A stretch of 36,623 bases of DNA, from sequence record DRR378314_658. The stretch is one strand, 5' to 3'. Numbering within the stretch: position 1 is the stretch's first letter; each line of letters starts with the position of its first letter. The notes under the pieces are model-generated. The model was not told where the DNA came from, made no database searches, and was given only the letters and a program-made list of their open reading frames with translations. Shown here piece after piece: positions 1-36,623 of the stretch. A program made the position numbers and the translations under genes.

Positions 1-9
1 ACCGGCACC

Positions 10-64
10 GAGGTCAGCATCGAGCCCAAACTACCTTATGCTGCACTAAGCGCCAATGTCCGCT
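10..64 (+). repeat. Degenerate intergenic repeat, sub-type A (copy 1)
   Basis: Core GAGCCCAAaCTACCttATGCTGCA-N9-AATG (22-58) aligns with GAGCCCAAtCTACCg-ATGCTGCA-N9-AATG at 23660-23695, same orientation. Confidence 0.65.
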
Positions 65-227
65 GCTAAGGGTGCGGCCATAGACTTTCCAGAGTTAAAG
101 GTGGAGTTTCCTAGAGTTTATGGCACAAGTTTTTGGAGGTTTCGGTGCGCAGGCCGTTTGTGCCTGATACAACCATTTCAGCCAGCCGTCTAGCATTTTG
201 GGCAAGGGTGTGGTCAATTTGATCGCA

Positions 228-1088
228 ATGAACATGAACCAACTCAAAACGCTTTTGGCTGTCATTGAAAACAAATCATTTGCCGCGGCAGGTGATGTGA
301 TTGGGCTTTCTCCCTCTGCTGTAAGCCTTCAGATCAAAGCGATGGAGGATGAGTTGGGGGTGCAGTTATTTGACCGCATCAAGCGGCCCCCGGTTCCAAC
401 GGCGCGGGGGCGGGCGCTGGCAGAACATGCGACGAAGACTTTGGCTTTGTTTGAAGCATCCGCAAGCGTAGCGCGAGGCGAGATGGTCCGATCCAACTTG
501 GCGATTGGGTCCGTTCCAACGGCTCTTGCCAGTTTTCTACCAACGGGTCTCAAGTCGATCCAGGCCACCTATCCCGCGCTGCAAGTCGCTGTTAAGAACG
601 GGAGTTCCGCTGCGCTGGCGCAACGGCTCGCCGAGGGTCATCTGGATGTTGCAATTTGCACGAAGCCCGAAAACCAGATCCCCGGTCTGGAGTGGCATAG
701 CATTGCGTTCGAGCCATTCGTCATTGTGGCACCGGCCCATGCTGAGGGCGAAAACTGGCAGGACTTGCTCCGCCAGCATCCTTTCATCTGGTTCAATCGC
801 AAAACCTGGGCAGGTCAAAGCATCGAGGAAGAGCTGAGCGTGCAGGGCATCGAGGTCAAAAGCGCCATGGAGATCGACTCGCTCGACGCCATTTCCAATC
901 TTGTGAGTGAAGGCCTCGGCATATCCATCGTCCCGATCTGCAAGGGAAGGCGGCCTTTTTCGACCCGGCTGCGCACTGTGCCGTTTGGTGATCCACCTTT
1001 TTCCCGTGAAGTTGGAGCCTTCACGAACTCAGATGGTCGGGCCGATATCGTGATTGATACCTTCGTCGCGGCGCTGCAATCTTCGTGA
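228..1088 (+). CDS. LysR-family transcriptional regulator
   Basis: N-terminal HTH (SFAAAGDVIGLSPSAVSLQIKAMEDELGVQLFDR), substrate-binding domain with GLGISIVP; ATG at 228 preferred over the TTG at 198. Confidence 0.93.
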   Translation: MNMNQLKTLLAVIENKSFAAAGDVIGLSPSAVSLQIKAMEDELGVQLFDRIKRPPVPTARGRALAEHATKTLALFEASASVARGEMVRSNLAIGSVPTALASFLPTGLKSIQATYPALQVAVKNGSSAALAQRLAEGHLDVAICTKPENQIPGLEWHSIAFEPFVIVAPAHAEGENWQDLLRQHPFIWFNRKTWAGQSIEEELSVQGIEVKSAMEIDSLDAISNLVSEGLGISIVPICKGRRPFSTRLRTVPFGDPPFSREVGAFTNSDGRADIVIDTFVAALQSS

Positions 1089-1100
1089 GAAATTCTCACG
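1084..1100. promoter_or_regulatory. Perfect palindrome with T-N11-A core, likely LysR binding site for the downstream operon
   Basis: CGTGAGAA-A-TTCTCACG; T1086-N11-A1098; about 80 nt upstream of the ATG at 1179 and followed by an AT-rich tract. Confidence 0.6.
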
Positions 1101-1178
1101 TAAAAAACAAGAAATCGCAACTAACGTAAATTTCATTTGCGGCGCTAAGCTGCTCGCATCAACAAGGCGAGCGCACCC

Positions 1179-2414
1179 ATGCTTCATCACGCAATACATC
1201 CCAATGGCCCCTCGTTCGAACTGACGGACCGACAGCGCGACATTCAGGCGCGTGCGCGTCACGTTGCTGAAACCGTCTCCGCGCCCATCGCCGCTGAAAC
1301 AGACCGAACGGAGACCTATCCTTGGCCTGTTGTAGAGGCGATGACCAAGGCTGGGCTGATGGGCATGAGCGTACCCAAAGCGCTTGGTGGTCCCGGTCAC
1401 AGCTATTTTGAAGTGGCTTTGGTGGTCGAAGAAATGGCCGCGCGCTGTGGTGTGTCCGGGCGGATCGCGGTTGAGGGCAACATGGGCGCGGTTGGCGCGA
1501 TCATCGCCTATGGCACGGATGAACAGAAACGCATCGCGGCGGATCATGTCCTGGGTGGAGACAAGCCCGCCATCTGCATCACCGAGCCCGATGCTGGGAG
1601 CGCCGCGACCGAGATGACCAGCACCGCCTTGCGCGACGGCGACACTTGGGTTCTGAACGGCAAAAAGCACTGGATCACGGGTGGCGGGGTGTCAAAGCTG
1701 CACCTGATTTTTGCCCGCGTGATCGAGGATGGTGCGTTCAAAGGCATCGGTGGGTTCGTGGCTTATCTCGGAGAAGACGGGTTGGTGATTGCGGAGCGCG
1801 AGCCAACGCTGGGCCTGCGCGGCATTCCGGAAACGCAAGTTATAATGGGCAATTTGCGCCTGCCGCTTAACCGTCTCATCACCCCGCCGGAAGGCATTGA
1901 GCGTGGCTTTGCAGGTCTGATGAACGCCTACAACGCGCAGCGCGTGGGTGCAGCGACTGTGGCGCTTGGCATTGCGCGCGGTGCTTATGATGCTGCGGTG
2001 GAATTCGTGAAAACCCGCGAGCAATTCGGCAGGCCAATTGCCGAATTCCAGGGCTTGCAATGGATGGTTGCGGATATGTCGATGCAGATTGATGCCGCGC
2101 GCATGATGATCTGGCGCGCCGCCGTAAGTGCCGAGACGACGGGGTCAGGCTTTCCCGATCCAATGCTGGCCGCTCAGGCCAAGGTCTTTGCCTCAGAAAT
2201 GGCTGTGAAAGTAACCAATGACGCGCTGCAACTGCATGGCGCGCGCGGTTATTCCCGGAACTGCACCGTCGAACGGATGCTGCGGGATGCACGCATGTTC
2301 ACCATCGGCGGCGGCACGGCGCAGATGCTGCGCAATTTGGTGGCGGGCAAAGCCTTAAATATGAAAACCCCGCAGACCCGCGGTGGATACCTCCCGAAAG
2401 ACGTAAATGCTTGA
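1179..2414 (+). CDS. acdA: Acyl-CoA dehydrogenase superfamily, 3-sulfinopropanoyl-CoA desulfinase-like
   Basis: ACAD motifs (ITEPDAGS, NGKKHWIT, REQFGRPI); FTIGGGTAQ lacks the catalytic Glu; GRI, KPAICI, YNAQRVGA, GGGVSKLHLIFARV and the PQTR-GYL tail match the Advenella desulfinase as recalled. Confidence 0.8.
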   Translation: MLHHAIHPNGPSFELTDRQRDIQARARHVAETVSAPIAAETDRTETYPWPVVEAMTKAGLMGMSVPKALGGPGHSYFEVALVVEEMAARCGVSGRIAVEGNMGAVGAIIAYGTDEQKRIAADHVLGGDKPAICITEPDAGSAATEMTSTALRDGDTWVLNGKKHWITGGGVSKLHLIFARVIEDGAFKGIGGFVAYLGEDGLVIAEREPTLGLRGIPETQVIMGNLRLPLNRLITPPEGIERGFAGLMNAYNAQRVGAATVALGIARGAYDAAVEFVKTREQFGRPIAEFQGLQWMVADMSMQIDAARMMIWRAAVSAETTGSGFPDPMLAAQAKVFASEMAVKVTNDALQLHGARGYSRNCTVERMLRDARMFTIGGGTAQMLRNLVAGKALNMKTPQTRGGYLPKDVNA

Positions 2415-4026
2415 CGATATGAAGACGGGTCAAACGGCCTCAGAAGTGATTGCTGAAAGAATCTATGAAGCAGGATGCCGCCATGCCTTTGGCATACCCG
2501 GCGGAGAAGTCCTGGCCCTGATGGATGCATTGGACCGGGCGGGACTGAAGGTCGCGCTGGTCAAGCATGAAAACTCCGGCGGGTTCATGGCCGAAGGTAC
2601 ATGGCACGCCAATGGAGCGCCGGGCGTGCTTTTTGCCACGATTGGACCAGGCATTGCCAATGCGGCCAATGCAATTGCCAATGCCTGGCAGGACCGGGTG
2701 CCGATGATCGTGCTGACAGGCTGCGTTTCGGCGGTCGAGGCGCACACATACACCCATCAGGTCTTTGACCATGTGAAGTTTCTGGAGCCGGTCACCAAGG
2801 CTGCGTTCCGGGTGGAACCGGGAACTGCCGGTATTCTGATCGATAAGGCCGTCACCATCGCCACAACAGGCCGCCCCGGCCCGGTTCTGCTGGATGTGCC
2901 GATTGACCTGCAACGCGAGGTTTCTGACGCTTGGCGCAAGCCCCGCGCCACCCCACAATCCACAATGGCCCCGGCTGGCGGCGATTTGGAAACAGCCCGA
3001 AGCTGGCTCAGCGAGGCAAAACGCCCTCTGATGGTGGCCGGTGTGGACGTGCTGACCCAGAAGGGCAACGAGGCGGTCGCTGGCTTCTGCCGGGACCTTA
3101 ACATACCGCTAATCACCACATACAAAGCCAAAGGCATTCTGGACGAGGCGCATTCACTGGCCTTGGGCGGCGCGGGTCTCTCGCCGGTGGCGGACAAGCT
3201 TTTGCTGCCGCTGGTGCAGTCTTCTGACTGTCTGATCCTGGCGGGCTACGATCCGATTGAGATGCGCCTTGGCTGGCGCGACCTTTGCGCACCTGACCAG
3301 CGTGTGATCGACATCTCGGCCGAAGCAAACACCCACTATATGCACAATGCCCCACTGAATTTCACTGGAAACATTGCAGCCTCGCTCGAAGCGATTTCTA
3401 TCGGCACAGCCTCGCCATTGGATGCAAAGGAGATTGCTGATCTCAAATCTGCCTTGGCGACCGCGTTCCAGGGCGATGAGGAGTGGGGTCCCGCCGCCGT
3501 CGTGGATGAGGCCCGCAAGGCTAGCCCACCCGGAACAGCAGCCACCGCAGATAGCGGCGCGCACCGGATCGTGATGAGCCATATCTGGAAATGCGACGAA
3601 CCCCATGGCTTAATGCAATCCTCGGCGCTCTGCACCATGGGCTGCGCGGTTCCGCTCGCGATTGGGCGCAAGATGGCTGAGCCTGAACGGCCTGTGATTG
3701 GCTTTGTAGGTGATGCAGGGGTTGAGATGTTCCTTGGAGAGCTGGCGACTGCCCGCGACCGTAAGCTGGGTCTGCCGATTGTGGTCTTTGTTGATGAACA
3801 ACTTGGCCTCATAGAACTCAAGCAACGGGGCAATCAGATGCCAAATCTTGGTGTTGAATTCCCCGGCACGGATTTCACCGCTGTTGCCCACGCCATGGGC
3901 GGGGCCGGAGAAACCGTCCGCACCCGCGAAGACTTGAATACTGCGATTAAATCCGCGTTTGAGCGCGACACCTTCACCTTGATTTCAGCCGTGATTGGAA
4001 GGAATGCCTATGATGGCCGCATCTAA
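2407..4026 (+). CDS. Thiamine-diphosphate-dependent enzyme (acetolactate synthase large subunit-like superfamily), substrate unknown
   Basis: FGIPGG, KHE catalytic Glu, GPG, RPGPVLLDVP, TMG, GDAG ThDP motif; overlaps the upstream stop codon. Confidence 0.9.
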   Translation: MLDDMKTGQTASEVIAERIYEAGCRHAFGIPGGEVLALMDALDRAGLKVALVKHENSGGFMAEGTWHANGAPGVLFATIGPGIANAANAIANAWQDRVPMIVLTGCVSAVEAHTYTHQVFDHVKFLEPVTKAAFRVEPGTAGILIDKAVTIATTGRPGPVLLDVPIDLQREVSDAWRKPRATPQSTMAPAGGDLETARSWLSEAKRPLMVAGVDVLTQKGNEAVAGFCRDLNIPLITTYKAKGILDEAHSLALGGAGLSPVADKLLLPLVQSSDCLILAGYDPIEMRLGWRDLCAPDQRVIDISAEANTHYMHNAPLNFTGNIAASLEAISIGTASPLDAKEIADLKSALATAFQGDEEWGPAAVVDEARKASPPGTAATADSGAHRIVMSHIWKCDEPHGLMQSSALCTMGCAVPLAIGRKMAEPERPVIGFVGDAGVEMFLGELATARDRKLGLPIVVFVDEQLGLIELKQRGNQMPNLGVEFPGTDFTAVAHAMGGAGETVRTREDLNTAIKSAFERDTFTLISAVIGRNAYDGRI

Positions 4027-5428
4027 CACTGCAACCAAGCAAAAAAGCTTCACTGACTGTCGTGGCGTGCCGGTCTCTTACCCGGATACAAAAGCCATTG
4101 AAGACCTGGAACGCGCAATCATCATGTCGCTGTCCTTTCGGGGTGATGCGATAGCTGAGATAAACAAGGTTCTCAACGAGCATCCAGATTTCATCATGGG
4201 TTGGCTCTTCAAGGCGGGTTGGCTGACGCAATCCATGGAGACTCGTATTTACGACCTCATGGTCAAATCACTTGGTGAGGCGGAGAAGCGGTTCAAATCG
4301 GCGAATGACCGAGAAATAGGTCACTACGAGGCGGTCAGGGCCTGGGTGAATGGTGATTTCTTCGGTGCTGTCCAGAAATGGGAAGCGGTGCTCGTCAAAT
4401 ACCCCAGGGACCTTCTCGCGATGGAGCTTGTCCACTACGCGGACGTTCTACTAGGCGACATCGCAGGACAACGCGATGTGGTCGCGCGGTCGTCGACACT
4501 CTGGGATGAAAGCGTTCCAGGGTATGAATTCGTACTAGGCTTCTATGCCTTCGGGCTTGAGGAAAACCGTGACTTTTCTCATGCCGAACAATTGGCGCGT
4601 CAGGCTTTGGCTATTCGTCCCGATCATCCATATGCCGTGCATGCCGTTGCCCATGTAATGGAGATGAGGGGGCGTCAGACGGGTGGTGTGCGCTTTATGA
4701 ACGAGCGTGCCAATAAATGGGGCACGTCTAACTTTGCCAATCATCTTTGGTGGCATACGGCGCTTTATCACCTTGATATCGAACAATATGACAAGGTGTA
4801 TAACATCTTCGACACCCATCTGGATTCACGCCAAAAGGATGGCAATAAATACGAAGAGCTGGACGCCTCTGCCCTGCTATGGCGGATCAACCTGGTGGGA
4901 CAAGACTCCGGCGACCGCTGGAAACATCTTGCCGACAAGTGGGAGCCCGCCGCGCAGGACACGCTTTATGCCTTCAACGACGTCCATGCGATGTTGACCT
5001 TTGTATCGGACGACCGTGTAGACGCTCAAAATGAGCTTTTGTCCGCCAATGAGCGCTACATGGAAAGCGCATCGGACGCCAATGTCGCCATGAGCCGTGA
5101 GATCGGGATGCCCTTCTGTCTGGCCATGCGGGATTTCAAGAACGAGCACTATGGTGACTGCGTGGATCGGCTCTTGCCCGTGCGTTACATGACCCACCGT
5201 CTCGGCGGTTCTTTTGCGCAACGTGATATCATCGGCTGGACCCTGCTCGAAGCTGCACTGCGCGCACGCCGCTTTGACTTGGCGCTGGCGCTGGCGAATG
5301 AGCGGACTGCGCTGAAACCCACCTCGGCCCAGAATTGGCGCGCCGTAGCGCGGGCCTTCAAAGGGCTGGGGGATAGCTCAAACGCGGACCGGGCCACCGC
5401 CAAGGCGCAATCCCTAATCCACGCATGA
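4010..5428 (+). CDS. TTC38-like tetratricopeptide-repeat protein
   Basis: YAFGLEE, AVHAVAHVMEM-GR, HLWWHTAL, DASALLWR, FNDVHA, GGS-AQRD motifs typical of the TTC38 family; SD GGAAGGA before ATG 4010/4013. Confidence 0.85.
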   Translation: MMAASNTATKQKSFTDCRGVPVSYPDTKAIEDLERAIIMSLSFRGDAIAEINKVLNEHPDFIMGWLFKAGWLTQSMETRIYDLMVKSLGEAEKRFKSANDREIGHYEAVRAWVNGDFFGAVQKWEAVLVKYPRDLLAMELVHYADVLLGDIAGQRDVVARSSTLWDESVPGYEFVLGFYAFGLEENRDFSHAEQLARQALAIRPDHPYAVHAVAHVMEMRGRQTGGVRFMNERANKWGTSNFANHLWWHTALYHLDIEQYDKVYNIFDTHLDSRQKDGNKYEELDASALLWRINLVGQDSGDRWKHLADKWEPAAQDTLYAFNDVHAMLTFVSDDRVDAQNELLSANERYMESASDANVAMSREIGMPFCLAMRDFKNEHYGDCVDRLLPVRYMTHRLGGSFAQRDIIGWTLLEAALRARRFDLALALANERTALKPTSAQNWRAVARAFKGLGDSSNADRATAKAQSLIHA

Positions 5429-6648
5429 CGGCACCTGATCATAAGCCCGCTGCACGTCTGGCGCATGTTCGTCCCTCGATGATCCTCGGCCTTGTGCAGA
5501 AGGCACGCCAATTGGCCAGCGAGGGGCATCCGGTCATTGAACTTGGCATCGGTGAGCCTGACTTCACGACGCCCGATCACATCATACAAGCTGCGATTGA
5601 GGCGATCGAGCGCGACGAGACGCGCTATACCATCGTTCTCGGCACCGTGCCGATGCGTGAGGCCATCGCCGCCAAGCTGAAACGCGAGAATGATCTGGAT
5701 TGTGATCTGGCGGGCATCACCGTGGGCGGCGGCTGCAAGAGCATTATTTTCAACGCTATGATGGCGACCGCCAGCCCCGGCGATGAGGTGATTATACCAG
5801 CACCCTACTGATCCTCTTACCCCGATATTGTTGCTATGGCCGAAGGCGTCCCGGTCGTGGTGGATTGCCCGCAAAGTCAGCGGTTCCTGATCTCGCCTGC
5901 GCAATTGGCGAAGGCGATCACGCCGCACACTCGTTGGCTCGTGTTGAACTCACCCAGCAACCCAACCGGCGGTGTCTACAGCGCCGAGCATCTGGAAAGG
6001 CTGGCAAAAGTCCTGCGCGCGCATCCCCATGTCGCGATCCTGAGCGATGATATCTATGAACATCTGATGTTTAACGGGCATCGCTTTGCCTCCATCCTCA
6101 ATGTCGCCCCTGATCTGAAAGACCGGGTGCTGATCGTGAATGGTGTGTCCAAGGTTTTTGCCATGACAGGCTGGCGCCTGGGCTACGCGGCGGGGCCGTC
6201 GCAGATCATCAAGCAGATGAACGTGGTTCAGGGGCAGAGCCTGACACATGCCTGCTCGATCTCACAGGCTGCAGGTATTGCCGCGCTGAGTGGTCCGACA
6301 GGTTTCTTGGCAACGCGTTCGGCAAGCTTCCAAAAGCGACGCGATATTGTTGTTGATGCCTTGAACGTCGCCCAGGGTATCAGCTGCATTCGTCCTGAAG
6401 GCGCGTTCTATGTCTATCCCGATTGCAGCGGCGTGATCGGAAAAATGACTCCGGCTGGGCGCGTGATCACGTCTGATATCGAATTTTGCACCCACCTTTT
6501 GGAAGATCATTATGTCTCTGCCGTGCCAGGCGCGGCATTTGGCCTCTCACCACATCTGCGCATATCAACAGCAGCATCTGAAGAGAACTTGCGCGAGGCA
6601 TGTGCGCGCATTGCGGCAGCTTGCGCAGACCTGAAGGAGGCCTCGTGA
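5425..6648 (+). pseudogene. Class I PLP aminotransferase (aspartate aminotransferase-like) interrupted by an in-frame TGA at 5809-5811
   Basis: ORFs 5425-5811 and 5836-6648 share one frame and read PAPY*SSYPDIV where the family has PAPYW-SYP; GEPDF, NSPSNPTG, SDDIY, SK-FAMTGWRLGY intact. Confidence 0.88.
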
Positions 6649-7832
6649 CCGGACCGCTTACAGGCGTAAAAGTCCTGGACCTCAGCCGCATTCTGGCCGG
6701 ACCAACAGCGACACAGCTACTAGGCGACCTCGGCGCAGAGGTTATCAAGATCGAAAACCCGGCCACAGGCGGCGACGACACGCGCAGTTGGGGTCCACCC
6801 TTTGTCGAAGGCCAAGACGGGCAGGACACGGACCTAAGCGCCTATTTCATGTCCGCCAATCGCAACAAGAAATCCGTAGCAATCGACATCACCTCGATCA
6901 TCGGGCAGACGCAACTCCGTCAATTGGCTGCGCAATCGGATATCCTTGTTGAGAACTTCAAACCGGGGGGACTGCGCAAATATGGACTCGACCACAAGAC
7001 AATCCTGCAATCCAACCCGCGCCTGATCTATTGTTCGATCTCTGGCTTTGGTCAAACCGGCCCCAATGCGGCGAAGCCGGGCTATGATCTGATGGCGCAA
7101 GGTTACGGCGGGATCATGAGCCTGACAGGTGCGACCGATGGCGAACCTATGAAAGTAGGGGTGGGCGTTGCCGATGTGATGTGCGGCATGTATGCGGCCA
7201 CAGGAATTCTCGCAGCACTCCTGCACCGCAACTGCACTGGCGAAGGTCAGCATATCGACCTGGCATTGGTGGACACCCAGGTCGCATGGCTCGTCAATGA
7301 AGGGGTCAATCACCTGACATCGGGCGAAGTCCCCGAGAGGCGCGGCAATGGTCACCCGAACATCGCCCCTTATCAAGTCTTTGCCGCCGCAGATGGCGAC
7401 GTGATCATCGCTGTTGGCAATGACACGCAATTTGAGCGTTTTGTTACCTGGCTTGGTGCACCCGAGATGGCCAAGAACCCAGACTTTGCAACCAATCCGG
7501 CGCGGCTGGCCAACCGGGATCGGCTGATTGCCCTGCTCCAACCCTTGATCGCAGCCCATCCTGTTCATACAATCCTGGACGGACTCGAAGCCAGCAAAAT
7601 CCCGGTAGGCCCGGTCAACAGGCTGGATCAGGTCTTTGCCTCGGATCAGGTGCAGGCGCGGGACTTGAAAATCGAGATGCGCGCACCATCTGCGCGACGC
7701 GGCTCTGTCGATCTGATCGGGAATCCGCTGAAATTTTCAAAGACACCCGTGACTTACCGGTACCCACCTCCTGAATTCGGTGCGGATACGCAAGAAATTC
7801 TGGCGACTTTGCCAAACATGAATGAAGAATAA
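6645..7832 (+). CDS. Family III (CaiB/BaiF) CoA-transferase
   Basis: DLSRILAGP, GAEVIKIE, GDDTR, NRNKKS, ENFKPG, SISGFGQTGP, GYD; GTG 6645 overlaps the upstream TGA, SD AAGGAGG. Confidence 0.93.
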   Translation: MTGPLTGVKVLDLSRILAGPTATQLLGDLGAEVIKIENPATGGDDTRSWGPPFVEGQDGQDTDLSAYFMSANRNKKSVAIDITSIIGQTQLRQLAAQSDILVENFKPGGLRKYGLDHKTILQSNPRLIYCSISGFGQTGPNAAKPGYDLMAQGYGGIMSLTGATDGEPMKVGVGVADVMCGMYAATGILAALLHRNCTGEGQHIDLALVDTQVAWLVNEGVNHLTSGEVPERRGNGHPNIAPYQVFAAADGDVIIAVGNDTQFERFVTWLGAPEMAKNPDFATNPARLANRDRLIALLQPLIAAHPVHTILDGLEASKIPVGPVNRLDQVFASDQVQARDLKIEMRAPSARRGSVDLIGNPLKFSKTPVTYRYPPPEFGADTQEILATLPNMNEE

Positions 7833-7877
7833 CCAAGAGCCAGGAAAGGCCACCAACAAACCGACAAGGAGAAACTT

Positions 7878-8693
7878 ATGTGTGATATTTGTGTAATGAA
7901 CTCGGTCAAAGACAGGATGTTGTAGCGACGGAACTTTTTCAAAGCAGCACCCGCATCGACTGTTGCCGTGGCAGCGACGGGAACCACGGCTCCTGCGGCA
8001 TTAGCGCGGGGCCACGGAAGCATTGAGGATATGACCTACACGCTGCATCCCAACTTCCCGACATACTTTGGCGAGCCGCAGTTTTCATTCGAGCAATTGT
8101 TCAACTACGCCGAACACTTTTTCAATCTGAACCAGATCACGGTGAACGAACATACCGGCACCCATATCGACGCGCCGTTGCATTTCTCCGAAGATGGAGC
8201 ATCGGTCGATGAAATCGCTGTATCCAATCTAATCGCCCCGCTTTGTGGGGTCGATATCGCAGCCCGGGCTGCCGACGATGCAGATACGCGTGTGACACCG
8301 GGCGACATCCGGGCGTGGATCACGACCAATGGCGACATCCCGGATGGTGCTTGTGTGGCAATGCATTCCGGCTGGGCAAACAAGGTTGATACGGATGGCT
8401 TCCGCAACTTTGATGGTGAAGCGCAGCACTATCCGGGCTTCCATGTCGAAGCCGCACAGATGCTGATCGAAGAAACAGGTGCGCGTTCCATTGCAGTGGA
8501 CACGCTGTCGCTGGACCACGGCATCTCGGCCGACTTCGCAACCCACTACGCTTGGCTCCCGACAGGGCGTTTTGGGATCGAGAATATTGCGGGATTGGAT
8601 CGCGTGCCAGCAGCCGGTGCCACATTGGTCATTGGCGCACCAAAACATGCGGGGGGCACTGGTGGCTCAGCCCGCATCTTTGCAATGGTGTGA
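7878..8693 (+). pseudogene. Cyclase-family (kynurenine formamidase-like) metal hydrolase with a Tat leader interrupted by an in-frame TAG at 7923-7925
   Basis: SD AAGGAG then MCDICVMNSVKDRML*RRNFFKAA in frame with ORF 7968-8693; EHTGTHIDAP-HF, YPGF, DTLSLD, IEN, GGTG motifs. Confidence 0.8.
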
Positions 8694-8701
8694 TTAAACA
8701 C

Positions 8702-8727
8702 TGAGCGGGCCTCTCAGGGCCCGCTCA
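8702..8727. terminator. GC-rich hairpin between convergent genes
   Basis: TGAGCGGGCC-TCTCAG-GGCCCGCTCA, perfect 10-bp stem; no clear U-tract. Confidence 0.55.
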
Positions 8728-8791
8728 ATGACCCAAGCCTGGGTCACGATCTATCTCCCTGTCAATTTCGCGGGTGTTTTCCTTCTCGTCG
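8724..8791 (+). repeat. Diverged 68-bp direct repeat, left copy (partner 15284-15351)
   Basis: Ungapped alignment, 52/68 identical by manual count. Confidence 0.75.
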
Positions 8792-10647
8792 CCGCGATCC
8801 CGCTCTGCATCATGCAGGAAAGCCAGAAGACGCATGTTGAATTCATCAGGTTTGTTGAAAAACGGCGCATGTTTGCCACCCGGAATATCCTGGGGGATGC
8901 CCCGCCACAGGTTTCCATAGCGCAGACGCGCGATGTAATCGTGGTTCAGGAACGGGTCATCGCTTCCACTCAAGAGTGCGAAAGGAAATTTGCCTTGGCT
9001 GAGCATGCGCATCTGCCTTGGCCAGTCGATGATGCCCAGCTTACCAATCATATACAGCCGTGCCCGACCGTCGGTTCGACGCAAATTACGATGGAGGAAG
9101 GCAGAGTCTTCGGATACCGGTGCGGTCGCGCTGTTCCCAAAATCGGATGCCTCTTGTCGTGAAAAGTACTGTTTACTCGCCAGCACAAGATGGGAGTCAG
9201 GGTTGTAGCCCCGTCCGAAATCAATCGGTACCTGATTGAGGGGCGGGGTTCCGGCAATTGCCAAGGCCTGCACCTCGACATTCGCCCGCGCAGCCAGCTC
9301 AAGGCCCACATACCCGCCAAGCGACCATCCAATTACGCGGACATCCGCCACATTGCTGTCCTCCAGAACGGCCTCTGCAATCTCGGCATAGGCGGCAATG
9401 TTGTAGGCTGTTTCCGGATCACCATTCGACGACACACCATGCCCGGGAAAATCAAAGGAGATCACGCGGTACATGTCGCGAAAGGCGTGGAATTGTTTGT
9501 AAAATGCTTCTTTACAGGCAGAGTTACCATGCAGGAACAACAGCGCGGGTTTCCCTTTGTCACCGGTATCTGCGATGGCAATCAATCCATGCCGTGTTTC
9601 GATGAAGCGTTCTTTAGCGTTCAAACGATCTTCCCGCGCCCGGACCTCGCGTCTACGCCAGCGGGCCAAAAGGGATGTGCGCAGCGCATCTACGGCTTCA
9701 CGGAGTTCTTGCACCGCAGCCCAAAGACCACCGGGATAGAACACCACAACAAGAATAATGGCTGAAGCAATGATGATGTTTTGCCACGCACCAAAGCCAG
9801 CTAGCCATTCGGAGAGCACTGAAATGACAAAGGCAGCAATTACAGGCCCCCAGATAGTGCCGGTTCCGCCGACCAGCAGGATCGACAGCAACACCGTCAA
9901 AAACCCGATGCCAAACGCATCCGGCGAAGCGACCCGCAGGTAGGCCGCGTAAAATGCACCGGCCATCCCGGTGAAAACGGCACTTGCCATCAATGTCAGC
10001 GCGCGCGTTCGCGCCTCGGATACGCCACGGGCAATAGCGTAGTATTTGTTGTCCCGCAGCGCCACAATGGCCCGGCCAAGGCGCGAGCGTGTGAGCAGAT
10101 ACAGAAATGCCAGGTTCGCCACCAGCAATCCCAACCCCACAAAATAATATCCGATCCGTCCATCCTTGGACAAACGATAGTCGCCGATTTTCAAGGTCGG
10201 CAGCGTCACCATGCCCGAGGTTCCGCCGGTAACATCAGACCACGAAATCACAATAAAATAGATCAATTGGCTGAGCGCGATGGTCACAAGGATCACGTAA
10301 ATGCCGTCCAGCCGCAGCACAGGAAGAGAGATCAGTAGCGCAACCAGTGCGGCAGTGCCGCCGCCCGCAAGGATCGACAGCCACGGCGAAAACCCCAGTG
10401 TCTTCGCCAGAATGGAATAGGTGTAGATGCCGACAGCAAACAGGCCCACATGGGCAAAGTTAAATAGGCCACCGTAGCCCAGACTCAGATCCCAGCTTGT
10501 TGCAACGATGGCAAAGACAAAAGCCAGGATGATCACATGCCGGAAATAGGTAGCCTCGAACACAAACGGATAAGCGATCAGCGCGGCCAGAGCGATCAGC
10601 AGGGGCACAAGGCCTTGCGTCTTGTGAAGCGGGGGGTCGTACCGCAT
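8725..10647 (-). CDS. LivM-type ABC permease fused to a C-terminal alpha/beta-hydrolase (AidH-like, candidate AHL lactonase)
   Basis: N-terminal part: LSLGYGGLFNFAH, LRLDGIY, TGGTSG, SRLGRAIVALRDN, VGGTGTIWGP. C-terminal part (about 9615-8800): FLHGNS, DFPGHG, GWSLGG, GTPP, RTDGRAR, GSDDPF, GNLW-G, KHAPF. One uninterrupted frame. Confidence 0.9.
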   Translation of the reverse strand: MRYDPPLHKTQGLVPLLIALAALIAYPFVFEATYFRHVIILAFVFAIVATSWDLSLGYGGLFNFAHVGLFAVGIYTYSILAKTLGFSPWLSILAGGGTAALVALLISLPVLRLDGIYVILVTIALSQLIYFIVISWSDVTGGTSGMVTLPTLKIGDYRLSKDGRIGYYFVGLGLLVANLAFLYLLTRSRLGRAIVALRDNKYYAIARGVSEARTRALTLMASAVFTGMAGAFYAAYLRVASPDAFGIGFLTVLLSILLVGGTGTIWGPVIAAFVISVLSEWLAGFGAWQNIIIASAIILVVVFYPGGLWAAVQELREAVDALRTSLLARWRRREVRAREDRLNAKERFIETRHGLIAIADTGDKGKPALLFLHGNSACKEAFYKQFHAFRDMYRVISFDFPGHGVSSNGDPETAYNIAAYAEIAEAVLEDSNVADVRVIGWSLGGYVGLELAARANVEVQALAIAGTPPLNQVPIDFGRGYNPDSHLVLASKQYFSRQEASDFGNSATAPVSEDSAFLHRNLRRTDGRARLYMIGKLGIIDWPRQMRMLSQGKFPFALLSGSDDPFLNHDYIARLRYGNLWRGIPQDIPGGKHAPFFNKPDEFNMRLLAFLHDAERDRGDEKENTREIDREIDRDPGLGH

Positions 10648-10648
10648 A

Positions 10649-11536
10649 TCAGAGCGTCCTTTGATGGTTGCCAAGCAACCCTTCGGGCTTGAGCAGCAGC
10701 ACAACAATCATGGTTATAAACAGCACCGCGGGTGCCCAGTAGAGACCCAAAACGTAGATTGAAAACGCTTCCAGCATGCCGATGATAAAGGCGGCATAAA
10801 GTGGGCTGGAGAACCGCGCGACCCCACCAAAAATCACCACGATCAGAGCTTTCATAAGCGGCTCCGTACCCATCTCAGGGTTCATGAAACGGATTGTGCC
10901 CACGAATACACCAGCCAGGCCCGCCGTCGCAGCCGACAGGCCGAAGGCAATGGCGAAATAAAGCTGCACGTTCAACCCCAGGAGCTCGGCCGCCTCGCGG
11001 TTCTGCGATACCGCCCGCATAATGCGTCCGGGTCGCGCATAGCGCAGAAATAGTCCGAGCCCCAGCAAGATCGCCAGAACCAGCGCCAGAAGGATAATCT
11101 CGCTTGTGGCCAGGCTGATTTGGCCCAAGGCAACCTCTCCGCTGCCCAGAGACGGAATTTGCTTTGACCGCGGCCCCCAGATCAACAGCAGCCCATTTTC
11201 CAGAATGGCTGACGCTGCCAAGGTTGTGATAACCGAGATCAGGACCACATCCGCGCGCCGCTCGAAGGGTTTGACCAGCAAAAAATACATCAAGGCGCCG
11301 ACGGCAAACATCACTGCCAAGGTCAGCAGGATTGCCGGAAAGAGCGGCAAGCCCCAAGCATCCACGCTTGAAAACTGCCAGGCGATATAGGCCCCAAGCG
11401 CAATAAACGCCCCATGTGCGAAATTGAAAATGCCAAGTGTCGTCCAGACCAACGACAGCCCGGTCGCCATCAGCGCATAGAGCGCACCCAGGACAATGCC
11501 ACCTTGCAGGACTGAAGAAAGTGTTGCTGCATCCAT
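10649..11536 (-). CDS. livH: LivH-type branched-chain amino acid-family ABC permease
   Basis: GALYALMATGLSLVW, FNFAHG, GRIMRAVSQNREAAELLG, KPEGLLG. Confidence 0.92.
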   Translation of the reverse strand: MDAATLSSVLQGGIVLGALYALMATGLSLVWTTLGIFNFAHGAFIALGAYIAWQFSSVDAWGLPLFPAILLTLAVMFAVGALMYFLLVKPFERRADVVLISVITTLAASAILENGLLLIWGPRSKQIPSLGSGEVALGQISLATSEIILLALVLAILLGLGLFLRYARPGRIMRAVSQNREAAELLGLNVQLYFAIAFGLSAATAGLAGVFVGTIRFMNPEMGTEPLMKALIVVIFGGVARFSSPLYAAFIIGMLEAFSIYVLGLYWAPAVLFITMIVVLLLKPEGLLGNHQRTL

Positions 11537-12315
11537 CAGTGATATTCCCCGAACAAGAGCGCCATCAACCCGTCATGGTCTGGCATTTCGGCATGGGTCA
11601 TGCGGCCTGAAATACGCCCGTGGTCGAACAGATAAAGCGTGTCGATGATCTGTTCGAGAAACCCAACATCTTGATCAATCAGAATGATTGGCATTCCAGT
11701 TTTTCGCACTGTCAGAATTGCATCGCACAGTTCCTGCCGGATTTTTGGTGACAGACCAAGCGTGGGTTCATCAAGGATCAGCAGGCGCGGCGCTGAGAGC
11801 AAGCCAGCGGCAACCGAGACCATCTGCCGCTCTCCTCCAGACAGGAATCGGATCTTGTGATCGCCCCGTTCTGCGACGCACGGGAATAGCCCGCGGACCT
11901 GTTCCAAGCTCCAACCCTCTCGCCCTTTGGCCGCTCCGGAAGAGATTGACAGCGTTTCGCCAACTGTCAGTTCGGGGAACAAGAGGTTGCCTTGCTGAAC
12001 GTGGATCAAACCGGCGCGCGCCACGGTCTTGGGGTCCATACGCCTGCGCGTGACCGCGTCATAGTTGAAGTTGCGCCATTTGCGGCTGCCCCGTTCGCCC
12101 ACGCGATTCATCAGCTCACCGTGAAATCGGATGGAGCCTGACCATGGGTCGATCAGGCCACTCAGCGTTTTCAGGAACGTGGTCTTACCGTGACCATTCG
12201 GGCCAAAAATGCCGATGCTCTCACCTTTGTGCAAAACCAGATCAATGTCCTGAAATATCTGCACAGGATCATATCCGCCTGAAAGGTTTTCGACCTGAAG
12301 CGCGGGATCAGACAT
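11536..12315 (-). CDS. livF: LivF-type ABC ATPase with a basic insertion of about 20 aa
   Basis: Walker A GPNGHGKTT, LSGGERQM, LLILDEPTLGLSP; ATG 12315 overlaps the livG end. Confidence 0.9.
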   Translation of the reverse strand: MSDPALQVENLSGGYDPVQIFQDIDLVLHKGESIGIFGPNGHGKTTFLKTLSGLIDPWSGSIRFHGELMNRVGERGSRKWRNFNYDAVTRRRMDPKTVARAGLIHVQQGNLLFPELTVGETLSISSGAAKGREGWSLEQVRGLFPCVAERGDHKIRFLSGGERQMVSVAAGLLSAPRLLILDEPTLGLSPKIRQELCDAILTVRKTGMPIILIDQDVGFLEQIIDTLYLFDHGRISGRMTHAEMPDHDGLMALLFGEYH

Positions 12316-13045
12316 ATGCACCCCCCAGATAGGCTTCGACCACCTCCGGGTCTTTGATGACATCACCCGGCAGCCCCTGCGCAATGACCTGCCCCTGATC
12401 GAGAACCAGAAGCGTGTCTGACACCTCCATCAGCAGCGAGAGCACATGTTCGATGAGCACAATCGCGATCCCCTCTCCGCGTATGGCTAGGATCACCTCT
12501 TTCATGTTGTCAATTTCGGGCCCGGTCAGGCTGGAGGCCGGTTCGTCCATCAACAGCACACGTGGCTTTAGTGCCAGTGAGGAGGCGATCATCAACAACT
12601 TGCGGTAATAAACGGGTAAATTGCCCGCCAACATGTTGTGCATTGTGGGCGGATACCCGACTAGGTCGAGCATCTTTTCCGCCCGCGCGACTTTCTGCGG
12701 AAAGCCCAAAGCCCGCGCCTGGCTTTCGACAGCAACCAGCACATTGTCTATCGCGCTGAGGGCGGAAAAGACGTTTTCGCGCTGAAAGGTGCGTCCAATA
12801 CCGGCAAGAGCAATAGCATCGGCACGCAACCTGTGCATCTCGCGCCCTTCGAGCGTCACTGATCCAGCGGTAGCCCCGAAGGGGACGCGCGTAATGATAT
12901 TGAACAGCGTGCTCTTGCCACTGCCGTTGGGGCCAGCGATCCCGAAAATTTGCCCCGACGTCACATCAAAGCTCACATCCTGAACGGCTTGCAAACCGCC
13001 AAAACGCTTGGACATGCCGCGTACGGATAGGATGGGTTCTGTCAT
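12308..13045 (-). CDS. livG: LivG-type ABC ATPase
   Basis: KRFGGLQAV, GPNGSGKST, GIGRTFQ, LLMDEP, IEH, C-terminal VVEAYLG. Confidence 0.92.
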   Translation of the reverse strand: MTEPILSVRGMSKRFGGLQAVQDVSFDVTSGQIFGIAGPNGSGKSTLFNIITRVPFGATAGSVTLEGREMHRLRADAIALAGIGRTFQRENVFSALSAIDNVLVAVESQARALGFPQKVARAEKMLDLVGYPPTMHNMLAGNLPVYYRKLLMIASSLALKPRVLLMDEPASSLTGPEIDNMKEVILAIRGEGIAIVLIEHVLSLLMEVSDTLLVLDQGQVIAQGLPGDVIKDPEVVEAYLGGAYV

Positions 13046-13062
13046 GTCTGGAAAATCCTGTT

Positions 13063-13097
13063 TGCGCCCGCCGGACCAAAAGAGGTGGCGGGGCGCA
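13063..13097 (-). other. Imperfect GC-rich stem-loop after the binding-protein gene (possible mRNA stabiliser or attenuator)
   Basis: TGCGCCCGCC ... GGCGGGGCGCA in the SBP-livG spacer. Confidence 0.4.
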
Positions 13098-13103
13098 CTG
13101 CTT

Positions 13104-14345
13104 TTATTTTTCAGAAATCCAGGGCGGCAGGCGGAATTCACCATTGGCATAGATATCCGGGCCAACCATGACGCGCTCGCCATCCCAAAGCTGCCAGAAC
13201 GACACCGGGATGTAGTCATTGCTTTGCAGCGCTACATGGGTTTCAGGATCAAACTCCACATTGCCCGCGGCTGTTGCGACCTTGGTTTCGCCAATGGCCA
13301 CACCGATGCCGTCGTGATCGGTCGGATCGCCCACTTTCTCCAATGCAGTGAAGTACATGTTGGTCATCTCATAGAGGCCGACACCGTAAGCACCGGAATC
13401 GAAACCAAACTTATCGCGATACTGCTGCATCAGTTCCTTTCCACGTGGCCATTTTGGGGAATCCAGCGGTCCGTTGATCAGGTTGTAGAGAACACCGTTG
13501 GACTGTTCGCCGGTCAGCTCGACAAATTCCGGCACCGATGGCGCATATTGCAGGAACATCAGGCTATCGGTCGGGTTTTCCAGAAACTGTTTTAGGAACA
13601 GTGCCGAATTGCCGGGGATGTAATCCGTGTTGATTACCAGATCGGGGTTCGCCTGGTTCACCTTTGCAAGGATCACTTTCCAATCGCTCACCTCGCCAAA
13701 CGGGACCAATTCGTCAACAACAACATCCCAACCACCTTCGGAGAAACTGATTTTCATCCCCTCGGAAATCGTCTTGGAATAAGGGTTGTCCGAACTGATG
13801 ATCGCGACGGTTTTGCCGTCGATGCTGACCTTTCCGGCGTCCGCAAGCTCTTGAACCATTGGCAAAACGTCGGTCTCATAGCCCTTGAACGACGCCGTGT
13901 AGGACCAGCAACAGTTGTATGCATCTGGGTCCTGGCTGACGATGGCGGCAAATCCCGGACTGGGGCCTGCAGCAATGTAGGGCATGTTCTCTTCGGCCAT
14001 CAGATCGACCTCGAACATAGAAAGAGACGCGTAGCCCGTCAGGATCACCTCGACCCCGTCGGTCCCAAGCAGGCGCTCAACCGCGCTGGAGACGTTGGCC
14101 GCAGAGTGGTCCTTGACGTCCGCCACTTCGATTTCGAATGTGTAGCCCGCGACACCGCCCTTGGCATTCGCTTCTTCTACCGCCCATTCCACACCGCGAA
14201 TGAATTCCTCACCATCCGAGGCGGTCGCGCCGGTCAAAGGTGCCAGGACACCGATTTTTGTTATTTCCGCCGAGGCAGCCCCCAGCGTCATCAAAGTGAA
14301 GCAGGTCGCCAAACCCGTTGATCGAAGCAGTTGGCTCTGCGCCAT
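13104..14345 (-). CDS. LivJ/K-type (type I periplasmic) ABC substrate-binding protein
   Basis: Signal peptide ending AASA, KIGVLAPLTG, EANAKGGVAG; SD GGGAGG before ATG 14345. Confidence 0.9.
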   Translation of the reverse strand: MAQSQLLRSTGLATCFTLMTLGAASAEITKIGVLAPLTGATASDGEEFIRGVEWAVEEANAKGGVAGYTFEIEVADVKDHSAANVSSAVERLLGTDGVEVILTGYASLSMFEVDLMAEENMPYIAAGPSPGFAAIVSQDPDAYNCCWSYTASFKGYETDVLPMVQELADAGKVSIDGKTVAIISSDNPYSKTISEGMKISFSEGGWDVVVDELVPFGEVSDWKVILAKVNQANPDLVINTDYIPGNSALFLKQFLENPTDSLMFLQYAPSVPEFVELTGEQSNGVLYNLINGPLDSPKWPRGKELMQQYRDKFGFDSGAYGVGLYEMTNMYFTALEKVGDPTDHDGIGVAIGETKVATAAGNVEFDPETHVALQSNDYIPVSFWQLWDGERVMVGPDIYANGEFRLPPWISEK

Positions 14346-14446
14346 TCGCTTACCCTCCCATTTTGAGTTGTTTTCGTTTGACGCATCACGGTGCGACGGA
14401 GGCGGGAAGTTCACAACTGGCAAATCTTGCAATATGGATACCTTTA

Positions 14447-14468
14447 CCCCTACACTTTCACGTAGGGG
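14447..14468. promoter_or_regulatory. Lux-box-shaped palindrome in the divergent promoter region
   Basis: CCCCTAC-ACTTTCAC-GTAGGGG; the inner 20 bp fit NNCT-N12-AGNN. Confidence 0.6.
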
Positions 14469-14471
14469 GAT

Positions 14472-14487
14472 GTCTGCCGGGGCAGAC
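14472..14487. promoter_or_regulatory. Second short palindrome upstream of luxR
   Basis: GTCTGCC-GG-GGCAGAC. Confidence 0.35.
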
Positions 14488-14506
14488 CATAGTAGTGAGT
14501 CTTTCC

Positions 14507-15232
14507 ATGCCGAAGCTTGGTGAAATCAACGACTACGATGCGCCTTGGCCCAAAATGTGGGAAGGTTTTGAGGCCGGAATCGTCGACTTTCTGAAAAAAT
14601 TTGACCTGAGCTACTACAGCTATGTTCAGATCCAGAATTCGCAAACGCAACCGATCTCGGGCACGATTGATTTCAAAGCGAACTACGAGCCTGAATGGAT
14701 CAGTCGATACTGCAACCGCAGATACGATCAGGTTGATCCAGTCTGCCACTTGGCCAAGCGCGCGCGATCCCCGTTTTGTTGGGGCACCAAACAGTTTCTT
14801 TCCGCCTTTCCAAAACAACAAAGGCAGGTGTTCTGGGAAGGTCGTGACTATGGCATCTACTACGGTCTCTCGATTCCTGTGCGTGGTATAGACGGGCAAG
14901 TTAGTGTTGTTTCGTTCACAGGGAAAAGCAGAAAATCCTTGGGCGACGTGATCCACGACCAAGGGTCCAAGCTTCACGTCGCAGCCTATCAGATTTGCGA
15001 CTATCTAACGCCAAAATTGGAGCCGGAAACACTCCAGGCATCTTTGCTAACAATTCGCGAACGAGAGTGCCTTATCTGGGTATCACAGGGACTTACCAGC
15101 GAAGAAATCGCTGAACGTATTTTTTTGTCCGTGTCGACGGTTAACTATCATTTAGGCAATGTCGTACGTAAACTTGACGCCAGGAACCGGCATCATGCCG
15201 CTCTGTTAGCCTTGTCTCGGCGTCTCATCTGA
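14507..15232 (+). CDS. LuxR-family quorum-sensing regulator (autoinducer-binding domain + HTH), no luxI in the window
   Basis: NYEPEWISRY, VDPV, PFCW, YGLSIP (TraR W57/Y61/D70/P71/W85/G113 equivalents); LTIRERECLIWVSQGLTSEEIA HTH; start codon uncertain. Confidence 0.9.
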   Translation: MPKLGEINDYDAPWPKMWEGFEAGIVDFLKKFDLSYYSYVQIQNSQTQPISGTIDFKANYEPEWISRYCNRRYDQVDPVCHLAKRARSPFCWGTKQFLSAFPKQQRQVFWEGRDYGIYYGLSIPVRGIDGQVSVVSFTGKSRKSLGDVIHDQGSKLHVAAYQICDYLTPKLEPETLQASLLTIRERECLIWVSQGLTSEEIAERIFLSVSTVNYHLGNVVRKLDARNRHHAALLALSRRLI

Positions 15233-15283
15233 CCAGTTTCGAGAATTGGTAGGATCCTTCTGTTGTTTGATTTTGCCCTACAA

Positions 15284-15351
15284 CTCAATGACTGAAGCTT
15301 GGATCACCATCTATTTCGCCGTCGGTCTCACGCTTGTTTTCCTCCTCCTCG
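15284..15351 (+). repeat. Diverged 68-bp direct repeat, right copy (partner 8724-8791)
   Basis: CTCAATGACTGAAGCTTGGATCACCATCTAT... versus CTCAATGACCCAAGCCTGGGTCACGATCTAT... Confidence 0.75.
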
Positions 15352-15409
15352 GTCCTGCGCCACAACATACAAAACACGCTGTTCGTGCTTTGAGCGCCGT
15401 GCTTCACGT

Positions 15410-15740
15410 TCACCCGTACAGACTGACGCGCCCAGAAAACCTGATCAACAATGTTGATGCCCTTTTCTTCAACAAGGACAAAAAAAAGGCAGAATTGTCG
15501 AGCCACTGTGGGTCGGCGTCAGGGGTCTGTTGCGCATACGGATTGAAGCCTTCGTGTAGTGATCGAAGCTTCCAAGGCCCCGTCCCGGCAAATGCTTCTA
15601 TGAGGGCGGCTCGAAGTGCTTCCAGCATTTAGTCTGTTGCGGGGCCGTCTTAGAGCGCTGCCATGATGCGAAGCTGATCTAAGAAACTGTCTGCGTTCAC
15701 CGGGGGGACTCTAAACGATACCTGAAAGCAATCTAGGGTG
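15410..15740 (-). pseudogene. Possible decayed gene remnant, family not recognised
   Basis: One frame reads ...DSFLDQLRIMAAL*DGPATD*MLEALRAALIEAFAGTGPWKLRSLHEGF... across two TAA codons; protein-like composition only. Confidence 0.3.
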
Positions 15741-15768
15741 GAAAAAGAACCTCGACAAATCAGGTAAA

Positions 15769-15915
15769 CAGACCTTCGTGCATAGGTGGCAAAATAGCGT
15801 TTTGTCCGCGATCCAGACGTCAACAAGGGCCCGATCTCGCGGCTGCAGCGAATGGCCGGTATGATGGGCCGCGGCGCAGCAGTTCGATCCAATGGGCAAC
15901 GGCAGCTTTGGGCCG
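15769..15915 (+). repeat. Cluster of degenerate intergenic repeats: sub-type C (15769-15809) and 65-bp sub-type B (15851-15915)
   Basis: C is 30/41 identical to 36559-36599; B (AATGGC...GCCGCGGCGCAGC...AACGGCAGCTTTGGGCCG) matches 18119-18183 and 23498-23562. Confidence 0.7.
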
Positions 15916-16062
15916 TTCTGCGTAGATAGTTCTTTGACAGTGCAGGGGCGTTGCTGTGGCTTCCCGGAGGTCTTCAAAGAGTCTAAAAGTGAGTTTGTTA
16001 CGAAACTTACAAACGTCTGTTTTTGGCGTGGTTATCCGTTACACGAACGCTATCCCAAACCA

Positions 16063-17949
16063 CTAAGACGCGTTTTCTGGAACTCCCAATGCTCGCAAAT
16101 CGTCTAGCCAGCGATTGTGGAACTCTTTGTCGGTGAACGGTGCAGTTTTTGCTTCTTCAATATCGTAGTCGGGATTGTCTGTTAGGAACTCGCCCATCAT
16201 GGTGCGCGCCTCGTCATCCCGCCCTAGCCGCAGCAAGATTGGAGCAAGGGTACGTCTGAGGCGATCCGGGACCCCGTTCATCTTCTCGATTGAAGCGAGC
16301 GCTCCTTCGTAGTCTTCCGCGAAGTACTGAGCCCAACCCAGATTCCAAAGATACCAATCTGGATGATGTGGATTGAGACGTATGGCAGCCTTCATCCGGT
16401 CAACGGCTTCATCTGCCCTTCCGCTGTAGATCAAAGGATCAATTGAATCGGCGAGTACCTGAGCGGAGTTCGGGTTTAAAGCAATCGCCTTCTCGTAAAG
16501 TGATGCGGCCTTCTCAAGATCGCCACTTTGCACCGTAATACTTGCCAAAACCTGATGAGCTTTGAAATTGAATGGCTCGAGCTTTATTGCCTTTCTGGCC
16601 ATTTCAAACGCGAGAGCCAAAGACTCTTCACGAGACGTAATTTCAGTCCACCCCCAGCGGTAGCCGAAGTTATGGGCCCAAGCGAGTTCGATGTATGCGC
16701 TGGCAAAATTAGGGTCGAGCTCGATTGCTTTCTGGCTCAGATCCATAGCAAGAATGTTGCCTTCTTTCGTGAATGTGAACGCCTGTTCCTGAGCGCGTTT
16801 GAAAAGCTCGTATGCATTCAAGTTGTCAGTGGGTTGGTGTTCTAACCGGTCATACTCGGCCAGGTCGATGTTCTCGTTGAGAGTCAGCGCGATCGTTCGC
16901 GTGACTTCGTCCTGGACATCAAATATATCCTCAAGACTGCGGTCGTAGCTGTCCGCCCAAAGATGTTTTCCGTTTGTTGCGTCTATCAATTGCGCTGTGA
17001 CCCGCAACTTGCCCCCTAATATTTGGACACTGCCCTCTACAATGTAGCGAACACCCAATTCCTCGGCCACCTGTTGTACCTTTACCGGCTGATCTTTGTA
17101 GGTAAATGTCGAATTGCGGGAGATTACGAAGAAATCGACAAATCGGGAGAGCGCGGTGATGATGTTTTCGCTGAAGCTGTCGCTTAAGTAGTCATGCTTC
17201 GGGTCGCTGTTCAGATTGTCGAACGCCATTACGGCAATAGACGGTTTGCCGGTTAGCGGGACAGCGGCGGGTTCAGCCGCACCGGGTGAATGGCTCGAAG
17301 TGTCCCAAGGTTGCCACAAGAGCATCCCCCCGATTGCAACTGCGACCGCGACCACTATAGCGACCAAACAAGAGCGACGTGCAGGCGCCACAGGTCGGGT
17401 GAAGGCGGAAACGAGAGCCGTTGCTTTGTCATCAAGCAACAGGCTGAAAACACGTATTGGTTCTGCAATGTTCTTGACCTCGTGAAGTCCGAGGTCTTCG
17501 ATGTTGAGGTCGAGTTTGTCTTTTACCTGATCATATACGCTGGCCGCCATATAGATGCCATCAGGCGCAGCAAGACCTTCCAGTCGCGACGCGACGTTTA
17601 CTCCGTCTCCGTAGATGTCATCGTTCTCCACGACGACGTCGCCGACGTTAATCCCAATTCGGTAGTGTATTTGGTTCTTTTCTAAGAAGTCCTTGTTTTT
17701 AACTCCGACGTAATGTTGAAACTCTATCGCGCATTGTACCGCTTCAACTGCGCTGGCAAATTCGATCAATAAACCATCGCCCATCAATTTGACGATGCGC
17801 CCTTTTCGGGCTGAAACGATAGGTTCTATCAGTTCTTCGCGATGTGCCTTAATGGACGCCAGTGTGCCTGTTTCATCTTCTCTGATGAGGCGGCTATATC
17901 CCACTACGTCTGCAGCAACTATCGCCGTGAGGCGTCGTTCCAATGCCAA
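16063..17949 (-). CDS. Class III adenylate cyclase with a TM helix, TolB-N-like domain and TPR repeats
   Basis: ADVVGYS, KLMGDG, RIGINVGDV, DIYGDGVNVASRLE; hydrophobic helix LVAIVVAVAVAIGGMLLW; PSIAVMAFDNL; TPR pattern; TTG start with SD GGGAGG. Confidence 0.92.
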   Translation of the reverse strand: MALERRLTAIVAADVVGYSRLIREDETGTLASIKAHREELIEPIVSARKGRIVKLMGDGLLIEFASAVEAVQCAIEFQHYVGVKNKDFLEKNQIHYRIGINVGDVVVENDDIYGDGVNVASRLEGLAAPDGIYMAASVYDQVKDKLDLNIEDLGLHEVKNIAEPIRVFSLLLDDKATALVSAFTRPVAPARRSCLVAIVVAVAVAIGGMLLWQPWDTSSHSPGAAEPAAVPLTGKPSIAVMAFDNLNSDPKHDYLSDSFSENIITALSRFVDFFVISRNSTFTYKDQPVKVQQVAEELGVRYIVEGSVQILGGKLRVTAQLIDATNGKHLWADSYDRSLEDIFDVQDEVTRTIALTLNENIDLAEYDRLEHQPTDNLNAYELFKRAQEQAFTFTKEGNILAMDLSQKAIELDPNFASAYIELAWAHNFGYRWGWTEITSREESLALAFEMARKAIKLEPFNFKAHQVLASITVQSGDLEKAASLYEKAIALNPNSAQVLADSIDPLIYSGRADEAVDRMKAAIRLNPHHPDWYLWNLGWAQYFAEDYEGALASIEKMNGVPDRLRRTLAPILLRLGRDDEARTMMGEFLTDNPDYDIEEAKTAPFTDKEFHNRWLDDLRALGVPENAS

Positions 17950-18118
17950 ACCTCCCTAGCTCAAACAACAAGTTAGCCAAAAAGGCGAATCTAATCCAGA
18001 TTCGAGATGACTGGTTGCATCTCACCAGAGAAAGCCGTCACGGCTGATTTGGTCGGAAGCGACCGTTTTGTTGCGTTGCCTGTCAATTCACGTGACCTTT
18101 GATTTTGCGCGCTCGACG

Positions 18119-18183
18119 AACGTCAGGTTCGACGGGCTGCGCCGCAGCATCGCTACCCTACGATTAATGTCTCCTTCGGGCAG
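18119..18183 (+). repeat. 65-bp degenerate intergenic repeat, sub-type B
   Basis: AACGTC...GCTGCGCCGCAGC...AATGTCTCCTTCGGGCAG; same length and layout as the other two copies. Confidence 0.7.
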
Positions 18184-18262
18184 TCTTCGCTTGGAAAAGC
18201 AGCTGCTAGGAAGAATGAACGATGCGCCTTTGGTGGATACTCGACTGTCATCGAATTTCTTC

Positions 18263-19198
18263 CTAAGCCGAGTCCTGTGGCGCAATAGTCTGTACGACCT
18301 CATCCACAAACCAACGAATGGCCGGATGGAATTGCCCCCGCTCATGCCAGAGCAGGTAATAGGGAAATTCCGCCCCTGACCTGAAAGGCACTGACACGAT
18401 ACTGGAGAATGAGGAGAGCTGAACCCCCAAACGTGACGGCGCGGCTGCAACGACGTCACTGTTTGCGACGTGGAAAGGCATGGAGGTGAAGAAAGGTACA
18501 GACAACATTGCCGGGTCATCATTGCTGGTCGCGCGCATGACGGTATCTGCTCGCAAGCGATCAACCGTCGGATAACTGAATTCGATCTGTCGGTACGGTG
18601 TGATATCCGGTGGCTCCAGAAAGCCCTTCTGCGCAGCAAGCTCGTGCAACGGATGGCCCTCGCGCATGAGAAGGACGTAGCTGTCAGTAAAGAGTTTTTT
18701 GACGATCAGGTCACCCTTCACTTTGAGCCCGGCGTAAAAGACAAAATCAACTTCACCGTCCTGAATTGCCGGAAAACTGTCTGGTACCAATGGTGTTACA
18801 TCCACTCTAACATGAGGTGCAACCGTCGCCAGCCGATCGACAAGCGGCCCAATGATGCAAGCCGCAGCATAGTCGGTACCGGCGATCCTAAAACGCCGGC
18901 TTGAATGTGCGGGATCAAACCGAGGCGGCAGAAAAACCGCTTCGGTCGCGTGGATCGCCTCAAGCACCGGTTCCTGAAGCGACAGGGCGTGATCCGTCAG
19001 CTGATACCCTGCCTGAGTTCGGATTAATAATGGATCGCCAGTCAGATCCCGAATGCGGGCAAGAATGCGACTTGCCGCAGGTTGACTGATCTCAAGCAGT
19101 TCAGCAGTTCGGGTCACGCTGCCAGTCTGCAACAGGATCCGCAGAAATCGCAAAACGCGAAAATCCATCGAAGCCAATTCATCATTCGGTTTTTGCAT
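18263..19198 (-). CDS. LysR-family regulator (NodD/NahR-like)
   Basis: GSVTRTAELLEISQPAASRILARIR-LTGDPLLIR, FDP, FRIAGTDY, LLWH, HPAIRWF; start could be 19207, 19198 or 19168. Confidence 0.9.
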   Translation of the reverse strand: MQKPNDELASMDFRVLRFLRILLQTGSVTRTAELLEISQPAASRILARIRDLTGDPLLIRTQAGYQLTDHALSLQEPVLEAIHATEAVFLPPRFDPAHSSRRFRIAGTDYAAACIIGPLVDRLATVAPHVRVDVTPLVPDSFPAIQDGEVDFVFYAGLKVKGDLIVKKLFTDSYVLLMREGHPLHELAAQKGFLEPPDITPYRQIEFSYPTVDRLRADTVMRATSNDDPAMLSVPFFTSMPFHVANSDVVAAAPSRLGVQLSSFSSIVSVPFRSGAEFPYYLLWHERGQFHPAIRWFVDEVVQTIAPQDSA

Positions 19199-19227
19199 GA
19201 TCAGCATGTTAGTTGCGTCATTTTGAT
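19193..19227. promoter_or_regulatory. Tandem T-N11-A boxes in the divergent LysR promoter
   Basis: TTGC-ATGATCA-GCAT (19193-19207) and TTGC-GTCATTT-TGAT (19213-19227). Confidence 0.4.
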
Positions 19228-19284
19228 TATGTCAAGCTAAGCGCATTTAGACCTCATCGAAACTGAACACGATGAGGAATCCCC

Positions 19285-19575
19285 ATGAGATTGGTCCAAT
19301 TGGCTTTCACAGCCAGCAGCGTCGTTTTTGCAGCCGCCATGGCGCATGCCGATGTATCGACCGAAACGCACGACCTGAACCAAGACGGAGTCGTGACGTT
19401 TGAAGAAATGCTTGAGTATCACCCAGCGGGAATTGAGCGGACCCAAGCGTTTATTGATCGTCACAGAATTATTTTCGATGGTGCAGATACGAACGGTGAC
19501 GGCGTGGTAGACGCGAGCGAAAACCAGGGTGGCGGCGCTGGAAAAACGAAGATCAAGGGCGCTAAGAAGTCTTGA
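19285..19575 (+). CDS. Small secreted EF-hand protein
   Basis: Signal peptide ending AHA; two EF-hand loops DLNQDGVVTFEE and DTNGDGVVDASE; SD GAGG. Confidence 0.85.
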   Translation: MRLVQLAFTASSVVFAAAMAHADVSTETHDLNQDGVVTFEEMLEYHPAGIERTQAFIDRHRIIFDGADTNGDGVVDASENQGGGAGKTKIKGAKKS

Positions 19576-19670
19576 GATGCCAAGTCTTCAGCACCGAGGC
19601 TGATAGAACAAACGATAAATTCCAGCCTCAACAATGCACGTAAACCTCTGAGATTAAGGTAGAAGTAAAT

Positions 19671-20699
19671 ATGCACATAACCCGCCGAACTCTTGCTGGA
19701 CAGATGGCACTCTGGGGTGCCGCAGCAGCGATCCCAGCAACCACACCTAAGCACGCCACAGCACAACCCAGGGCTTCTGGCATGTACGAAGTACGCGATG
19801 TGACCTTCCCCAGTGGCCCAGAGACGCTTGTAGGCAAACTCTTCCTGCCTGCAGGAGAGGGTTCGCATCCCGCAGTGGCGATCATGGGCCCCGTGGCGTT
19901 TGTAAAAGAGCAATCACCAGTACAATACGCCACAAGGCTGGCACAACAGGGCCTTGCGGTTTTGATCTTTGATCCGCGCAATCACGGCGCCAGTTCGGGT
20001 GAGCCGCGCCGGTTTGAATCCGGTGAGGTCAAAATCGAAGATCTTCGCGCTGCTGTCGATTTCCTTGCTGAACAGGATGGGATTGACCAAGGCCAACTCC
20101 ATCTCCTTGGTATTTGTCAGGGGGTGAATTGGACGATAGAAGCTGCGGCTCAGGACGAGCGGATCGCATCGCTTGGAATTGTTGCCGGTCACTACCTGAC
20201 CCCCGAAACGGCAATCATGTATCTCGGCGATGCTGCGTCGGTCGAGGCGCGCATGAACCGCTCAGCGGCGGCCGCCGCGAAGTTCTCCGAGACCGGTACG
20301 GTGGACTATATTCCAATAGTCGGTTCCCCCGAAGCCCTGTTGACAGCCACAGCCGTCGCCGAGTGGTATCTGCCATGGGACAACGAAGCGCCGTGGTTTC
20401 TCCATCGCGGTGGTTGGGAAAACCGGATTACAGCAATGAGCGAAGCGGGAATTTGGGGCTGGCAGATCAGCGACGCGGCATCGCGCCTCACATTGCCGGT
20501 TCTCATGGTCCACGGTGACAAAGCCGCCAGCGGCCCGGATATTCCGAAGCGAATCTATCAACAGATCCCTTCGGCCCATAAAGCACCTCACTGGATCGAT
20601 GGTGCCAATCAGCTTCAATTCTATGAGGACCCGCTGACCATCGACCGTGTCGTTGCGGTTCTTGGCCCGTATTTCCGGGGTGAGCAGATCAGCCTTTAA
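19671..20699 (+). CDS. Tat-exported alpha/beta-hydrolase with a Cys nucleophile elbow
   Basis: ITRRTL twin-arginine leader; VKEQ, FDPRNHGASSGEPR, GICQG, PVLMVHG, GANQLQFYE. Confidence 0.82.
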   Translation: MHITRRTLAGQMALWGAAAAIPATTPKHATAQPRASGMYEVRDVTFPSGPETLVGKLFLPAGEGSHPAVAIMGPVAFVKEQSPVQYATRLAQQGLAVLIFDPRNHGASSGEPRRFESGEVKIEDLRAAVDFLAEQDGIDQGQLHLLGICQGVNWTIEAAAQDERIASLGIVAGHYLTPETAIMYLGDAASVEARMNRSAAAAAKFSETGTVDYIPIVGSPEALLTATAVAEWYLPWDNEAPWFLHRGGWENRITAMSEAGIWGWQISDAASRLTLPVLMVHGDKAASGPDIPKRIYQQIPSAHKAPHWIDGANQLQFYEDPLTIDRVVAVLGPYFRGEQISL

Positions 20700-20815
20700 C
20701 GCTGCTCCGATACGCGGTGATCACGAGCCATCCACAAGTTCTGGTTCGTGATCATCCGTTGTGGAGCAATGTAGCATGGCCTCGACGGCAGGCCGTTTCA
20801 AAGAGAGTTTTGACA

Positions 20816-21706
20816 ATGACAAAATGCTTGAGCGCCTTGTTAACTTTGACGATTATTCAACCTGTTTCCGCGGAAGAGATCCTGGTCAGTAGCCTGCCAC
20901 CCTTTACCGAAGCAATCCTGCCTTTTGAGGCAGACGTCTACGCGATTTCTATTGGCCCTGGCGGACCTGGTGAAGAATTTGGGTCCCACGAAACCAATGG
21001 TGAACTATATAGACTCGGACCGAACGGTGCACATGAGAGCATCACTCTTTCCGACGGAGAAGGTCTCCGCAACCCGACCGGGTTGGTTGAACTTGGCGAA
21101 CAAATTGTCCTTGTGGATGGCAATCAAGTAATCTCGCTCTCCCTCGAAGGGGACGTCAACTGGCGTAGGAGTTACGACGAAGAAGGTGTGTTCTTCTACG
21201 ATGTCGAGGTGCTGAACGATGCCACTTTGCTTGTCAGCGATTTTGGGCGTGGGGGTTTTGTCACTGTGTCGGCAAACGCTGGTGATATTCAACCGGCTCT
21301 GGATGGTGTTGAGATCAATGGTCTTGCCAGATTCGAGATTACTGACGACCAAATCTATGCGGTATCATGGGGTGCTGATGACGCTTGGGATAGCGCTGTT
21401 TATCGTATCTCGGAATTGGATGAGGCCGGTCTGTCAGAAAAACTGGCGGGTGGATTTGGAAATCTTGAATCCATTGAGGTTGTAAATGGAACGGTAGTTG
21501 TCGGCGGTTACCGCGGGCATCAGGATCACCAGGCGTTCAAGCTGATGCAGTTGGATAAGGAAGGCGTTGTACATTCGCTCGGCGCAGGATCAGATACCCG
21601 GGGCGTTTCAGATATCTACTCTGACGGTCATTCCGTTTGGTTGAACTTTTTCTATGATGGGGCTTACGCCAAAATACCTGCAAAACACTTTTTGGCAGGT
21701 AGCTAA
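20816..21706 (+). CDS. Secreted beta-propeller protein (SMP-30/gluconolactonase-like)
   Basis: Signal peptide ending VSA; LRNPTGL, FFYDV, LLVSDFG, INGL blade motifs. Confidence 0.6.
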   Translation: MTKCLSALLTLTIIQPVSAEEILVSSLPPFTEAILPFEADVYAISIGPGGPGEEFGSHETNGELYRLGPNGAHESITLSDGEGLRNPTGLVELGEQIVLVDGNQVISLSLEGDVNWRRSYDEEGVFFYDVEVLNDATLLVSDFGRGGFVTVSANAGDIQPALDGVEINGLARFEITDDQIYAVSWGADDAWDSAVYRISELDEAGLSEKLAGGFGNLESIEVVNGTVVVGGYRGHQDHQAFKLMQLDKEGVVHSLGAGSDTRGVSDIYSDGHSVWLNFFYDGAYAKIPAKHFLAGS

Positions 21707-21871
21707 ACGCGGATTGAATGAGAAAAGGTTGCGACACCCAATAGACTGTTCGCAGCCCCAAGCGGGCGTCATTCCTAATCGGTGCAACATGAATGGTAAC
21801 AATTGATTAAATGACAATATATTTGCGGAGCTCCACAAGATAGCGCAAAAAACCCCAAAAGGAGTGATCAA

Positions 21872-23482
21872 TTGACTGACGTACTTGTTTCTGGTGCTGG
21901 GCCCAGCGGGTTGGTGCTGGCCATTGAACTGGCGCGCCGTGGCATTGATCTGCGCATAATCGACCGCGATACATCCGCACCAACTACACCGCGCGCATTT
22001 GTAGTGAAGCCGTCAACGTTTTACGCAGTGGAACAGTTGGGTGTCCTTGATCAGATATTCGAGCAAGGTGTTCCTGTTCAGTCTATGGAGCAATCCTTTG
22101 AAGGCAGGACTGCAGCGCTTGCAATATCATCTGATGAGCGCTGGCCATGGCACCTCAATCTCGGCGAAGATGATCTGATCCCTATTCTGATCGCGCGGCT
22201 GGAGAGCCTGGGCGTGCTTATCGAGCGCGGGTTGGAGCTTGTACGTTATGAACAGAATGCGAAAGGAATCATCTCTGTCTTGAAAAACCGAGCCGGTGCG
22301 GAAGAGAGGGTCGAAACCTCTTGGCTGATTGGTTGTGATGGTGTGCACAGTACAATACGGCAAGCTGCTGGGATTGGGTTTGAAGGCCACGATAGTGACC
22401 TTCACTGGCATGTGTTGGATGCGCAAATCGAAGGTTGGCCATACAAAGCAAACCACGGGATGTTGTATCTGGATCATCTTGTGGTCGCAATTTATCAGAC
22501 AAGATCGGCGTTCAGAATATATTCTCTTTCGTTGAACCACTGTGATGACAGTTGGACTTCGCTAAATGGTATTCTGCGCGATGTCGCGCCAGGCGTCCGC
22601 CTCGGCCCACCGATTTCAGATGTCAGCTTTCAATGTTCGGCTCGATTAGCTTCTGATTACCGAGTTGGAAGGGTGCTAATCTGCGGGGATGCATGTCATG
22701 CCATGTCAGCAGGAAGTGCTGCGGGAATGAATACCGGAATACAGGACGCAATGAATTTAGGTTGGAAACTAGCCTCAGTTGTTTCTGGGCACGCCAATGA
22801 TGCTCTTTTAGATACCTATGAAAGTGAACGCCGCCCCGCAGGGCGCGCTATGATTGATGTTGGTCAAAAAAACGACGACCTCTGGTCGACCAGCGATCCG
22901 GTTGAAAAAAGCAAGGCAATTCGACACTTTGCAGTGAATTTTTGGGCCTATCTGAAAAACGGTGGAAATGGGTATGAACCAGTGATGGGGAACTATGCAG
23001 CCAGCAGCATTTCTGTTGGAGAGCAGCCTTCGATTGGGCCCGGCCCCGGAACTCATGTGCCGGGCGACATACGTCTATATAAAGCAAACGGCGCTGCAGT
23101 TTTTCTCACAGGTGCGTTGTCGTCACCGTACAACACAGTTCTTCTTCTGATCAGTGATGGTGGATTGGAGGCCGAGAAACTTGTGAACGCAGCAATTGAC
23201 CTTGTCAAAGTGAGTTATAGAGCCCTTGATCTGGTCGTAGTCGCTCGTAGCACTGAAGGGGCATCCGCGCGCAGAGTACTTAATTTCGATGAAAATTCGC
23301 TCCTGGTCGATCCAGAGCTGAATTGTCACAATCGGTTGGGTATTGCTGTGCGCTCGGCCTTATGGATCAGACCGGATGGTCGCATTGGCAGTCGAAACGA
23401 TGATGTAGACGATATCACGCTGCTAATAAACCAATTGGGCGCTGCATTTCCTGGTTTGCTACAATCACCAGTTCTCTCATGA
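21872..23482 (+). CDS. FAD-dependent monooxygenase (aromatic hydroxylase type) with a C-terminal thioredoxin-like domain
   Basis: GAGPSG, GCDGVHSTIR, GDACH, GMNTGIQDAMNLGWKL, LLDTYESER, IRPDG; TTG start with SD AGGAG. Confidence 0.9.
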   Translation: MTDVLVSGAGPSGLVLAIELARRGIDLRIIDRDTSAPTTPRAFVVKPSTFYAVEQLGVLDQIFEQGVPVQSMEQSFEGRTAALAISSDERWPWHLNLGEDDLIPILIARLESLGVLIERGLELVRYEQNAKGIISVLKNRAGAEERVETSWLIGCDGVHSTIRQAAGIGFEGHDSDLHWHVLDAQIEGWPYKANHGMLYLDHLVVAIYQTRSAFRIYSLSLNHCDDSWTSLNGILRDVAPGVRLGPPISDVSFQCSARLASDYRVGRVLICGDACHAMSAGSAAGMNTGIQDAMNLGWKLASVVSGHANDALLDTYESERRPAGRAMIDVGQKNDDLWSTSDPVEKSKAIRHFAVNFWAYLKNGGNGYEPVMGNYAASSISVGEQPSIGPGPGTHVPGDIRLYKANGAAVFLTGALSSPYNTVLLLISDGGLEAEKLVNAAIDLVKVSYRALDLVVVARSTEGASARRVLNFDENSLLVDPELNCHNRLGIAVRSALWIRPDGRIGSRNDDVDDITLLINQLGAAFPGLLQSPVLS

Positions 23483-23497
23483 GAGCTTGAACAGGTT

Positions 23498-23562
23498 AAC
23501 GTCCGCTTTTGGGAAGCTGCACTGCAGCGTCAGTGATCGCGTTCAGCGTCCGGTATGGGCCG
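23498..23562 (+). repeat. 65-bp degenerate intergenic repeat, sub-type B
   Basis: AACGTCCGCTTTTGGGAAGCTGCACTGCAGC...AGCGTCCGGTATGGGCCG, starting 16 nt after the monooxygenase stop. Confidence 0.7.
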
Positions 23563-23647
23563 GATTATCATGCCGCTTTAGAAAATGCGTGAAATCTGGG
23601 CAAAGGCCGGTCAGGGCTCTTACCACCAGTTGAAGCGTTCCGCAGAG

Positions 23648-23701
23648 AATGGCAGGAGTGAGCCCAATCTACCGATGCTGCAGCTAGTTCGAATGGGCGT
23701 G
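23648..23701 (+). repeat. Degenerate intergenic repeat, sub-type A (copy 2)
   Basis: Matches 10-64. Confidence 0.65.
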
Positions 23702-24002
23702 ATGAGCACAGAACGGACGTCCCCGGGTTTGATCACTCCTCCTGCCGACTCCTGAGAAGAGGCAATAATACACACGCATAAGCCACCTATGGATTTACAT
23801 CTAAGAAGCTTTCGTTGGAACGGAGGTCACTAAATTCGAGCCTGGCTTCAACTCTCCACCTGTAAACAATTGTACATGATCCAAAATTCTTTTCAGTTTT
23901 TTGCCATTAGGCCTGTCGGTACAAATCATCACTACAAACAAGGCGAATTTTGGCTTGGAGCGTTTCTCTGCCCCTGTTTCGCCGATGACAAGGAGGAAAG
24001 AA

Positions 24003-24974
24003 ATGTTCAAGATTTCAGCGGGTCTCGGGTGCGTATTTGCTGCGGCAATCACCGCTTCGGCGGCCCAGGCAAACGAATGCGGTGAAGTATCACTGATGCA
24101 GGCCGATTGGGGGTCAGCGCAAATTGTGACCGCGGTCTCGAAGTTTCTGATGGAGCAAGGCTATGGTTGCGAAGTGACCACGGTTCCGCTCTCGAGCAAC
24201 CCTGCGCTGGCATCCGTATCCGAGACCGGAGAGCCCGATATTCTGACTGAAATCTGGACAAACGGCGCGCCGGCTTACCAAGGGCTGGTTGCTTCAGGTG
24301 CGATCATTCCTGTGACCGAAGTTTTGTCAGATGGCGGTGTCGAAGGGTTCTTTGTTCCGAACTACCTTGTGGAAGAGCATCCGGAACTGGCAACAATTGA
24401 AGGCATCGCAGCCAACCCCGAACTCGTCGGAAATCGCTTTCACAACTGCCCCGAGGGATGGACCTGTCTAAATGTCAGCACCAACCTGATGAAGGCAGGC
24501 GGGCTGATTGATGCAGGCATTGAAAACTTCGTGCATGGATCAGGCGAAACCCTTGCGGCTTCGATCGCTGCCGCCTACGAAAACAAAGAGCCATGGTTCG
24601 GCTTTTATTGGGCACCAACATCGGTACTGGGCAAATACCCGATGACCCTGGTCGATATGGGCCCCCATGACCCTGAAAAGCACGCCTGCAACATCACAGC
24701 GGAATGCGCGACGCCAGAAATGAGCGCCTTCCCCCGCAGTGAAGTCGTTACAGTTCTGTCGAAAGAATTCATGGCCGAAAACGCAGCAGTGTCTGACCTG
24801 ATGACAAATCTATCCTTCACCAACGCTCAGATGGGCGAAACGCTGGCATGGGTTGAAGACAACAATGCCTCCTACGATGAAGGCGCGGTGCATTTCCTAA
24901 CAACCTACAAGGATGTCTGGGGGGCGTGGCTTAACGATGCTGCGCGCGACAAACTTTCCGCCTTGCTGCAGTAA
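24003..24974 (+). CDS. proX: Glycine betaine/proline-family ABC substrate-binding protein (ProX/OpuAC)
   Basis: Signal peptide ending AQA; CGEV, EQGYGC, EIWTN, CPEGWTC, YWAPT; SD AAGGAGG. Confidence 0.85.
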   Translation: MFKISAGLGCVFAAAITASAAQANECGEVSLMQADWGSAQIVTAVSKFLMEQGYGCEVTTVPLSSNPALASVSETGEPDILTEIWTNGAPAYQGLVASGAIIPVTEVLSDGGVEGFFVPNYLVEEHPELATIEGIAANPELVGNRFHNCPEGWTCLNVSTNLMKAGGLIDAGIENFVHGSGETLAASIAAAYENKEPWFGFYWAPTSVLGKYPMTLVDMGPHDPEKHACNITAECATPEMSAFPRSEVVTVLSKEFMAENAAVSDLMTNLSFTNAQMGETLAWVEDNNASYDEGAVHFLTTYKDVWGAWLNDAARDKLSALLQ

Positions 24975-24985
24975 ACTGCATGGAC

Positions 24986-25009
24986 AGGGGCATCCTCAGC
25001 GATGCCCCT
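24986..25009 (+). terminator. Stem-loop after the binding-protein gene
   Basis: AGGGGCATC-CTCAGC-GATGCCCCT, perfect 9-bp stem. Confidence 0.55.
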
Positions 25010-25041
25010 AACGCACTGAAGTAGATCGGAAAGTGGGAAAA

Positions 25042-26070
25042 ATGGCCTTCTATGACAAGTTATTCAGCGCATTGGGTTTGAGCGAATGGTGTGGCACGTC
25101 CGATGACAAAGCGCCTCTTTCGCTGGCTGATCTTGCGGCGCAAGCAGGAGGAGAAGAGGCCTCTGAGCCGCTCATTCCAATTCCCTCGTTTGATAATCTG
25201 CACGAAAGCTGCAACCGCATATGGCAGTCGCGCGATGTAACCAACGGGATCGAAGAAGGGTTTCTGGCAGCCAAACCGGTCCTGAAAACCGTTCTGGACC
25301 CGATCACGCAGCCATTGAGCTGGATATTGGATGGCGCACTTTGGCTGTTTGAAGCGACGCCATGGTTCATCATGGTACCGCTTCTGGTGGCGATTTCCTG
25401 GTACGCGTCACGTTCGCGCCCTGTGACGATCTTCGTGGCCGCCTCGATTATGATGCTGGCCCTCGTAGACCACTACGATGTGGCGATGCAAACTCTGTCG
25501 ATCGTCTTTGTGTGTACGACGATTTCGGTGCTGTTCGGTGTGCCCATTGGAATTGCCATGTCGAAATCCGACCGATTGCAAAAAAGCATCGTTCCGTTGC
25601 TCGACCTGCTGCAGACCCTGCCGACATTCGTGTACCTGATCCCTCTGATTTTCTTGTTCTCGGTCACGGAATCCAAACTGTACGGGATTGCGATCATCCT
25701 TTACGCGATTGTGCCGGTGATCCGTTTGACCGACCTTGGCATCCGGCTTGTCGACAGGGATGTGATCGAGGCGGCCAATGCCTTTGGCATGAAGGACCGC
25801 CAGAAACTGATGCGGGTGCAACTCCCTTTAGCGCTGCCCAATATCATGGCCGGAATCAACCAGACCATCATGATGAGCCTTGCCATGGTCGTGATCGCCT
25901 CTCTTGTTTCGGCCCCTGGCCTTGGCGTGAACGTGTTGCGCGGTATCCGAAACCTTGAACTGGGTGTGGGCATCGTCGCGGGCATCGGCATTGTTCTGCT
26001 GGCCGTGATCCTTGACCGCGTATCCAAGGCAGCTCTCACACGGGTCGATAAGACCCAAGTCAAACATTAA
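25042..26070 (+). CDS. proW: ProW-type ABC permease
   Basis: LDLLQTLPTFVYLIP, IRLTDLGIR, EAA motif, AGINQTIMMSLAMVVIAS. Confidence 0.92.
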   Translation: MAFYDKLFSALGLSEWCGTSDDKAPLSLADLAAQAGGEEASEPLIPIPSFDNLHESCNRIWQSRDVTNGIEEGFLAAKPVLKTVLDPITQPLSWILDGALWLFEATPWFIMVPLLVAISWYASRSRPVTIFVAASIMMLALVDHYDVAMQTLSIVFVCTTISVLFGVPIGIAMSKSDRLQKSIVPLLDLLQTLPTFVYLIPLIFLFSVTESKLYGIAIILYAIVPVIRLTDLGIRLVDRDVIEAANAFGMKDRQKLMRVQLPLALPNIMAGINQTIMMSLAMVVIASLVSAPGLGVNVLRGIRNLELGVGIVAGIGIVLLAVILDRVSKAALTRVDKTQVKH

Positions 26071-26082
26071 GGAGCCGGTTCA

Positions 26083-27141
26083 ATGACACAACCAATGGTC
26101 CGCCTGTCCGGGCTCTATAAAATCTTTGGCGCCCGCGACAAGGACGTGTTGCAGCATGCCAAAGGAGGCATGGGCAAGGAAGAATTGCTGGCGCAGCACG
26201 GGCACGTGTTGGGGCTCAACAACATCAACGTCGATATGCAGGCGGGGGAAATCACAGTGGTCATGGGCCTGTCCGGCTCTGGGAAATCTACTCTGATCCG
26301 CCACCTGAACCGGTTGATCGAACCCACTGCGGGCGAGATCATCGTGCAGGGTGAGGACGTGATGCAACTGTCCGAGGACGGGTTGCGCCATGCTCGACAG
26401 GAAAAGATGTCGATGGTGTTCCAGAAGTTCGCGCTTTTGCCGCACAAAACCGTGCTGAAGAACGCAGGCATGCCGCTCTTGGTGCGCGGCGAGGACGAGG
26501 CGACTTGCGACCGTGAAGCCGCCAAGTGGCTGGATCGCGTGGGTCTGAGCGGGTTCGAGAACCATTATCCAGCGCAATTGTCCGGTGGGATGCAACAGCG
26601 TGTGGGCATTGCCCGGGCGCTGACCGCGAACACACCGATCATGCTGATGGACGAGGCTTTCTCGGCTCTTGACCCACTGATCCGAACAGACATGCAGGAC
26701 CTGCTGCTCGAGCTGCAAAAAGAGCTGCACAAGACCATCATCTTCATCACTCACGATCTAGATGAGGCGTTGAAGCTGGCCGATCACCTTGTGATCCTTA
26801 AAGACGGCTTTGTCGTGCAGCAGGGCGAGCCGCAGCATATTCTGTTGAACCCCAACGATCCTTACATCGAAGACTTCGTGAGCGACATCAACCGAGCACG
26901 GGTTCTGCGGGTCCGCTCGATCATGACCCCGCTGGACGGTGGCCAAGTGCCAGAAGATGCCCATGGCGAAGTGGACGTGAACGACACGCTCGAAAGCATG
27001 ATCGCGCGGTCCGGCGGGGATACGTCACACGCCTATGTTGTCAAGGATGGGGAGAAGACAGTCGGCTCACTGGATATGACTGAACTGGTTCGCGCACTCG
27101 TCCCTCGCGTCGCATCCGAAGCAGGCGCACGTCAGTCCTGA
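26083..27141 (+). CDS. proV: ProV-type ABC ATPase
   Basis: MGLSGSGKST, LNRLIEPT, LSGGMQQRVG, LMDEAFSALDPLIR, FITHDLDEA. Confidence 0.94.
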   Translation: MTQPMVRLSGLYKIFGARDKDVLQHAKGGMGKEELLAQHGHVLGLNNINVDMQAGEITVVMGLSGSGKSTLIRHLNRLIEPTAGEIIVQGEDVMQLSEDGLRHARQEKMSMVFQKFALLPHKTVLKNAGMPLLVRGEDEATCDREAAKWLDRVGLSGFENHYPAQLSGGMQQRVGIARALTANTPIMLMDEAFSALDPLIRTDMQDLLLELQKELHKTIIFITHDLDEALKLADHLVILKDGFVVQQGEPQHILLNPNDPYIEDFVSDINRARVLRVRSIMTPLDGGQVPEDAHGEVDVNDTLESMIARSGGDTSHAYVVKDGEKTVGSLDMTELVRALVPRVASEAGARQS

Positions 27142-27174
27142 CGCGCGCTGACGACAAAGCTGGAATTCATCAGA

Positions 27175-28098
27175 TCAGGCCCGAAATAGCCGCATGGTTG
27201 GGTCGGCTTCGATCTGTTCGAACAGCCAGTCAACAAACGTATCGAGCTTTGGGTTGGGTGCACGTTCTTTTTGCGTCGCCAGATACCAGCTGCCTGGCTC
27301 GGGCACCGAAATATCAAACGGTTTGACCAGGCGCTCCCTTTCAAGGTCACGCGTGCAAAACGGTGCTCTTGCGACGCTGATACCGTGATTTTTTAGAACA
27401 GCTTCACGGACCAGCGGGTAATTGTCGAAAACAGAGCCAAATTTCATCGTTTCGCGATCTAAGCCCGCCGCATCCAACCAGCAGTCCCAGTCATCCGGCT
27501 CATTCCATGTGTTTGGGACACTCAGCAACAGGAAATTTCTTAGCTCTTCCAGCGGCATTCCACCGCTTGCGGTTTTCAAGGCCTCCGGAGCACATACCGG
27601 GTAGATATCCGTTTCGAACAAGGGGCTATAGTCAAACCGTTTGTCAAATGGTGGCGCGTTGAACACGCCCACATCGAACCGGTGCATGTCATAATCACCG
27701 TCTTCAAAAGTAGAGACGATGCGCACGCGTGTGTCCGGATTATCCTGAAGAAAGTCTGCCAATCTGGGCTGTAACCACATTGTATTGAAACTTGCGTAGG
27801 ACTGAACGAGCAACACGTCCGGTTCCTCAGGTGTCTGGATGCGCCGAGTGGCTTTGATGATTCCCTGAATGTGTTCGCGTATTGGCGGGTAATATTGCTC
27901 GCCAGCCGGTGTTAGCTCGACCGAACGGCTTGTGCGTTCCAGTAGTTTAACACCGATTGTTGTTTCTAATGCTTTGACCTGGTGGCTGACTGCCGCATGC
28001 GTCACACAAATCTCGTCAGCGGCCTTTCGGAAACTCTTGTGACGCGCCACCGCCTCAAAAGCGCGCAGTGAAACCAGCGTGGGCATGTGAGTGGTCAT
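27175..28098 (-). CDS. GcvA-like LysR-family regulator
   Basis: PTLVSLRAFEAVARHKSFRKAADEICVTHAAVSHQVK, WLQPRL, LVKPF. Confidence 0.92.
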   Translation of the reverse strand: MTTHMPTLVSLRAFEAVARHKSFRKAADEICVTHAAVSHQVKALETTIGVKLLERTSRSVELTPAGEQYYPPIREHIQGIIKATRRIQTPEEPDVLLVQSYASFNTMWLQPRLADFLQDNPDTRVRIVSTFEDGDYDMHRFDVGVFNAPPFDKRFDYSPLFETDIYPVCAPEALKTASGGMPLEELRNFLLLSVPNTWNEPDDWDCWLDAAGLDRETMKFGSVFDNYPLVREAVLKNHGISVARAPFCTRDLERERLVKPFDISVPEPGSWYLATQKERAPNPKLDTFVDWLFEQIEADPTMRLFRA

Positions 28099-28314
28099 TG
28101 CTGCATCTCCTCGATGAAATCAATTCTGCTTACCCTCAAGCAGAGTTATCCGACGACGGGCGCGAACATAGCAGGGTATTGATACTCTTTTTCATAACCT
28201 GTCAGGGGGTAGCACGCAATTCGCGGTGCGATGTGATCGGTTAGAATTTCTTGATGAAAGGAAATTTCTTTCAATTCTTCCACGGGGTGAGAAATGCCAG
28301 ATTAGCAGATAGAG

Positions 28315-29940
28315 ATGTTATGGGATTCCACCTTCATGCCACCACTTTCACCCTCGCCAAATGCATATGGCTATCCGTTGCTGATTAAACACTTGCTGGC
28401 CGGATCCCAGCTCGCGTCAGCCAGCCAAGAGATCGTCAGCGGCACCGAAATGCGGTTGAGCTATGCGGACTTGGGCAAACGCGTGCGCCAACTTGCCAAT
28501 TCTTTAAAGGCGAGCGGGATACATGAGGGTATGCGCGTTGGTGTCATGGATTGGGATACGCACCGTTATCTTGAGTGTTTTTTCGCGATCCCGATGATGG
28601 GCGGGTCCCTTTTCACGATCAACGTGCGTCTGTCTCCTGCTCAGGTCCTTTATACGATCAACCATGGACAACCGGATCTGATCATCGTGCACCGCGATTT
28701 CATGCCGCTCATTGAGGGTATCAAATCGGGCTTTGATCGGGACATCACCATCGTGCCGATTGGAGACGGAGAAGGATATGAAGAGTGGATAGGCAAAGCC
28801 CCAGGCAGCTTTGACTTCCCGGACTTCGATGAAAACCAAACGGCAACCTTGTTTTATACAACCGGGACCACCGGCAATCCCAAGGGGGTGAGCTATTCAC
28901 ATCGGCAGTTGGTCCTTCACACATTGAGCTTGATCGCAGGTTTCGGCGCATGGCCCGGGAATGCCGGATTTCATCGCGGCGACGTCTACATGCCGCTGAC
29001 GCCCTTGTTTCACGTCCACGGCTGGGGATTTCCATATGCCGCAACGATGCTGGGGCTGCGTCAGGTCTATCCCGGTCGATATGACCCTGACACAATCTTG
29101 CGATTGATTGCAGACGAAAACGTCACCTTTTCACACTGCGTGCCCACGGTTCTGTCAATGGTGCTCGACCATCCGGGCTGCCCACAAATTGACCTGGACA
29201 GATGGAAAGTGATCATTGGCGGGGCCGCTTTGCCGCGAGGCCTGCAGGACCGCGCCGCGGCGGCAGGCATATCCTTACATGCGGCCTATGGGATGTCCGA
29301 AACCTGTCCGTTTCTGACGGTGGCCGATTTGTCCAGCAATGACCCCGAGATGCAGGCGCAAACCGGCTTTCCCGGCCCTCTTGTCGACCTTCGTGTTGTG
29401 ACACCGGATATGCAGGACGTCCCACATGACGGCGAAACAACCGGCGAAGTTGTTGCTCGGGCTCCCTGGTTGACACAAGGCTATCTGGATAATGCGCAAG
29501 CCTCGGATGAGCTTTGGGACGGTGGGTATCTGCATACCGGGGATGTTGGGTATATCCGCGAGAATGGATCGTTGCAGATTACTGACCGCCTCAAGGATGT
29601 GATTAAGACCGGCGGCGAATGGATATCCTCACTGGCACTGGAAAACATAGCATCGTCTTGCAGCGGCGTTGAGGACGTCGCAGCAATCGGGCTGCCGCAC
29701 GCGAAATGGGGCGAAAGGCCAGTGTTGGTCGCTCAAGCCGCAAAGGATGCCGACCCGGATCTTGTGCGCTTGAGAGTCATGGAAGAAATCCAGTCGTGGG
29801 TTGACGCAGGCGAGATCTCAAAATGGGCAGTTCCAGACGAATTAATCTTTGTCGACCGCCTACCTAAAACCAGCGTCGGCAAGCTCGACAAGAAACTCGT
29901 GCGGCAAGATATTTCAACGCGCTCGGACCTAAAATCATGA
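28315..29940 (+). CDS. Medium-chain acyl-CoA ligase (AlkK/DmdB-related)
   Basis: YTTGTTGNPKG, PLFHVHGWG, AYGMSETCP, LHTGD, DRLKDVIKTGGEWISS, KTSVGK; start may be 28336. Confidence 0.92.
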   Translation: MLWDSTFMPPLSPSPNAYGYPLLIKHLLAGSQLASASQEIVSGTEMRLSYADLGKRVRQLANSLKASGIHEGMRVGVMDWDTHRYLECFFAIPMMGGSLFTINVRLSPAQVLYTINHGQPDLIIVHRDFMPLIEGIKSGFDRDITIVPIGDGEGYEEWIGKAPGSFDFPDFDENQTATLFYTTGTTGNPKGVSYSHRQLVLHTLSLIAGFGAWPGNAGFHRGDVYMPLTPLFHVHGWGFPYAATMLGLRQVYPGRYDPDTILRLIADENVTFSHCVPTVLSMVLDHPGCPQIDLDRWKVIIGGAALPRGLQDRAAAAGISLHAAYGMSETCPFLTVADLSSNDPEMQAQTGFPGPLVDLRVVTPDMQDVPHDGETTGEVVARAPWLTQGYLDNAQASDELWDGGYLHTGDVGYIRENGSLQITDRLKDVIKTGGEWISSLALENIASSCSGVEDVAAIGLPHAKWGERPVLVAQAAKDADPDLVRLRVMEEIQSWVDAGEISKWAVPDELIFVDRLPKTSVGKLDKKLVRQDISTRSDLKS

Positions 29941-30623
29941 CAGACAAACAACGTCGTATTCAGGCGCTTATTCAATCGATTGTCACCTATCTGCAGGCTC
30001 ACAGAGCTGCCACGCGCGGCGTTGATCTGACGTTGGACAAGCTGGCAGCCATGGATCTGTCCGATGAGAAGCTCATTGACTTACCTCCCCAAGGAACCCG
30101 GCATGATGAGGTTCTGAAGAACGCTGTCGCCGGGATTGCAGCCCCGGAATTGCAGGAAATCGCAGGCTGTCTGAAAGCGGCCAAGGATGATCTGATCTGG
30201 CGCGAAGACAACGCCCAATTCTATCCCCCCGGTGCCGATTTGGGAGAGGGATACACAAGGTGCAACCTGCATACTCTGCTGATCGGGCCGGATGCATGTG
30301 GATATCACCATCTCGATTTCAACCTTGGCATTTTCATGCTGGGACCAAGGACGCTGTATCGCGACCACAACCACGACGCGCCAGAACTGTACCTGAACCT
30401 TTCCGAGAAATCTGGTTGGCGGTTTGGCACCCGTGACTGGCAGGATTATCCGGCTGGATCACTTATCTGGAACGCGGCGGGCGATCCCCACGCCACCCGG
30501 GTCTATGACCAGCCATTCATCTCCGTCTTTGTCTGGCTCGAGAACGTGAATTCACCCTGCAATGTAATCCACTTCGACGATTGGGCAGAGATCGAACAAG
30601 ATCTTGCCAAACAGTCCAATTGA
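29937..30623 (+). CDS. Cupin of the DMSP-lyase (DddQ/DddL-like) family
   Basis: GIFMLGP-TLYRDHNHDAPELYLNLS (Y-x2-H-x-H-x3-E-x-Y) and HATRV-x2-PFISVFVW; ATGA overlap with the ligase. Confidence 0.75.
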   Translation: MTDKQRRIQALIQSIVTYLQAHRAATRGVDLTLDKLAAMDLSDEKLIDLPPQGTRHDEVLKNAVAGIAAPELQEIAGCLKAAKDDLIWREDNAQFYPPGADLGEGYTRCNLHTLLIGPDACGYHHLDFNLGIFMLGPRTLYRDHNHDAPELYLNLSEKSGWRFGTRDWQDYPAGSLIWNAAGDPHATRVYDQPFISVFVWLENVNSPCNVIHFDDWAEIEQDLAKQSN

Positions 30624-30634
30624 GGTTTCCAAAC

Positions 30635-32755
30635 ATGATTTCCATTAAACATACCGAGGGTGTCGCTTTCATTGAGCTGAATACCCCGCCAGTGAACGCT
30701 CTTGGTCTCAAGATGCGACTGGCGCTTTCCTCGGCCATCCACGAGTTGGACGCCGATGAACAGGTCAAAGCCATCGTTCTATGTTCGGCTCTGCCGCTCT
30801 TTTGCGGCGGCGCTGACATCGTCGAGTTCCGTACCGGGGCAGTTTGGGACAAGCCGGACTTGCCAGACCTGTGTGAAACGATTGAAACCAGCAAGAAACC
30901 CATTATCGTCGCGATAGCAGGTCCCGCGATGGGTGGTGCGCTGGAGATCGCGCTTGCCTGTGATTACCGTGTCGCCACGCCGGATGCCGTGATGGGCCTA
31001 CCTGAGATCAAACTGGGGCTGCTGCCTGGTGCCGGAGGCACCCAGCGACTACCCCGGATTGCCGGGCTGGAAGCGGCAACGCAAATGATCCTCTCGGGTG
31101 ATCCCGTGAAAGGCGAATATGCCCTGTCTTGTGGGCTGGTCGACGCACTATTTGAGAACGACCAGGATTTTCGCGCGCATGTTTTGGGTTTCGCCACCCG
31201 TGTCAGCCATGAGGGCGATCCGAAACGCGGTTGCATGGATATGACCGTCACACACCCTGATCCGAAGGGATATCTGACGGGTTTCCGAGACCAGATAGCG
31301 CACACGTCCAAAAACCTTGTCGCCCCTGAACGCTGCTTGGTATCCATCGAGGCCGCGTGCGAATTGCCGCTGGCCGAGGGGTTGGCACAAGAGAAGGCAG
31401 GTTTCGCTGAACTGCTCGACACACCTCAATCGCGCGCGGGGCGGCATCTGTTCTTCGCAGAGCGTGAATGCACCAAGGTTCCCGGCGTTACCCGTGCTGA
31501 CCAACCACGTAGCATTTCATCGGTCGCCGTGATCGGTGCCGGAACGATGGGGCGCGGCATTGCCATCGCCTTTCTGCAGGCGGGATATCCGGTCACGCTT
31601 CTGGAAACCACACAAACTGCGCTGGAACAGGGGCTGGAAAAGGTCCGGGAGCATTTCCAGCGTGCGGCTCAAAAAGGGCGGCTCAGTGCCGATCGGGCAG
31701 AGGCAATCGCCGCCAACGCCACCGGGACGCTCAGCTATGCAGACCTTGCGAAGGCTGACCTGATCATTGAAGCGGCGTTTGAAAGCATGAATGTCAAACA
31801 CCAAATTTTCGCGAGCCTAGACCAGCACGCCAAACCTGGCGCGATACTGGCCTCAAACACATCGACATTGGATCTTGATGAAATCGCCGCGGTCACGTCC
31901 CGCCCGGAGGATGTGATTGGTCTCCATTTCTTCAGCCCGGCCAATGTCATGCGCTTGCTGGAGGTGGTGCGCGGCGCCAAGACCGCTCCCGATGTCATTG
32001 CAACGGCAATCACGGTCGCAAAGAAGATCCGGAAGCTCCCTGTCACGGTTGGCGTGTGCTACGGCTTTGTTGGAAACCGGATGCTGGAACCATACTTCCG
32101 CGAAGGATCTCGTCTGCTTCTTGAGGGGGTGACGCCGAAACAGGTGGATGACGTCCTTGAAGGCTTCGGCATGGCCATGGGCATTCATGCGATGGCAGAT
32201 CTGGCCGGAGTCGATGTGGGCGCACGCGTGCGTCAGGAACGGCGTAGTGAAATCGCGCATGACCCGACATACCAGGCTGTGCAGGACAGGTTGTTTGAAC
32301 TGGGCCGACTGGGTCAGAAAACCGGGCGTGGAAGCTATGTCTACGAGGGACGGACACGGGTCGAAGACCCTGAGATAGTTCAAATCAGTTCCGATCTGGC
32401 GGACCTGCATGGTGTGAAGCGCAGGGACATCGACGATCAGGAAATCCTTGAACGGTGTCTGTTTCCCCTGATCAACGAGGGCTTCTTGATCCTTGAAGAG
32501 GGCATTGCAACGCGCCCGGGTGATTGCGACCTGATCTGGACCAACGGCTATGGCTTTCCGAACTGGCGCGGCGGCCCAATGCACTATGCCGACGAGTTTG
32601 GATTAAGCCAGATTCTGGAACGCATGAACCACTATCGGCAGTCGCTTGGTGCCTATGGTGAGATGTGGTTCACGCCTGCGCCTTTGCTGGAAGAACTCGC
32701 AACCTCGTGCGTAACACTTGCCGCGCATTTTGATGCCAAAAAGGAAAAATCATGA
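30635..32755 (+). CDS. Bifunctional enoyl-CoA hydratase / 3-hydroxyacyl-CoA dehydrogenase
   Basis: [65 protein letters not shown]. Confidence 0.95.
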
Positions 32756-33936
32756 GAGCAGCCGTTGTCGTCTCAACCGCACGAACCCCTATTGGGGCTG
32801 CCTTCAAAGGTGCGCTGAACAACATCAAATCCCCTACCATGATGGGGCACGCCATTCAACACGCTGTTGAACGTGCAGGCGTGGACCCCGGTTCGATCGA
32901 AGATGTCGTCATCGGATCGGTCCTTACGGCGGGAACCGCAGGCATGAATGTCGCGCGTTTGTCGGCGCTGGCGGCGGGCCTTCCCAATACGGTGGCAGGA
33001 CAGACGATCGACAGGCAATGTTCATCGGGATTGATGGCCATTGCGACGGCCGCAAAGCAGGTCATTGTGGATGGTCAGAATGTCTCGGTGGCAGGCGGGC
33101 AGGAAAATATTTCCATCCTGCAGAATGCCTATCTGAAATGGGCGGGCGATGAGAAAGATCCAAACGTTATCGCCCAATCTGAACATGCCTATATGCCGAT
33201 GCTGATGACGGCGGAAAATGTGGCGCAGGTATATGGGATCAGTCGTGACGCCCAGGATGAATACGCTGCACTTTCCCAAGGTCGGACGGCCCGGGCTCAG
33301 GCCGTTGGCGCCTTTGATGACGAGATCGTTCCGATCACTGCGATAAAGCGGGTCAAAAACCGCGAAACCGGAGAGGAAACCCTGGACGAGGTGACCTTGT
33401 CAAAAGACGAAGGCAACCGGCCGGGCACGACGGCCGAAACTCTCGGGGCATTGAACCCAGTTGTCGAAGGAGGCGTGATTACTGCCGGAAACGCAAGCCA
33501 ACTCTCTGACGGTGCCTCGGCTTGTGTGCTCATGGAAGGCAAAGTGGCTGAGCAGCAGGGCCTCACACCGCTAGGTATCTATCGCGGCATGGCTGTTGCA
33601 GGAAACGCACCGGAAGAGATGGGGGTCGGCCCGATCTTTGCAATTCCAAAGCTGCTGAAGAATGCAGGTCTTCGCATCGAAGACATCGGCCTTTGGGAGC
33701 TTAACGAAGCCTTTGCCTGCCAGGTTCTGTATTGCCGTGACCATCTTGGGATCGATCCCGAAATCTACAACGTGAACGGCGGTGCAATATCGATTGGCCA
33801 CCCCTACGGCATGACAGGTGCGAGACAAGTCGGGCATGCTCTGATTGAGGGGAGGCGTCGTGGCGTGAAATACGTGGTGACCTCCATGTGTGTCGGCGGA
33901 GGCATGGGCGCCGCAGCACTGTTCGAAGTCGCCTGA
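32752..33936 (+). CDS. Acetyl-CoA C-acyltransferase (thiolase)
   Basis: RQCSSG, TAGNASQLSDG, ELNEAF, GHPYGMTG, MCVGGGMG. Confidence 0.95.
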   Translation: MRAAVVVSTARTPIGAAFKGALNNIKSPTMMGHAIQHAVERAGVDPGSIEDVVIGSVLTAGTAGMNVARLSALAAGLPNTVAGQTIDRQCSSGLMAIATAAKQVIVDGQNVSVAGGQENISILQNAYLKWAGDEKDPNVIAQSEHAYMPMLMTAENVAQVYGISRDAQDEYAALSQGRTARAQAVGAFDDEIVPITAIKRVKNRETGEETLDEVTLSKDEGNRPGTTAETLGALNPVVEGGVITAGNASQLSDGASACVLMEGKVAEQQGLTPLGIYRGMAVAGNAPEEMGVGPIFAIPKLLKNAGLRIEDIGLWELNEAFACQVLYCRDHLGIDPEIYNVNGGAISIGHPYGMTGARQVGHALIEGRRRGVKYVVTSMCVGGGMGAAALFEVA

Positions 33937-34064
33937 CCCCACTGAAATTAGTTCAAGCAGAGCGTTATCTGGTTGAGACATTGACATTCTGTCATCTGCG
34001 AGGGTCGCCATCTGCAAGCCTGCGTTTCATGTCGACCGGAATTGGTGATACCTCCTGAGGCGTT

Positions 34065-35156
34065 ATGACCAATGTCGCGCCAACGATCCTTTCCACGGTT
34101 TCCAGCCAGTTTGTCGATGACTGGCTGGCGGCGCTGCGTGCCCTGTGCCCAGAGGCGCAGATGGCTTCGCTGCTGAGCCGGTCCGGTCTGAACGCGGATA
34201 CGCGCTCGCCGAATGGTCGCGTCACGCTGGATCAGATCGTTTGCCTCTATCAACTTGCTGCAGTTGAGACCGGCGATGAGATGATGGGGCTTTGGAGCAG
34301 GCCCGTGCGACCGCGTGCCCTGCAACACCTTCTGACGACAGTGCGCGAAGCCACATCCTTGCCATCTGCACTTTACCGGTTTTCGACCTTCTGGAATTTG
34401 CTGCTGGATGACTATCAGTTTGATCTGGATGACACTGACAGCGCCCTCACACTGAGCCTGAACCCGCAAACAGATGCGCCTGTGCAACGGTTTGGCCACA
34501 TGCTGATCCTCAAACTTGCCCACGGGCTCATGTCTTGGCTGGCAGGGCATGAGGTTCCGGTTAAAGCCGTTGATTTCGCGTTTGATCGCCCGGACTTTGA
34601 TCAGGATTACGCGATCATCTTTCCTGCATCGCTGCGGTTTGGCCAGCCCGCCACCGCAATCTCGTTCGATCCGAATGCACTGGGTCCCGTGCAGACGCGC
34701 AGCACCGCTGACCTTGACCGGTTTTTGCAAAACGCGCCGCGGGACTGGATTTTCACCTCGTCGCGTGAACACACCCAATCGCTGCGCGTGCGCACCTATC
34801 TGGGCCAAGCGGGATGGGACGCGGCCACCCTGACCCAGACAGCATCCGCAATGCACATGACCCCGCGCACCCTGATCCGCAGGTTGCAGGCGGATGGCAC
34901 GTCGTTTCAGGCCATAAAAGACGCCCTGCGCCGCGACACCGCGATCCGCGACCTGCAGGCGGGGCGCAAAAGCGTTGAGGCAATTGCGCAGGATGTGGGC
35001 TTTTCCTCGGCTGCCAACTTTCATCGGGCCTTTCAGCGTTGGACCGGCAGCAGGCCAAGCTCCTACCGCAGGAAAAAACGTAAGGCGCCGTTTTTGTCAC
35101 TTTTGGACAATGATCTGTCAGCGCAAGAGATAGAGCTTAGCAAGCCCGATCGCTAA
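34065..35156 (+). CDS. AraC-family regulator with an N-terminal ligand-binding domain
   Basis: MTPRTLIRRLQADGTSF, IAQDVGFSSAANFHRAFQRWTG-P-YR. Confidence 0.92.
   Translation: MTNVAPTILSTVSSQFVDDWLAALRALCPEAQMASLLSRSGLNADTRSPNGRVTLDQIVCLYQLAAVETGDEMMGLWSRPVRPRALQHLLTTVREATSLPSALYRFSTFWNLLLDDYQFDLDDTDSALTLSLNPQTDAPVQRFGHMLILKLAHGLMSWLAGHEVPVKAVDFAFDRPDFDQDYAIIFPASLRFGQPATAISFDPNALGPVQTRSTADLDRFLQNAPRDWIFTSSREHTQSLRVRTYLGQAGWDAATLTQTASAMHMTPRTLIRRLQADGTSFQAIKDALRRDTAIRDLQAGRKSVEAIAQDVGFSSAANFHRAFQRWTGSRPSSYRRKKRKAPFLSLLDNDLSAQEIELSKPDR
35094..35120. promoter_or_regulatory. Candidate AraC operator upstream of the acyl-CoA dehydrogenase
   Basis: TTGTC-ACTTTTG-GACAA palindrome; TGTCA repeated at 21-bp spacing (35095, 35116). 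Confidence 0.4.
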
Positions 35157-35277
35157 ATCTTGTTGCAACAAAGCATTCTTATCTAAATTTTCGCCTTTAC
35201 AGCCCATCAATCCGGCCATCCGTGGCTGCGGGGTTATGGCGTCATATGAGAATGATCGCCCCTGAAAGGACCGACCA

Positions 35278-36456
35278 ATGTCAGACAAACTCGCCACCAT
35301 ACTCCAAGCCGCACGCGACCACGCCGAGCAGGTCATCCTGCCCAATGTGGACGCCTGGAACGCCGCAAAGAAGTGGCCCCGTGATGCGTCTGACAAGGCC
35401 GGGGCCGCTGGCCTGACGGGGCTCTACGCCCCCGAGGAGTTTGGTGGTCAGGGCTTGCCACTGGCAGAGGGCATTCAGGTCTATGAACAACTGGGGTTGG
35501 GCGATGGTGCCTATGCCTTTGCCCTGTCGATGCATAACATCTGCACCTTCGCGGGCTGCGGTTATGGCACGGATGCGTTCAAGGAAAAATGGGCGCGGGA
35601 TCTGACTTCGGGGCGCAAACTGGCGAACTTTGCACTGACTGAACCGCAATCCGGCTCGGATGCCACAAACATGTATTCGCGCGCCCAGATCAATGATGAC
35701 GGCACTTGGACGATCAGCGGTGCGAAGGCATGGGTCAGCTTGGCCGGTGAGGCTGATGTCTATTTCACCGTGGTCAAAACCAGTGACGCACCCGGCCACA
35801 AGGATATGGCGATGATCGCCATTCCCGCCGACGCGCCGGGCCTCAGCTTTGGACCGCTCTATGATACCCCGTCCTACAGCTTCTTGCCTCTGGCCGAGAT
35901 GTACATGGACAAGGTGGTGGTGAGCGAAGACAACATCATCCTGCCGATCGGTCAGGGCTTGCAAGGCTCGCTCATGGCGATCGATATCGCCCGTGTGTCG
36001 ATTGCGTCAGGATGCTGTGGATTGATGCAAGCCGCATTGGATACGGCTCTGTCCTATTCCAAGAACCGCAAGATGTTTGGCGGCAAGAACCTCGATCTGG
36101 ACGGAATCCAGTGGATGCTGGGTGAGGTTGCGACCGATCTTGAAGCCTCCAAGCTGCTTTATCGAAAGGCGGCAGAATCCCTTGGCACACCCGAAGGCCC
36201 TCTGATGGCCGCTCATGCCAAACGGTTTGTGCCAGATGCCGCAGTGAAGGTTGCGAACACCTGTACGCAAGTGTTGGGCGGTATGGGTCTGCTGCAGCCT
36301 TATGGTCTGGATCGTTTGTCCCGCCTCGCACAAATGCTGCGGATTGTGGACGGGACAACCGAAATCAGCCGTGTAGTTATCGGGCGGGCCCTGCAAAAAC
36401 GAGCGGCAACCTTGCCTGATTTGCCAGTACCGAAAGGATTTGGTGAAACCGGCTGA
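35278..36456 (+). CDS. Acyl-CoA dehydrogenase family protein (Asp at the catalytic-base position)
   Basis: [47 protein letters not shown]. Confidence 0.92.
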
Positions 36457-36524
36457 ACGTTCCACCCCCCGGTGAAGCGGAACCAACCTGAAAATCTCCT
36501 CACAGATCGGTAAAATCGAAAGAT

Positions 36525-36544
36525 CGGCCGCACACGTGCGGCCG
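36525..36544. other. Palindrome / hairpin downstream of the last gene
   Basis: CGGCCGCAC-AC-GTGCGGCCG. Confidence 0.4.
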
Positions 36545-36558
36545 GTTACTCGAGATTG

Positions 36559-36599
36559 CAGACCTTGGTGCAAACGCAGCGAATTCACACTTTGTCCGC
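36559..36599 (+). repeat. Degenerate intergenic repeat, sub-type C (copy 2)
   Basis: CAGACCTTGGTGCA...TTTGTCCGC, 30/41 identical to 15769-15809. Confidence 0.65.
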
Positions 36600-36623
36600 A
36601 CATTACCAGTTCATGCGACGCGC

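Follow-up and report, generated by a model that had tools for sequence, protein, structure and literature searches.

Organization of the locus

The window, by which we mean the whole stretch of DNA analysed (36,623 nucleotides, sequence record DRR378314_658), contains a six-gene cassette. A gene for a LuxR-family regulator is divergent from an operon that encodes, in order, a binding protein, two ATPases (LivG and LivF), a LivH-type permease and a LivM-type permease fused to a hydrolase (Table 1). The first-pass annotation of this DNA had described the last gene as one 640-aa frame made up of a LivM-type permease, a charged helical linker and a hydrolase, and the open reading frame, the Pfam matches and the predicted helix agree with that description. 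That annotation gave no strand for the gene; the frame lies on the minus strand, with its ATG at 10647-10645 and its stop codon at 8727-8725.

Table 1. Features of the cassette, with positions in the window.
Feature	Position	Strand	Basis
Fusion gene livM::aidH-like (640 aa), at the end of the operon	8725..10647	-	ORF, translation, Pfam BPD_transp_2 + Abhydrolase
C-terminal tail, acidic and with little conservation (residues 613-640), plus stop codon	8725..8811	-	translation, alignment, pLDDT
AidH-like alpha/beta-hydrolase domain, residues 343-612	8812..9621	-	phmmer, Foldseek, invariant triad
Catalytic His593 codon	8869-8871	-	
Catalytic Asp564 codon	8956-8958	-	
Catalytic Ser442 codon	9322-9324	-	
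Arg-rich helical linker, residues 308-342, predicted cytoplasmic	9622..9726	-	AF2 single helix
LivM-type permease domain, residues 1-307	9727..10647	-	Pfam 38-300, AF2 helices
LivH-type permease partner	10649..11536	-	Pfam BPD_transp_2, E 4e-34; kept in all cassettes
LivF-type ATPase	11536..12384	-	Pfam ABC_tran; longest ORF, start codon uncertain
LivG-type ATPase	12308..13219	-	Pfam ABC_tran + BCA_ABC_TP_C; longest ORF
Periplasmic substrate-binding protein, Peripla_BP_6	13104..14345	-	Pfam, E 2e-41
Conserved 21-bp element, candidate operator or promoter element	14414..14434	.	intergenic alignments
LuxR-family regulator (241 aa), transcribed away from the operon	14507..15232	+	Pfam Autoind_bind + GerE

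An upstream TTG at 10707 offers a longer alternative start for the fusion gene, which would run into the livH-like gene. The ATG is supported by the invariance of M1, Y3 and P5 in 48 aligned homologues, by its position one base past the LivH stop and by an AAAGGA ribosome-binding site. Pfam matched BPD_transp_2 to residues 38-300 of the fusion protein (E 4e-39) and Abhydrolase_1 and Abhydrolase_6 to residues 367-604 (E 2e-20 and 2e-18). The tail has no majority residue in the alignment consensus and a pLDDT of 58-61. Current database names for the protein are only 'alpha/beta fold hydrolase' or 'permease/esterase'.

By Pfam, the operon holds a complete HAAT/LIV importer set, with two permeases, two ATPases and a Peripla_BP_6 protein. 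The LivF-type ATPase matched UrtE/LivF-like models of NCBIfam below their cut-offs. Homologues of the LivG-type ATPase span about 80% of its longest ORF, whose true start is probably near residue 59. The binding protein has an N-terminal signal peptide, and its ATG at 14345 is preceded by GGGAGGG. In the PDB, members of its Pfam family match binders of amino acids, urea and aromatic acids; its own best match, 3h5l, carries a generic name only.

Spread of the fusion

Two genes could have been joined artefactually, through a frameshift, an assembly error or a stop codon lost in this sequence alone, and the first-pass annotation had allowed for relatives that encode two separate genes. The relatives proved to be fused: both Pfam domains were present in all 120 database clusters listed, 119 of which were at least 600 aa long, and the fused clusters (119 among those listed) were 60-90% identical. 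One open fusion frame was also found in 30 further loci from many genera, and the linker is partly conserved in the alignment of homologues. The only broken copy, L042, is frameshifted and split into two frames. Given the fused clusters and the open frames in many genera, we rejected an artefact, the probability of which we regard as negligible.

A tree built from 41 fused and 44 stand-alone rows placed the fused hydrolase domains on one side of a branch with an SH-aLRT value of 100. As judged from this sequence tree, they form one clade and the fusion is of single origin. Among the 150 best AidH-like matches of 1.84 billion representatives there was only one full-length LivM fusion, P0035; P0353 (587 aa) is a tandem hydrolase, and in the other three long matches scanned, P0340, P0243 and P0351, only hydrolase domains were seen.

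Permease domain and predicted topology

The AF2 model has ten predicted membrane helices in the permease domain (residues 13-29, 33-56, 65-83, 88-110, 116-135, 165-186, 211-237, 242-259, 266-283 and 287-303) and coupling helices at 189-206. The loop assigned to coupling, residues 187-243 after helix 6, is rich in Lys and Arg. The linker of 35 residues is predicted as one helix, along which pLDDT climbs from 60 to 94, and the charged segment quoted in the first-pass annotation (residues 314-342) falls inside it.

The same annotation had stated that fusions of LivM normally involve ATPase domains. Such fusions do exist: L011 has BPD_transp_2 at residues 32-295 and ABC_tran at 359-519, so that the ATPase occupies the place of the hydrolase, and the linker of the fusion protein corresponds to that of L011 in position and length. 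From the position of the L011 ATPase, the ten helices, the Lys/Arg-rich coupling loop and the Arg-rich linker, we infer that the C-terminus of the fusion, and hence the hydrolase, faces the cytoplasm. The permease half matched no PDB sequence at E <= 0.01, and this predicted topology therefore rests on the LivM-ATPase fusion, helix parity and charge.

NCBIfam gave no equivalog-level match of the permease to branched-chain amino-acid LivM (111 bits versus a cut-off of 366) or urea UrtC (77 bits versus 296). With scores so far under the cut-offs, the substrate of the transporter is not readable from its family.

The hydrolase domain and AidH

AidH, from Ochrobactrum sp., is an AHL lactonase with an alpha/beta-hydrolase fold that works independently of metal (PDB 4g5x and related entries; PMC3532132). 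The first-pass annotation had likened the enzyme domain to it from a series of motifs, and phmmer recovered these as identical AidH residues in the same order (ET.HG.IA, HGNS, PGHG, GWSLGG, GTPP, RTDGRAR, GNLW.G and HAPF). The complete Ser-Asp-His set that it had reported is also present: GWSLGG, GSDDPF and KHAPF, at positions 440, 561 and 592 of the fusion protein, supply Ser442, Asp564 and His593. When the domain was compared with solved structures by phmmer, AidH matched with E 8.6e-50, much too strongly for chance, and the next structure with 9e-12; the match covers residues 8-269 of the 279 of AidH, cap domain included. Foldseek gave 34% identity, a TM score of 0.88-0.89 and an rmsd of 2.3 A to AidH (entries 4g5x, 4g8b, 4g8c and 4g9e, titled as AidH), as against TM scores of 0.78 or less for other targets, the next of which had an E-value of 6e-11. 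By both methods, then, the closest characterized homologue is an AHL lactonase.

As described in PMC3532132, the catalytic triad of AidH consists of Ser102, His248 and the acid at 219; Asn33 and the backbone of Leu103 bind the lactone carbonyl, the aromatic residues Trp101 and Phe221 lie in the active site, and the Tyr160 hydroxyl, which is important for catalysis, hydrogen-bonds the lactone ring oxygen. In all 119 fused homologues the three catalytic residues are invariant, as are Asn375, Trp441 and Leu443, so that the AidH Ser102, His248, Asn33, Trp101 and Leu103 positions are all kept. Phe566, at the Phe221 position, is kept in 118 of 119. The acid position (Glu219 in AidH) is Asp in 119/119 fused homologues and in 37/88 stand-alone relatives. 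Met188 of AidH is shared by the domain.

The Tyr160 position is Phe503 in the fusion protein; of 119 fused relatives, 69 have Tyr here, 48 have Phe and 2 have Leu, and of 88 stand-alone relatives, 59 have Tyr and 25 have Phe. Since this tyrosine is replaced, we class the fusion as an AidH homologue and not as a proven AidH-type lactonase. The tunnel residues of the fused domains differ systematically from those of stand-alone AidH-like proteins. Tyr takes the place of His106 in the fusion protein and in 117/119 fused relatives; the Phe138 position is Tyr here and Tyr or His in 117/119; Phe189 is replaced by Ile and Phe192 by Leu, also the commonest residues among fused relatives. An identity of 34% to AidH is too low for substrate specificity to be transferred within the alpha/beta hydrolases, and the generic hydrolase families PcaD, BioH, MenH and RutD also score on the domain (NCBIfam).

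All of these features count in favour of quorum-regulated nutrient uptake, in which the cargo would be another ester, lactone or amide, such as free homoserine lactone, a gamma-butyrolactone, an N-acyl amino acid or an ester of an amino acid. The tethered hydrolase would free a usable product from it, and the LuxR protein would only time expression by cell density or neighbours' signals. The binding-protein family and the sub-threshold LivM/UrtC-type matches also fit such a system. We nevertheless consider it unlikely: the match to AidH is about 38 orders of magnitude better than that to any other solved hydrolase, and the residues that meet the lactone carbonyl (the Asn33 and Leu103 positions) are conserved together with those equivalent to Trp101 and Phe221.

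The LuxR regulator and the divergent promoter region

In the regulator, Pfam identified an autoinducer-binding domain (E 2e-22) and a GerE helix-turn-helix (E 7e-17). Its PDB matches include QscR and TraR, the best solved one being QscR (3szt, E 4.8e-21). Nine residues are hallmarks of AHL-type LuxR proteins (W57, Y61, D70, P71, W85, G113, E178, L182 and G188 in TraR numbering; PMC4338825), and all nine are present in the alignment of the regulator with TraR and are invariant in 29/29 cassette regulators. No luxI accompanies the regulator, as no Autoind_synth match was obtained among the 31 window ORFs scanned with Pfam. A canonical AHL-type LuxR is the sole regulator seen to accompany the cassette, which further argues against uptake of a nutrient. 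Its constancy also strengthens the case, raised by the first-pass annotation, that transport may be coupled to hydrolysis.

The 21-bp element lies in the promoter region between the two divergent transcription units, some 68 bp ahead of the ATG of the binding-protein gene. In intergenic alignments of 13 Rhodobacterales loci no other block reached 80% conservation, and a related block was present in 11 other loci. A strict pattern for the conserved block was found in 6/29 intergenic regions versus 0/5800 shuffles, the pattern being too narrow. Matrices built from one cassette group put the intergenic site first in 8/29 loci of the other group, and the blocks of the two groups may not be one element. 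No perfect inverted repeat of the lux-box kind was common to the 29 intergenic regions; palindromes of 22 bp and 16 bp upstream of luxR occurred only in the window and in L024.

Conservation of the cassette

What is new here is that the fusion gene is the last of a conserved six-gene, LuxR-linked cassette. The cassette was intact in 28/30 genome-contig loci and in 2/2 further genomes. One of the two exceptions was cut by a contig end and the other was a frameshifted orphan lacking transporter partners; the cassette was thus intact in 30/30 loci where the fusion gene is whole and the flanking sequence long enough. Its hosts belong to the Rhodobacterales, Rhizobiales and Rhodospirillales. No gene outside the six was common to more than 6/21 loci, and no compositional anomaly marking the cassette was found. 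The sequencing runs listed as sharing this DNA included no RNA run; one DNA run may be its source, and three others share small portions. Nor do the loci have in common a neighbouring catabolic gene for another substrate, a further point against nutrient uptake. Cassettes occur in genomes with and without a luxI match, two of five having none at all; in the nearest genome luxI was matched three times, each time away from the contig of the cassette.

This conservation also bears on the possibility that the enzyme is a lactonase acting on AHLs that enter by diffusion, with the cargo of the transporter unrelated and the fusion serving as a membrane anchor or to fix stoichiometry. AHLs are membrane-permeant, and those with long chains above all would partition into the membrane, where a tethered enzyme would meet them. 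The similarity to AidH and the LuxR linkage fit such an arrangement, and a lactonase domain embedded in an RND pump, QsdH, provides a precedent (PMC3466314). Anchoring alone, however, needs no complete, co-conserved five-gene importer of the kind seen in all 30 intact loci, and the sole copy lacking transporter partners is frameshifted. We therefore regard an anchoring role as improbable.

A possible LuxR-gated lactone importer

The reading that we favour, tentatively and at somewhat short of an even chance, is that the cassette directs LuxR-gated import of an AHL-like lactone that is ring-opened at the cytoplasmic exit, and so trapped and silenced, and that the six genes are horizontally mobile as a unit. 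On binding an acyl-homoserine lactone, the LuxR protein would turn the operon on. An AHL or a closely related lactone would be captured by the binding protein and pumped inward by the transporter. The AidH-like Ser-His-Asp hydrolase, which a rigid helix would tether to LivM at its cytoplasmic C-terminus, would then open the ring at the transporter exit. The product, N-acyl-homoserine, would be an inactive anion and, unlike the membrane-permeant signal, would be trapped, making uptake irreversible and keeping imported signal from cytoplasmic receptors. What is imported, how the regulator is linked to it, the topology and the logic of trapping are our inferences from the sequences, as is the coupling of transport to hydrolysis.

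Several observations weigh against AHL as the cargo. The LuxR linkage fits quorum-regulated uptake of another ester just as well; Phe503 at the Tyr160 position, the altered tunnel residues and the modest identity to AidH point away from a strict AidH equivalent; the candidate operator carried over poorly between cassette groups; and the closest solved relative of the binding protein has no informative name. Short AHLs cross membranes unaided, and we know of no binding protein of the Peripla_BP_6-type family that binds an AHL.

A fuller reading, possible in our view but doubtful, would make the cassette the first dedicated uptake system for AHL signals: an ABC importer, switched on by LuxR, whose permease-borne lactonase opens, traps and silences each molecule. 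The cassette would have moved horizontally among marine and rhizosphere Alphaproteobacteria, some with no AHL synthase found, and would represent a hydrolytic form of group translocation, the AHL counterpart of Lsr for autoinducer-2.

To our knowledge, passive entry into cells is the usual assumption for AHL signals, and the enzymes known to quench them stand free of other domains. If real, an importer that is gated by a receptor and carries its own lactonase would add active signal scavenging of the kind seen in autoinducer-2 turnover to AHL biology, and would explain how synthase-less bacteria could profit from the signals of their neighbours. The fusion would also be a natural example of a membrane-permeant solute trapped by hydrolysis at the exit of its transporter. 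Because the cassette is compact, with six genes, and present in harmless marine strains in culture, the hypothesis is directly testable.

Comparison with known systems

The hydrolase resembles AidH in its whole-length fold with cap domain, its GWSLGG nucleophile elbow, catalytic His and HGNS oxyanion motif. It differs in its acid (Asp for Glu), in having Phe for Tyr160 and in the Tyr, Tyr, Ile and Leu found for His106, Phe138, Phe189 and Phe192. AidH is moreover soluble and stands alone, at about 270 aa, whereas the present domain follows the ten helices of a permease and falls in a clade apart.

In QsdH of Pseudoalteromonas byunsanensis, an efflux transporter of the RND class includes an AHL lactonase domain (PMC3466314). 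Both proteins make a hydrolase domain, a quorum-quenching lactonase in QsdH and an AidH homologue here, physically part of an inner-membrane transporter of a marine bacterium. QsdH is, however, a GDSL hydrolase of another fold, N-terminal and predicted to be periplasmic, on an efflux pump and not a binding-protein-dependent importer, and the abstract of PMC3466314 reports no LuxR linkage. The regulator resembles LuxR solos such as QscR and TraR-type receptors in its Autoind_bind and GerE domains and its nine hallmark residues. Its cassette context is absent from the 12 uncharacterized LuxR-solo groups in the available text of PMC4338825, but may be among the 385 solos left ungrouped there. A paper on Ruegeria mobilis names another lactonase, PrmL, and its searched passages mention neither AidH nor ABC transporters (PMC6333666). 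We found no published description of the cassette, nor any paper combining AidH, a permease and a fusion.

The importer itself has the composition of LivHMGF/LivJ-type (HAAT) systems: two BPD_transp_2 permeases, two ATPases (one with a BCA_ABC_TP_C tail) and a Peripla_BP_6 protein. As in LivM-ATPase fusions, the C-terminal extension of LivM begins at the point where the ATPase begins; unlike in those fusions, it consists of an enzyme, and each of the two ATPases keeps a gene of its own.

In the Lsr system (LsrACDB importer, LsrK kinase and LsrR), autoinducer-2 is taken up by an ABC transporter that depends on a binding protein, and its modification by a cytoplasmic enzyme traps and removes it. 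Homology of the cassette to Lsr proteins was not found with NCBIfam models (LsrC 25 bits versus 388, LsrA about 100 versus 586), and the likeness is one of analogy only: proposed signal uptake and cytoplasmic trapping, with a signal-responsive regulator alongside. The cassette would, by comparison with Lsr, handle another class of signal, trap it by hydrolysis in place of phosphorylation, and do so with an enzyme fused to the permease.

The fusion protein and its topology

The first-pass annotation had described a single 640-aa frame carrying a LivM domain and a hydrolase, and both the ORF and the Pfam matches agree with this, on the minus strand. The longest ORF begins with a TTG at 10707 that would overlap the upstream gene, so the ATG at 10647 was preferred as the start codon. 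This ATG lies one base past the LivH stop behind a ribosome-binding site (AAAGGA), and residues M1, Y3 and P5 are invariant across 48 aligned homologues. The linker and three triad motifs named in that annotation were located as well (see table).

An enzyme on the cytoplasmic C-terminus had also been presumed, and two lines of evidence support this placement. L011 encodes a 612-aa LivM-ATPase fusion (BPD_transp_2, 32-295; ABC_tran, 359-519), and the hydrolase of the window protein begins where the ATPase begins in that fusion. The ATPase of an ABC transporter must be cytoplasmic; as this is necessarily true of the L011 fusion, a hydrolase attached at the same point should be cytoplasmic too. 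An AlphaFold model (mean pLDDT 80, 48-row alignment) has ten long helices in the permease, short coupling helices at 189-206 after helix 6, within a loop that contains nine Lys/Arg, and a single helix, 308-342, that runs into the hydrolase; helix parity in this model makes both termini cytoplasmic. By sequence, the permease half matched no solved structure in the PDB.

Features of the cassette and residues of the hydrolase domain aligned with AidH
Feature	Position	Strand or orientation	Evidence or remark
Fusion gene	ATG 10647, stop 8725-8727	minus	640 aa
BPD_transp_2	residues 38-300		Pfam, E 4e-39
Linker	residues 314-342
Abhydrolase_1/_6	residues 367-604		Pfam
Three triad motifs	residues 440, 561, 592
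LivH-type permease, LivF-type ATPase, LivG-type ATPase, Peripla_BP_6 binding protein	upstream of fusion gene	minus	Pfam
Binding protein	start ATG 14345, behind GGGAGGG	minus	signal peptide
Conserved block, candidate operator	14414-14434, ~68 bp before binding-protein ATG		intergenic alignment, 13 Rhodobacterales loci
LuxR-family protein, 241 aa	14507-15232	divergent from binding protein	Autoind_bind + GerE
AidH Asn33	Asn375		conserved
AidH Met77	Ile417
AidH Trp101	Trp441		conserved
AidH Ser102	Ser442		conserved
AidH Leu103	Leu443		conserved
AidH His106	Tyr446
AidH Phe138	Tyr481
AidH Met144	Leu487
AidH Tyr160	Phe503		differs
AidH Met188	Met533		conserved
AidH Phe189	Ile534
AidH Phe192	Leu537
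AidH Glu219	Asp564		acid residue differs
AidH Phe221	Phe566		conserved
AidH His248	His593		conserved

Relationship of the hydrolase domain to AidH

The last 301 residues of the fusion protein were searched against all PDB chains with phmmer. The top matches, 4g5x/4g9e, 4g8c/4g9g and 4g8b/4g8d, represent three sequences (E 8.6e-50 to 3.1e-49) titled 'N-acyl homoserine lactonase AidH' and were aligned over residues 8-269 of 279, while the next PDB entry scored E 9e-12. Foldseek comparison of the AlphaFold model with AidH gave 34% identity, a target-normalised TM of 0.88-0.89 and an rmsd of 2.3 A; every other target had a TM of at most 0.78. The closest characterised homologue is thus a lactonase, as had been proposed, and AidH has all eight motifs listed in the first-pass annotation, with no change in residues or order.

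Chain numbering coincides with that of PMC3532132 at Leu103, His106, Phe138, Met144, Tyr160, Met188, Phe189 and Phe192. Tyr160 is described there as key to catalysis, but it is not matched in the fusion protein even though AidH is the closest characterised enzyme; the domain is therefore filed as an AidH homologue, probably like AidH in action, and not as a proven member of the AidH functional class.

The fused proteins form one subfamily

Relatives might have been split into two genes. However, the matches listed in a full-length search comprised 120 clusters, 60-90% identical, and all 120 contained both Pfam domains. Rhodobacterales, Rhizobiales, Rhodospirillales and unclassified Pseudomonadota are represented; the 119 clusters of at least 600 aa were kept as the fused set and one of 552 aa was left out. 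When the domain alone was searched, stand-alone matches among proteins of similar length (~270 aa) were 34-43% identical, and matches of at least 53% identity were truncated fusions or came from short contigs that hold only a fragment. A 50%-identity representative library yielded 130 proteins at E 1e-30 or better, in a list where AidH (173 bits) would rank about fifteenth. The best 150 library matches included a single full-length LivM fusion (P0035, 629 aa), the other long proteins not being permease fusions; by these searches the LivM fusion is therefore one tight subfamily within a moderately large AidH-like family.

An unrooted maximum-likelihood tree was built without AidH, from the window, 40 of the 119 fused proteins (41 fused rows in all) and 44 of the 88 stand-alone proteins. 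All fused domains lie together on the same side of one branch (SH-aLRT 100), consistent with one fusion event. The Ser, His, Asn, Trp and Leu active-site positions are invariant in all 119 fused proteins. The acid residue is Asp throughout the fused set, whereas 50 of the 88 stand-alone proteins have Glu and 37 have Asp. Two positions are signatures of the fused clade: Tyr446 (117/119; His in 86/88 stand-alone proteins) and Tyr or His at 481 (117/119; Phe in 85/88). The Tyr160 position switches between Tyr and Phe even among close relatives, with Phe in the window and its closest relative and Tyr in most others above 65% identity.

Conservation and distribution of the cassette

Window proteins were compared with those of 30 loci in named genomes; each locus was taken with flanks of 10 kb, or less where the contig ended sooner. 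All six cassette genes were kept in order and orientation at 28 of the 30 loci, and two further genomes had the complete cassette once their sequence was extended. In one exception, L033, the contig stops 1.1 kb upstream. The other, L042, from an alphaproteobacterial metagenome-assembled genome, has no gene for LuxR, the binding protein, the ATPases or LivH; its fusion gene lies in two frames (10001-11909) beside glutathione transferase, flavin oxidoreductase and peptidase genes, and is either in decay or broken by an indel error in long reads. That the fusion and its cassette are real is nearly certain.

ORF clustering of 21 loci found only the six cassette genes and opposite-strand shadow ORFs common to 20 or 21, and no gene outside the cassette common to more than six. 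The cyclase, CoA-transferase and aminotransferase genes downstream in the window have counterparts only in L024, a Ruegeria record of 100% identity. Among 25 genomes of the window's genus, just 2 carry a full-length fusion, one of them G015 (locus L045). The G015 cassette is only 50% identical and resembles Rhizobiales-type cassettes, which suggests separate acquisitions by horizontal transfer; given this copy and the patchy presence in the genus, the cassette looks like a horizontally moving accessory unit.

Other features of the window were also noted. An aspartate-aminotransferase gene (5425-6648, plus strand) is interrupted by an in-frame TGA (5809-5811) that leaves two ORFs in the same frame (Pfam positions 2-100 and 112-361); the TGA directly follows Pro-Tyr, where this family has a Trp, and stems from either a nonsense mutation or an error in base calling. 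The ~830 bp that separate the LuxR stop from the next gene (15233-16062) hold only short ORFs (at most 128 aa), with the lowest GC in that part of the window (0.51-0.52). That next gene (16063-17949, minus strand) encodes a 628-aa protein with an N-terminal adenylate/guanylate cyclase, a membrane segment and C-terminal TPR repeats, and is not kept beside the cassette elsewhere. Genes for an AMP-binding acyl-CoA synthetase, a DMSP-lyase-family cupin (PF16867), a FadB-like hydratase/dehydrogenase and a thiolase follow one another at 28315-33936 (plus strand), preceded by a divergent LysR regulator; together they probably serve to break down DMSP/acrylate or fatty acids, and in other genomes they are unlinked to the cassette.

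The LuxR regulator and the divergent promoter region

The best solved relatives of the cassette LuxR protein were QscR (E 4.8e-21), TraR (1.8e-18), RhlR, LasR, CviR and SdiA. In the TraR alignment all nine hallmarks (W57, Y61, D70, P71, W85, G113, E178, L182 and G188) were present, and none of the nine varies among the 29 cassette LuxR proteins compared, a number that includes both the window and its twin L024. PMC4338825, the source of this list, takes conserved hallmarks as a sign of AHL binding and reports W57M and Y61W in plant-signal LuxR solos; the cassette context was not found among its 12 uncharacterised LuxR-solo groups, as far as its available text goes. Autoind_synth had no match among the 31 window ORFs scanned. 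The nearest genome, G001, had three matches, none on the cassette's contig, and two of five cassette-bearing genomes, of completeness not given, had none.

Alignments of the divergent LuxR/binding-protein region (100-220 bp) revealed a conserved block in Rhodobacterales (see table), and a similar 21-bp block stood out in 11 Rhizobiales and other loci. The two consensus blocks, with a dyad core GCAA...TTGC, are alike at 14 of 21 positions without gaps. With a matrix built on one group, the intergenic site came first in only 8 of 29 of the other group's loci, so we treat the block only as a candidate operator. Two perfect palindromes lie just upstream of the LuxR start, one of 22 bp (7-bp arms, 14447-14468) and one of 16 bp (14472-14487); both are confined to the window and L024 and absent from the other 27 intergenic regions.

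Proposed function and comparison with known systems

By sequence, the cassette encodes a complete binding-protein-dependent importer, with an AidH homologue of intact catalytic residues attached at its predicted cytoplasmic face; the only constant neighbour outside this importer-hydrolase is LuxR, an AHL-type receptor. The most economical reading, which we infer, is that an AHL-like lactone is taken up under receptor control and has its ring opened at the exit. The LuxR receptor would gate uptake, and the tethered hydrolase would open the ring as the lactone leaves the transporter, immediately turning an inward-pumped, membrane-permeant molecule into an impermeant anion; ring opening would also shield the cell's own receptors from the imported lactone. 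Inward pumping of a permeant molecule would be futile unless it is instantly made an impermeant anion; tethering makes sense if the substrate is permeant. AHL import and trapping is a serious but tentative possibility, and its boldest form, the first dedicated AHL uptake system, is rather doubtful. It is also possible that the cassette mediates quorum-timed uptake of a different ester, the main rival, or, less probably, that the fusion simply anchors a lactonase to the membrane. The frameshifted orphan at L042 fits mutually dependent parts and speaks against simple anchoring, but it is a single metagenome-assembled case.

A literature search found no paper tying AidH to a permease fusion and no title on the six-gene cassette; in databases the protein goes by 'alpha/beta fold hydrolase' or 'permease/pimeloyl-ACP methyl ester carboxylesterase'. 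QsdH provides a precedent for a lactonase within a transporter protein, but as described in PMC3466314 it differs in having a GDSL domain in a periplasmic loop of an RND pump. The Lsr system is a functional analogue for autoinducer-2 but is not homologous to the cassette.

Follow-up and report, generated by a model that had tools for sequence, protein, structure and literature searches.

The window analyzed here, a 36.6-kb stretch of marine Ruegeria DNA, carries at positions 8725–15232 a six-gene unit composed of five minus-strand genes and one divergent LuxR-type gene (Table 1). Judging from the sequence, there is about an even chance that this is a self-contained unit, inducible by acyl-homoserine lactones (AHLs), which imports and hydrolyzes AHLs or very close acyl-HSL relatives. 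In such a system, the LuxR-type protein would bind the signal in the cytoplasm and act at a conserved 20-bp box to control the five-gene operon. Ligand captured by the periplasmic substrate-binding protein (SBP) would be handed to a LivH/LivM-type permease pair powered by LivG/LivF ATPases, and the cargo would exit at the cytoplasmic face next to an AidH-like serine hydrolase, which a basic helix of roughly 35 residues would tether to the C terminus of the LivM-like permease. Opening of the lactone ring would yield N-acyl-homoserine and clear the signal from the surroundings, amounting to quorum quenching or scavenging, in a loop that would be self-limiting since it destroys its own inducer. 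The initial annotation had proposed a sense-import-destroy module of this kind; synteny, the LuxR pocket, and kinship to AidH speak for it, while a Tyr-to-Phe difference from AidH and a palindrome that is not conserved speak against. The general view is that AHLs pass through membranes without the help of ABC importers, which also counts against AHL import. If the proposal is true, the use of an ABC importer to take in AHL for destruction would be one that has not been described. The initial annotation knew of no system with this architecture, and our literature search likewise found no description of a LuxR protein combined with a Liv-type importer and a fused AidH-like hydrolase.

Table 1. 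Coordinates of the features of the six-gene unit in the window
Feature	Position	Strand	Evidence or remark
Terminator-like hairpin, directly 3' of fusion-gene stop codon	8701..8717	-	weak evidence
LivM-like permease-hydrolase fusion, 640 aa	8725..10647	-	BPD_transp_2 + Abhydrolase_1/6
AidH-like alpha/beta-hydrolase domain, residues 345-620	8788..9615	-	phmmer + Foldseek to AidH
Long basic linker helix, residues 308-342, R/K-rich RWRRREVRAREDR	9622..9726	-	AF2 DSSP helix
LivM-like permease domain of fusion, residues 1-305 from MRYDPP	9733..10647	-	BPD_transp_2 E 4.5e-39
LivH-like permease, 295 aa	10649..11536	-	BPD_transp_2 E 4.2e-34
LivF-like ABC ATPase	11536..12315	-	ABC_tran
LivG-like ABC ATPase	12308..13045	-	ABC_tran + BCA_ABC_TP_C
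Periplasmic substrate-binding protein (SBP), 413 aa	13104..14345	-	Peripla_BP_6 E 2.3e-41
Operator candidate, conserved 20 bp, lux/tra-box-like	14415..14434		AACTGGCAAATCTTGCAATA on + strand
Perfect palindrome CCCCTAC-N8-GTAGGGG, 7-nt arms	14447..14468		in 161-nt intergenic region; not conserved
Second perfect palindrome GTCTGCC-N2-GGCAGAC, 7-nt arms	14472..14487		in 161-nt intergenic region; not conserved
LuxR-type regulator, 241 aa	14507..15232	+	Autoind_bind E 2.3e-22, GerE E 7e-17

The transporter genes are co-directional and tightly packed, and the parts named in the initial annotation, a five-gene Liv-type ABC operon whose last permease carries a hydrolase domain and a LuxR gene diverging from it, are all in place. 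The start of the LivH-like gene and the livF stop share 1 nt, and the start of the LivF-like gene and the livG end share 8 nt. The LivG-like ATPase starts at MTEPILSV, consistent with its profile-alignment start, and the SBP ATG is preceded by a GGGAGG ribosome-binding site. The unit has the same five-component layout as E. coli LivJHMGF and UrtABCDE (HAAT family), with the same Pfam families for every part, but all NCBIfam equivalog scores fall under cut-off: 177.8 bits for LivG, where the cut-off is 362, 148 (UrtE) and 111 bits (LivF) for the LivF-like ATPase, 145 (UrtB) and 101 bits (LivH) for the LivH-like permease, and LivJ and UrtA scores that are likewise too low for the SBP. Unlike the unit in the window, LivJHMGF and UrtABCDE have neither a hydrolase fusion nor LuxR control. 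The SBP, whose orthologs (n = 33) show 72% mean column identity, has a signal-peptide-like N terminus (a hydrophobic segment ending in ASA, then EITK), so that transport would run in the import direction. Among solved structures, 3h5l of Silicibacter pomeroyi comes nearest to its AF2 model (pLDDT 89.9), at 29% identity and TM 0.81–0.84; no ligand is assigned to 3h5l. The ligands of the SBP's fold neighbors are Leu, GABA, pyroglutamate, urea, aromatic acids, or fatty acids, and the SBP shares just 17–21% identity with those neighbors that bind amino acids or urea. As some fold neighbors take hydrophobic or ring ligands (aromatic acids, fatty acid, pyroglutamate), an AHL would not lie outside the range of the family. 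AHL is the proposed ligand of both the SBP and the LuxR protein. The same machinery might instead serve another ligand, namely a non-AHL ester, lactone, or N-acylated amino compound (e.g., another gamma-lactone, an N-acyl amino-acid ester, or a homoserine-lactone derivative) used as a nutrient or a different signal and sensed as such by LuxR. We consider this possible but doubtful. It is favored by the small polar solutes that Liv/Urt-type systems normally carry and by the amino acids, urea, pyroglutamate, or aromatic acids bound by the SBP neighbors.

The proposed AHL unit follows the logic of the Lsr system for AI-2 (LsrR, LsrACDB, LsrK/F/G), in which a regulator-controlled, SBP-dependent ABC importer takes up a signal that is destroyed inside the cell. 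Both would combine a signal-responsive regulator, SBP-dependent import of a quorum signal, and its enzymatic destruction, and their permeases share the Pfam family BPD_transp_2. However, the signal class differs, the regulator in the window is a LuxR protein, destruction would proceed by hydrolysis rather than by phosphorylation as in Lsr, and the enzyme–permease fusion is a feature of the window unit. The NCBIfam LsrC and LsrA matches are weak, with scores far under the Lsr cut-offs, and the two systems are therefore not orthologous.

In longest-ORF numbering, the fusion protein matches BPD_transp_2 at 58–320 and Abhydrolase_1/6 at 387–624. The AF2 model of its LivM-like permease domain, for which a sequence search gave no solved relative, displays about ten helices at low confidence (pLDDT 30–60) and a K/R-rich loop at 187–215. 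The linker helix, found in 18 of 18 aligned homologs, connects the last membrane helix with the hydrolase, and its block pLDDT climbs from 44–65 at the start to 80–87. This basic linker after the last membrane helix, together with the helix count, would place the hydrolase in the cytoplasm, a topology that we infer because confidence in the membrane domain is low. A precedent for quenching tethered to transport is QsdH of Pseudoalteromonas byunsanensis, described as a proven AHL lactonase within an inner-membrane transporter polypeptide (PMC3466314). In that description, the enzyme is a GDSL hydrolase at the N terminus of an RND efflux pump, predicted to lie in the first periplasmic loop; it thus differs from the fusion in its unrelated fold, opposite membrane side, and opposite transport direction, and the account links it to no LuxR.

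The hydrolase domain exhibits an HGNS oxyanion motif (N375), a GWSLG nucleophile elbow with S442, and D564 and H593; its catalytic triad is intact. All 121 fused homologs have N375, S442, and L443, while D564 and H593 are kept in 120 of 121. With phmmer it matches AidH (4g5x) over its full length (E 4.6e-49, 170.6 bits), the next PDB match scoring 47.5 bits. The top eight Foldseek matches are all AidH chains (TM 0.86–0.87, rmsd 2.5–2.7), as their PDB codes are assigned in PMC3532132, and other solved alpha/beta hydrolases reach TM ≤0.78. AidH is thus the closest solved relative by a wide margin, in sequence as in predicted fold, and the kinship exceeds a shared fold class, which favors the link to AidH drawn in the initial annotation. 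The likeness extends over the entire fold with its cap domain, the oxyanion motif, the GWSLGG elbow, the catalytic His, an RTDGRAR motif, and a mostly hydrophobic pocket. AidH of Ochrobactrum sp. T63, by contrast, stands alone as a soluble protein of about 270 aa, whereas the window domain forms the C terminus of an ABC permease. According to PMC3532132, AidH is a proven AHL lactonase that uses Ser102/His248/Glu219, backbone contacts from Asn33 and Leu103, and Tyr160, which hydrogen-bonds the lactone oxygen and whose replacement strongly impairs catalysis. In the window protein, the acid is Asp instead of Glu219, and Phe503 occupies the Tyr160 position, where the 121 fused homologs have Tyr (69), Phe (50), or Leu (2). 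Identity to AidH is 34%, a distance at which alpha/beta hydrolases change substrate, which counts against the AHL reading. This identity and the Phe would both suit a ligand other than AHL, but AidH, the sole characterized close relative, acts on AHLs. We consider it improbable that the hydrolase does not act on the cargo at all and instead cleaves lipids or thioesters or serves the transporter as a regulatory appendage, with LuxR doing no more than bringing a common amino-acid or amide importer under quorum control. Although there is a weak Pfam Thioesterase match under cut-off and the nearest non-AidH fold match is a membrane-bound phospholipase A (6i8w, TM 0.65), the homologs strictly conserve both the AidH-like pocket and the triad, the fusion forms one persistent clade with a fixed linker, and it is hard to see why an importer would carry a catalytic domain, and remain linked to an AHL-type receptor, unless the cargo is the substrate of that domain.

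The fusion is encoded in 353 reference-genome stretches, of which we examined the best 80 loci. Sixty-eight were informative, the others ending before the SBP (11 loci) or having just 320 nt upstream (1 locus). The synteny of luxR, SBP, livG/F/H, and livM-hydrolase is conserved: a divergent luxR lies immediately upstream of the SBP gene in 60 of the 68 loci, across several alphaproteobacterial orders, while neighbors outside the six genes differ between loci. Moreover, LuxR and the fusion protein co-diversify, their distances being correlated across 55 loci (Mantel Spearman r 0.52, permutation p 0.001), after 5 of the 60 had been dropped for incomplete fusion matches. That luxR adjoins the operon by chance or through a recent local rearrangement is thus exceedingly improbable, given also the conserved box between them, even though 8 of the 68 loci lack an adjacent luxR. 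These eight indicate that the transporter-hydrolase can work without LuxR, which also counts against the AHL reading. In the LuxR-less fused operons an ArgE-like N-acyl-amino-acid deacylase is encoded upstream, accompanied in Mesorhizobium by an Amidohydro_2 protein, which would suit continued degradation of N-acyl-homoserine. Of unfused paralogous operons, the nearest adjoins a glutamine-synthetase-like gene and an ArgE/DapE deacylase, a hint that N-acylated amines in general may be the cargo of this transporter subfamily; deacylases beside both kinds of operon also favor the non-AHL alternative.

As initially annotated, luxI is absent from the window: 68 of the 69 ORFs of at least 120 aa gave no Autoind_synth match, the remaining one being an open-ended duplicate of an already scanned ORF. 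In the 60 loci, the 107 ORFs lying up to 1.8 kb past luxR likewise include no luxI. The unit hence travels without a synthase, and its LuxR is a "solo" by context, with no luxI partner within the window. This argues against the same chemistry serving another role, in which the cell's own AHL, rather than a foreign one, is recaptured and turned over to reset the signal or to recycle homoserine and fatty acid. We hold that role to be rather unlikely, though luxI might lie elsewhere in the genome, beyond the 36.6 kb covered, a self-limiting loop suits signal turnover equally well, and Ruegeria strains are reported both to make and to degrade AHLs (PMC6333666).

The best solved relatives of the LuxR-type regulator are the AHL receptors QscR, TraR, RhlR, LasR, CviR, and SdiA. 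Residues Y53/W57/Y61/D70/P71/W85/G113 of TraR correspond to Y60/W64/Y68/D77/P78/W92/G120, and E178/L182/G188 are kept as well. The W/Y/D/P/W/G set noted initially is therefore complete, and all 60 orthologs share these seven N-domain pocket residues without change, although overall identity goes down to 33–50%; the AHL pocket of the LuxR protein is intact. It is on this point that a non-AHL ligand fits poorly, since known non-AHL LuxR solos are substituted in the pocket: the plant-associated PipR type, with W57M and Y61W, is described as not binding AHLs (PMC10134790, PMC4338825). PipR does offer a precedent for a LuxR solo with an ABC importer for a non-AHL compound, HEHEAA (PMC10134790). As these sources present them, PipR-type solos are likewise linked to a ligand-importing ABC system and an alpha/beta-fold hydrolase gene, but the importer is of Opp/Dpp type and the hydrolase a separate proline iminopeptidase, in contrast to the canonical pocket, Liv-type importer, and fused AidH-like hydrolase of the window unit.

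The region between luxR and the operon contains a conserved 20-bp box, which reads TATTGCAAGATTTGCCAGTT towards the SBP gene, is also present in the intergenic regions of close relatives, and forms a clear dyad in other clades (e.g., ACTAGCAGATTTGCTAGT). An EM-derived PWM scores 28.0 bits on it and reaches at least 14 bits in 49 of 60 related intergenic regions, versus 2 of 300 same-locus control segments and 0 of 300 shuffles. The box lies upstream of the SBP gene, about 75 nt from the start codon, and is tied to the promoter of the transporter operon: the spacing between box and SBP gene varies less (sd 12.6 nt) than that between box and luxR (sd 37 nt), and the orientation of the box is identical in 47 of 50 loci. 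We infer activation rather than repression by LuxR. The lux-box-shaped palindrome of the initial annotation, probably CCCCTAC-N8-GTAGGGG, is present between luxR and the operon, next to the conserved box, but is unique to this genome. We rejected it as a conserved operator because its half-site pattern occurs at the window locus only among 58 regions; neither palindrome recurs in the other 57, and, by a rough estimate, one such repeat in 161 nt is not far from chance expectation. At the distal end of the operon, the fusion gene is followed by a terminator-like hairpin, which is no more than suggestive given the modest excess of such sites across the region (13 versus 8.2 ± 3.3 in shuffles).

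The gene layout, the Pfam domains and the absence from the scanned ORFs of a synthase for N-acyl-homoserine lactones (AHLs) confirm the observation from which the initial annotation started, that is, a Liv-type operon whose last permease carries a hydrolase, divergent from a LuxR-type regulator and with no luxI in the window, all genes and domains lying where they had been placed. Five genes are packed closely on the minus strand, from 14345 to 8725, and no match to the Autoind_synth family of AHL synthases was found by Pfam in the 68 of 69 window ORFs of at least 120 aa that were scanned. Directly after luxR lies a 128-aa ORF (15246-15632, plus strand) for which neither Pfam nor NCBIfam gives a match and tblastn found the window's own genome record only.

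Genes of the six-gene unit in the window
Feature	Coordinates	Strand	Remarks
Periplasmic substrate-binding protein (SBP)	13104-14345	-	Peripla_BP_6; GGGAGG ribosome-binding site; N-terminal hydrophobic segment ending ASA
LivG-like ATPase	12308-13045	-	
LivF-like ATPase	11536-12315	-	start overlaps livG by 8 nt
LivH-like permease	10649-11536	-	start overlaps livF stop by 1 nt
LivM-hydrolase fusion, 640 aa	8725-10647	-	begins 2 nt past livH stop; BPD_transp_2 then Abhydrolase_1/6
LuxR-type regulator, 241 aa	14507-15232	+	divergent from operon; Autoind_bind and GerE domains

The initial annotation had proposed to look for conserved synteny of luxR with the SBP gene, livG/F/H and the livM-hydrolase gene, and this synteny is indeed widespread. 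A protein search (8000 scored candidates) returned 318 homologs of the fusion, with both the permease and the hydrolase Pfam domains present in 120 of the 120 that are among the matches listed. With one genome per species (185,579 species), at least 353 reference genome stretches encode a relative of the fusion, mostly in marine and soil Alphaproteobacteria (Rhodobacterales, Hyphomicrobiales, Sneathiellales and Rhodospirillales). We fetched the best 80 of these 353 stretches, each with at most 10 kb of flanking sequence, and mapped the window proteins on them by tblastn; since 11 loci stop short of the SBP gene and another extends just 320 nt upstream, 68 are informative. A divergent luxR lies immediately upstream of SBP-livG-livF-livH-fusion in 60 of these 68, and the luxR-linked loci include members of all four orders. 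Pairwise distances between the LuxR proteins correlate with those between the fusions (Mantel Spearman r 0.52, permutation p 0.001; 55 loci, five being left out for incomplete fusion matches), which is consistent with co-inheritance, shared ancestry alone also being expected to yield some correlation. Beyond the six genes, no conserved neighbors were found, the largest flank cluster, a LysR-type family, being present in 17 of the 80 loci. Just past luxR, the window encodes an adenylate/guanylate-cyclase protein with TPR repeats (16063-17949, minus strand), and cyclase-domain genes adjoin the unit in seven of the 60 loci (the window and the fetched loci L050, L053, L074, L075, L078 and L080), mostly from Hoeflea and related Rhizobiaceae, which may be a lineage-specific coincidence or a second signaling link.

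When the last 291 residues of the fusion, which correspond to the hydrolase domain, were compared with all PDB sequences using phmmer, the top entries were 4g5x, 4g8c and 4g8b, three sequence variants of one protein (E 4.6e-49, 170.6 bits), which the available passages of the depositing paper (PMC3532132) identify as Ochrobactrum AidH, an AHL lactonase. The alignment runs end to end (residues 1-265 against 9-269) and includes the cap domain, and the best entry after AidH scores only 47.5 bits. An AlphaFold2 (AF2) model leads to the same protein. In this model, which is of high confidence for the hydrolase domain, the mean pLDDT of 10-residue blocks is mostly 76-95 over residues 321-470 and lower, 42-92, in the C-terminal part, cap included. 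Its fold neighbors are headed by eight AidH chains (TM 0.86-0.87, rmsd 2.5-2.7 Å, 34% identity), and the first match that is not AidH is a membrane phospholipase with a TM of 0.65. AidH is thus the closest solved structure by both sequence and fold, and the hydrolase domain is, as judged from alignment and model, specifically AidH-like.

The residues that matter in AidH are largely retained. In the HMMER alignment, Asn33, Ser102, Leu103, Glu219 and His248 of AidH correspond to N375, S442, L443, D564 and H593 of the fusion, and conservation was counted over 121 sequences, the window protein plus 120 homologs that have the fusion. The nucleophile S442, within a GWSLG motif (the G-x-S-x-G elbow), is kept in 121/121 proteins, as are N375 and L443, the counterparts of Asn33 and Leu103, which provide the oxyanion and lactone-carbonyl contacts. 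The catalytic H593 is kept in 120/121, and so is D564, a conservative replacement of the acidic triad residue Glu219. One AidH feature is missing from the window protein. Tyr160, which according to the available passages of PMC3532132 hydrogen-bonds the ring oxygen and holds the product hydroxyl, and whose loss strongly lowers activity, aligns with Phe503, in a cap region whose alignment may be shifted by 1-2 residues. Of the 121 fused proteins, 69 have Tyr at the equivalent position, 50 have Phe and two have Leu.

Scoring of 1.84 billion representatives gave 124 clusters that match the hydrolase domain at E 1e-30 or better, among which AidH itself would place about fifteenth. The full-length fused form is one of these 124 clusters (63% identity), and the remaining near-full-length matches are stand-alone proteins, mostly of ~260-350 aa and 30-44% identity. 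No further full-length permease fusion was found among the best 150 representatives; a second candidate, P0248 (587 aa), was rejected because it is a tandem hydrolase. A single fused cluster among stand-alone proteins indicates that the fusion is one clade inside the AidH-like family. On plasmids, none of 15 PLSDB matches covers at least 80% of the fusion, all being stand-alone hydrolases or unfused permeases. On plasmid pAtS4b of Allorhizobium ampelinum S4 (locus L081), a stand-alone AidH-like hydrolase (7004-7825), 36% identical to the window domain, directly adjoins repC of a conjugative repABC plasmid, and three Agrobacterium tumefaciens plasmids have similar AidH-like genes at the same place beside repC.

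As for the regulator, it scores well above the Pfam gathering cut-offs for both Autoind_bind (79.5 bits, cut-off 23) and GerE (61.3 bits, cut-off 23.5), and its closest solved relatives are QscR, TraR, RhlR, LasR, CviR and SdiA. Residues Y53, W57, Y61, D70, P71, W85 and G113 of TraR (1h0m) correspond to Y60, W64, Y68, D77, P78, W92 and G120 of the window LuxR, and all seven are invariant in 60 of 60 orthologs from the related loci, although these are mostly only 33-50% identical to it overall. In the DNA-binding domain, alignment to TraR finds E178, L182 and G188 (TraR numbering) present as well. The protein is not a TraR equivalog, scoring 85.8 bits with NF010444 (NCBIfam) against a cut-off of 250. 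No luxI was found beside luxR, neither in 68 window ORFs nor, in the 60 loci, among 107 ORFs lying up to 1.8 kb past luxR, which makes the window LuxR a solo by context. LuxR solos known to have non-AHL ligands show pocket substitutions; those of the plant-associated group, for instance, carry W57M and Y61W, as described in the available passages of a survey (PMC4338825). These OryR/PipR-type changes are absent here, the window LuxR and 60/60 orthologs keeping W and Y, and from these residues the AHL pocket is predicted to be intact and canonical.

A conserved operator candidate lies between luxR and the operon, but it is not the palindrome first noted. Two perfect palindromes of the window's intergenic region, CCCCTAC-N8-GTAGGGG, which is probably the lux-box-shaped palindrome of the initial annotation, and GTCTGCC-N2-GGCAGAC, were both rejected as operators, each being found in the window's locus only among 58 intergenic regions. 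The intergenic regions of close relatives have in common a different element, TTTTGCAAGATTTGCCAGTT. A position weight matrix (PWM) of this 20-bp box, refined by EM, scores at least 14 bits in 49/60 intergenic regions versus 2/300 controls (equal-length segments from the same loci) and 0/300 shuffles, a contrast somewhat inflated by the model having been trained on the tested regions. Some clades have a box that is plainly a dyad, ACTAGCAGATTTGCTAGT or AACTAGTAGATCTACCAGTT, and these dyads resemble tra- and lux-type boxes; in others, the box reads TTGGCAAACCTTTGCAA. The window box (14415-14434, 28 bits) lies ~75 nt upstream of the start codon of the SBP gene. The sole other PWM match in the window, TTTTGCCAGCCTTTCCAGAT at 5990-6009 on the minus strand, is weak (16.8 bits), is inside an aminotransferase gene and is probably due to chance. 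Across loci, the distance from the box to the SBP gene varies much less (sd 12.6 nt) than that to luxR (sd 37 nt), and orientation is identical in 47/50 loci; this steadier spacing and fixed orientation tie the box to the transporter promoter. No sigma-70 promoter site was found in the intergenic region, and the scanned region contains four sites versus 4.1 expected, so that this absence carries little weight.

The transporter is of the HAAT (Liv/Urt) type: its Peripla_BP_6 SBP goes with a pair of BPD_transp_2 permeases and a pair of ATPases, of which one has the LivG C-terminal motif. It is not an ortholog of LivJHMGF or UrtABCDE, every NCBIfam equivalog score being below cut-off (for example, LivM 112/366, UrtB 145/250, LivG 178/362 and LivJ-type 66/477 bits). 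From the presence of the SBP we infer that it imports. The SBP was modeled by AF2 with a pLDDT of 89.9, and its nearest structure is 3h5l from Silicibacter pomeroyi (29% identity), which has no assigned ligand. Leucine, GABA or alanine, L-pyroglutamate, urea, aromatic acids and a fatty acid are ligands of further fold neighbors. The family thus admits hydrophobic and ring-shaped molecules, but nothing singles out AHLs. Among solved structures, we found no relative of the permease domain of the fusion, which forms about ten helices in a low-confidence AF2 model (pLDDT 30-60). A K/R-rich loop (187-215) matches expectation for a cytoplasmic coupling region, and a long basic helix (308-342, RWRRREVRAREDR) directly follows the last membrane helix. 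Since the related RbsC has a ten-helix topology with both termini inside, this basic helix and the positive-inside rule together lead us to expect that the hydrolase should be cytoplasmic, adjoining the ATPases.

The most economical reading of these data is a unit that senses, imports and destroys AHLs, because the canonical-pocket LuxR and the AidH-clade hydrolase point independently to an acyl-homoserine-lactone scaffold and because the two stay joined with the importer across hundreds of species; we regard the chances for and against it as evenly balanced. The AHL-type LuxR solo would turn on a high-affinity, binding-protein-dependent pump, and the AidH-type lactonase that the permease bears at its cytoplasmic exit would cleave the AHL during entry. 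The AHL may be a foreign signal or a self-made one that is recaptured, the window fitting either.

Some of the eight exceptions that have no adjacent luxR, as well as an unfused relative of the operon, bear on the nature of the ligand. The exceptions are three Mesorhizobium, one Lichenihabitans, one Rhodoferax and three metagenome-assembled genome (MAG) loci. In Mesorhizobium (L076, L077 and L079) and Lichenihabitans (L062), an ArgE-type deacylase is found upstream instead of luxR (PRK07522, 452-460 bits, above cut-off). This acetylornithine-deacetylase-family protein is encoded on the SBP strand in Mesorhizobium, together with an Amidohydro_2 protein that is weakly lactonase-like, and on the opposite strand, without Amidohydro_2, in Lichenihabitans. 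Such upstream enzymes could provide a downstream step of N-acyl-homoserine deacylation. In Rhodoferax, a LuxR is encoded 3 kb off on the same strand, and in the three MAG loci the neighbors are unrelated. The closest unfused paralogous operon seen, on plasmid pBSY16_1 of Sinorhizobium sp. RAC02 (L082, 568-7930; SBP 44% and permease 50% identical), has a glutamine-synthetase-like (gamma-glutamylputrescine-synthetase-like) gene and an ArgE/DapE deacylase ahead of SBP, livG, livF, livH and livM genes, the last encoding 341 aa without a hydrolase, and an IclR-type regulator downstream. This paralog and the Mesorhizobium variants hint that the transporter subfamily handles N-acylated amino compounds, a class that includes AHLs and many others. 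As the chief alternative, the mechanism might operate as proposed on an ester, a lactone or an N-acyl compound akin to an AHL rather than on an AHL itself, which we consider rather unlikely but worth bearing in mind.

If the ligand is an AHL, the unit is in its logic a counterpart of Lsr, the import system for AI-2. The likeness is one of analogy only, orthology being contradicted by the NCBIfam scores (LsrC 25 bits versus 388, LsrA 98-102 bits versus 586). AHLs are commonly regarded as diffusing freely, and the AHL-quenching enzymes known to us so far are soluble or secreted. According to a November 2025 preprint, no active transporter of AHLs has been described. The PipR solo, which depends on an ABC importer for its ligand according to the available passages of PMC10134790, is reminiscent of the proposed unit in combining a LuxR solo with such an importer; however, OryR/PipR solos are flanked by a proline iminopeptidase, whereas the hydrolase linked here is AidH-like. 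Architecturally reminiscent too is the QsdH lactonase, a GDSL hydrolase built into an RND pump (PMC3466314, available passages), while the window domain is instead an Abhydrolase_1/6 on a BPD_transp_2 permease. Our literature search found no description of an AidH-like hydrolase fused to a permease or of a unit made of LuxR, ABC importer and lactonase, and no such context appears in the available passages of two surveys of LuxR solos (PMC10134790 and PMC4338825), whose supplementary tables might list it. Each part is thus of a known kind, and what is new is their combination, namely control by an AHL-type LuxR together with a Liv-type importer and an AidH-like enzyme tethered to its permease, a combination that is conserved, widespread and directly testable.

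We tentatively suggest, stopping a little short of even confidence, that the unit is the first dedicated ABC importer for AHLs, a counterpart of Lsr with a LuxR-induced pump and a permease-borne AidH-type lactonase. If this is true, the ability to clear AHLs actively from the environment would be a common and hitherto unrecognized trait, found in at least 353 reference genomes. Confirmation would make AHL uptake an active, regulated process and provide a mechanism by which AHLs could be removed with high affinity in the rhizosphere and in marine settings that are dilute or alkaline. A compact genetic marker of quorum-quenching potential in genomes and metagenomes, the LivM-AidH fusion with a divergent luxR, would also be gained, and so would a clear natural example of an enzyme joined to an importer to process cargo at the exit. 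Even with a non-AHL ligand, the linkage of a canonical-pocket LuxR solo to a transporter-hydrolase in 60/68 loci would give a testable ligand lead for a large group of orphan LuxR proteins.

Elsewhere in the window, one in-frame TGA (5809-5811, ...PAPY*SSYPD...), at a position that is usually Trp, breaks a class I/II aminotransferase gene (5425-6648, plus strand) into two ORFs that share a frame. One half matches Pfam profile positions 2-100 and the other 112-361, and the break represents a nonsense mutation, a pseudogene or a sequencing error. At 18263-23482, a LysR regulator is divergent from a Hydrolase_4 alpha/beta hydrolase, an ORF without family and a FAD-dependent monooxygenase (FAD_binding_3), an uncharacterized catabolic cluster. 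At 27175-33936, another LysR regulator is encoded divergently from genes for an acyl-CoA ligase, a cupin-type DMSP lyase (PF16867), a FadB-like enoyl-CoA hydratase/3-hydroxyacyl-CoA dehydrogenase and a thiolase, which together look like a DMSP/acrylate catabolic cluster.
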